Shown: positions 1 through 57,347, counted from the stretch's first letter. The stretch is 57,347 nt of DNA from Ginglymostoma cirratum (GCA_024137785.1 JAHRHZ010000168.1:55839-113185), one strand, 5' to 3'. Notes: generated by a model from the sequence alone, not told the origin. Program-made: numbers and translations.

Positions 1-501
1 TGGATGAACTGTTCGAGCTCCTCGTGGGAGCACGAGGCGGCGCCGATACAGTCATCAATGTAACGGACGAAGAGGTGGGGTTTAGGGCCAGTGTAGGTAC
101 GGAAGAGGGATTGTTCCACGTAACCTACAAAGAGGCAGGCATAGCTTGGGCCCATGCGGGTACCCATGGCCACCCCCTTTATCTGTAGGAAGTGGGAGGA
201 ATTGAAAGAAAAGTTGTTGAGGGTGAAACGAGTTTGGCTAAGCGGATCAGGGTGTCGGTGGAGGGGGATTGGTCAGTTCTGCGGGACAGGAAGAAGCGGA
301 GGGCCTTTAGGCCATCAGCATGGGGAATACAGGTGTATAGGGACTGGACGTCCACAGTAAAAATGAGGTGTTGGGGACCGGGGAATTGGAAGTTCTGGAG
401 GAGGTGGAGGGCGTGGGTGGTGTCACGGACGTATCCTGGACCAAGGGGATGAAAATGGAGTCTAGGTAGGTGGAGATGAGTTCGGTGGAGCAGGAGCAGG
501 T
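1..501 (-). mobile_element. Penelope-like element (PLE) reverse transcriptase fragment, inverted relative to the adjoining 3' part
   Basis: Minus-strand translation gives FTVDVQSLYTCIPH, GVAMGTRMGPSYACLFVG and the catalytic RYIDD motif; frameshifted; runs off the window start. Confidence 0.9.
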
Positions 502-1410
502 GGACCGCTTTGCAGAACACCTGCGCTCAGTCTGCAACAAACAACTGCACCTCCCAGTCGCGAACCATTTCAACTCCCCCTCCGATTCCTCAGATGACAT
601 GTCCATCCTGGGCCTCCTGCAATGCCTCAGTGATGCCACCCGAAGGCTGCAGGAACAGCAAATCATATTCAGCCCGGGAACCCTGCAGCCCAATGGCATC
701 AATGTGGATTTCACAAGCTTCAAAATCTCCCCTCCCCCAACCGCATCCCAAAACCAGCCCAGCTCATCTCCACCTCCCTAACCTGTTTTTTCTCTCACCT
801 ATCCCCTCCTCCCACCTCAAGCCACACCCCNNNNNNNNNNNNNNNNNNNNNNNNNNNNNNNNNNNNNNNNNNNNNNNNNNNNNNNNNNNNNNNNNNNNNN
901 NNNNNNNNNNNNNNNNNNNNNNNNNNNNNNATCAATGTGGATTTCACAAGCTTCAAAATCTCCCCTCCCCAACCGCATCCCAAAACCAGCCCAGCTCATC
1001 TCCACCTCCCTAACCTGTTTTTTCTCTCACCTATCCCCTCCTCCCACCTCAAGCCACACCCCCATCTCCTATCTCCTAACATCATCCCGCCCCCTTGACC
1101 TGTCCGTCCTCCCTGGACTGACCTATCTCCTCCCTACCCCCCTACCTACACTCACCTTTACTGGCTTCATCCCCGCCTCTTCGACTTGTCTCCTCTCCAC
1201 CTATCCTCTCCTCTATCCATCCTCTATCCGACTCCCCCTCTCTCCCTATTTATTTCAGAACCCTCTTCCCCTCCCCCATTTCTGATGAAGTGTTTAGGCC
1301 CGAAACGTCAAGTTTTCCTGCTCCTATGATGCTGCTTGACCTGCTGTGTTCATCCAGCCCCATGCTTGTTATCTCGGATTCTCCAGCATCTGCAGTACCT
1401 TTCATCTCTG
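502..1410 (+). mobile_element. PLE GIY-YIG endonuclease C-terminus plus 3' terminal repeat (pLTR)
   Basis: DRFAEHLRSV..PVANHFNS..LGTLQPNGIN-type sequence, then a pyrimidine-rich tract and a terminal repeat also found at 42646-42745, 43155-43239 and 44827-44904; spans a 100-N gap. Confidence 0.88.
1278..1313 (+). ncRNA. Minimal type I hammerhead ribozyme motif in PLE terminal repeat
   Basis: CTGATGA(1282-1288)-A-stem II (GTGTTTAGGCCC, one mismatch)-GAAACGTC(1302-1309); palindromic ACGT stem III; short stem I ATTT/AAGT. Confidence 0.7.
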
Positions 1411-1644
1411 ATACAATGTTAAAACATGGCTCCGGGCCTTTTTCAAGGATTCGGCATAGTGTGCCAGTCCTCAAGGATCCCTCACTCCAGGTATAGTAAT
1501 GACCACATGACAAAGCTCCAGGCATCACCACCACCGCAGCTGATGACCCACCAAGAACCACCACACATGATAACCCAACTATCCTCGTGTTTCCAGCTCA
1601 AATGGGAAAATGAATCCTTTCCCACACTCAACAGGTCCACCGAT

Positions 1645-2035
1645 TCTTGCTGTTGTAGCACTGTGAGAGATATATATATATCCTCAACCCAATGGCTGGA
1701 GGTGCTGTGACTGATAGATACCTCAACCCTGCAGCCTATTGGTGCTATAACCAATGTACATCGGATAAGCACAGTCATCCCTGCCGCTAGGTGGCGATGT
1801 AAGACAGATATATGCTTTTGTGTACGTGCACATACACTTATCTCCACTACTGGTGACATTGTAACTGATATTTATCCTCATCACTGTTTCTGGATGACTC
1901 AACAACTGACATATATCCTTATCTCCATTGCTGAAGTCACCTGAGACGGATATATAACCCCATTCCTGCCGCTAGGTCACGCTATGAAAGACGTGTATCT
2001 TCATCCCAAATGATGGATGACGCTATCACTGACGA
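1645..2035. repeat. Degenerate ~41-bp minisatellite (about 9 units)
   Basis: Units approximate CCCTGCCGCTRGGTGRCGCTRTGACTGATATATATCCTCAT; related arrays at 3645-3797 and 36345-36510. Confidence 0.75.
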
Positions 2036-2214
2036 TTTCTTTTCCTCCGTACTCATTACTTCCCTTAAATTCACATCAGTTTTCTATAGTTTCAATGATT
2101 GAAATAATTGATCGTGCAGTACTTACTTTCCTTTGCAAATTCTTCATATGCCTGGCAAATTTCCTTTCGAGTCATTCCAAATTTTAATGTAAAATTTCAG
2201 GGAAAAGGTCATAC

Positions 2215-2505
2215 AGCCAGAGAGTTACAGAACTGTACAGCACAGAAACAGACCCTTCAATCCAATTGTTCCAATCCAACCAGCTACCCTAATCTGATTA
2301 AGTCCCATTTGCCAGCATTTGGCCCATATCTGTCGAAATCCTTCCGATTAATGTACCAACGAAATACATTTTATTCTTCTGATCGCATCACCCTTCACCG
2401 CTTCCTCTGGCAGCTCGTTCCACACACCCACTAACCTATGTGACAAAAAGTTACCCCGTAGGTCACTTGGAAATCTTTTTCCCTCTCACCACAAACCTAT
2501 GCCCC
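2215..2505 (-). mobile_element. CR1 LINE 3' end fragment
   Basis: Resembles the 3' UTR/ORF2 tail of the other CR1 copies in the window; homologous to 36680-37065. Confidence 0.65.
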
Positions 2506-3644
2506 TCACCCATTTTCCCCACTCCCTGTGGGACTGAAACCAAGACTTCCCCACTCACCCTAGACTAAGTCCCCCATTTTCCCGAACTTCCCATTTGACC
2601 CGGGCCCTGTGGATGCGAGTGCAAAAGCCTCTGCACTGCCCGGGGGAGCGAACTCCCTATTCTCCCCACTCCCGTGAGTTGAAGTCCAAGATTCTTTCCT
2701 ACTCTCTGTCGGAACGAGTCCATCATTCTCCCTATTCCCTGTGGAAGTGAATCCCACATCATTCCCATTCACCAGCGTAGTGAGGGTCCCTAGTTCTCAC
2801 AATTCTCTTGCTGAAGTTGATTCTTTTCAATTTCCCATTGCATTTTTGGCGACTGTTTCATGTTGCTGGCCCCATGCTCTTGCCTCTCAACCTTACCCCG
2901 ATTCCAAACTATACCCAACACCAGATGTGAGATCTGGAAGAAGTTAGATTTTGGAAAAAGGATGCCATTTGCACGCATGTGTGCATTTTAATAATCTCAC
3001 TCCATACATTTTAGGTGATGCTCATTGTGTATCTGTGTTTAACTCGAGCCATAAATTTCAAATTCTCCATTTTGAGAACACAAGTTGATTTCATTTTGCA
3101 GCACACTTGGCTTGCGGGATAATTCAGATGGTACATCTTCACACAAGTCAATCGAGTTAAGAATGTTAGCCACTACTACCACTGGTGATGATATTCATAA
3201 AGAAACTTACGCTTAATGTTTTTAAAACAGAGAGCAAATTCTGTCAGTATGTGTGCTCATCATTGGTTATAAAAAGTGCAATCTCCTGGCATTAAAGCAT
3301 TTGCTTATTTTCCATTGAAAGTCCAACAGCTGCTGACTCGTCAATGCCATCTGAAAGAGGTCAATAAGCTACCATTTTGTCTGATAGAAAGGAAATTAAA
3401 CAGGGCGAACCACTCAACATGGACCTAAACACTGGTATTGTCAAGGTGGAGGTGTTGAGGGTGAGATTCCAGACTAGCGTGACATGCTGAAAATGTGCTG
3501 GTTCTGTTCATTTTTGAGGCGATTACTTGGCTGGAGTTTGAAAGAAAGTAGACCCACTACAAATATCAACGCAGTGTGGAGATTTAGTGGAGAGATTCCT
3601 GTCGACAGATTCAGAATCCAGGCTCGACTTCTGCTGGAAGAGGG

Positions 3645-3797
3645 TGCAACATTATCCTTGCTGCTGGGAGTCTCAGAGACAGATATATATTCTCATCCAT
3701 GCTGCTGGGTTACTCCGTGACTGGTATATATCTACCGCTGCTGCTGGTTGTCGCTGTAATTCATAAAGACCCATATCCCTGTCTCTCGGTGGCTCAG
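3645..3797. repeat. ~41-bp minisatellite units abutting a Gypsy LTR
   Basis: Same unit as 1645-2035 (..gatatatattctcatccatgctgctgggttactccgtgactg..). Confidence 0.6.
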
Positions 3798-4805
3798 TGT
3801 TATGAAGAGGGGGAACCTCTCCGATAATTAACCCGAAAAACCAGCCCCAATTTGTTAGGACGGGAGTAGATGTTCCGTTCTCATAATTAAATCTGAAGTA
3901 CCCAGAGAAGCTCGCCTTGCCCCTCATCTTCTGTTAAAAGCATAGTTAAATGAAAAGAATCCTGATACTCACGTTCTAAGCAACCAGTAACAAATAATTT
4001 TATTTAACTCTGACAGTGAGCAAATTAAAAGAACTACGAACAAACCAAACAATTCCCACAACTCCTATGTGTTCCTTAACTGAACAAAATTATACTGGTA
4101 CGCTTTTTCAATAATCGCAAGTCCCAATTATATAACCCAAGTAGTAAGAAAAAAATGAATTAAAACTTTGTGTCTCAAAGTTCATACAGAGTGTGTCTTC
4201 CGCAGTGCTTTGCCTTCTCCACTGTCTCTTCAGCCGATTTTCTGATGATCCTGCTGTCCAGGATGCTTTCTTGGTAATTTCTTCTGTGACGACTCTTAGC
4301 TAGAAGTGCCGTGGTACGTTTGATGTGGCATTTTCTTTTCAAGAGCTGTACTATTTTGTGTGAGAGCTCGGTTTATTTCTCAGATGGCAGATTCGCTTGC
4401 ACTTCAGATGGCAGTTCGCTCTCACCCCGATTTTCAAAATCCCCCTTCTTATATACCCCCAATGACACAACAATTTTGTATAACATGATTGATTTCAGGT
4501 TGTCAAAACCATCTGTTTTAATTCAGCTGGTTTTCAGTTGCTGAGTGCATAGTTTAAATGAATTGGTTGAGTCTAGTTTATTGCCAAAATGCAAAAACGA
4601 AACTGGTGTTTTGTCCGCCAACGTAAGGCCTTTGGTACACTTGTTTCAGTTTTGTGCTTTCTGAACAGTACTTCCAAACTTCCAAGCACAGACAGAACAC
4701 AATTTTTTAAAGAGACTATGTACTGCTTTTCCCCACTATTATTTATAAAAACAAATTTAGCTATCTGCTTTACAATCCATGGGCATTCTACTCAACTCTG
4801 TTACA
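3798..4805 (-). mobile_element. 3' LTR of Gypsy element 1
   Basis: Minus strand begins TGTAACA at 4805 and ends ATAACA at 3798; immediately preceded by polypurine tract AAGCGGGAGG (4815-4806). Confidence 0.8.
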
Positions 4806-5962
4806 CCTCCCGCTTAACAAAACCTTGACCATCATTGTGAAAAGTTGGCTTAATTTTCTATTTTCTAAATATTAACACGATTGGCACCAAATACATACAT
4901 CAGTACTCTAAAGCCATACTTTTCATACCGCTTCTGCATATATATAACATTGGACCAGTTCTGTCTTAACAACACATTTTCTTTTAAACCCGAGATAACG
5001 CATCTGCAATAACATTTTACGACCCTCAACATGTACAATCTGCAAATTAAAAGCCTGTAACATAAGAGTCCAAAGAAATAGTCCTATGTCTTTGCCTTAA
5101 ATCTTTCCAAAAGGATGAGAGTGTTGTGGTCTGTAAAGAACTGTCTCTGAAACACTGTTAGTAACATGAACAGTGAAATGATGTAAGGCCAGTACCAAAC
5201 TCAATAATTCTTTTTCAATTGTGGAGTATTTTCTCTGATGAACATTGAGTTCCTTTGAAAAGTAAGAATTTGTCTTTTCAGTTCCATCAATATCCTACTG
5301 CATCAACAAAGCTCCTCCCCATATTACATTAATGTCAAAAGCTACTTTAAAGGGTTTCAAGAAAATTGGTGTGGCTAAAACTGGTGCGGTGATTTACACA
5401 GCTTTTAAATTCCCAATTATCTGCTGGCATTGTTCTGTCTAATGACATTTCATATTCTTCTTTAGCAAATCTGTCTGTGGTACCACCATGCCACGAACGT
5501 TTTGTATACACTTCTGGTAGAGTCCGGTCAGTCACAAAGATCAAAACACCTTTTCCCTTGAGGATGGTCTTGGAAATTCCTTGATAGCCTTCATCTTCAC
5601 GGTCCTCGGGGTCATCCTCCCATGTCCAATGCTGTGGCCTAAGAACATCACTTCTGTGTTCGCCAATTCAGTTGTTGATAAAGTTATAAACAGTTTTGCC
5701 TCCCGTAGTCTTCTAAGAGCTCAGCCAATTGCGCAGTGTGATCTTTCCAAGAATGGCTAAAGATCACTAAGTCATCTATATAGACTACACAATTAGTCGA
5801 TCCTGCTACACTCTGGTCCGTTCTTCATTCCAAAGCGCAATACTTTAACAGTCCATTTGGTGTTACAAAAGCAGAAACTTCTTTTGCTGACTTCGACAAA
5901 AATACTTGTCAGTACATGCAGTAGTTCTGGTTGGTTCGCTCATCGAGCTAGTTCATTAGATC

Positions 5963-6002
5963 GCAAACGTTTCATTAGCCTGCTGGGAAACATCATCAGT
6001 GC
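5963..6002 (-). ncRNA. Hammerhead ribozyme motif (PLE inverted repeat copy)
   Basis: Reverse complement reads GCA-CTGATGA-TGTTTCCCAGCAGGCTAAT-GAAACGTT-TGC; stem II degenerate. Confidence 0.55.
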
Positions 6003-6405
6003 AGCCTCCAGTGAAGCATTGTTCTATTTTCCCGCTTGCTATTCATGAGTTGATCGCCTCGTTTCCCTTTTTTTTTGCAGTGATGTGTATATGGGGTCTA
6101 ATTCATGGATACCAACTGGCAACAAAAAGACACAACCAATACTCACTCGTCTCCATGCATACAGACAAGCAGAACCACCAGTTCAGTTGGGACAACGTCA
6201 GGATCCTATGACAAGCCAAGCAGAGACAGGCACGGGAATTCCTGGAGGTGTGGTTCTCCACCAAGAAGGCCACCAAAAAACACATAGAATTAGACCCTTT
6301 GTATACACCACTGCAAAGAAATACCGGAAATGAAGTAATCAACTCCAACACACTAGAGAGTTTAAATAGCTAGCGGGAAAATACAACAAATCTTCAACAG
6401 AAGTT

Positions 6406-6445
6406 GCACTGTTGATGTTACCCACCAGAGTAATGAAACGTCAGC
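6406..6445 (+). ncRNA. Hammerhead ribozyme motif with core mutation
   Basis: CTGTTGA (A>T in the CUGAUGA box)-GTTAC..GTAAT stem II-GAAACGTC. Confidence 0.5.
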
Positions 6446-8414
6446 AAACTAATGAACCAGCTTGGCAAGGGAACTAACCACAGCATCCAAAACCCAAACC
6501 ATGAATCAACTCAAGAATATTAAACCATGCAGTAGGAATTTTGTGATGTAAGTGGCTGGTCCTACTTTTTCCATTCAGTCCTCGAGCATTGGAATTGAGT
6601 ATGAGTCCGCTTTAGTTATGGCATTGAACTTGTCAAAATCCATGCAAAATTGTCGAGTGCTGTACTGTCAGATTTGGGAACCAACATAATCGGCAAGCTC
6701 ACTTGCTTTGACTCAGCTCGAAAAAGTCTTCTTGGAGCATTGCTTCCACTTCCTCCGGCACCTGTTTGGCTTTGAGTGGATAAAGCCTGTAAGGGCGTGG
6801 TAGTATCGGAACAGCATTCCCTACTTCAACCTCATGTACTGTAGTCCTCCCATTCTATTCCCACATATATCCTCACATAGCTGCAACAAGCCTTTAAATT
6901 CAGTTCTCCGCTCCTGAAGCAGATAGCTCACTATCCTCTCCCATTCTCCAAGGACTTCTTCCCTATTTAATTTATTTTGAGGAACATTAAAACACAAATC
7001 ATGTGAATTTGATTTCTCACTCTGAGGGGCAGTGACTAATACCTGCTTCTCCGGTTGCTTGGGCCTGTCATAATATGGTTTCAACATATTCACATGGCAT
7101 ATTTACCAGATAATTCACCTGACTCAACTTGTGCTCATTCTGATAAGGACCTCTGAACCTTGCTTTGAAGGGATTTCCCACCACTGGTAACAGCGCCAAT
7201 ACGTTATCTCCTCGGGCAAATGTCAGAATTTTAGATTTCTTATCTGTTTCTTGCTTCGTTAGATGCTGTGTGACCTTCAGATGTTGTCTAGCTAATTCGC
7301 CGACTCTGGTTAACCTTTCTCTCACATCATAATCCAAACTGTGAGATCTCTGACTTCAGATTTATCAACTTTTCCTTAATTAATATTAAAGGCCTTCTCA
7401 CTTCGTAAACAAATATCAACTCAAATGGAGTAAACTGAGTTGATTCATTTGCGGCATCTCTCATGGCAAAGAATATAAATGGGATACTTTTATCCGAATC
7501 GTTTGGCAATAAGTCCTGTCAATAAGCCCTTGGCATTTTTTTTTTGGGACTGATGCCACACTTCCAATGCTCACTAGGATTCAGGATGGTATGCACTCGA
7601 TTTAAAGTATTTGATGTTTAAACTATTTAAACTGTTTAAACGAAAAAAATTGGCAATAAAATTGGACCCTTGGTCTGACAGAATCTCCCTGGGTAGGCCA
7701 TAACGGGTAAAGATAGCAAACAACTCCTCCAAAGCCTTTTTTTGCCTTGACATTCCATTATTGAATTGCCTCTGTAAATCTGGTGGGCACATCCATTAGT
7801 GTTCGCAAATATTGGTTCCATTTTTTTGTCCTAGGGAGTAGACATACACAATCAGTTGTAACCCAAGTGAAAGGTTCTTCAAATGCAGGATTTGGCATCA
7901 AAGGCGCTTGTTTAATTACCGCCTGTGGCTTTCCTACCATTTGATAAGTATGACAGGTACGGCAGAATTCAATGGCATCCTTATGCAATCCAGCCCAACA
8001 GAACTGTTTTTGTATTTTACCCTTCGCTTTCCTCAATCCTAAATGACATCTGGCAGGTTGCTCGTGTGCTATCTGTAATACTTCCCGTCTGTACACTGTC
8101 AACAACACAATCTGGTGAATTTGCGCCCATTTCTCATCTGCACAAACCTGCCAAGGTCTCCATTTCCACCTTAAGATTCTGTCCTTAAGACAAATAACAC
8201 TGGGGAATACACTCTGATTCCTTTTCCGAGTAGGCTTCATGATATAGATATTTTATTGTCTTATCTCTGTGTTGTAACTCCCGTAATATTTGGAAACTAA
8301 ACACCTCTGCTGATCCTCTACATGTTCAGCTTTTCCTTTACTATTTCATCAAACAGGGTGTCAGCTAACTGGACCTCAACTCCTTCACCTTTCTCTTTAG
8401 CTCTTCTTGCGGTG

Positions 8415-8939
8415 ACGTATGACTATGGTATGTTTGGATACACAGTCCGGATGAACAGAAGAAACACCATCAAAATAGCATTGGTACCAACGGCACAACT
8501 AGTTACTGTTCCTGAGAGAAAATTGACGGATTGCTGACAGAAGAATCTGCGAAAAACGCACGGAACTTTATGGAAGGCACAGAACCTGGCTGTAATTTCA
8601 AGACACAGATTCTAAATTTTTATATAAGTGGGTTTTATATTTATTGGAACAACATACCATTTGAATCTTTGTTTATTTGAGCACAGGTAGTAGTTAGAAG
8701 GGAATTGTTTGGTTTGTCATTACTTAAGTGAATTTGTTCACTGTTAGAGACAGATAAATAAATTTTTACTTGTTGAGTTTGAGGACAATGTCAGAGGTTT
8801 ATTTTATTTAACTACTGGAAGTTGCTGAAAAGCAAGTTAAGCCATTTTTCACACTCCTTTTACAGATTATAGTGCGTATGCTCCTCTTTGGGTGTTTAGG
8901 TTTTAATTTTCAGAGGGGATCAACCTCCACTTTATAACA
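8415..8939 (+). mobile_element. 5' LTR (partial) of Gypsy element 2
   Basis: Ends ..TTATAACA at 8939, followed by PBS-like ..CTCGTCCG and gag; homologous LTR copy at 45165-45565; left edge approximate. Confidence 0.65.
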
Positions 8940-9109
8940 GACTGTGTCTCGTCCGTGTTTTGAGCTGGTTTAAACAGGTTTAGGGGACAAAAGTTTCCAC
9001 CTAATTTAAACAGACTGGGGTCCTATTGTCTTAGATCTTTAAATAAAACTCAAGTCAAAAGTTGAAAATCTTTTAAAGTCATCTGCTTATTTTTCATGAA
9101 ATCAAAAGT

Positions 9110-10050
9110 GGGGTATTGGCACTGAGAGTTTTCTGTGTGTGGAAGAAGTGACTGGGTGTTTTACAAAAGGTAAGCAAGGAAAAGCTGTTGCAATTGGCAG
9201 ATAAGCTGGAGCTGGGGTTGCCTTTGTCTGTGAGAAATGGAGAGGTAATTACAGCAATGGTTCGACATTTAAATTTGCTGGAAATGCCATCAGAATCGTT
9301 GGAAATGGCTACAATTCAATTGTGGATGAAGCAACTTGAACATGAAAGAGAACTGATACATTTTGAATTACGGTTAAAAGCAGAGGAAAGGAAAGAATTG
9401 CCGTTGCAGAACAAAAAGAAACTGAAAGAACTGCCCTAGCAGAACGGAAGGAAAAAGGAAGAATTGCCCTGGCAGAACAAAAGAAAGTAGCGGGAAGGTC
9501 TTAGCAGAAGAAAGGGAAAGAGAGATAGAAGTTGAACTACAGAAGTTGGCAATTAGAGAGGAAAGTGAACTTGGGAGGATGGATGTGAAGGTAGAATGTA
9601 GGCTTGTGAGGATGATAGCGATGGTGATCAAACCTATTGTAGCCAACAGCCTAGTATGGATACTTACAAATATGTCCAATTATTACCAACATTTGATGGA
9701 AAAGATTTAGAAGCCTTTCTCATTTCCTTTGAGAAATTGGTTGAACAGATGAACTGACCAAGTTGAAGGCGGGGCTGATGAGCTGTTTGCTGCACTATCA
9801 GAGGAGGTGTCAGAAGAATATGAAGAAGTAAAACAATCTATATTGAGCCCCTAAGAATTGGTACCAGAAGTATATAGACAACGGTTTAGGAATGTATGAA
9901 AAGATTCAGGTCAGACTTATAAAATGTTGGAAAGAATTAAACAGAGCAACTTCAATAGATAGATGGGAGCATTAAAGGTACAAAAGACATATGAGGGTCT
10001 TAGAGAGATTACTGTGCTGGAGGAGTTTAAAAACTCACTTCCAGATGTGA
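9110..10050 (+). mobile_element. Gypsy element 2 gag remnant with SCAN-like C-terminal domain
   Basis: LADKLELGLP N-terminus, coiled coil, AFLISFEKL, and ELVPEVYRQRFRN..VLEEFKNSLP; internal stops. Confidence 0.85.
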
Positions 10051-10476
10051 CATGAACTTGGAAATGTGTCATCAGACCCTAACGACAACAAAAACAAATG
10101 CAGAATACCCCTTGTCCTCACAAAGCTTCCCACCAACCTCCGCATCCAAAGTATCATTCTCCACCACTTCCGCCAACTACAATCCGACATCACAACCAAA
10201 GAGATATTTCCCTCCCCACGCCCATCTGCTTTTCATAAGGACCACTCCATCCACAACTCTCTCAGGCACTCCACACTTCCCAAAATCCCCACCATCCCTC
10301 GCACCTTTCCCTGCAACCTCCCGACTGCCCCTATACCGACGCCCTCACTTTCATTCAAGGAACAAAACAAACCTTACAATAGCAGGCAGGGGTTAACCTG
10401 TAAATCAGTCAACTTGGTCTACTGTATTCGCTGCTCCCGATATGGCCTCCTCTACATTGGTGAGTCCAAACGTAGA
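10051..10476 (+). mobile_element. PLE fragment (RT thumb/linker + GIY-YIG N-half) nested in Gypsy 2
   Basis: RIPLVLT..KEIFPSP..LTCKSVNLVYCIRCSRYGLLYIGESKRR; continues at 14645. Confidence 0.9.
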
Positions 10477-13400
10477 ACATAGAACATAGAACATTACAGC
10501 GCAGTACAGGCCCTTCGGCCCTCGATGTTGCGCCGACCTGTGAAACCAATCTGAAGCCCATCTAACCTACACTATTCCATTATCATCCATATGTTTATCC
10601 AACGACCATTTAAATGACCTTAAAGTTGGCGAGTCTACAACTGCTGCAGGCAAGGCATTCCATGCCATTACTACTCTCTGAGTAAAGAATCTACATCTGT
10701 CCTATATCTATCACCCCTCAATTTAAAGCTATGTCCCCTCATGCTAGCCGTCACCATCCGAGGAAAAAGGCCCTCACAGTCTACCCTATCTAATCCTCTG
10801 GTCATCTTGTATGTCTCTATTAAGTTACCTCTTAACCTTCTTCTCTCTAATGAAACAGCCTCAAGTCCCTCAGCTTTCCTCATAAGACCTTCCCTCCATA
10901 CCAGGCAACATCCTGGTAAATCTCCTCTGCACACTTTCCAATGTTTCCACATCCTTCCTATAATGCGGTGACCGGAACTGTACGCAATACTCCAAGTGCG
11001 GCCGCACCAGAGTTTTGTACAGCTGCAGCATGGCCTCATGGCTCTGAAACTCAATCCCTCTACCAATAAAACCTAACACACTGTACGCCTTCTTAACAAC
11101 CCTATCAACCTGGATGGTAACTTTCAGGGATCTATGCACATGGACACCGAGATCTCTCTGCTCGTCCACACAACCAAGAATCTTACCATTAGCCCAGTAC
11201 TCTGTATTCCTGTTACTCCTTCCAAAGTGAATCACTTCACACTTTTCCAGATTAAACTTCTCAGCCCAGCTCTGCAGCTTATGTATGTCCCTCTGTAACC
11301 TGCAACATCCTTCCGCAGTATCCACAACTCCACCGACTTTAGTGTCATCCGCAAATTTACTAACCCATCCTTCTATGCCCTCATCCAGGTCATTTATAAA
11401 AATGACAAACAGCAGTGGACCCAAAACAGATCCTTGCGGTACACCACTAGTAACTGAACTCCAGGATGAACATTTCCCATCAAACACCACCCTCTGTCTT
11501 CTTACAGCTAGCCAATTTCTGATCCAAACCGCTAAATCACCCTCAATCCCATGCCTCCGAATTTTCTGCAATAGCCTACCTTGGGGAACCTTATCAAACG
11601 CTTTACTGAAATCCATATACACCAGATCAACCGCTTTGCCCTCATCCACCTGTTTAGTCACCTTCTCAAAGAACTCAATAAAGTTTGTGAGGCACGACCT
11701 ACCCTTCACAAAACAGTGTTGACTACCCCTAATCAAATTATTCCTTTCTAGATGATTATAAATCCTATCTCTTATAATCCTTTCCAACACTTTACCCACA
11801 ACCGAAGTAAGGCTCACTGGTCTATATTTACCAGGGTTGTCTTTACTCCCCTTCTTGAGCAAGGGCACAACATTTGCTATCCTCCAGTCTTCTGGCACGA
11901 TTACTGGAGACAATGACGACATAAACATCAAAGCCAAAGGTTCTGCAATCTCCTCCCTAGCTTCCCAGAGAATCCTAGGATAGATCCCATCTGGCCCAGG
12001 GATCTGGTCTCATCTCACACTTTCCAGAATTGCTAAAACCTCCTCCTTATGAACTTCAATCCCTTCTAGTCTAATAGCCTGTATCTCAGTATTCTCCTCG
12101 ACAACATTGTCTTTTTCATGTGTGAATACTGATGAAAAATACTCATTTCACACCTCTCCTATCTCTTCGGACTCCACGCACAACTTCCCACTACTGTCCT
12201 TGACTGGCCCTAATCTTACTCTAGTCATTCTTTTATTCCTGACATACCTATAGAAAGCTTTAGGGTTTTACTTGATGCTAACTACCAAAGACATCTCATG
12301 TCCCCTCTTGGCTCTTCTTAGCTCTCTCTTTAGGTCCTTCCTGGCTAACCCATAACTCCCAAGCGCCCTAACTGAGTCTTCACGCCTCATCTTTACATAA
12401 GCCTCCTTCTTCCTCTTGACAAGAGATTCAACTTCTTTAGTAAACCATGGTTCCCTCGCTCGACTGCTTCCTCCCTGCCTGATGGGTACATACTTATCAA
12501 GGACACGCAGTAGCTGTTCCTTGAACAATCTCCACATTCCAATTGTGCCCAGCCCCTGCAGTTTCCTTCCCCATCCTATGCATCCTAAGTCTTGCCTAAT
12601 CGCCTCATAATTGCCTTTTCCCCAGCTATAACTCTTGCCCTGCGGTATATACCAATTCCTTTCCAACGCTAAAGTAAATGTAACCGAATTGTGGTCACTA
12701 TCACCAAAGTGCTCACCTACCTCCAAATCTAACACCTGGCCTGGTTCATTACCCAGTACCAAATCCAATGTGGCAAAGCCTGTTGTTGGCCTATCTACAT
12801 ACTGTGCCAGGAAACCCTCCTGCACACATTGGACAAAAACTGACCCATCTAAAGTACTTCAACTATAGCGTTTCCAGTCAATATTTGGAAAGTTAATGTC
12901 CCCCATAACAACTACCCTGATCCTTTCGCTCCTGTCCAGAATCATCTTTGCTATCTTTTCCTCTACATCTCTGGAACTATTCGGAAGCCTATAGAAAACT
13001 CCCAACAGGGTGTCCTCTCCATTCCCGTTTTTAACCTCAGCCCATACTACCTCAGTAGACGAGTCCTCATCAAACGTCCTTTCTACCACCGTAATACTGT
13101 CCTTGACTAACAATGCCACACCTCCCCCTCTTTTACCGCATTCCCTGATTTAACTGAAACATCTAAACCCCGGAACCTGCAACAACCATTCCTGTCCCTG
13201 CTCTATCCATGTCTCCGAAATGACCACAACATCAAAGTCCCAGGTACCAACCCATGCTGCAAGTTCACCCACCTTATTCCGAATGCTCCTGGCGTTGAAG
13301 GAGATACACTTCAAACCACCTCCCTGCCTGCCGGTACACTCCTGCGACCTTGAAACCTTATTCATGATCTCAATACTTTCAACTTTCTGTACACTGGAGC

Positions 13401-14644
13401 TACAAGTCAGGTTCCCATCCCCCTGCTGAATTAGAGCATTAGCAAATTCCCGCCCCAGGATATCGGTACCCCTCTGGTTCAGGTGCAGACCATCCCATTT
13501 GTAGAGGTCCCACCTACCCTAAAATGAGCTCCAATTATCCAGGTATCTGAATCCCTCCCTCCTGCACCATCCCTGTAGCCACGTGTTCAACTGCTCTCTC
13601 TCCCTATTCCTTGCCTCGCTAGCACGTGGCACGGGTAACAAACCAGAGATAACAACTCTGTTTGTTCTAGCTCTAAGCTTCCACCCTAGCTCCTTGAATT
13701 TCTGCCTTACATCTCCGTCCCTTTTCCTACCTATGTCGTTGGTGCCTATGTGGACCACGACTTGGGGCTGCTCCCCCTCCCCCTTAAGGATCCCAAAAAC
13801 ACGATCCACGTCATCACGGACCCTGGCACTTGGGAGGCAACACACCAACCGTGAGTCTCTCTCGTTCCCACAGAATCTCCTACCTGTCCCCCTAACTATG
13901 GAGTCCCCAATGACTAATGCTCTCCTCCTGTCCCCCCTTCCCTTCTGAGCAACAGCGACAGACTCTGCACCAGAGACCTGTACCCCATGGCTTACCCCGG
14001 TAAGTCATCCCCTTCAACAGTATCCAAAACGGTATACTTGTTATTGAGGGGAACGGCCACAGGGGACCCCTGCACTGTCTGCCTGTTCCCTTTCCGTCCC
14101 CTGACTGTCACCCATCTACCTTTTTCTTGTACCTGAGGTGTGACTACCTCCCTGTAACTCCTCTCAATCACCCCCTCAGCCTCCCGAATGATCCGAAGTT
14201 CATCCAGCTCCAGCTCCAGTTCCCTAACGCGGTTTCCAAGGAGCTGGAGTTGGGTGCACTTCCCGCAGATGAAGTCAGCAGGGACACAAATGGTATCCCT
14301 TACCTCCCACATCCTACAGGAGGAGCATGCATCTGCCCTAACATCCATTCCCATTGTTCTGAATTCTAAAAAAACAGACAATTGGGCAAAAAAACTAGTA
14401 ACTTACCAAATCGGTGGTCAGAACCTTTTTGGTTAGAGGAGGAGGATGGGTGGGAGACACTACTTTGGTAGTGTTACGGGTAAAGCAACCGCCCAAATAT
14501 ATTACCTCACTTACTCAACCGTCCCGTGTCTGCTCCTGCTCGACGCCCACTCCGCCTATTCACGAGGTAAATTTTTAAAGGAGAAGCTTACCTTCCCAGG
14601 CTGCCCTCGCGCCTCCTTTTGGACTCCCGCCACTGAAACAACTG
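10477..14644 (-). mobile_element. Full-length CR1 LINE (~4.2 kb) with a few frameshifts/stops
   Basis: ORF1 zinc-finger/zipper (14381-13992) and SGNH esterase (VVVHIGTNDIG, 13848-13519); ORF2 APE endonuclease (13365-12268) and RT (SKFADD, 11937-10671); (ATGTTCT)n 3' tail; TSD AAACGTAGA 10468-10476 / AAATGTAGA 14645-14653. Confidence 0.95.
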
Positions 14645-14705
14645 AAATGTAGACACAGAAACCTTTTCGTAGAGCATCTGCACTCTGCGACAAAAGACAA
14701 CACTT
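14645..14705 (+). mobile_element. Middle piece of the nested PLE (..FVEHLHS..)
   Basis: Supplies the GIY-YIG segment missing between YIGESKRR (10476) and PVANHFN (15321). Confidence 0.7.
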
Positions 14706-15320
14706 TCTTTCCTTCATCGAACGGGCTATTGAGTACAAGATTTGGCAGGTCATGTTACAGCTGTATAAGACTTTGGTTCGGCCACATTTAGAGTACTGCG
14801 TACAGATCTGGTCGCCACATTACCAAAAGGATGTGGATGCTTTGGAGAGGGTGTAGAGGAGTTTCACCAGGATGTTGCCTGGAATGGAGGGGCCTAGCTA
14901 TGAAGAAAGGTTGAGTAGACTAGGATTATTTTCATTAGAAAGATGGAGATTGAGGGGGGACATGATTGACGTCAACAAAATCATGAGGGGTATAGACAAG
15001 GTGGATAGCAAGAAGATTTTTCCCAGAGTCGGGGACTTAATTACTAGGGGTCATGAGTTCAAAGTGAGAGGAGGAAAGTTTATGGGAGATATGTGTGGAA
15101 AGTTCTTTATGCAGAGGGTGGTGGGTGCCTGGAACACGTTGCCAGCGGAGGTGGTAGACGCAGACACTTTAGTGTCTTTTAAGATGTATCTGGACAGGTA
15201 TATGGATGGACAGGGAGTAAAGGGATACAGACCCTTAGAAAATAGATCGGCGCAGGCTTGGAGGGCCGAACGGCCTGTTCCTGCGCTGGAATTTTCTTTG
15301 TTCTTTGCTCTTTGTTCTTT
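14706..15320 (+). mobile_element. 5'-truncated CR1 3' fragment inserted in the PLE
   Basis: LYKTLVRPHLEYC..LGLFSLERWRLRGD; (TTCTTTG)n tail at ~15293-15320. Confidence 0.9.
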
Positions 15321-15810
15321 CCAGTCGCCAACCATTTTAACACCCCCTCTCACTCGCTGGGTGACATGTTCATCCCGGGCCTCCTCCAGTGACACAATGA
15401 CACCACCCACAAATTGGAACAGCAACGCCTCATATTCCGTCTCAGGAGCCTACAGCCCGATGGATTTCACCAGTTTTAAAATTTCCCACCCCCGGCCTCA
15501 TCCTATGTCCAACCGTCTCTTTCATCCCGCCTCCTTGATCTGAAACAACCTCCATCTTCTCTCCCACCTATCCACCACACCCATCCCACAGACCAAGCCT
15601 CACCACTCCCTACCTGCACTCACCTATCACTATTCCAACTACAATCCCCAGCAATACCCCTCCTCTCTATAGTTATTTCCCAGCTCCCTTCCCCGTCCCC
15701 ATTTCAGAAGAAGGGTCCCGACCTCAAATATCAACTTTCCTGCTCCCCTGTTGCTGCCTGACCTGCTCTGTTCCTCCAGCTGCATACTGTGTTGTTTCTG
15801 GCTCTACTAT
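15321..15810 (+). mobile_element. PLE 3' end with degenerate hammerhead motif
   Basis: CCAGTCGCCAACCATTTTAAC (PVANHFN); pLTR with decayed core CAGAAGA..CAAATATC at 15705-15732. Confidence 0.8.
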
Positions 15811-17625
15811 CTGATCGTTGAGAGATTATTGCCAGGGTTACTCAAATGATTGAGATAAAGTTATCACACTTATATTATTGGCTATTAGAAATACTCCAAA
15901 TGAATCGAATCCGTTTACTCCATTTGAATTGACATTCAAACACAAAGTAAGAGGGCCTTCAATGTTAATTCGGAAAAAGTTGATAGGTCTGGAGTCAGAA
16001 GTCTTACAGTTGGATTATTTATCTGATGTAAGACAAAGATTAAACAGAGTAGGTGAATTAGCTAGATAATATTTGAAGGCAGCACAGCACGTAACAAAGT
16101 ACGAAGCAGAGAAAAAAATAAAATTCGACATTTGCCCATGGGGATATAGCATTGGTGATGTTTTCATTGGTAGGAAATCCTTTCAAATCAAGGTTTAGTG
16201 GTCCCTATTTGATTGAGAACACATTAAGTCAGGTGAGTAATCTGATGCCAGATAGGAAAAAACAAATATCAGGTATGTCGTCTGAACATGCTGAAACATT
16301 ACTGTGACAGGGAAAGGGAACCAGAGAAACAGGTGTTGTTTACTGTCACTCAGAGTGAGGAATAAAATCCGAATGATTTGGATTTCGATGTGCTTCACAA
16401 TAAATTGAATAACGAGGAAGTACTTAAGGAGTGGGATAGGGTAGTGAGTTATGTGTCCCAGAAACAGAAATCTGAATTGAAAGACTTGTTACAGTGCTAT
16501 GAGGACCTATGCAGAAATGGAATGGGGAGGGCTAATACCATAGTACATGAGGTTGATGTACAGAATGCTGCTCAGATAAACCAACATCTCTACTGCCTTA
16601 ATCTCTCAAAGCAGCACAGGTTTAGAAGAAAGCAGAAGCGATGCTCCAAGAAGGCGTTATGAAGGTGAGTCAAAGTGAGTGGAGTTCGCTGATCGTGCTG
16701 GTTCCCAAACCTAATGGTACTGTGTGTTTCTGCATAGAATATTGGAAGGTCAACACGGTGAACAAATCTGACTCATACCCAACTCCAAGGCTGGAGGATT
16801 GAGTGAAAAAAGTAGGACAAGCCACATACATCACAAAATTAGACTTACTTCGCAATTACTGGCATGTACCTTTGTCAGAGACAGCAAAAGATGTTTTTGC
16901 TTTTGTAACCCCAAATGGACTATATCAATTTAAACTGATGCCCTTTGGAATGGAAAATGCACCAGAAACTTTTGAAAGGCTTATGAACAGAAATGTTGTA
17001 AAATTGGCTAATTGTGTAGTCGACAAATATGACTTGTCATCTTCAGCCGTTCGTGGGAAGATCACATGGAGCATTTGGCACAGCTCTTTGAGACAGTACA
17101 GAAGGCAAAGTTGGTCATAAACTTGGCAAAAGCAGAATTTGCTGAGGCAGAAGTATCTCTTAGGGCACAACAACGGATACAGATGAATGACACTGAGAAC
17201 GAAAGCCATCAAGGAAGTCCCAAGATAATCCCCAAAGAAGGAAGTGCTATGATTTTTAGGATTCAGCAGATTCCACAGGAAATTTGTGGCAATCTTTAGT
17301 ATCGTGGTGTCACTGTTTACTGATTGGTTCAAAAAGAACACGAAATTTCGGTGGGCATATCAATGCCAGGTGGCATTTGAGAATTTACAACCAATGTTAA
17401 CCACTCCACCAGTTTTAGCCACGCCATTTTTTTAAATTCAATATCTCTATCAATGCAAACAATGTTGGTGATTAAGATGTGTTGTTACGTAAGGATTATT
17501 GTGGAATTAAAAGGCCCATCAGTTATTTTTCAAAAGAAAAAACTCCACTATCCACCAGAAAAAAAATTCAACCATTGAAAAAGAGCTAATGAGTTTGGTA
17601 ACGGCTTCACAATATTTTAATGTTC
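15811..17625 (+). mobile_element. Gypsy element 2 pol remnant (integrase C-terminus, RT, RNase H)
   Basis: FTPFELTF..VRGP, YITKLDLLRNYWHVPL, GLYQFKLMPFG, STIEKELMSLV; same INT-RT-RH order as element 1; protease and most of integrase absent. Confidence 0.9.
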
Positions 17626-18149
17626 CCCTAAGTCAGCTTTTCAATGCTTGTGTGGTCTCAAATCATATTCGTTGCAACTTTTCTTCCGCGTTCAGCTAGT
17701 TCAACAACAAAACCAAACAGCGAGTCTGGGAAGAGGGGTCACTGGAGGGATAATCAGCTGCAGTTTCGCTAATTACATCAACAGTTTTAATGAAAGCATC
17801 ATTTTCTCCTGCCCTTCTGAGTCATTGATTTGCGGGGTTGAAAATCTCTGTCCTCCTACGCACAAGGACTGGAAGTAAGACATTCTTTCCCAGATCCTCC
17901 CTCTTGGATTACCAGAAAATTGCTTGCGTCCCGACACTCCTTATTGCTGCTCTCTAGAGCCACTAGGTGGTACTTTGATTCGCATATGTCCATGGCCAAG
18001 CTGAGCTGCCTGACTCTAACAATTGCAGCTGCAATCATCTGCCATTAGTAGGAGCTCCCGGGTTTCCAAAATGTGCAGATCCCCAAAGTTTTCCAAACAG
18101 CTTCATTGCTTTCTGTTCCTCTGCAACAACATTGACGCTAAACTTCAGT

Positions 18150-18855
18150 CTGTTTCTCTCACTCCCACTTTCACTCACACTACCCGACTACCCATCATTT
18201 CTGTCTCTCCTTGTCAAGATCTTTCTCCGTCTCATACCATCCCTCCATCTGTACCCTCTCTCTCACTGACCTTCTGTCACATCCTCCCCTTGCTCCCTTA
18301 CATTCTTTCTGTCCAATACTTCACTTCCTCAATTCCCCCCTCACTCCTCGCCTCTCTCTCACTCTCACCTCTTTCTCATTCTCAATCTCTCTCCCCTCCC
18401 TCCTTTCTATCTCTCTCCCTTGCTTCTTCCTCCCGTATCACTCTCTATCTCTGTCTCAACAAGCCCCCACACGCAAACTCTTACTCTGTCTCTCACCCTA
18501 GCTCTTCTCACTTACTTATTCTCTCTCTTTGACATATCTCCATCCCTTTCTGTCAGAATCTCCTCTTCCTCTCACTCCCGGTCTCTCTCTCTCTCTCTCT
18601 CCCTCACCTTGTCTGTTACACATTGTCCCAAACCCGTTTTCTCACTTCTTTCGTCGTCTATCCATCTTATGCATCCTCTCTCTCTCTCTCTCTCTCATCC
18701 TCTCTCTTTCTAATTCTCTCAGTCTACACATGCTCTCCCTGTCTCTTGTTATCCATCTCCCTCACTCCCTCCCTCCGTCCCTCTCTCTTTCTCTCTCACA
18801 CAGTCTCGCTCTCTCACCCTCCACCACCTTAGTCTCCATTCCTCCTTCTGTCTAG
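18150..18855. repeat. CT-rich low-complexity tract
   Basis: Degenerate (CT)n/(CTCA)n, strongly pyrimidine-biased. Confidence 0.85.
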
Positions 18856-19739
18856 CCACGTCTTCCTGGCTGCACCCTGCTAATACTCCGTTGTTGATGC
18901 CACAGTCCTTCTCTCCTTCTTCCCCATGCGTTAAAACTGAGGAAAATTGCACCCAGTCTTGCCATCAGACTCAAGTCACTACCTTCATGATGTGAACTCT
19001 GTAATTGCAGCTGGCAGACCCATGTGGTACTGAGTAAATGCAGCACTGTCAGAGGTAACATTTGGCTGCCCCTGAGAGTGAAGTTCAAACCCAGGCTTTG
19101 AGATCTTTGTGCAAGAAGAAAAAGTGGATTCGTGGGTCGGGCGGGGATAACACTAGCATGACCAATGTATATCTGAAAATAGAGGCCCCTAGGTTGACAT
19201 TAGGGGCAAGAGTTGAGGTAAGGTTCAGATTGAATGGTGGAGCAGGTTTGTAGGGCCAAATGGCCTTCTCCTGCTCCTAGTTTTGGTGTCACCCCTCTGG
19301 CTCTCTGGCTGTTGCTGTGCCTCACAGATGTCGAAGTGGTTTTTGGTATCTAAGCGCCTAGTTCAAATTGGTTGACTGAATTCGAAACTTGTTGCCTTGG
19401 TAAAAACTGCTGCTTGGCAGGCTAACTATATGGCCTTTCAATACAAATATTTCAATTCAGGCATCGCAGAGCACTAGCAAACTTTCAAGTTGCTGCTCAC
19501 AGACATCCATTTTAAATCTCTAAGCATAGAAAGAAAAACAAATTATCTTTTAAAGGATACAATGCTTTTAGCCCTAGCATTTTACAAATTCTAACCTCCT
19601 GCCTCCCATACCACAAGTACTCTACCCAATTTCCCCACACTACTGACACCTCCTGAGCAAAACTGATCTCAGAAATTCTTCATTAAGCCAGAAATGACTT
19701 AATTAAAAATTAATTGAGCCCTGATGAATTCAGTCCTTG

Positions 19740-20135
19740 GCAAAGGTGTAGAGTGCGATTTACTAGAATAGGTTCAGGGACAAGGGCTTCAGTTCCCACA
19801 GAGATAGAGAGAGACTGGTAGAAGCAAGGATGGTCGTCCTCGAAGTAGAGAATGTCCAGGGAGAGATTGAAGCGAGATGTTCATCTTTTTGAGGAAAGGG
19901 TTTCCAATCGAGAGAATGACAGGGAAACCGTGCCCATTGGAAGGAGGGTCGCTAACCAGAGGATGGACACGGATTGAAGTGAGTCAGAAAATGAACCTCA
20001 GGGTGGCGAGGCGGGGAAAGAAGCCGAATTTGTACTTTTGACGCAGCGAGTTGTTGTGATCTGGAATACACTGCGTGAAAGACAACAGATTCAAATGAGA
20101 CTTTCAAAGGTGAGAAGTGGTGGGTTGGTGGGAAA
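19740..20135 (+). mobile_element. Degraded CR1 3' fragment
   Basis: FTRI..RGD..FTQRVVVIWNTL-like remnants. Confidence 0.55.
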
Positions 20136-20214
20136 CAGAGAAATGCTCGAAGAAGAAATATTTTCGGGGGGCGTTGTGTGGAAATACATGCCATTAATTC
20201 AAGCGATCATCATA

Positions 20215-20305
20215 ACAGCCTGATGAAGGAACAGCGCTTTGAAAGCTTATGATTTTAAATGCACCTGTTGGACTATACCCTGGTGTCGTGTGACTTCTGA
20301 CATTA
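20215..20305 (+). mobile_element. Short PLE terminal-repeat fragment (third family) with hammerhead motif
   Basis: CTGATGA(20220-20226)-AGGAACAGCGCTTT-GAAAGCTT(20241-20248), palindromic AGCT stem III. Confidence 0.6.
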
Positions 20306-20762
20306 ATCCTACCAATGCCTCTCATGAATTTATAAACTTTTGTAAGGTCACTCCTCGGCCTTCAATGTTCCACGATAAAAGAGCCCCAGCCTATTCAGCC
20401 AAGTCCTATCGCTCAACCCCTCCAATCCTGGCAACATCCTTGTCAATGTTTTCTGAAACTTTTCAAGTTCACCAACATCTTTCCTATAATAGGGAGACTC
20501 GGACTGAATGCAGTATTCTAAAAGTTTTTCAACCAACGTCCTGTACGGCCACAACATGATATCCCAACTCCTAAACTCAATGAATTTTGAATGAATGTGA
20601 GCATGCCAAACACTTTCTTCAGCACACTGTCCAAATGCAACTTCACTTTCAAAGAACAACGCACCTGAATTCCCTGCTCTCTGTTTGGAAACACTCCTCA
20701 GGGGGCTACCATTAACTGCAAAGGTCCTGTCCTGATTTCTCTTACCAAAATGCAATACTTCA
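20306..20762 (-). mobile_element. CR1 ORF2 3' fragment
   Basis: HFGKRN..LEYCIQ..RMLPGLEGLS..RLGLF. Confidence 0.85.
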
Positions 20763-20764
20763 TG

Positions 20765-23100
20765 ATGGTGTAGGAGATGAAGGAGTATATAGTGAGAGGG
20801 AGGTAACAGTGGCTGGAGGAGGAGGGATCTCGTGAAGAATGCAACAGCTGGAAAAATATCAGGGATAGGGAACGATGCAGTGACTGGAGGAGGTCACAGA
20901 GATAGCACAGACGTAGGATTTAAAGAGGATGCCAGAAATAGAGCGGGAAGTCAGCACTGGAGGAGGTGAGAGAGGTAGGGATTGCCATAGAGATTGGAGG
21001 AGGTTAAAGCGACAGCGAGTAGTGTAAGTACAAGAAGGGGCTACAAACAGAGGAACGAGCATAGAGACTGGACGGAGCTACAGAGATAAGGGGCGGTATA
21101 GGGGCTGGAGGGGCTTCCAAAGATAGTGAGGGATGAAGGAGCTGGGCAAGATTACAGAGGAAAGGAGAGGTGAAGACGTGGGAGGAGGCTACAGAGTTAA
21201 GGTGAGATGTAGGTGTGGGAAGAAGTTACAAAGGTGGAGAGATATGTTGGGGCTAGCGTTGCCTACAGAGTAAGGAAGATGTGTAGTAGCTGTAGAATGT
21301 CGCAGAGATAGAGAGGGATGAAGGGCAGGAGGAGGTGACAGAGGTAGGGAAGCGTGTATGGACTGGAGGTGGTGAAAAAAAGGGAGGGATGTTGGGTTTG
21401 GAGCAGGGGACAGAGATAGCGAGGAATGTCGGGACTAGAGGGTGTAATAGAGATAGGGAGGGCTGTAGGGGCGGTGACAGAAATGCGGATAGGTGTAGTG
21501 GCTGGATTATGTGTCAGAGTTAGGAAGAGTGTTATTGTTGGAGGAAGTTACAGAGCTAGGCAGTGGTGTAGGGGCTTGAGGAGGTTGCAGAGATAGCGAG
21601 GGTTGTATGGACTGAAGGTGCTAAAAGGGATAGGGATTGGATGTAGAATTTTGAGTAAGCTACAGCGATGGCGAGGGATGTAGGTGCTGGAGGAGGCTAA
21701 GTGAAAGTGAGCGAGATGTGCCTGCAGATGCTCACACAGAAAGGGAGAGGTGAAGGGACTGGAGAGGGTGACAGAGACTAGGCGGGGTGACAGTTCTGGA
21801 ACAGGTTGCAGATATCGTGTGTGGGTGTAGGTGTTAAAGGAGTTTACTGAGATATGAGGGGTGCAGGGAGAGGCTGTTATGGAGATAGGGACTGGGTGTA
21901 AAGGATGGAGCGTGTTACAGAATTAGCGAAGGAGGTAGGAGCTAGACGATGCTGCAGGGATATTGAGGGGTATAGTGGATAGAGTTGCTTACAATGATTG
22001 AGAAAGGAGAAGAGATTGGAGGGTCATCAGAGAAAGGGAATGATGTAGCGGCTGAGGAAAGTGACAGAGGTAACAGGAGTGTCGGAATGGAAGAGGTTAT
22101 AGAGATAAGGAAAGTGTTTGAAGAGGTGACAGAGTTAGATGGTGGTGTGGAGTTGGATGCAGTGACAGAAATAAGAGGGGCTGTTGGGGTGGAGGTGGTT
22201 ACAGAGATAGGGAGAGATGCAAGCACTGGAGAAAGTGACAGACATATGGACGATTGGAGAGGCTGCAGCAGTTTGCAGACATAAGGAAGGATGTAGTGTT
22301 TGGGAACGGTAGCAGAGGGGTGCAGGGGCTGGTGGAAGTTACAGAGACAGTGAGGATGTAGGGGCTGAAGGATTTGACAGAGATGGAGATGCGTGTTGAA
22401 GTTGGAGGAGGTGACAGGGAATGGAGTAGTGTAGGAGTTGGAGGAGTTACAAGAGTTAGGGAGTGATGAAGGGAATGGAGGAAATTACACAGATGGAGTT
22501 ATGTGGGGACTGGACGGGACTTCAAGGATAGGGAGGAGTGTAGGGGCTGGAGGAGGCTACGGAGATAAGGAGTGGTGTGGAGGAGGTGACAGAGTTAAGG
22601 AAGGGTGTTGGGATGGAGGTGGTTATTGAGGTAGGGAGTGGTGTAGGAGATGATGGACGTCACAGAGGTAGGAAGTGTGCAACGGCTGGAAGAGTCTACA
22701 GAGATACTGAGACGTTTACACTAGGGAGGAGGTTACAGAGATAAGGAGGGTGTATAGGGGCTGATAAAAGTAACAGAGGTATGGAGGGATGCAGGATCTC
22801 GAGGAGGTTACAGTGACAGGGAAGACTTTCGGGGCTGAGGTTGTGACAGAAACTGCCAGGGCCATACGGGCTAATGAATTATCAGAAATAGGAAGAGGTG
22901 TAGGAGCTGAAGGTGGTTACAGAGACATGGAAAGATGTAGGAGATGGAGGGTGTTTCAGAGTTCAGGAGGTTTATAATGGATGAAGTCTGTTGCAGAGAC
23001 AGGAGGGGTGTTAGGAATGGAGTGTGTCACAGAGATATGAAGTGATGTAGGAACTGGAGTAGTTTACAGAAACAGAGAGGGATGTGGGAGCTAGATGATT
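20765..23100. repeat. Purine-rich degenerate ~37-bp satellite, array 1
   Basis: Units approximate GGGGCTGGAGGAGGTTACAGAGATAGGGAGGGGTGTA. Confidence 0.9.
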
Positions 23101-25020
23101 GAAAGCTGGTGTGAGATCCGGTGTCAGGCTCGAGTGTTTGGAACGGGAGTGAAATGGAGGATAAGAGAGTTCAGAGGAAAAATATCAGGTGTCCAGTTCG
23201 GTGGCCGAAGTGGACCTGTCTCTCATGCGTCTGTTTGTGTAAATGTGTGACATGGCTGAGAAGGTGAACGTTTGATGTAGAGTCTGCCTTTACCCTCCTG
23301 AGCGTGGGTGAAGCCATAACTGCCTGTCTGATGTTTTGGAGCAGAAGACTGATGGTGTCATCGGGTGTTGCTGCTGTTGCTAATCGCTCAGTGATCAGAG
23401 AGGTTTCAGTTCCTCCACCGATATGACCCTTCCCTTCCCCTCCATCTGGAGCTAGTTACCACACCACCTGCAACCCCTTCAAAAACAACCGGAAAACAGC
23501 ATCACTTCAGCTCTTGGTAACTAAAATGAGGTACTTGAAATGTCACCCAGTTCCCCTGAGTTTAAGGTCGAGGGAAGGTGCTGTGTTGAACTCAGACGCA
23601 CCCTTGGAGTCAGCTCTTCAACTGTGTGAATCGTCATTGCAGTGGCTTTAATCAGACTGGTAAAGGGTTATTTTTGTACATCAGCTTTCAAACCAACAAG
23701 CCTTAGAATACAACCTAACACTCCATCTGAACAAGAGGAGGCCATTCAGTCCTTCATCCATGCCACGCTGTTCTGTACAACCTAGGCTGATTGCTACACA
23801 ACCCCCCATTCCTTTCGCAGATACCTCGCCTCATTTCGTGCACAAAATTTGACTCATTTCAGCGTCTATCAGTCATAGAGAATGCTATAGATTCACGAGG
23901 CTCTGAGTTAAAGAATTTCTCTTCATCTCATCCAAATTGCCTGTTCACATAGGCTGGAAGGTGTTCTCGACTCTGCAGCTAGTGACTTTGGAATGGGGCA
24001 GTAGAATGTTGCTGGAGGTGGGACTGAGAGCAATGTGTCTCCACATCAACCCTGTCAGACCTTCTCAAACTCTGATATCTTTCCATTCTAATTTTGCGAG
24101 ATTTTAGGCGCACTCCCCTCATCGGGCAACCCCTTCCCCTTGGTGAATCTCCATAGTGATCCCTCAGAGAATAATCTATCGTTCCACAGGTGAGGAGACC
24201 ACAACTCTGCACATTGCTGCTGGAGTACTCTCACCAACATATTGTATAACTGCAGTAAAATATGTGTTGTTTGGCATTAGGTGAGAGTTGAGCCCAGATT
24301 TTCTAGCTCAAAGGTAAGGAAATTGCTACTGCACCAGAAGGGTCATTAAAAATTCTTCCTGCTATATTCTTGCTCTTTCACAATAAATTCTTGCACAGTC
24401 CTTCTGCAAACATTCACTCCTGCCACTCAGTAGCAGCAGTGTGTACCCATCCACAAGATGCACTGCAGAACTTCGCCAAAGGTCATTTGCACTTTCCAAA
24501 CCCACAGCCATTTCAAACCGAAAGGTCAACGACCGCTGTAACATAGTAACACCATCCCCTGCAAGTTCCCCTCCAAACCACTCACCATTCTATCATGAAC
24601 ATTTAATGGCCATTTCTTCAGTGTTGCTAGGTCAAAATTCCCTCCCTAATAGCACTGTGGATACCTCTACACCATACAGGACTGTACTGGTTCAAGAAGC
24701 CATCTCACCACCACCTTCTCAAGGGTCAAATAAGGGTGATAAATGCAGTCCCAAACAGGGACCCCACATCCCACAGCTGAATACAAGAAGTATTATTTCC
24801 TTTCCTAATCTGCGTGCTGTGCAGCTTGTTAACTTTCCCTATTCCCTGTATCCGTAATTCTTCTGACAATTCCTCTGACAACAAAAATATCTCTGGCCTT
24901 CCAGAAATATCCTTGTTGCCTTTCCTCCGACCAAAGTGAATAATTCCACATTTTCCACATCAAAGTCCACCTACCACTTCCTTACCCAATTGCTAATGCA
25001 GTCTCTATCCCTTTTCAACC
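22810..25020 (+). repeat. Local duplication, copy A
   Basis: Colinear similarity to 26557-29585 (e.g. ATGCGTCTGTTTG.GTAAATGTGTGACAT and GCTGCTGTTGCTAATCGCTCAGTGATCAGAG shared). Confidence 0.85.
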
Positions 25021-25194
25021 TCACTATTCCACTTCAAAGCCGACTCTCCTTCAAAGATTCATATCTTCATCTCCTCCTTCTGCCAAGTTCTCTTCACAGA
25101 TGGCCACACCATTACTAATTTAAAATCATGACAAGACCGAGGCCAGACGTACATTCCATATGTCACGGATCCTGACTCAAAGCAGAGCGCTGAA

Positions 25195-26810
25195 TAGGAA
25201 GTGACAGAGATAAGAGGGGTGTCGGGATGGGACTGCTACAGAGATAAGGACGGTGTGTTAGGGCTGGAGGAGGTGACAGAGATAGGGAGTGGTGTGGAGG
25301 TCGGAAGGGTTGACAGTGATAAGGACTGGGATTGCAATGGAGGTAATTACAGAGATGTGGAGCTTTCTATGGGTTGGTGGAGGTTACAGAGATAGAGAGG
25401 CGTGTAGCAGCTGGAAGGGGCTACAGAAATAAGGAGATGATGTACGGCGTGGAGGAGGTGACAGAGAGAGGGTATGGTGTATGACCTGGAGGAGTTTACA
25501 GCGATAAGGAAAGAAGTAGGATGAAGGGGGTTAAAGAGAGAATAAGGCGTTATAGAATGGAGGGTGTTACAGAGGTAGGTTGTGATGTAAGGCCTGGAGG
25601 AAGTTACAGAGGTAGGGATGGAGGAGGTGGAGAAGACTATGGAGATAGGGAGGCGTGTAGCATTTGGTGAAGGTCACTGAGAAAGGCATTGTTGTAGGGT
25701 CTGGTGAGGGATGTGCAGCTCAGAGAAGTTTGCACGGACGTTGTTGGGTGTGGGGGCTGCTGGAGGTAACAGACGTAGGGAATGGAATACGGGCTTGAAG
25801 AGGTGACACAAATAGAGAGGATGTAGGGAATGGAGGGAGGTTACGGGGTAGTGAGGGGTTCAGACGGGTTCAGGGATGGCAGAGGTTACGGAGATAAGGA
25901 GAGCTTTAGTGAATGAAGAAAGTGACAGAGATAGGGAGTAAATAGAGACCGGAGCAGGCTACAGTGAGGGGGAAGCGCGTGGAGGCTGGAGGAGCTGACA
26001 GAGCGATTAAGTGGTTTAGGAGGTGGAAGAGGTTGCAGACATATGGATGAGCGTAGGGCCTGGTTACAGAAATAAGGAAGGTGCCCGGGCTGCAGGTGGA
26101 AACAAAGGTAGGGAGTGATGCAGTGTCCAGAGCATGTTGCAGAGGTAGGTAGGAATATAAGCACTCGAATTGGTTGAAGACATAGGGATGGATGTAGGAA
26201 TTGGAGGAGTTGACAGAAATAGGGGAATCTACTGGCTGGAGAAAGTGGCAGAGATAGGGACGGGTATAGGAGCTTAAGCAGCTTATGGAGATGAAGTGGA
26301 ATATCGGAGCTGTAGGAGGTGACAGTGATAGGGAGATGTTTGGGGCTGGAAACAGTTACAGAGGAAGGGTGTAAGGACTGTTGGTGGTTACAGGGACAAG
26401 GAGGGTTGTAGGGGCTTGAGGGTGTTACAGAGATGGGTGGGGTGGAGGGGTTTAGAGAGAAAGTGGAGGGTAAAGGACTTGGAGTTGGTGCCAGAGACAG
26501 GAAGGGCTATGGGGCTGGAGGCAGTTACTGAGATAAGGATGTGGTGTAGCAGACGACAGTGACAGGTAAGATTTTAGGGGCTAAGGTTGTGACAAACACA
26601 CAGAGGGGCTTAAGGGATAATGAATTTGCAGAAATATGGAGAAGTGTAGGATTTGGAGGTGATTATAGAGATATGGAAAGATATAGCGGATGGAGGGTGT
26701 TTCAGAGATCGGATGGGTGAGGGATGGAATGTGTTACACAGGGCAAGGAGTGGTGTAGAGGCCGGAGAAGTTTATAGAAATGGGAGGGGTGTGGGATGTG
26801 GATTTTTGAA
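25195..26810. repeat. Purine-rich degenerate ~37-bp satellite, array 2
   Basis: Same unit as 20765-23100. Confidence 0.9.
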
Positions 26811-27454
26811 ATCTGGTGTGAGATCCAGTGTGGAGCTCGAGTGTTTTGGAATGGAGAATAAGAGGGCGCCGAACGTAACCAGCAGAAGTCCACTTCAGTT
26901 ATTTTGAGTGACGAGTCTCTTATGCGTCTGTTTGCGTAAATGTGTGACATTTCTGGAAGGGTGAGCTTTTGATGGAGGCTCTGCATTTTCCCTTCCGCTC
27001 GTGGGTGAAGCCACAGCTGCCTCTGTGATGCATTGGAGCAGACGACTGACGATACCACAGCGTGCTGCTGTTGCTAATCGCTCAGTGATCAGAGGGGTTT
27101 CAGTTCTTCCACCGACATGACCCTCCCCTTCCCCTTCATCTGGAGCGAGTGACCACACGCACCTGCGGTCTCTTCACAAACAGGCCAAAAGTAGCATCGT
27201 TTCAGCTCTTGGGGGCTAAAATCAGGCACTCGAAAATGCCACCCAGGTCCCCCATGTTTGTGGTCGAGATTCTGTGCTGTGTTGTACTCAGATGCAGAGG
27301 CAGTCTTGGATCCGGCTCTTGTATTGTGTGAATCATCATTGAGATGGGTTTAACCAGACTGTGAACTGGTTATTGTTGTACAGCAGCTTTCACAGATTCT
27401 CACGGCATGGAAGGAGGCAATCCATCCCATCGAGTCCACACCACATCCTGGGGA

Positions 27455-27800
27455 AGCATTGACCTAGTGGTATTATCGCTGGACTGTTAATGCAGCGACC
27501 CAGACAACGTTCTGGGGACCCGGGTGTGAATCCCGCCACAACAGATGGTGGAATTTGAATTCAATAAAATATCTGGAATTAAGAATCTAATGATTACCAT
27601 GAATCCATTGCCGATCGTCGGGAAACCTGTCTGGTTCCCCTTTAGGGAAGGAAATTGATAATCATACCTGGTCTTGCGTACATGTGACTCCAGACCCAAT
27701 AGCAATGTGGTTCACTCTTAACTGCCCACGAGTGAATTAAGGATGAGCAATAAATGCTGGCCTAGCCAGCTATGCCCTCATCCTGTGAATGAATAGAAAA
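27455..27800 (+). mobile_element. tRNA-derived Deu-type SINE (SacSINE1-like) nested in an HE1 SINE
   Basis: A/B-box-like head (CTAGTGG..GGGTGTGAATCCC), ACATGTGACTCCAGACCC core, AATAAATGCTGGCCTAGCCAGC tail. Confidence 0.75.
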
Positions 27801-27804
27801 CACC

Positions 27805-28085
27805 AACCCTTCCACGAGCATCCCACCCAGACCGTGCACCTAAATTATCCAGGTAACCCTACATTTCTCATGGCTGGTCCACACAGCCTGCACATTCCTG
27901 GATACTACGGGGCAATTTAGCATGGCCAATCCACCTAAGCTGAACATCGTTGAACTGTGGAAGGGAACCAAAGTACCAGGAGGAAAACCACACAGATTTA
28001 GGGCGAATGTGCAAACTCCATCAAACCCGAGTCCCTGGCACTGTGAGGCAGCAGTGTTAATCACTGAGACACTGTGTCGCACCAA
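27805..28085 (-). mobile_element. HE1-like V-SINE
   Basis: Reverse complement CACTGCTGCCTCACAGTGCCAGGGAC..TGGAGTTTGCACATTC..GGCCATGCTAAATTGCCC; its 3' tail lies at ~27390-27450. Confidence 0.8.
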
Positions 28086-29594
28086 TAAACCAGCATGCCT
28101 TAGAAAACAGGTAAACGTTCCTCCTAAGAAAGAGGAAGACCTTCGGCCCCTAATTGTGCTCTGCTCTTCGGTACAATCATAGGTGATTGCACCACAACTT
28201 CACTTTCCTACCATTTATCCCTCGAATCACTTTGTGTGTAAAATTGTACCCATCAGAATCTTCGACAGACATAAAGAATGCCACAGATTCACCATCCTCT
28301 GAGCTAAAGAATTTCTCTTCATCTCAATCCAAATTGGCTGATCCCTTGTGTTGCAACGTATTCTAGATTCTCGAGCAAGTGGCCTTGATACAGAGGGGTT
28401 TGAGCTTTGCTGGAGGGCGGGGGAGTACAGACTGTCCACATCCACCTTGTCAAAACCTTTCAAAATCTGATACCTTTCAATGAGATCACCTCTCATTCTT
28501 CGAATTGCAAGAGGTTTTATATATACTCTCCCTGCAGAGCAGCCCCTTCTCCTTTATGAAGCTTCACTCTGTTCCCTCAGGGATGGGTCTATCATTCCGT
28601 AGGTGAGGAGACCACAACTGCAGGAGTACGCTCATCAACTCATTGTATAACAGCAGTTAAATCTTCACTACTAGATATTTTTATACGTCTGCTCAAATAC
28701 GTCATGACACATCTCTGGAGTAGGTGATAACTGAACCCAGACTTCCTGGCTCGAAGGTAATGAAATTACCGTTTCACCACAAGGGACCTAAAATTCATTC
28801 CTGATATTCTCTTGACCCCTCACAATAAATCCTTAAATGCTATTTCTACAAACACACTCCCTCTCTCATGGATGCTCAGTTGCAGCATTCAGGGGATGAG
28901 GAAGTCGCTGACTAGGCAGCATTTACTGTCCATCCCTAATTTCCCAGTGGGCAGTTAAGAGTCAACCACATTTCTGTAGGTCTGGAGTCACATATAGGCC
29001 AGATCAGGTAAGGATGGCAGTTTCATTCCCTATAAGATGCACAGCAGAAATTTGCCAAGAATCCTTAGCACCTTCCAAACCCATGACCACTTCCATCTAG
29101 AAAGACAAGGGCAGCAGATACATGGAAACACCGCCTCTTGCAAGCACCCCTCCAAATCACTCACTATCCTGACTTTGAAATATATCAGCTGTTCCGTCAG
29201 GGTTGTTAAGTCAAAAGGTTCTCTCTCATCACACTGTGGGTGTCCCAATGCGACACGGATGACAAAGGTTCAAGAAGTCATCTCATCACCTTTTCAAAGG
29301 GCAACTAAGAACGAGTAAATGCTGTTCCAACAAGATCCCCATATCACACAGCTGAATCTAAAAGTATAATTTGCTTTCAAAACCGCATGCGGCAATGTTT
29401 GTTAACTTTCTTTATTCCCTGTATCCGCAATTCTTCTGACAACCAAATTTATCCAAGCCCCTTCAGAAATACCCTGTTTTCCCCTTCCTCTAACCAAACA
29501 GAATAATTCCTCACTTTCCTACATCAATGCCTATTTACCTCTTCCGTACCCAATTACTAATGTAGTCTCTCTCTCCCTTTCAACTTTATTCCTT

Positions 29595-29750
29595 TAGGGG
29601 ATGAGAGCATCGCTGGCGAGGCAGAATTTATTGCCCATCCTTAATTGCCCAGAAGGCAATTAAGAGTCAACCACATGAGGGCCAGACCAGGTAATGATGG
29701 CAGTTTCCTTCTTTCAAGGGCATTAGTGAACCAGAAGGGTTTTTCTTATA
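29595..29750 (-). mobile_element. Deu-type SINE fragment
   Basis: ATTTATTGCCCATCCTTAATTGCCC..TTAAGAGTCAACCACAT; similar piece at 28890-29030. Confidence 0.65.
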
Positions 29751-30250
29751 ATCCTTTCCTTAGAGGGATATGGGATAAATGCAAGCAAATGGGAAGAATT
29801 CAGTTTAGGAAATCTGATCTGCTTGGACGCATTGGGCCAAAGGGCCTGTTTCCATGCTATATATGCCTCTATGACTCTGTAAGTCGATGACCCCAGGGAA
29901 GCAGAGAAAGAGAAATGGGAAGTGCAATTGGTTTTTTTTAATTGCATGTTTTCAAAAAGGAGTTGAATATGTTTCTTAGGGCTAAATTGGGAAGAGGAGA
30001 ATGAGTTGAATGATCAGACATGATCCAGTTGAGTTGACTGATCGACTTGATCCTATTGTAAGGCAAAGCAGCCTCGAAGAGCTGAATGGCCCATGTCTGT
30101 CCCTATTTACGATGTTCCTATGAACACAAAATCCATTCAGACATTAAACATTCGTAAATGCAAAAGTTCAGAAGATGGACAACGATGTAAGAAGCCAGAA
30201 ATAGATCGGTGAAAACCCGGAGTGCCGATTTGCCTGGTCTCTGCCCCTTC

Positions 30251-30273
30251 ATTTGCATTCCAGTGATTAAATA
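30251..30273 (+). promoter_or_regulatory. Ig light-chain V promoter: octamer plus TATA-like box
   Basis: Perfect light-chain-orientation octamer ATTTGCAT 30251-30258, TTAAATA 30267-30273; near-octamer ATTTGCCT at 30228-30235. Confidence 0.9.
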
Positions 30274-30399
30274 GAGCCGGTGGGCCCTCTCCAATTTACG
30301 GGCACTGGGCGCAGACCATTTCCCGGGAGTTTACAACAAACAGTTCAACTGAAGGTTACACTCGGGCGGCTGGCTGCTTCCATGCATTCTCCAGCGAAA

Positions 30400-30448
30400 A
30401 TGTTTTGGACGCTGCATCTGTTGTGGGCTCTGCTGCTCCACGTCACAG
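30400..30448 (+). CDS. Ig light chain leader exon
   Basis: MFWTLHLLWALLLHVT(G), hydrophobic signal peptide; phase-1 donor G|GTCAGA; alternative in-frame ATG at 30382. Confidence 0.92.
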
Positions 30449-30529
30449 GTCAGAAATTGCCTTGGAGTAACATCTGTCTATTAAATACTGGTCAGTTTTG
30501 TTTCATCCTGTGTGTTTCTTTAATTGTAG

Positions 30530-30877
30530 GTACCTTGGCTGATGCTGTCCTCAACCAGAGTCCAATTTCTGACCCAGTTTCTGTTGGTCAGACCGCCCGG
30601 TTGAAGTGTGTGCTGCCGAACGATAGTGTGGACAGTTACGACGTGCGTTGGTACCGACAGAGTCTCGGAGAAACCCCAGTGTTTGTGCTCCAGCATAAGG
30701 TTGATGGTGCAATACACAGAGGCACCGGCTTCACTGACCGTTTCCAACCTTCTCGAGACTCCTCCACTAGCAGTTACATCCTAACCATCGAAAACGTGGT
30801 CTCTGATGATGCTGCCATCTATTACTGTGAAATGTGGGGATACATCTTAGGAGGTGGAACCGCCCTGACAGTTCGGA
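30530..30877 (+). CDS. Germline-joined VJ exon, Ig light chain sigma-cart (type I/NS5-like)
   Basis: Acceptor TGTAG|G; DAVLNQSPISDPVSVGQTARLKC..WYRQ..RGTGFTDRF..DAAIYYC-EMWGYI-LGGGTALTVR; donor A|GTAAGT; no intervening RSS; the PISDPVS and RGTGFTDRF frameworks and long CDR2 match shark type I L chains as I recall them. Confidence 0.95.
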
Positions 30878-31059
30878 GTAAGTGATTCTGTTTTGTCTCC
30901 CTCTCTCTCTCCCTCTATCTATCTATCTGCCTCTCTCTCTCTATCTATCTATCTACTTATCTCTCATTCAGATGAGTTCAATTTTTATCCCTTCAGAGTC
31001 GATACTGTTTCCATATGTCACCAAATCACGATTTAATACATTTTGCAACATATCTAACT

Positions 31060-31990
31060 CATACTCACAAGACAAATTATTATATCAATAATTCTGCTAG
31101 TCACAGATGCAAACAGGACAGACAGTTGATGATATTAANNNNNNNNNNNNNNNNNNNNNNNNNNNNNNNNNNNNNNNNNNNNNNNNNNNNNNNNNNNNNN
31201 NNNNNNNNNNNNNNNNNNNNNNNNNNNNNNNNNNNNNNNNNNNNNNNNNNNNNNNNNNNNNNNNNNNNNNNNNNNNNNNNNNNNGCACACACAAGTCGGA
31301 TAGAATATATCAATAATTCTCACGTACAGGTCAGTGTTTTATTAATAATTCTCTCTCTTTTAAAGAAACACACAGGGAAGAGTATTATTTGTATCAATAA
31401 CTCTCTCTATCACTTGCCGTTGCCCTTTCTCACACACGCACATAGGTCAGAGATTAAATCAATAATCCTCTACCACACGCGCAGCTCAGTGTTATATTAA
31501 TAATTCTCTCTCACACACGCGCATAGAGGTTAGCATTTTATATGAACCAATTATTCTCTTACACATAGGTCAGATAGCTGTATTTATAACTCTATCTTTC
31601 TGTCTCGCACACACAAGTCACAGTGTTATTACACGTACATTAATCAATCTCTCAGTCTTGACTCCTCTGACACACACACACACACACACAGGTCATTGAT
31701 ATATATTAATCTTTCTCTCCTTTTCACGCACATGCACACAAGTTAGAGTACTATACGTTAATAATTTTTTATCTCTGTCCTACACACACAAACACACACA
31801 AATACAGACACACAGCCAGAGAGTTACATATATTAATGATTCTCTGTCCCTCACACAATTCTAAGTTTTAGATATATAAATAATTCTCCCTCACATACAA
31901 ATATGAGTTAATCTTTTTCTTCATATATATAATTCTCTCTCTCTCTCTCTCTCCGTCTCCCCTCTCGCCCCTCCCCCCCAACACACACAG
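31060..31990. repeat. Degenerate minisatellite filling the J-C intron
   Basis: Repeated ATATATTAATAATTCTCTCT..CACACACAGGTCAGTG-like units; includes a 145-N gap. Confidence 0.75.
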
Positions 31991-32319
31991 GTAGTGATGA
32001 TCAGAAACCATCTGTCCTTCTGCTACCTCCTTCACCAGAGCAAATAGACACGGGATCAGCCACTCTGTCCTGTCTGGTGAGTCGCTTTAAGCCGGGCTTT
32101 GTGCAGATCCGCTGGAGCATAGATGGAAAAGAGACAGAGAGCGGGGTGACCACAAGCGCTGTGTCCCCAGACAGTGATCAAAGTTACAGCCTGAGCAGTT
32201 ACCTGACAGTTCCGGCCACTGACTGGAAGAAAGGTTCCAGATATTCCTGCAGTGTGAGGCACAGTTCACTGAACTCTCCTCTCCTCAACACCATCAGCTC
32301 CAGTGACTGTCAGCTCTGA
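31991..32319 (+). CDS. Ig light chain constant exon (sigma-cart type)
   Basis: Acceptor CACAG|GT; (S)SDDQKPSVLLLPPSPEQIDTGSATLSCLVSRFKPG..W..YSLSSYL..YSCSVRH..SSDCQL*; C1-set Cys/Trp and C-terminal interchain Cys intact. Confidence 0.96.
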
Positions 32320-32610
32320 GGTGTAATATGTCACGGGTCAGTCACTGTATGCCAAACGGCACAGTGTTGTTTGATTTTTACTTTATAATGTAATTTTTGC
32401 AGCAATGTCAGTATTTGGTGAACGCGTCAAACATTGAACGGTTTCAGGAGTAGGTGGAATGGTTGTTCCCCTTGGTGAGTGGGAATTTCCTGTTGCAATT
32501 GTCGCCAGAATTTTGTGTGCAAACTCTTGATCCGGGTAGAATGGGGTGTAATCTCCCTTTTTAGACAATGACCATGTTGCATTTGTGAACTTTCCGGAAA
32601 TACAGCTCTG

Positions 32611-32616
32611 AATAAA
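32611..32616 (+). terminator. Probable polyadenylation signal of the light-chain gene
   Basis: First AATAAA downstream of the C-exon stop. Confidence 0.6.
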
Positions 32617-32904
32617 TATGAGATGATACCACGAAATGACTCCTCTTCATTATTGAGCACTGAAAGTGGCACTGTTGGACTTGGTAGTGGATAGTTTACA
32701 CCTGTAACAATATTACACCGAATTACATCAAATGATGGCATAGGAACATACTCCAAAAATATCTGCCTCAACCACTCCCTGCAGAAGCGAGTCCCTCATT
32801 CTACCCCATTTCCCATGGGAGCGAGTCTCCCATTCTCCGCCTTTCCCCATGGGAGCGACTCACCCTTTCTCTCCCCACTCCCCAGAGGAGCAAGTCCCCT
32901 GTTC

Positions 32905-33085
32905 TAGAATCAGAATTAGAATCCCTGCAGTGTGGAAACAGGCCCTTCGGCCCAACAAGTCCACACCGACCCTTGGAGCATCCCACCCAGACCCATCCCC
33001 CTATAACCCACACACCCCTGAACACGATGGGCAATTTAACATGGCCAATCCACCTAGCCTGCACATCTTTGGACTGTGGGAGGAA
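32905..33085 (-). mobile_element. HE1-like SINE 3' half
   Basis: Reverse complement CCCACAGTCCAAAGATGTGCAGGCTAGGTGGATTGGCCATG.. with CR1-like (GATTCT)n tail. Confidence 0.75.
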
Positions 33086-33606
33086 TTCTGCTCCATTTCT
33101 TGCAGGAACGAGTGCACCATCCTTCCCCTACCCCCTGTTGGAGCGAGTTCCACAATATCCCTGCTTGAAGGTGTTTCTCCTGAATTCCTGACTGAATTTA
33201 TCGGGATTGGGTGATGTTGACCAAAGTCAGTTTTGTTTGTTACAGAAGTGAAACATTCCACTCTATCAAACTCTCAGAATTTTAAAAACCTCAATCAAAC
33301 CTCATGTCGTTGAGCTCTCTATTTTTAGACAGAATAGTTCCAGCCTGATCACAGTCCTGATTAATCTAACCTTCCAGCTTGTCATTGATCTTGTTCATGA
33401 TAGCAGCTTTGGAATCCCTCTATAATTCTGATAGAATTAGGTTCCCTGGACTCTATACTTCAGTGCAGTCTAATTGACAAGAGTAAATAATGGGTACAGT
33501 GTCTAAAACACATGCTGAGTGAGGGGAAGCACAATGAGGGTCATAAAGAAGAAACCCAGAGAGAGGTCTCTGTGTCCGCTCTGTTTTCCAGTCCAGCCTG
33601 AATGTG

Positions 33607-33645
<39 letters not shown>

Positions 33646-33879
33646 TTTTTATACATTCTCTGTCTTACATACTCTCTAAATTCCCTCTATCTCTCTTACA
33701 CAGGCCCTCACTAACTCTTTCTCACACTTTCACTTTTTCACATACTTACACCTTCTAATTCACACACACACATATTCACACAGACGTATACACACTCACC
33801 CTTTCTCTTACATGCACTCTCTCTAACTCTCTTTCTCACACTCACCCTTTCTCTCTTATACACACGCTGTCACTCCAAT

Positions 33880-34180
33880 TGGCAATGGCCTAGTGGTTAT
33901 TTTCGCTGGACTATTACTGCAGAATCCCAGATAATGTTCTGAGGACCCGGTTTTAAATCCTGCCATGGGGAAAAATCTGGAATTATGAGTCTAATGATGA
34001 CCGTGAATCCATTGCCAATTGTTGGGAAAAAGAAACTAATCTGCTCACTAATGCCCTACATGTGACTCCAGACCCACAGCAATGCATTTGACTCTTAACG
34101 GTCCTCTGGGCAATTAGGATGGGCAATAAATGCTGCCTAGCCAGCGATGCCCATATGCTGTGAACAAATCAAAAAAAATC
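33880..34180 (+). mobile_element. Deu-type SINE
   Basis: Homologous to 27455-27800, A-rich end. Confidence 0.75.
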
Positions 34181-34279
34181 TCTTCCTATCTTACATGTAC
34201 ATTCACACAAGCGTTCCCTTACTCTCACACATGTTCTCTTTTTCATGCACTGTCTTTCACACACACATATCCAGAATTC

Positions 34280-35020
34280 AGTACAAGCGGACACAGTCTT
34301 AGGATACAGAGCAGGCCATTTATAACCAAGGTGAGGAAAAATGCCTTCACTCAGAGGATGGTAAATCTGTGGAATTCTCCACCACAGAATGTTGTGGAGA
34401 CCAAGTGATTGGATGTATTTTAGAGATAAATAGGCAAAAGCTGTTGCGGTGTATGGGGGAAAGCAGCAGAATGTCATTGAGGTAGAGGTTGAGCCGTCAT
34501 TGCATTTAATGGCAGAGCAGACTTGATGGGCCAAATGGTCTAATACTGTTCCTAAGTTTTCTGTGTTTGAGACAAATACATAGGCATGCATGTGGACAGA
34601 GGGACACACACACATGCGCACACACACATTCACATCTTATGTATCGACCCAGAGTAGAAACCTAATTTCAACATTGTCAGATAACTTCACAGTCATTTAG
34701 GAATTTGTCTCTCTTATTCATGTGCATAATAATCCTGACGCTAAATGATTAGCAAGGGAGACCCACTGGTAAGAACCAAGACTTGTCTTATTACGAGAGA
34801 TTGAGCAGTTTTGGCCTGCACACTCTCGTGTTTACAAGAATGAGAGGAGAACTAATTGAGGTGTATAAAATACTAAAGGGGATTTACAAAGTCAATGTAG
34901 AGAGGATGTTGTTCATGTGGGACAATCTAGACCGAGAGGTCATGGTTTTATGATAAGGGGTAGCAGATTTAAAGCAGAGATGAGGAAGAATGACTTATCT
35001 CAAGTTGTGAATCTATGAAA
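34280..35020 (+). mobile_element. Two degraded CR1 3' fragments
   Basis: GHSLRI..FTQRMVNLWNS (34280-34565) and RMRGELIEVYK-like sequence (34790-35020). Confidence 0.65.
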
Positions 35021-35027
35021 CTCCACG

Positions 35028-35560
35028 TAGAACAAAGAACAAACAAAATTACAGTACAGGAACAGGCACTTTGGCCCTCCAAACCTGCACCAACATGCTG
35101 CCTGTCACAACTAAAACTCCCTACCCTTCCGGGGGAGCGTATCCCTCTTTTCCCATCCTCTTCATATATTTGTCAAGACGACTGTTAAAAGTCACTGTAG
35201 TATCTGCTTCCACTACCTCCCCCAGCAGCGGGTTCCAGGCACCCATCAAGCTCAGTGCAAAAAACTTGCTTTGTACATCACTTTTAAACCTTGCCCCTCG
35301 CACCTTAAACCCATGGTCCTTGGTAACTGACTCTTCCAACCTGGGAAAAAGTTTCTGACTGTTCATTCCCTTCACAATCTTGTAGAACTCTATCAGGTCA
35401 CCCCTTAACCTCCGTCCTTCTATTGAGAACAACCCAAGTTTCTCCAACATCTCCTCATACCTAATGCCCTCCATACCAGGTATCATGCTGGTAAGTCTTT
35501 TCTGTACCCTCTCCAAAGCCAACTAATCCTTCTGGTAGTTTGGTGATGGTCTGTACCTCC
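35028..35560 (-). mobile_element. CR1 3' fragment
   Basis: LERVQKRLTSMIPGM..LGLFSIEGRRLRGDLIE; (TTGTTCT)n tail. Confidence 0.88.
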
Positions 35561-36344
35561 TTTAGGAGAGAAGAGAATGATGAGTGCCCACTCCAAATTC
35601 ACCCCATCCCCATTAATGAAACAAGGAAAGTGCAGTTGAGGATGATGAGATCAGCCACGATCTCGTTGAATGGTGGAGCAGGCTCGATGGGTTGAATGCC
35701 CTACACATGCTCCTAAGTGTAACAATGTTTTCCACGTCACAGCTGTATGAATTCAGGAGTACAAAATCTACTATTGGGGATAAATATTTTTCAATTGACT
35801 CAGAATCAATCCTGAGACAGCATGAATGATAGATTGATTGGGGGGAGAAAAAGAAATAATGAAATGTAGCATTGAGATCAGTTTTGGAGGAGAACGAGTG
35901 GATTTCACTCTGTGTCAGGAAGCTGCATAGAAAAGTGGAAGTGGTATCCAGGCAGATAAGCAGTGCAATGACTGTGACCCCGGCTGTCTTCTTTCTACTC
36001 GGGGATGGTGAAATGGTGGAAATCACTGGCCGAGACTCTGACCAAATCAAGCCAGGGCTGGGTAGCTTAGAGCATCTGAGTGGTTTCACATCTCCACTCT
36101 CTCAGCAACAGGGCTGTTAGTGTATGTTCAATGCTGAAACCGCATGTACAAGCCTGTTTGCCACTCGGGTTGGGATGGAGGGGTGAACCGAGTGTGGGAT
36201 AGTGGAGTCGATTCAGAGTGCTTGTTCTATTCGTTTTTGTGGATATCACCTTGCCACAATTTGAAAGAAAGTAGACTCATTGGAAAATCACAGCCAAGAG
36301 TTTCCTGTTGACGAATTTAGAGCCCACACTCGGTATTTCCTGCA

Positions 36345-37065
36345 GGAGAGAAATATCCTCAACCCCTCCACTGGCAGGTGCTATGGCTGATATATTTGTC
36401 CCTGTAGTTGGATGCTGCTGTGACATATATAAATCATCATCCCTGCCTGTAGGTGTTGCTATGAATGATATGTATGTTCATCCCCGCCGCTGGGTGATAC
36501 TGTGACTGACCATTTTATTTCCCGATGCTCATCACTTCCCTTCCATTCTTAGCTTCAGTGATCGAAACAATTGTTCATTCAGCAGTTCCATTCCTTTTGC
36601 AAATGTTTTCAAATGTCTGGAAACGTTTCTTTCTTGTTGTTCCAAACTTTAATGTATAAGTTTCAGGAAAAACGTCATGAAGCCATAAAGTCGTAGCATT
36701 GAACATCACAGAAACAGACCTTTTGGACCAAGTCTTCCATTCTGACCAGATGTACTAAATGTTCTAGTCGCGTTTGCCAGCATTTGGCCCATAATTGTTT
36801 AAATCCTTCCTAAGCATGTACCCATCCAGATGTCTTTTAAATGTTGTAGTTGTACTCACCTTTACCACTTCCTCTGTCAGCTCATTCCATACACACACCA
36901 CTTGCATGAAAAAGTTGCTCGTTAGGCCTCCTTTAAATCTTTTCCCTTTCACATTAAACCTACACCCGCTAGTTTTGAACGCCCTACCCTGGGTAAATGA
37001 CCTTGGCTCTTCACTCCATCCATACTCCCCATGTTTTATAGACCTCTATAGTGTCACTCCTCAGC
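36345..37065 (+). repeat. Old duplicate of ~1660-2500 (minisatellite + unique spacer + CR1 tail)
   Basis: Colinear matches such as CTCAT.ACTTCCCTT..TTTGCAAAT..CCAAA.TTTAATGTA.AA.TTTCAGG.AAAA.GTCAT. Confidence 0.75.
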
Positions 37066-37445
37066 CTCAAATAGCGGGAGATGTACTTTCTGTAATCTGA
37101 AAAGTTACAACGGTGTATTGATAATGGATTTTTCAACGTTTCCCTATGTTGGGCTAAATAGTAATGGGTTAGCATTGCAGAAGCCCAGGCGAATATTCTT
37201 GGGTCAAGGATTTTAACCACACTGTGTCAGATGTTGCAACATGCATTGAGCAACGATAAAAAATAAACTGGTCTGTGTTTCAGCCATATAACCAGTTATT
37301 CCCTGTAAAAATGCAAATACTTCAGTTATACACTTCAGGGAAAGGAAATTTTTGCATGGTCTGGCCTACACGTAGTTTCAAGCATGCATTAAAATTGCTG
37401 ACTCAACTGCATTCTGGGCAATCACTGGTATTCCATAAATGCAAG

Positions 37446-38235
37446 TGTTAGGTTCGTTTTTGGAGAGCCTCACGGACTTGATGCAATAACAAGACACTGA
37501 CCTGTTTCGTAAAACATAAATCCTTTACTACAAAGCAAGTACAAGCTGTGGAGGATCACTGTACTCAACGCGGCACAGAGTGCAGAGTCTCGTAAGCGAT
37601 TCTCCCCGAGCAGCGGACAGTCCCCACTTTTTATACCTTATCGAGTGCATAGTACATAAAGCAATTTTACATCTCACAATGGCATGTTACATGAAACAAT
37701 CACTACATCGGACAATGACATGATACAAAAACAATTACTACATCGAAAACATAAAGAAAGCAGGATACAGTATCGATTGTTCGCAAAGTGACTGCTAACG
37801 ACAGGAGGCGATTTCAAGTTGCCGAAGTGACAGAATGTAATTTCAAGCTTCAGAAGTGTCTGGTTTGACCAAAGGTCAGTGTCCTGGCCCCTTCAGCAGA
37901 AACAGAAGTTACATTCTTTACAGGATTTCAGAAGTCTCACACCTTTACAAATATTGCCACCTAATCTTATTTGAGACAGCTTCCACATACCCCTGTGCAG
38001 GAAAATAAAGATTTACAAAGTTTATACCTAATTCTATTCAGGCAGGAAGCTTAAGGCAGTGTCTTTTCTACTTATGCATAGGAAGATAAGGATTTACAAA
38101 GTTTTACACCTAATTCTAGTTGGGCGGGAAGTTTTAAGGCAGTGCCCGCATACCTCTGTGTAAGCAGATAAAGAGCGTTAATTTATATAGAATATAGAAA
38201 TCAATGGGCTGTTATCCCAATAACATCTCACTACA
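37446..38235 (-). mobile_element. Probable solo LTR (ERV/LTR retroelement)
   Basis: TG..CA ends, minus-strand TATAAAAA (~37635) and AGTAAA (~37527), internal ~34-bp and ~60-bp direct repeats; no TSD found. Confidence 0.45.
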
Positions 38236-38639
38236 GTCACCCAAAACAATGAATTTTAAAATAAAAATCCTCACATTTTTCATCTGAATAGCTTGTTTAC
38301 ACCATCATAGCTGCACCTACTAAAATACTCTTTAACATAAAGGTCCAAACAGCTTTTGGTCACTATGTCTACAGGACTGCCTGTTTCTTAATCCTCTTCT
38401 TTAATTCTGGTTGGAAACTGTTGAGCCCAAAGTTAAACATCGTAGAAAACATATCGAGAATCAGTAAATGTATCTACGCACTCCTCAAGTTATCACATTA
38501 TCAATGCTCTGACCCCATGCATACTTTGCCACAAGTTGATAGAATTAACTGCATGACCACATGTCGAATGGAAAACTCTGTGGAGATTATGAGCAATTAA
38601 TTTTGATAATGTTGGAAACTGATACTTCCATTTATTTTA

Positions 38640-39160
38640 TTCATTAATGGGACGTAGGCGTCCTGGCTGGCCAGCATTTATGGCTTGTCCCCAGTTGCCC
38701 TTGAAAAGGTGGTGGTGAGCCCCTTCTTGAGCCGCTGCAGTCTGCTTACTGTAGGTTGATCTACAATGCCATTAGGGAGGGAATTCCAGGATTTTGGCTC
38801 AGTGACCATGAAGGGACAGTGATATTTTTCCAAGACAGAATGGTGATCGGCTTGAAGGGGAACCTGAAGGAGGTGGTATTTCCATGCATTTGCTGCCCTC
38901 CTTCATCTAGATAGAAGTAGTCATGGGTTCGGAAGGTGCTGTCTGAGAATCTTTGGTGAATTTCTGCAGTGCATCTTGTAGATAGCACACACGGCTGCTA
39001 CTGAGCGTTGGTGGTGTCAGGAGTGGATGCTTGTGGATGTAGCACCTATTAAGCGGGGCGGTTTTTCCTGGATGGTGCCAAGCCAGTTGAGTATTGTTGG
39101 AGCTGCACTCATCCAGGCAAATCGGGAGTATACCATCACACTACTGACTTGTGCCAAGCA
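38640..39160 (-). mobile_element. CR1/L2-clade LINE 3' end sharing its tail with the Deu-type SINEs
   Basis: Similar pieces at 24420-24790 and 29030-29360; tail ..ATAAATGCTGGCCAGCCAG. Confidence 0.6.
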
Positions 39161-39559
39161 AATTTCTAATGTAGTTGATGGCAAGGTGTTATTTCAAGAT
39201 ATACTTGTCAAATTCACGAGCAAAATTCGAATTAAATAGCATGAGCGAAACATTATTTATCATTAACGCAAATAAATTCCCATGTAAGTATGTAAAGGTT
39301 ACTATTTGATAAACAGTTCCCTTCTACGGTGTTGAGAGCATAAAGGCTTGGCTGATAATGGATTTTACTGAGTTTGCTATTTCCTTTCTAATATTGAATA
39401 CAACAGAATGATGGAGAAACAGGTTGCTGATTTGCAAACCACTTCTACCATCACAACGAGCAGAAAACTTAATTGTTCACTGACACCATTGCAACAGGAC
39501 AAGAATCACATGGATATCGCCATCCTGTCCTTTTTGCCCTTCACTGGTTGACAAATACA

Positions 39560-40245
39560 TTGATGAAATTCATTGTATGCAGAAGAGCCAGTATTTTGTG
39601 AATATTACCGTAGGATGTTGTTTGGAACGCTGCGCCAACTTGGTCCACAACCTCTGTCTTTTACTCTCCCCGCCATGTACAGAAAAAAGTGCTCCAGGAC
39701 AACCTTGTGATGTTCATGACCCTGACGCCAAGGAGGCATAATGCCATCCTGGACTCTCATCAATGTCCCCCAGAAGTACTTACCTGTATCCCAAACTAAT
39801 GATTTCCTGATCACTGTTACACCTCCCTACTTGATCTTTCCCCCAATACAGCCAAGCCCATTTGGGGTGCCACATCCTGGTTGTGACTGTACTGCCTTTA
39901 GCCGCCCTCACCAGCATTCAAAACATAAACTTGTGATCAGAACGCTCGGACACCCCTACACTACCTGTATGTTTATCTTGGACTCCTTGGCTGTCAACGA
40001 TTCCCTTTCTGAAACTTATCTTGCGACGTGGCACAGCAAGTCTGTGCGTGCTATCTACTTAACGCTCAGTCTTGTGGATGTGCAACAGTGAGTACAGCTG
40101 CCGCTTGAGCTGGGAATCTGGGAGCTCATATTTCTGCAGTTGTTGTCTCTTCTGAGAGGGTCTTCCTGCACGTGATAATCTAGGACACTGGGAGAATGTA
40201 TGATTGCCCACGTATTACCGAACACACATTCCACTTGGTCGAGTT
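39560..40245 (-). mobile_element. Highly degraded CR1 ORF1 remnant
   Basis: QVEC..W..VLDYHV zinc-finger-like and GRVKD esterase-like traces in the same order as the ORF1 at 14381-13519. Confidence 0.4.
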
Positions 40246-40876
40246 GTGGCGCTATGATTTGAATTTATATCTCTTTTGCAAACATTTCTCTGCGTTGAAT
40301 TAAGTTATCACATTGGTTCTAAGTTCCTCTTAATCTTCACGTTTCACATTTCTATCCACGGATAGCTGCCTCCTTTTAAAATAATATTAATTTATATTTT
40401 ACAGCAATGTATGAACAATCCCAAGAGCCACTTATTAATAACCGACCAACTTACAGCTTTTCTTTGATGTCCCCATTTATACTTTTCACTCTCCTTTCAA
40501 TTTTGAGCTCTGACCATTTCTGAGTAGCCAACTGCTGTGCCACCCAGATTCCCACGGACATGACGCAGACCTGTCGTCTAAACCCAGATTTATACGTTCA
40601 CTCCCCAAATTGGTATTGAAGGTCAGTTGTCTCTCAGACTCACCCATAAGTAACTTCACGCAAAATACATCAGAAATAATTCAGCAAATACTGTATATCA
40701 TCCTCAATAATAAGGGGGAAGTGCAGCTGTCTATGAAATATTATATCATTAAATAAAATGTGCAGTTACTCTGCCCTCCTGGGAACATTGAGATCTGAAG
40801 TGACACAAGCTCAATTCAATGGCATCTAATTTTATTGTTGGATCCATTTGTGGGCTCAGAAATCCAGTGTAATACA

Positions 40877-41808
40877 CTAGGTTGCTGTGAGTTGAACTTT
40901 TTTGTTTGATTTATTAATTAGCTGAATAGCTAATTGAAGAGGCAATTGCATAACACTCCTTAAGTTGTCTCTGAACTTGGCCTGAGTCACCCCATAAATA
41001 AATGTGTTTATGCAGCAACATAAGTTCCGCAGCATGAATCCGACTTGTCCGAAGATATACAAAGAATCATTATAATATCGTGGATTTATTCCTGCAATGC
41101 TGTAATATAAGAAATCTATAACATATGTGAACCACAGAAGAATGAAGCTCCCCGATATGGTGAAGAGTAATATCACAGACTTCCTTCTACTCTCCATCTC
41201 TGTGTCACTATGATTTTCTGTCTTGGTCTGAACCTTCAGCCTCTTACGGATTTGGCTGGCTACTAGAATGCGTCTGACTGTCAGGGCATTGAGTAAGAGA
41301 ATTAAAGCGAATGGTAGCAGTGGCGTTAAAAACTTGTCAAACCAGTCAAACCCTACCCAAGCAGGAGAAGTGTAATAGCTTGGCTTCTTATAACAGAGCC
41401 ATGGCACGTTGTCAATTATCTCCCCGGGTTCTTTTGTAAAATAGAATGGAACATTTTTTAAGGACAGCAGAATGGAAGCTGTTATTAAAACGACAGCTGC
41501 TGTTTTCTCATTGCAATATTTTGCTTTTAGTGCCTGGCAGCAAATTGCAACATATCGATCAAAGGAGAAAGTGATGGTGAACCAAACAGAACAGTCCATT
41601 GCTGAATGAGTCAAGGCATAGAGGAGGCTACACACAGGCGTGATATCAAGAACAGATCTCGGGAAATAATAATAACTGATCCGAAACAGGACAACATCAA
41701 TGACAATGAACACTAAGTCTGCTGTGGACATGGCCACCATGTAGCGAATGGTGCAGGTAGATAGACCACACTTCCGCCGTGCTAGGATCACAATTGCAAC
41801 TAAGTTCA
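40877..41808 (-). CDS. GPR139/GPR142-like orphan class A GPCR, exon 2
   Basis: Acceptor CACAG|TG; hydrophobic TM segments, AMSTADL (TM2), SFDRYVAICC (TM3), LLP (TM5), NTFIY (TM7), TM3/ECL2 cysteines; open to stop. Confidence 0.92.
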
Positions 41809-41925
41809 CTGTGAGAGGAAAAGGGGAAAATTAAATTGAAACTACTGACGAAAAATTTCTCATATCAAACATGGAAGGAATAGAAAAAGAAGATAACCAC
41901 AAATTGATCGAGCACTGTCACTTAC

Positions 41926-41992
41926 CAGGTACACCAATGACAGCAAGGAGCATGTAGAATATTCTTTTACTTCTGTAAATTAATTCACGCAT
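41926..41992 (-). CDS. GPR139-like GPCR, exon 1
   Basis: ATG..MRELIYRSKRIFYMLLAVIGVP(V); phase-1 donor G|GTAAGT; 117-bp intron; spliced product 332 aa. Confidence 0.88.
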
Positions 41993-42645
41993 TTTGTGCT
42001 TCAAATGATATGTCCTTTCCTTCTGGAGGCAATCTCTCAAAATTAACCAATGAAGTGATGCCTTCACGGAATATGTAATATATACTTATGGTAAGTCCCC
42101 AAAGAGTCAGAAATTGCAGCATTGTTTAAGTAAGATGTTTTTAATTGGAACCAACAGGTTACAACATGTATTAGTCTCTGTTTGTGCTAGAATATGCTTC
42201 ATGACAAACTAAGTTGGAATATTCCACAGCCCAAGTAATTTTGATCACCGTAATTACATAAATAAAATCGCAAGATGCCTTATTCCATCAAAGACAATAT
42301 TCACTCAAATTCAGACAGAAAAGTAAAGCAGAAACACATTATGCAAATTATCGGAGGTTGTTGAGTTCCGAGATGCAGAATGATCTTGGTGTCCTGGTGT
42401 ACCAACTGCAGAATGTTCGTGTGCAGGTACAGCAAGTAATCAGGAAAACTAACAGACTGTTATATTTTATTTTGAAGGTAATGGAATGCAGGAGTAGGGA
42501 GGTTATTCTTCATTTCTCGAGGGCATTGGCGAGATCACTTCTGGAGTACCATGCACAATACTGGTCATTGCACTTACAGAAACATGTTGATCTGTTGGAA
42601 ATAATTCAGAGAAATTTTTCAAGAACAGTATCTTGAATGATTGGA

Positions 42646-43239
42646 GATAACAAGCATGGGGCTGGATGAACACAGCAGGTCAAGCAGCATCATAGGAGCA
42701 GGAAAACTTGACGTTTCGGGCCTAAACCCTTCATCAGAAATCAGATGATNNNNNNNNNNNNNNNNNNNNNNNNNNNNNNNNNNNNNNNNNNNNNNNNNNN
42801 NNNNNNNNNNNNNNNNNNNNNNNNNNNNNNNNNNNNNNNNNNNNNNNNNNNNNNNNNNNNNNNNNNNNNNNNNNNNNNNNNNNNNNNNNNNNNNNNNNNN
42901 NNNNNNNNNNNNNNNNNNNNNNNNNNNNNNNNNNNNNNNNNNNNNNNNNNNNNNNNNNNNNNNNNNNNNNNNNNNNNNNNNNNNNNNNNNNNNNNNNNNN
43001 NNNNNNNNNNNNNNNNNNNNNNNNNNNNNNNNNNNNNNNNNNNNNNNNNNNNNNNNNNNNNNNNNNNNNNNNNNNNNNNNNNNNNNNNNNNNNNNNNNNN
43101 NNNNNNNNNNNNNNNNNNNNNNNNNNNNNNNNNNNNNNNNNNNNNNNNNATATCTCCTATGATGCTGCTTGACCTGCTGTGTTCATCCAGCCCCATGCTT
43201 GTTATCTCGGATTCTCCAGCATCTGCAGTACCTTTTATC
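42646..43239. mobile_element. PLE insertion bounded by inverted terminal repeats, interior in a 400-N gap
   Basis: pLTR on minus 42646-42745 and on plus 43155-43239; TSD TCTTGAATGATTGGA (42631-42645) / TCTTGAATAATTGGA (43240-43254). Confidence 0.85.
42705..42742 (-). ncRNA. Intact minimal type I hammerhead ribozyme motif
   Basis: Reverse complement GATTT-CTGATGA-A-GGGTTTAGGCCC-GAAACGTC-AAGTT; all core boxes intact; GUC cleavage triplet. Confidence 0.8.
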
Positions 43240-44826
43240 TCTTGAATAATTGGATTGTCTCAGACGAAAGATGAACCAGACTAGGCCTGTATCCCGGAGT
43301 TTAGAGCAATCAGAGGTGACTTAATTGAAATATAAAAGTGCCTGACGGGACTTGACCAGTTAGATGTGGAAAGAAAATTTCCTCTTTCTAGAGAATCTAG
43401 AACTAGGGACATAGTTTACAAATAAAGGGTCACACTTCTGAAACATAGCAGGGCCACGAGGGAGAAGAGTGAGGGAAGGAAATAGCAAGTTTACAGTTTA
43501 AGAGGGAGAGAGATGCATATAATCCCCACACACTTTAGAGACATGTAATAATGTCTCGAAGCAGTTTGATTAGAAATATGGACTTCCATTCGAATTAGTC
43601 CAAATACATATGGGCATGGCAAGATTTTGAAGAAGGGTCGTTCAAATTCATTCTGATCAAATGTTTCTTACTGACTTCTGAATGGGAGAAAAGACAGGGC
43701 ACGTCCTTTCAGGCGTCAAATATAGCCTCTGTCAATGAATTGTGCTTCTCTGTTACATCATTCTATGCTCAACCAGTGCCTTCCTGTCTGAGCCTGTTTG
43801 ATGGGGACAGTATCAAGGAAGTTTTATTTTCAGAATAAAAGAGTAGAGCAAGCTTTCCTCTTCATCTAAACCTGCGATGTCCATGTGGTAGAAGTTTTTG
43901 ATGGGTACACTTTAGAGACAGTTTTACATTGTGTGTAACTGATATTGTCGCTGGTATTGAGGACTTTTGATGGGGACAATGTAGAGAGAGATTTGCTTTG
44001 AATATAGAAGAATAAAGAGAGCTTTAGACCGTAGCTAACCCCATATGTACCTGTCCTGTGGGGTGTTTCATTGCAACAGCTTTACTTGCCGTTTTAAAAG
44101 AGCAAAAGAATCTTTAGGGGTTCTAGCAAGTCAGTGATACTGACTCTACTACTGAGCCAGAAGGCTGGGGTTCATGTCTCACCTGTTCCAGATGTGAACA
44201 GTTTGACTAAATTTCCAAGCAATCGTTTCCAGTTGAACCCCAACACACACACACACACGGTTTTCACAATTTCACTCCTCTGTGTGTGTGAAGCTGATGT
44301 CACCACCGAACTTCTTGTCCCTCTGCTAATGTTTAGAACCCTGGTACAGCGCTTGAAACAGAGCAAGTGGATTCTTTCTGTTTAACCAGACCAGATATTT
44401 TAAACACCCTAATCATCCCGAATAGACAATGTCACTCTCTTCTTAATCACCACAGGACATGGACAGCACAGGGTACGATACAGAGTAAAGTTCTATCTAG
44501 ATATTTTCTGATGAACCTGTTTGGGCATGTTACATAGTACTGGAGCAGGTGGAACTCGAATGTTGGCCTCCTGGCTCAGAGGCACAGAATAATAATATTC
44601 ACAATGTGACTGCTTTAACCCCACCACCAATCCACAGAATCATCATGCAATGTATAATTTCTGACCTTCAGTATCCAGATCGATACTTACTGCTTTCATT
44701 CCTGCTAACATGTTAAATATTGCCACTTTGTGTTGGGAGCAATGGAAAGTTTAGTAGACTTTGGCAGCCAACACGTTTTTTGCAAAACAGATGTAAGGAA
44801 AACATACGAAGAAAATGAAACTTCAT

Positions 44827-44904
44827 AAGGGTCTAGGCCCGAAACGTCAAGTTTTCCTGCTGCTTGACCTGCTGTGTTCATCCAGCCCCATGCTTGTTAT
44901 CTCT
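44827..44904 (+). mobile_element. Tiny PLE terminal-repeat fragment (hammerhead lacking its CUGAUG box)
   Basis: AAGGGTCTAGGCCCGAAACGTCAAGTTTTCCTGC.. near-identical to 1288-1375. Confidence 0.8.
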
Positions 44905-45164
44905 TCACGCTTACCTGTTCTGTTTGTTCACATAGTCGCGAATTCTCTGTCCATTTTCCTGATATGAAGAGAGGTGTTAAATATTTATACAAAGGACACT
45001 GATCCAGTTTACAAAGACCAAATTCTAACTTCCTGCCTCCCAATCCACAAGTACTCTACCCGACTTTACAACAGATGGTTACTCAGGACAAATGCAATTC
45101 ACTGCGAGTTTCATCAATAATGGAGAAATAGCTATTATAATAACACAGCGAAGATTAACAAGAG

Positions 45165-45565
45165 CACAGAACGTTCCAGAAGACACTTAACCTGGCTGTA
45201 ACTTCGAGAGACGGAATTCATTTTTTATATTTAAGTGGGACTTATACTTATTGGAACAGAATAGAATCTTTCTTTATCGGGAATGGTTAGTAGTTTGAAG
45301 GGATTTATTCGATTTGTTAATAATTTGGTTAAATTTGTTCGCTGTTACCGTTAGATACATAAATTGTTACTTGCTGATTTTAAAGTGTGTCAGGAATTTA
45401 TTTTATTTGACCGCTACAAGTTGCTAACCCTAACCCTAACCCGAACCCTATCGCAGGTTATGCCACTTTTCTCTCTCCATTTACAAATTATAGGGCGAGA
45501 TGTTCTTCTTAGGGTGTTTCAGTGTCAGTTCTCAGAGGAGGGGGTCAGCCTCCACTTTATAATAC
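45165..45565 (+). mobile_element. Gypsy LTR fragment homologous to 8560-8939
   Basis: Colinear similarity ending in CCTCCACTTTATAA. Confidence 0.75.
45424..45450 (-). repeat. Interstitial telomeric repeat (~4.5 TTAGGG units)
   Basis: CTAACCCTAACCCTAACCCGAACCCTA. Confidence 0.8.
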
Positions 45566-46729
45566 AGTCATTCAAGTAAATTTCTCACTTTGGCAATCTG
45601 AGTGGGATTTTAAACATTTATAAGTTTTTAACAGCTTGTAAAACAGAGCTGCAGGATTATTGATGAATTCTTCCAAGTGACGTCATGGGGTCATATCTTG
45701 GATCATTTTTGAAGTGTAGATGGGATATATGTAATGCCATCCTGTGGAATTTCTAGTATAACAGACGCTGAAGGAATTGCTGGCAAATTGAAATGTATGG
45801 AGCCTCCAAAACTAACTGGTTAAGAATTTGATGAGTGCAACTGGCAGTACAAAAATAGTTTTAAATAGAGGCTGATACTACTAAAATCCTACTTTAACAT
45901 CAGTGTAACCATTCAACAGGCCAGCAATGTACCTTGAAGTCCCTCCTAAATGCACAAATTCCTGACACCTTTGCACCCACACATTCAGTGAATCAACATA
46001 GCCTCCCTACCTCCCCCACACCCCAGATTCCAAAACACAGCCTCTAGACGTAACAACCCAAATCACGCTAACCAAACCCACATCCCCCCCCCTTACCTGG
46101 CACACCCCACTGCACTTCTTATCGCCATCGCCTTGTAATCAGACCCAATACATGCCACCCCCTAATTTTTATCCAAAGTCTCCCCTCACCCTAGACCCCT
46201 TGGGACTGAAATCCCCTTAGTCCCTAAGACCTGACACGACCCTTAGCCTCCCTCCCATAGACCTCTTGACTGGTACAATATCCGCAAACATCCACTTTGT
46301 CCACCACCAACGCTCAGTAGCAATATTTTTGTTCTTATCTGCAAGTGCTTCACTCATTGTATATGTTTTGGTGATTTCTAAATTGAGTTGGAGAATCATG
46401 TACAGAATGTAGGATGAAAATCTATTGGCTGACACATGGAAGATCATCACTATTAATGGTGCCATTGATTGTGATAGAGCAGAGAAGATGAAATTAAACA
46501 TAAACGTTACATTTGATTTTCTCCCTAATTCATTGGAATTGATATTGCAGGCAATGGTCAACTGCGGCTATACAATTATTGCACTCTGCAGACAATAAAG
46601 AGTTTATGTCGCTAGATTTCTACAACAGAGTTTTGAAATAATTAGTGTTTACACCAGAGCTGACAATATTAGGTGGGGTTAAATGATGCTATAGAATCAT
46701 CAGTATGTAAAAAGATGACCATGCTCAGG

Positions 46730-46890
46730 GATAGTAAGAACTGCAGGTGCTGGAGTCAGAGATAATACAGTGTGTAGCTGGAGGAAAACAGCAGGCCAAG
46801 CAGGGTCAGAGGAGCAGGAAAGTTGACGTTTCAGAAAGGTCCCAACCTGAAACTCAACTTTCCTGCTCCTCTAATGCTCCTGGGCCTGAC
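46730..46890. mobile_element. PLE terminal-repeat remnant folded into an inverted repeat
   Basis: Arms 46808-46834 and 46847-46872 are near-perfect reverse complements. Confidence 0.75.
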
Positions 46891-47363
46891 CATGTTCAGG
46901 AGTGTTCAAAACACTTGTGAAGATAAGGAGATTAGGTTGTTAATATAAGAAGTTCAAGGTTGTTCGTACAATGTTGTTTGAGAAGACCTTCTGTTATGAG
47001 GTGAGGTGAGGACAAATTGTTAGACGGAGACGTTGAGAAGCACCGTATTTTGTAGTAACCTCAGTTGCTGCTTGAATTGAATTAGCATCTCTCTGCATAA
47101 CAAGCCAGTTGCCAAGCCAACTGATCTAACCAATCCCCCTGGAATCAGGTTGCACACCCAACTGAATTAATGCCAGTTTAATTATCTTATCAGAAAAGTA
47201 TGCTCATACTTTTGAGGCTTTCCAAATTAACTTCAGGGCGAGTTATAATCTATCGACATGGAATTACCTCGGCTGTTGTAAACTGTGTTTATTTTTTGCA
47301 TTGTAACAAACCAAATGGAAAAGAAATGTTACAAATATTATATCTCTGTGAGATCTCGCTGTG

Positions 47364-47371
47364 TATAAAAA
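47364..47371 (+). promoter_or_regulatory. TATA box of the GPCR pseudogene
   Basis: TATAAAAA ~85 bp upstream of exon 1; the intact paralog has TATATA at a similar distance (~42078-42084, minus). Confidence 0.55.
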
Positions 47372-47450
47372 CTCTGAGAAATTAACATGTCAGAGTTTGC
47401 GTCATACAGATTGCTTTCAGCAGCGAAGGAGAGTTTTATTCACAGGGAAA

Positions 47451-50116
47451 ATATATCTTCTCAGGCAAATAATTGCAAAAATATACTACACGATCCTTGT
47501 AATGGTTGGTGTCCCTGGTAAGTGACTATTAGCATTGAAGTTGCATCGATTTGTTTTGGGGAAGTTTCTGGCTTTTGTGAGGGTGAATGTTACCCACTTT
47601 ATTACTGATCCTGGTTAAAACGAGACATGGTTCAGGAAAGTCAATGCATTACTTGTTGCTCTGGATGACATCTGCAACTTTCCTCACTTGCCTCAACTCA
47701 AAGTAAGACTCTGTAGGTGACAGGCTTGATTATTGATCAAAGTATTGGATGTTATTGAGACTATGGAAAGAAAAATAGAAAATAGAAGCAGAGGTTGCTC
47801 ATTTGGTCCTTTGAGATTGCTCGGTCTCTCAATGTGATCATGGTTAAACATTTAACTCAGATCCTGTTTCTACTTTCTTCCCCAATACGCTCTGATCCAT
47901 TTTGAACAATACCTATCTCCTTCTTGAAAACATTCACTGTCTTGGCTTCAAATGTTTTCTGTGGCAGAGATTGCCACAGGCTTACAACTCTACATGAAGA
48001 CGTTTCTCCTCATTTCAATCCTACTCCATACCATTAGACTGTGACCTCTGGTTCTGGACCATCAAGAACATCCGTCCTGCATTTATCTTGTTTCATCCTG
48101 TTAGAAATTTATGGGTTTATTTCAGACAATGGTCCTAATCAGCGTGGAAGCCAGTATCACTATTATAGACAATAGATTGAGTGCTGGGACATCTCCAAAC
48201 AAGACCCGAGATACTTGTCAGGCAATGGTGCACTATTACATAAATAGAACTGCGTCCATGAGGGTTTCCCATCCTGGGGCATTTTCAAGTCTGTTATTAC
48301 CCTAACCTGGATAACATTCTGAGTCCAGTCCAAAGTTTCTTATCTCAGGCAGCACTCAAGATTTTGCAACGGGATTGTGTTAGTGATTGCCCACTGACAT
48401 GAGCAGGGCTCTGACATCGAAGATGCGTGGGATGCAATATCTGTGCATGGTGTGGGGAGTTGTCCACATCTAGAAGTGTCTTGGTATATTGAGAGACCTC
48501 CTGTTTTGAGGTGGTGCTCCAAATTCCTTCGTGTGACTGAAAGATTTTTGAACCAGAGAAATGATCCCTGCTTTGATCTCTTCAAGCAAGTAGACAGAGT
48601 TATAAAACATCTCATATCCATTGGAATTTTCTGTGTTCAAGGGGTTTTCCACATCTGCCTTTGTCTGGACATCTCTGGATATTTGGAACACTACCTACTC
48701 AAAACCAACGCGTGGGTCTCCTATCCAGAGGTATCTTTCTGTCTAGATGCTGGTCTTATTTTCAGAAATATTCTAAATCAAGATGGTACATTTTGATCTA
48801 CAGAAGTGACCCTATTCTGCAAGAGGTCTGGTAGCTCTGGGAAATTCTCTGCCTCTCGGTGTGGAACTCCTTTCTTCAGAAGTGGTACAAGTCAAGGGTG
48901 ACAATCTCCTATTTGAGCAGTGAATGAGTCCCAGGCTCTCCTAATTTTATTGTACCTTCTTATCTATTTCTTGCCAGATGCTAGGTAACTGCTCCAGCTT
49001 TGGTAATTTGGTGAGTGAACATGGTGGAGGGAGACTGTGGTCATTGTTGAAATGCTTCAACTTCAGAATTGGTGCCAGTCCACTGGTTTTGAATGATATA
49101 TTGCATCCTTAACTGTCTAGGCACAAACACTTGAAATACTTGATGCCCAATTCTCAGATATTTCTCCTGTCTGTTTTTGAAGTTACTTTGGTATTGATTG
49201 TGATCCTGTCCCGGGGAACGTGTGGTCTCTCTAATTGCCCCTCTTACTATCTGGTGGCTATGGCAATGGCAGATCTTTCTGTCAATATTACTGAGGTAAT
49301 ACTAAGGCAATTCAATTGATATTATTTCCCAATGTGTTTCCTGGACATCACCCCTGCGTGCCGCATCCGCTATATCCTCATGTATGCAGCAAGAGACTGT
49401 TCTGTCTGGTATACTGTCATTTTTACCTTTGATAGATTTCTTGCCATTTGTTCTCTAAGGCTGAAAAGTACATATTGTACTGAAAAAACCGCAGCCACGC
49501 TTCTTGCAACAAGCTCTGTTCTGCTCTGTCTAAAAAAATCCCTTACTACTTTGTATATGAGCCTGGGAAAATCATTAATAACGTCTCCTGGTTCTGTAAT
49601 GTGAAATCAAGCAATTATACTGAGGCTGCATGGGTAATATTTGATTCATTTGTTGCAGTCTTAAGCCCATTGCTCCCATTAGCTTTAATTCTTTTGTTCG
49701 ATGTTTTGACTGTTCGACACATTTTGACAGCCAGTCGAGTCCGCAAGGCCCTAAAAGGTCAAAACATAGGAGGAAATCTAAGTGACCCAGAAATGTCCAG
49801 CAGAAGGAAGTCTGTGATTTTACTTTTCGCTGTATCAGGGAGCTTCATACTTTTGTGGCTGGTGTATGTTTTATACACCTTTGATATCTCAGACCGATTA
49901 GATCATGGTTCATTTTACACCTTCGGGCAAGTCGGATTCATGCTGTCCAATTTAAGTAGCTGTACAAATACATTTATTTACATGACAACTCAGTCCAAGT
50001 TCAGAGGTCATTTCAAGAGCATGATGAAATATCCGCTTGCAATGACCATTCAATTAATCAATATGTCTAGCAGGAGAGGGCAGACCAAACATACAGCAGC
50101 TAAAAGCAAGCTGTGA
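47451..50116 (+). pseudogene. GPR139-like GPCR pseudogene (exon 1 47451-47517, exon 2 49183-50116)
   Basis: 67-bp exon 1 ..KIYYTILVMVGVP|GTAAGT begins with ATA instead of ATG; in-frame TGA at 49317-49319; 1-nt frameshift in the A-run at ~49532-49538; DRF and NTFIY motifs; AATAAA at 50160. Confidence 0.92.
47770..48120 (-). mobile_element. Degraded CR1 3' fragment in the pseudogene intron
   Basis: (AGAAAAT)n tail and CR1 3' UTR similarity. Confidence 0.6.
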
Positions 50117-50186
50117 AACCAGCAGGATCAAAAGTAAATGAGTTTTATAGGCATCGAGAAATAAAAGGTCTGTCTCCTGAGCAGTG

Positions 50187-51565
50187 TGATGGCACTCTGC
50201 TTTAAGAGGTTTATTTTGTACTGTTCTTTTTTTGAAAGAAGATTACAAGACAGAGGTGCCGGGCTGTCTATTTGGATCTAATAGAGTTATCAGCTTGTGA
50301 GACCTTGGGTTTTTACTTAAGTTGGAACATAGAAGCAGCCTGAATGGGAGTGGCAAGCTCCTACAGAACCAGGATTTTTAGTTTTATACTCTCCATAGCA
50401 TTTGCTGTATCTTGAAGCTGGGGGGAAGCTGCAGTACAAATCTCCCTACTACTCTCTATCGCAAGAGTTTTCTCTTGATGTTTAGTCCTCCTGCTGTTGG
50501 CTTTGCATGTAAGACGATATTTCTTTTGAACTTGCCTTTTGTCAAATGTCTGCTTATGGGATATTATTTTTTGGAAGTTACTGTTTCGTAGTGAAATGGT
50601 CTATTATTCTGTTAAGTGTTCAGTAGAGATGAGTTATTCCTTTTTTCTTTTGCTGTATTTGAACAGTAGCGTATGAATAAAGTGTGTTTTGCTTAAAGTT
50701 GAGTAGTTTAACCAATTGAATTGCATTTGGAGCGCAACATCTTACACTTGCCTTTAAAATAAGAAAAGGTTAGGTTCTAGACTATCTTCTAAATATATTT
50801 TGAGAGGGCTTGGTCTGGTAACAAATTGAGGCTTCTTGTCAGGATCACAATCTTCAATTCCAGGTTGGGTTTAGGATTGTGGAACTCAAAGGCAGTGAGT
50901 GGTACATGTTTGTGATTCCTTTTTTTTTATTTTGGGTGTTCAATTCAGCTGGTTTAAACAAGGTGCACCTTGTGTAATCATGGCTCTTTCAGTCACTAAG
51001 AGTTTTCTGGTAGTGGAGGAGGTCACTTCGGAAGTTTTACAGAAAGTGAGCAAGGCAAAGCTTTCCAGATTGGCAAACGAGCTAGAGTTAGGGTTGCCTA
51101 TGTCTGTAGGGATAGGGGAAAAAATTGTAGCAATCACGCAGCATTTACAATTCCAGGAATGCCATCAGAATATTGGGAAATGGCTAAACTTTAATTGAAA
51201 ATAAAGCAGCTTGAACATGAAAAAGAAATGAAACAGTCTGAATTACAATTGAAAGCAGAGGGAAAGGAAAGAGAGGAAGACCCGAGCAGAAGTTAGGGAG
51301 AAACAGAGCGAAGAAAGGGAGAAAGAGAGTTTTTGAACTTCAGAGGTTAGAACTGAAAGCTCAACATTGATTTTAAATGACGGGGGTAGAGGTGAAAAGT
51401 AGGTGTAGTGATGTGGACAGTAATAGGAGCAATCCCATCGTACCTAGGCTTTGTGGGAATCTGTTTAAATGTGTCCAACCGTTGGACGAGATGGATGTAG
51501 AAGACTTTTCATTTCAATTTAGAAAGTGGCTAATTAAATGAAGTGACCGGTGACTGTATGATTTC
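50187..51565 (+). mobile_element. Gypsy element 3: 5' LTR (50187-50823), PBS-like site and truncated gag
   Basis: TGTGAT..GTAACA; gag MALSVTKSFLVVEEVT..LANELELGLP from 50980 is homologous to gag at 9110. Confidence 0.8.
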
Positions 51566-51954
51566 TTTCTCTGGTTCTCACTAGCCCTTAATGTCAGGTT
51601 CTCTCTTTTTCTCCCACTCTCTCTCTCTGCTTGTGTCTTTCTCACCCTATCTCTCTATTTCTCCCTCTTTCCCTAGTCAGAATGAAAGTGTTCTAACTCC
51701 TGTTTGGAGAAACCTAGATGAGCAATAATATCGCCAGGTGACCAGACCTAATGTGGGAGCACAGCACAATTTCCAAGCAAACTACTGCTTTAGTTTAACA
51801 TTGTTTACTGCAAGCCTTTCTCTCTGGAAGCCGTTTAAAGAAACAAGAGACCGTTTTCAAAATCTGAATCAAGTTTGACAGCAAATCTGAACACACCTTC
51901 GCACCAGCACTAAGACTTACAATTTTCACCCTCCAATGTCCCATTTCAAAAACT

Positions 51955-52205
51955 TTCCCTAACTCTGTAACCTCTTCCAATCCCTCAGCCCTACCTCATT
52001 AACCTCCTCCAGTCCCAGGCCCTCCCTATCTCCGTCACCTCATCCAGCCCCAGTCTCCGTCACCTCATCCGCAATCTGCTTGAGCCTCATCCCATCTCTG
52101 TCACCTCCTCCCGTCCCATACCACTCCCTATCTCTGCAATCTCCTCTAGCCCCTACCCTCCATCTCTTTCACCTCCTCCCCACCATACCCCTCCCTATCT
52201 CTGAG
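51955..52205. repeat. ~37-bp satellite in reverse orientation
   Basis: CCCTCCCTATCTCTGTAACCTCCTCCAGCCCC-like units, the reverse complement of the 20765 array. Confidence 0.8.
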
Positions 52206-52319
52206 ATTTGTCCCAGCAATATAGACCTTGCAATCTCCATCAGCACCACAGGCCTCGATAAACGGTACATTCCTTATGAGCTGTGGACGCCTCATGATGT
52301 TCAGATGGCACCTATGTAT

Positions 52320-52675
52320 TTTTTTTAAATTGATTCACGGACTTTGAGCACCTCTAGGAAAGCAAACATTTATTACCTATCCCTAATTGGCCAGAGGGCA
52401 GTTAAGACTCAACTACAGTATTATGAATTAGGAATCATACATAGTTTAGACCAGGTAAAGGCAGCAGATTTCCTTCTCCCAAGGACATTAGTGACCCAAA
52501 TGGTTTTTCTCTCCAAAATTGGCAACGGTTTCATAGTCATCATTAGACATTAATCTAACATATTGTTGAATCCAAATTCCACATCTGCCATGGTGCAATT
52601 TGAACCCACATCCCTGGAGCATTACCTGGGTTCCTGCGTTGATAGGCTGGCAATAATATCACTGGGCCATCGCCT
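52320..52675 (-). mobile_element. Deu-type SINE
   Basis: Reverse complement homologous to 27455-27800. Confidence 0.75.
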
Positions 52676-52676
52676 C

Positions 52677-55452
52677 TAGAACATAAGAACATAAGGACAT
52701 GGAGCAGGAGTAGGCCGTCTGGCCCTTCAAGGCTGCTCCGCCATTCAATAAGATCATGGCTGATCTTTTCGTGGACTCAGATCCACTTACCCGCGCTCTC
52801 ACCATATCCCTTAATCCCTTTATTGTTCTAAAAAATACCTACCTTAACATTAAAAACGTTTACTGAAGTAGCGTCAACTACTTCACTGAGCAAGGAATTC
52901 CATAGATTAACAACCCTCTGGGTGAAGCAGTTCTTTCCCAATTCAGTCCTAAATCTGCTCCCTCTAATCCTAAGTCTATGCCCTCTTGTCCTAGCTTCAC
53001 CTGCCAGTGGAAACATCCTCTCTACTTCTATCTTATCGATTCCCATCATAATTGTATATATTTCTACAAGATCCCCCCTCAATCTTCTGAATTCCAATGA
53101 ATATAATCCCAATCTACTCAGTCTCTCCTCATAAACCAACCCCCTCAACTCCGGAATCAACCTAGTGAACCTCCTCTGCACCCCCTCCAGTGCCAGTATA
53201 TCCTTTTTCAAGTAAGGTGACCAAAACTGCACACAGTACTCCAGGTGTGGCCTCACCAGCACCTTGTACAGCTGCAACATAACCTCTCTGCTTTTAAACT
53301 CAATCCCTTTAGCAATGAAGGGCAAAATTCTATTTGCCTTCCTAATTATTTGTTGCACCTGCAGACCAACCTTCTGTGATTCATGCACAAGGACACCCAG
53401 ATCCCTCTGCATAGCAGCATGCTACTTTTTACCATTCACGTAATAATCCTTTTTACTGTTACTCCTACCAAAATGTATGACTTCGCATTTATTTACATTG
53501 TATTCCATCTGCCAGACCTTTGCCCACTCACTCAATGTATCTATGTTCCTCTGCAAGGTTTCACAGTCCTCTGCACACTTTGCTCTGCCACTCATCTTAG
53601 TGTCATCTGCAAACTTTGACACCCTACACGTGGTCCCCAACTCCAAATCATCAATATAAATTGTAAATGATTGCGGTCCCAACACCGATCACTGAGGCAC
53701 ACCACTAGTCACTGATTGCCAGCCAGAATAGCACTCATTTATCCCCACTCTTTGCTTCCTATTAGTCAACCAATCCTCTAACCATGCTAATACTTTACCC
53801 CTAACGCCATGCATCCTTATCTTATGCAGCAGCCTCTTGTGTGGCAGCTTGTCGAAAGCCTTTTGGAAATCCAGGTACACCACATCCACTGGGTCCCCTT
53901 TGTCCACCTTGCTCGTAATGTCTTTATCGAATTCCAAAAGATTTGTCAAGCATGACCTGTCCTTCATGAACCCATGCTGCGTCTGCCCAACGGGACAATT
54001 TCTATTGAGGGGCCTTGCTATTTCTTCCTTGATAATAGACTCAAACATCTTCCCCACTACAGAGGTTAAGCTAACCAGTCTTTAATTCCTCATCTTTTGT
54101 CTACCTCCTTTTTTAAACAGTGGCGTCATATTTGCTGTTTTCCAGTCTGCTGGGACTGCCCCAGAGTCCAGCGAATTTGGAAAATTACTGCCAGTGCACC
54201 TGCTATTTCTCCCGCCATCTCTTTTAGTACCCTGGGATGCATTCCATCAGGACCAGGAGACTTATCAATCCTTAGCTCGATTAGCTTGCCCAACACTACC
54301 TCTTCCATAATAATGATTGTTTCCAGGTCCTCACCTACCTTCGTCTCTTTGTCAATTACTGGCATGTTATTAGTGTCCGCCACTGTGAAGACCAATACAA
54401 AATATCTGTTCAAAGCCTCGGCCACTTCATCATATCCCATAACTAAATTCCCCTTCTCATTCTCTAAAGGGCCAAAGTTTACTTTAGCCACTCTTTTTCC
54501 TTTTATATATTTATTGAAACTTTTGCTATCTGTCTTTATATTCTGTGCTAGTTTTTCTCATGTGCTATCTTACTTATCTTTATAGCTCTTTTTGTGGCTT
54601 TCTGCTGACCTTTAAAGTTTTCCCAATCTTCTAGTTTCATGCTGTTTTTGGCCACTTTGTATGCCTTCTCTTTCAATTTGATTGCCTCCCTTCTTTCCTT
54701 AGACACCCATGGCAGATTGCCCCTTTTCTTACGGTCCTCCCTTTTCACTGGAATGTACTTTTGCCGAGCACTTTGAAAAATTGCTTTGAAAGTCCTCCAC
54801 TACTCGTCAACTGTCCCACCATAAAATTTTTGTTTATAGTCTACTTTAGCCAAGTCCTCCCTCATTCTATTGTAGTCCCCCTTGTTCAAGCACAGGACCC
54901 TGGTATTGGATTTTATCTTCACACTCTCCATCTGTATTCTAAATTCAACCATACTGTGATGACTCCTTCCAAGAGGATCCCTAACTATGAGGTCATTAAT
55001 TGTTCCTGTCTCATTACACAGGACCAGATCTAGGATAGCTTGCTCCCTTGTCGATTCCATTACATACTGCTCAAGAACACTATCATGTATGCACTCAACG
55101 AACTCCTCCTCAAGGTTACCCTGACCGAGCTGGTTCGACCAATCTACATGTAGGTTAAAATCCCCCATGATAATTGCCGTACCATTTTTACAGGCATTAG
55201 TTATTTCTTTGTTTATTGCCTGACCCAATGTGATGTTATTATTTGGTGGCCTATAGACTATGCCTATCAGTGACTTTTTCCTCTTAGGATTTCTAATTTC
55301 CACCCAAATCGATTCAACCTCTTTCTCCATAGAACCGATATCATCTCTCAGCACCGCCCTGATGTCGTCCTTGAATATCAGAGCTACACCAACTCCCTCA
55401 CCTTCCTGTCTGTCCTTCCGAATAGTCTGGTACCCCTGGACATTTAACTCGC
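52677..55452 (-). mobile_element. 5'-truncated CR1 LINE ORF2 (endonuclease + RT), frameshifted
   Basis: IVYRPPN..IIMGDFN..LDLVL..SHH (APE), VYLDFQKAFDK, SGVPQ, SKFADDTK; (TATGTTCT)n tail at ~52678-52700. Confidence 0.93.
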
Positions 55453-55899
55453 AGTGTGGGATGTAGAATTTGATTGCTCACTGTGCTCTTCAGTCACTCT
55501 GTCTATGTCTTTGCTCATCTGTCTTACCCTCTGTCTCTGTCTCGCCCTTCTTTCTCTCGCACGCTCACTCTCTCACTTTCTCCCTCAGTTTTAGAATGTT
55601 TATCAGAGTGCATCACGTCATCCGAATAAAGATTCTGACTGTTGATATGTGAAAGATCTTGTGAAGTACCTTGTTATTTTAATGCAGTTTTACGTACAAG
55701 TAGTTATTACACTTTTCTCCTCTCTGCTACTATTGTCTATCACTTTCCGTTATTGTAACTCAGACACAACCATATCCAACTTACCTCTCTTTCTTCCTCT
55801 CTCACTCACCAGCTTCGGATCCAGGTACAAGCTTTTGATTGACTGTGCCTTGTGCTCGCCTTATGAGTGAGAAGGTCTAAACAACAGCAGTTGATATTA

Positions 55900-56500
55900 A
55901 CAAGCCTTGATGCAGAATAACGTGCAGGGATGGTGTAATTGCACTGGAAGGGGGTGCAAAGGAGATTCAGCAGAATGTTGCCTGGGATGGAGCAGTTTCA
56001 TACAATCGCACAGTATACAAGAGGCTGTTCGGCCCAACGAGTCTGCATCTTCAAAAATACATTAAGCTTTGCAGTGCTATGAAGAGATGTTGGATCGACC
56101 CGGGTTGTTTTCTATAGAGCAGAAAAGGCTGGGAAGGGACCTGATAGAGGTGTTTAAGATCACGAGAGGCATGGATAGGATAGATAGGAAGCAACTACAC
56201 CCATTAGTTGAAAAGGCAATAGTGAGCTGGCATAATTTAAAGATAGGAAGAATGGGAGGCGTTTTGGAGAGGATTTGAGAGTTTGGTATCATGCAGAGGA
56301 CGGGAGGGGTTCCGAAATGCACTGTCTGGAAGGGCAGTGGTGCGGGAAACCTCTGCCTTTTAACAAAAATGTACACGGATGATCACTTGATGGCATCCAA
56401 GGCTTTGGGCCGAAGTGGCAGAAAACGGGATTTAGTGTGGAGAGGTCAGTACTGACTGGAAGGGCCAAAGGGCTGTTTCTTTTCTGTATGACTCTGTAAA
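55900..56500 (+). mobile_element. Degraded CR1 3' fragment
   Basis: YEEMLDRPGLFSIEQKRLGRDLIEVFK. Confidence 0.7.
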
Positions 56501-56559
56501 ATCTGATCTGTGAAGCTTTCAGTCGGCAGTCTGATGAAAGAAGCAAAGGAAGATAATAT

Positions 56560-56810
56560 AGGTGGAGTGAGATAAGGGGAAATGAAAATGAGGGTTAAAT
56601 GACGATGAGAGCAACAGATGGTGAGGCAAACTGAAGATGAGGGGAATTGAAGATGGGGCAAACTAAAGATAAGGGGAGTTGATGATGAGGGGAAATGAAG
56701 ATAAGCGTTGACTGATGATGAGGGGAATTGAAGGTGAGGGGGAGTGAAGATGAAGGTTAACTGAAGATGAGGTGAACTGAAGAAGTGTGGAATTGAAGGT
56801 GAGGTGAGAG
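56560..56810. repeat. ~17-bp purine-rich minisatellite
   Basis: GATGAGGGGAATTGAA-like units. Confidence 0.75.
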
Positions 56811-57347
56811 GTTAAAATTTGATTCCCATCAATTGGTTTCAAGCAATTTCCTACATATCAGGAGAATAGGGTATCAAAAGGTGTCAGGGTGGGTTTCCTG
56901 GTGTTCGAGCTATTGGTAGACCAAGCAACACAATGCACTGGAAACGAGTTTAACATTGGGGTATAAACACCCCTGAATTCATAAGGACCAGATATTTAAA
57001 ATGGATCTCGAGCTAGGAAATGAATGACTGGAGGCAGGGAGGCTGCGAATTGATGTATTTCAAACCAGAGGAGGACATTTTAAATATATTTATTTGGGAA
57101 CCAGTATTGAGCAGAGACATGACTTGACTGGGTCATGGACTGAGTAGGGGCATATTCTACAGAGTTTTGAATCACTTCACTTGGTCGAACTTGTCAAGTG
57201 ACTACAGAAGGGGAAATGAGTGCTTCAGCAGTGAGGTTGGTGATCTGGTCGATGTGGGATAGGTGAACTCATTGATCATTTTCATTGGCAATCGAAGATC
57301 CACTCGAATTTCAGTCTGACCTCCAGTTATGGATAGACAGCTGCAAA

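What the first reader, a model, noticed from the sequence alone, without database searches (positions are those of the whole stretch)
40877..50116. Head-to-head pair of GPR139-like orphan GPCRs (one intact, one dead) beside an Ig minilocus: candidate uncharacterised shark receptor repertoire
Seen: two diverged paralogs with identical architecture (67-bp exon 1, phase-1 intron after GVP, very short N-terminus), one with three disabling lesions, 8.5 kb from the Ig C exon. TM and intracellular segments are conserved while extracellular loops differ, including an ECL3 length change. Established: mammalian GPR139/GPR142 are single-copy receptors activated by aromatic amino acids, and sharks have few classical odorant receptors. 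Inference: clustering, pseudogenisation and loop divergence are the birth-and-death signature of a chemosensory or immune receptor family. This may be a lineage-expanded amino-acid/peptide-sensing repertoire, either olfactory/gustatory or leukocyte-expressed and co-amplified with Ig clusters. It is my best candidate for an undescribed system in this window.
Basis: partly seen in the sequence, partly recalled or inferred. Interest (0 to 1): 0.8.

Follow-up and report, generated by a model that had tools for sequence, protein, structure and literature searches.

The report
Shark orphan-receptor gene pair, one dead
One working and one dead gene of a very large, unstudied receptor family of sharks and rays lie back to back here; across the family the variable residues sit in the ligand pocket, as in smell or taste receptors, and nothing ties the genes to the antibody gene next door.

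Summary
Gene A (minus strand, 40877-41992) is an intact two-exon gene for a 332-aa class A GPCR. Gene B (plus strand, 47451-50116) has the same architecture but is dead. Its start codon is ATA, it has an in-frame TGA, a 1-nt frameshift in an A7 run, N1.50 changed to T, and a deletion at the top of TM6.

The assembly gap (42750-43149) is intergenic and lies between inverted copies of a high-copy repeat. It touches neither reading frame.

Both genes belong to a chondrichthyan-wide family. The best 120 relatives are all from sharks, 65 of them from one species. GPR139 is the nearest solved receptor, but the family lacks the Arg6x51 that marks GPR139/142. It is a separate clade from a conserved single-copy GPR139-like gene that sharks also keep.

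A and B are not sister copies. Paralogues cluster by species. Positions matching GPR139 ligand contacts evolve about four times faster than the rest (p about 1e-8). This fits a ligand-diversified sensor repertoire.

The expressing tissue is unknown, and the read data were uninformative. Nothing supports co-amplification with Ig. I found no paper on the family. This scan had already noted it in other windows of the same genome.

The parts
41926..41992 (-). Gene A exon 1 (67 bp; encodes MRELIYRSKRIFYMLLAVIGVP plus the first base of the next codon; donor GTAAGT follows)
   Evidence: Sequence read; coordinates and translation. The N-terminus matches the family N-termini (M..IYY.ILA.IGVP|VNL).
41809..41925 (-). 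Gene A intron (117 bp, GT..AG, phase 1)
40877..41808 (-). Gene A exon 2 (310 codons plus stop). Covers the end of TM1 to helix 8. Intact, with DRY, W6.48 and NTFIY present.
   Evidence: ORF; 7tm_1, 2e-20; AlphaFold model, pLDDT 91.2; 63-71% identity to shark proteins.
47451..47517 (+). Gene B exon 1 relic (67 bp). ATA at 47451-47453 stands in place of ATG. Ends GGT GTC CCT G, followed by donor GTAAGT.
   Evidence: the 3' 41 nt align to A exon 1.
47518..49182 (+). Gene B intron (1665 bp, GT..AG)
49183..50116 (+). Gene B exon 2 relic (pseudogene). Lesions: TGA at 49317-49319; 1-nt loss at the A7 run 49532-49538; N1.50 to T; deletion at the TM6 top and ECL3.
   Evidence: (tblastn hits in two frames).
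42750..43149 (.). Assembly gap (400 N) in the intergenic space between the two 5' ends. Not filled or looked up.
   Evidence: no gene ORF crosses it.
42644..42741 (.). High-copy short interspersed repeat on the left flank of the gap
   Evidence: self-BLAST; other copies at 1278-1409, 44827-44903, 46740-46834, 15701-15804; summed contig depth about 1e6.
43154..43242 (.). Inverted copy of the same repeat on the right flank of the gap
   Evidence: 43154-43208 is 100% identical to 42698-42644 in reverse complement.

Best explanation
The two loci are members of a chondrichthyan-specific, massively expanded branch of GPR139-related class A GPCRs. Annotation pipelines label its members 'probable G-protein coupled receptor 139'.

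Gene A encodes a complete 332-aa receptor. It has an extracellular N-terminus of about 7 residues, the canonical TM3-ECL2 disulfide cysteines, DRY, W6.48 and an N-T-F-I-Y motif. Gene B is a decayed paralogue from a different, old sublineage.

The family evolves by birth and death, with expansions specific to each species. Its scaffold is tightly conserved: the intracellular loops, most of the ECL2 hairpin and helix 8. Substitutions are concentrated at the residues that line the orthosteric pocket.

Inference: each paralogue binds a different small ligand and signals through one shared G-protein interface. The family would then work as a ligand-diversified sensor repertoire, most plausibly chemosensory. 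The expressing tissue and the ligands are unknown.

The antibody light-chain cluster 8.6 kb away is a neighbour, not a partner.
For: Shown:
- Gene structures and lesions.
- 7tm_1 match and a confident 7TM model of peptide-receptor-like class A fold.
- 1305 relatives at E<=1e-3. The best 120 are all from sharks: 65 Heterodontus, 27 Pristiophorus, 10 Cetorhinus, 7 Heptranchias, 5 Mustelus and others.
- 111 clusters at 50% identity with E<=1e-30.
- Members occur in rays, skates and Callorhinchus.
- The family profile hits GPR139 at 83.5 bits against 61 bits for the next receptor.
- On the tree the chondrichthyan clade (SH-aLRT 90-92) is separate from a conserved single-copy orthogroup (Latimeria, sturgeon, amphibians, reptiles and sharks' own copy; support 100).
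- Species labels change 15 times on the tree, against 32-41 in 200 shuffles.
- The 19 positions homologous to GPR139 ligand contacts (listed in PMC8807744) have entropy 2.08 against 0.71 bits (p 1.7e-8).
- Their tree-aware site rate is 2.06 against 0.52 (p 1.3e-8). They supply 12 of the 30 fastest sites, where 1.9 are expected.

Inferred: diverse ligands, shared coupling, a sensory role.
Against: - There is no expression evidence. The only read support is one 242-nt contig on exon 2 of A, in a run of unknown kind, with no spliced joint.
[quoted passage not shown] Sparsely expressed receptors would escape such a list.
- Olf/EBF-like and homeodomain sites upstream of both exon 1s occur only at background density.
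- A deviates at 22 of 156 columns that are at least 90% conserved; the family median is 6 and the maximum 13. Most of its changes are conservative, but relaxed constraint on A itself is not excluded.
- Entropy and site rates are not dN/dS. Positive selection was not tested, because no coding DNA of relatives could be fetched.
Confidence: 0.7

Rival explanations
1. Immune reading: the family is expressed in leukocytes, like chemoattractant receptors, and was amplified together with Ig or TCR clusters.
For: Gene A lies 8.56 kb from an Ig light-chain C exon. Earlier notes of this scan report copies inside TCR V arrays of the same genome (unchecked leads). The family profile's second-best solved hits are chemokine receptors (CCR5 at 61 bits).
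Against: The window has one Ig cluster and no repeated Ig-GPCR unit. A and B are anciently diverged and are not products of a shared recent block duplication. Family members sit on many different chromosomes or contigs in Heterodontus (contig-length column). The scan's windows of this genome appear weighted towards immune loci, judging from its notes, so adjacency may be ascertainment. There are no expression data.
Confidence: 0.08
2. Internal-signal reading: the paralogues are receptors for endogenous peptides, metabolites or neuromodulators in brain, gut or peripheral sensory neurons. The expansion would resemble that of MRGPRs, and the family would not be external chemoreceptors.
For: GPR139, the nearest solved relative, is a brain neuromodulatory receptor (PMC8807744). 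The fold is nearest to peptide receptors (SSTR1, GALR1, NTSR1), with a beta-hairpin ECL2. ECL2 is largely conserved in the family.
Against: Dozens to hundreds of species-specific paralogues with a hypervariable pocket are hard to match with a limited set of endogenous ligands.
Confidence: 0.17
3. Decay reading: the local pair has no function. A is an open but drifting relic and B a dead one, left by old segmental duplication in transposon-rich DNA.
For: B is certainly dead. A sits on a long terminal branch (0.34) and deviates at 22 of 156 conserved columns. No transcript was shown. Earlier notes describe many dead copies elsewhere in this genome (leads only).
Against: A keeps a 999-nt open frame, canonical splice sites and all the class A microswitch residues I checked. 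Most of its deviations are conservative. By my rough estimate, neutral drift along a branch of that length would give several stops or frameshifts. Part of the long branch reflects the absence of same-species paralogues from the protein set.
Confidence: 0.05

Closest known systems
GPR139 / GPR142 (vertebrate orphan class A receptors activated by L-Trp and L-Phe; structures 7VUG and 9M42)
   Same: GPR139 is the closest solved receptor by sequence, both for gene A alone (E 7e-7) and for the family profile (83.5 bits, 22 bits above the next). Both share the TM1 motif G-x-P-x-N, the TM2 motif YL.A.A.AD, a non-proline residue at 7x50 (T here, F in GPR139), W6.48 and short termini.
   Different: Arg6x51, reported in PMC8807744 as unique to GPR139/142 and essential for activation, is Tyr here. 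F3x33, H5x43 and N7x38 are not kept. ECL2 aligns about 12 residues longer than in GPR139 (a 12-residue gap in the alignment), and the model folds it as a beta-hairpin. The family has dozens to hundreds of copies per genome against one each for GPR139 and GPR142.
The conserved single-copy 'GPR139-like' orthogroup of non-mammalian gnathostomes (for example Latimeria XP_005988539; also sharks, sturgeon, teleosts, amphibians, turtles, squamates)
   Same: It bridges the shark family (27-28% identity, about 108 bits) and GPR139 (70 bits). It carries the same database name.
   Different: It forms its own clade (support 100) with roughly one copy per species and 55-66% identity across gnathostomes. 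Sharks have their own orthologue (P0300, P0303, P0307), so the expanded family is a separate lineage. The sister of the expansion on the tree is a small salamander group (P0244 type, support 99). Long branches meet at that join.
Vertebrate chemosensory GPCR families that arose from ordinary receptors (OR, TAAR; also MRGPR as a non-olfactory example)
   Same: Large lineage-specific expansions, pseudogenes, genomic clustering, and a conserved scaffold with variability focused on pocket-lining positions of TM2, TM3, TM6, TM7 and ECL2.
   Different: No expression in sensory neurons has been shown. No Olf/EBF plus homeodomain promoter signature is seen here. The genes have a two-exon coding region with an intron in TM1. 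There is no homology to OR or TAAR beyond class A membership.

Membership tests
Class A (rhodopsin-like) GPCR | Pfam 7tm_1 match above the gathering score | tested here: met
   Gene A exon 2 scores 73.8 bits against a cut-off of 30.5. The largest piece of B scores 33.7 bits.
Class A (rhodopsin-like) GPCR | Seven-helix fold with helix 8 | tested here: met
   AlphaFold model with pLDDT 91.2 and pTM 0.85. At least 500 Foldseek hits to class A receptors.
Class A (rhodopsin-like) GPCR | Microswitch residues N1.50, D2.50, D/ERY, W6.48, N7.49..Y7.53, and the C3.25-ECL2 cysteine pair | tested here: met
   In gene A: N2, D31, D84-R85-Y86, W226, N268..Y272, C60 and C139. P7.50 is replaced by T. B has lost N1.50.
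GPR139/GPR142 proper | Arg at 6x51 (unique to GPR139/142, required for activation; PMC8807744) | tested here: not met
   Position 229 of A exon 2 is Tyr. The family consensus is Tyr at 70%.
GPR139/GPR142 proper | Ligand-contact residues F3x33, H5x43, N7x38 | tested here: not met
   3x33 is His in A and variable in the family. 5x43 is a conserved Asp. 7x38 is Phe in A and variable in the family.
GPR139/GPR142 proper | Non-proline residue at 7x50 | tested here: met
   N-T-F-I-Y in the family against N-F-F-L-Y in GPR139.
GPR139/GPR142 proper | Orthology: one conserved copy per genome | tested here: not met
   65 distinct Heterodontus proteins among the best 120 hits. Human GPR139 scores only 32 bits against A. 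True GPR139/142 sequences were not in my tree, so the exact branching order is untested.
GPR139/GPR142 proper | Activation by L-Trp or L-Phe | not testable with these tools
   Needs a cell-based assay.
Chemosensory receptor repertoire (functional kind) | Large lineage-specific expansion with pseudogenes | tested here: met
   One of the two local copies is dead.
Chemosensory receptor repertoire (functional kind) | Variability concentrated in the ligand pocket | tested here: met
   Entropy 2.08 against 0.71 bits, p 1.7e-8. Site rate 2.06 against 0.52. 12 of the 30 fastest sites are pocket positions, p 3e-9.
Chemosensory receptor repertoire (functional kind) | Expression in sensory neurons, sparse and one receptor per cell | not testable with these tools
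   No RNA run on record holds the gene. One 242-nt contig of unknown library kind is the only read support.
Chemosensory receptor repertoire (functional kind) | Olf/EBF plus homeodomain promoter elements (a lead from note s1-879732) | tested here: inconclusive
   There are 3 and 4 Olf/EBF-like sites (2 mismatches or fewer) in the 651 bp upstream of A and B. The window-wide density is 3.0 per kb. The two upstream regions do not align.
Ig-linked, co-amplified immune gene | A repeated Ig-GPCR unit, or copies that share a recent duplication with the Ig cluster | tested here: not met
   The window holds only A and B. They are old paralogues. No Ig-GPCR block repeat appears in the self-comparison of the spacer between the genes.

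The most novel reading that the evidence does not exclude
This chondrichthyan-specific family, and not the four classical families, is the main odorant or other external chemosensory receptor repertoire of sharks and rays. It would be a fifth vertebrate olfactory GPCR family, recruited from a GPR139-like neuromodulator receptor much as TAARs were recruited from aminergic receptors. It would explain how animals with 2-3 OR genes and about 30 V2Rs smell so well.
Probability: 0.3. Interest if true: 0.9.

Novelty: new variant of a known kind. Interest (0 to 1): 0.55.

Why it matters
Sharks are known for acute chemical senses, yet their classical olfactory receptor repertoire is small. The catshark has 2 canonical OR genes plus 6 OR-like genes, and 32 canonical V2R genes. 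Many of these are expressed mainly outside the nose (PMC11979771).

A class A receptor family with dozens to hundreds of species-specific paralogues and a fast-evolving ligand pocket is an obvious candidate for the missing sensor repertoire. The literature I could search does not mention it. The question can be tested directly with existing shark genomes and tissue RNA-seq.

For this window the practical result is more modest. It holds one probably functional member and one pseudogene. The antibody gene beside them is a neighbour only.

Tried and rejected
1. Expression. The look-up of sequencing runs found no run on record as RNA. Read laying placed one 242-nt contig on exon 2 of A and nothing across the intron. 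This is uninformative.

2. Genomic context of relatives.

3. Olf/EBF plus homeodomain promoter lead. Sites occur at background density, and the two upstream regions are unalignable beyond exon 1.

4. Literature. Seven searches on GPR139, sharks, elasmobranchs, expansion and related terms found no paper on this family. The Sensory Shark paper has no supplements held as text. A 2026 preprint on OR evolution was irrelevant.

5. Structure ranking. Foldseek does not single out GPR139, which ranks 9th among generic peptide-type class A receptors, so the fold does not discriminate. The protein atlas only repeated the database name.

6. Careful tree. The 'careful' tree with bootstraps did not finish in two 300-s runs. 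I report SH-aLRT supports from the quick PMSF tree.

7. Recent inverted duplication. I considered A and B as a recent inverted duplicate pair and rejected it on the tree.

8. True GPR139/142 sequences could not be brought into the tree.

9. Joined models. All searches used exon 2 by reference. Exon 1 was compared only with family N-termini. B was read through only with X at its two breaks, in scripts.
Full report
**What is there**

On the minus strand a 310-codon ORF (40877-41809) is preceded by an AG acceptor and a 117-bp intron. Upstream of the intron is a 67-bp exon that starts with ATG and ends ...GGT GTA CCT G before a GTAAGT donor. Together these give a 999-nt CDS of 332 aa.

On the plus strand, tblastn with A's exon 2 finds a second copy in two frames (49182-49538 and 49532-50095; 54-56% identity, E 2e-81). 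Its exon 1 relic lies at 47451-47517. It has the same length, phase and donor, but ATA where the ATG should be.

B also carries an in-frame TGA at 49317-49319 and has lost one base at an A7 run (49532-49538). N1.50 is replaced by Thr, and four residues are missing at the top of TM6 plus one in ECL3. The homopolymer frameshift alone could be an assembly error.

The window holds no other copy.

**The gap**

The 400 N at 42750-43149 lie 757 bp upstream of A's start codon, in the 5.46-kb space between the two 5' ends. No exon or ORF of either gene reaches them.

Both flanks are copies of one short interspersed repeat in inverted orientation. 42644-42698 equals the reverse complement of 43154-43208 at 100% identity. 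The repeat is present at very high copy number in the runs laid, with a summed depth of about 1e6.

The gap therefore does not affect either reading frame. The adjacency and divergent orientation of the two genes do depend on the scaffold join.

**What the genes are**

A's exon 2 matches Pfam 7tm_1 (2e-20). With a 70-sequence family alignment it folds into a confident seven-helix receptor (pLDDT 91.2). The model has a beta-hairpin ECL2 and a long helix 8. Its nearest folds are peptide-type class A receptors, with GPR139 at rank 9.

The word-indexed protein search returned 1305 relatives. The best 120 are all from sharks at 63-71% identity. Nearly all are named 'probable G-protein coupled receptor 139' by NCBI. 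They comprise 65 from Heterodontus francisci, 27 from Pristiophorus japonicus, 10 from Cetorhinus, 7 from Heptranchias, 5 from Mustelus, and others from Scyliorhinus, Stegostoma and Chiloscyllium.

Their N-termini repeat A's exon 1 almost word for word, up to the ...IGVP|VNL junction. The short first coding exon therefore appears to be a feature of the whole family.

The exhaustive search of 50%-identity representatives gave 111 clusters at E<=1e-30. Name look-ups place members in electric rays, skates, manta and Callorhinchus. No hit exceeds 71% identity to A, so this species' own proteins are evidently not in the databases.

**Relation to GPR139**

A alone hits only GPR139 among solved structures, and weakly (32 bits, E 7e-7). 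The family profile hits GPR139 at 83.5 bits (E 1e-22) against 61 bits for the next receptor, CCR5. GPR139 is thus the nearest characterised relative.

The family is not GPR139. Using the profile alignment and the residue list of the GPR139 cryo-EM paper (PMC8807744):
- Arg6x51, stated there to occur only in GPR139 and GPR142 and to be essential, is Tyr.
- F3x33 and N7x38 are variable.
- H5x43 is a conserved Asp.
- W6.48 and a non-proline 7x50 are shared.

Outside cartilaginous fishes the nearest proteins (27-28% identity) are 'GPR139' models of coelacanth, salamanders and teleosts. They hit GPR139 better than A does (70 and 53 bits).

A search from the coelacanth protein showed that it belongs to a conserved, roughly single-copy orthogroup. 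The group is present in sharks (66% identity), sturgeon, bichirs, teleosts, amphibians, turtles and squamates.

On a PMSF tree this orthogroup is one clade (SH-aLRT 100). The chondrichthyan expansion is another (90), joined at 99 to a small salamander group. Long branches meet at that join. Sharks therefore keep the conserved gene and, separately, the expanded family.

**Dynamics**

Inside the expansion there are many deep subfamilies with near-identical orthologue pairs between congeners, for example Scyliorhinus canicula and S. torazame. There is also a crown clade (support 99-100) in which paralogues cluster by species. Species labels change 15 times on the tree, against 32-41 in 200 shuffles.

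A sits in the crown on a long terminal branch (0.34). B groups with a Chiloscyllium and a Mustelus protein at SH-aLRT 95, to the exclusion of A. The head-to-head pair is therefore not a recent local duplication. The two genes are old paralogues that happen to be neighbours.

**Where the family varies**

Among 92 close relatives most of the protein is strikingly conserved, including ICL1, ICL2 and much of ECL2.

I took the 19 GPR139 residues reported to contact agonists or docked amino acids and mapped them through the profile alignment. The homologous positions have a mean entropy of 2.08 bits against 0.71 for all others (Mann-Whitney p 1.7e-8). The result also holds within helices alone.

Tree-aware site rates give the same answer: 2.06 against 0.52 (p 1.3e-8). 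Twelve of the 30 fastest sites are pocket positions, where 1.9 are expected (p 3e-9).

The fastest sites are 2x61, 3x29, 3x32, the ECL2 tip, 6x54 and 7x38, plus ECL3 and the position one helical turn above 7x38. This is the pattern of a family that diversifies its ligand pocket on a fixed signalling scaffold. It is not a dN/dS test.

Identity is 61% in TM segments, 48% in ICLs and 46% in ECLs, with ECL3 at 0/8 and a length change.

**Is A alive?**

A keeps an open frame, canonical splice sites and all the microswitch residues I checked. It deviates at 22 of 156 columns that are at least 90% conserved, against a family median of 6 and maximum of 13. Most of its changes are conservative. B deviates at 28 such columns and is gapped at 3 more.

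I read A as probably functional and from a sublineage not sampled in the databases. Relaxed constraint is not excluded.

The read tools gave only one 242-nt contig on exon 2, in a run whose kind is unknown, and no spliced joint. Expression is therefore not shown.

**The antibody neighbour**

A germline-joined VJ ORF (30280-30885) and a C exon ending at 32319 lie 8.56 kb from A's stop. The space between, and the flanks of the pair, are full of transposon fragments.

Nothing in the window repeats an Ig-GPCR unit. Earlier notes of this scan report the same family among TCR V segments and elsewhere in this genome. The windows scanned in this genome appear weighted towards immune loci, judging from those notes, and I could not run a genome-wide test. 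I treat the link as unsupported.

**Promoter lead**

Here such sites occur at background density, and the two upstream regions do not align.

**Literature**

Seven full-text searches found no paper on this expansion. The catshark sensory-organ study considers only OR, TAAR, ORA and V2R. It reports 2 canonical OR genes plus 6 OR-like genes, and 32 canonical V2R genes. [quoted passage not shown]

The spliced A protein was never joined or searched as one sequence. Exon 2 was used by reference throughout. B was read through only with X at its breaks, in scripts.

**Verdict**

The genes are real members, one live and one dead, of a large and apparently undescribed cartilaginous-fish receptor family related to GPR139 but distinct from it. 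The family's pocket-focused diversity points to a sensor repertoire. The tissue, the ligands and any immune connection remain open.

Noticed in passing
window 30280-30885 and 32077-32319 (+): A germline-joined Ig light-chain VJ reading frame (...YYCEMWGYILGGGTALTV) is followed about 1.2 kb downstream by a C-domain exon ending ...SSDCQL*. An assembly gap (31139-31284) lies between them. Another note of the scan covers this (s1-879551).
   Followed up: partly
window 1278-1409, 15701-15804, 42644-42741, 43154-43242, 44827-44903, 46740-46834: At least six copies of one short interspersed repeat. In the public runs laid, the 42644-42700 part reached a summed contig depth of about 1e6, so it is a very abundant SINE-like element. 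Two inverted copies bracket the assembly gap.
   Followed up: partly
window 10870-12825 (-), 52828-55354 (-), 35121-35522 (-), 14872-15543 (+): Several LINE-type reverse-transcriptase and endonuclease ORF fragments. The longest is 355 aa, at 10870-11937. The GPCR pair sits in transposon-rich DNA.
   Followed up: no
proteins P0237, P0300-P0417 (not in the window): A conserved, roughly single-copy 'GPR139-like' orthogroup occurs in sharks, coelacanth, sturgeon, bichirs, teleosts, amphibians, turtles and squamates. No bird or mammal appears among the 120 listed hits. Some gene models are fused to TMEM183A, which hints at a conserved neighbour. It looks like an unnamed third member of the GPR139/142 group that was lost in some amniotes.
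   Followed up: partly
proteins P0244, P0270, P0273 (salamanders): A small salamander-only group is the sister of the whole chondrichthyan expansion on the tree (support 99, long branch 1.4). If real, the expanded lineage predates the split between cartilaginous and bony vertebrates.
   Followed up: partly
window about 85-95 bp upstream of 41992 (-) and of 47451 (+): Both exon 1s have a TATA-like stretch (AAGTATATATTAC; TGTATAAAAAC) about 85-95 bp upstream of the start-codon position.
   Followed up: no
window 18000-28000: Blocks of strongly alternating GC skew, with low-complexity serine/leucine-rich ORFs on both strands (for example 18023-18855). These look like simple-repeat or satellite-like sequence.
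   Followed up: no
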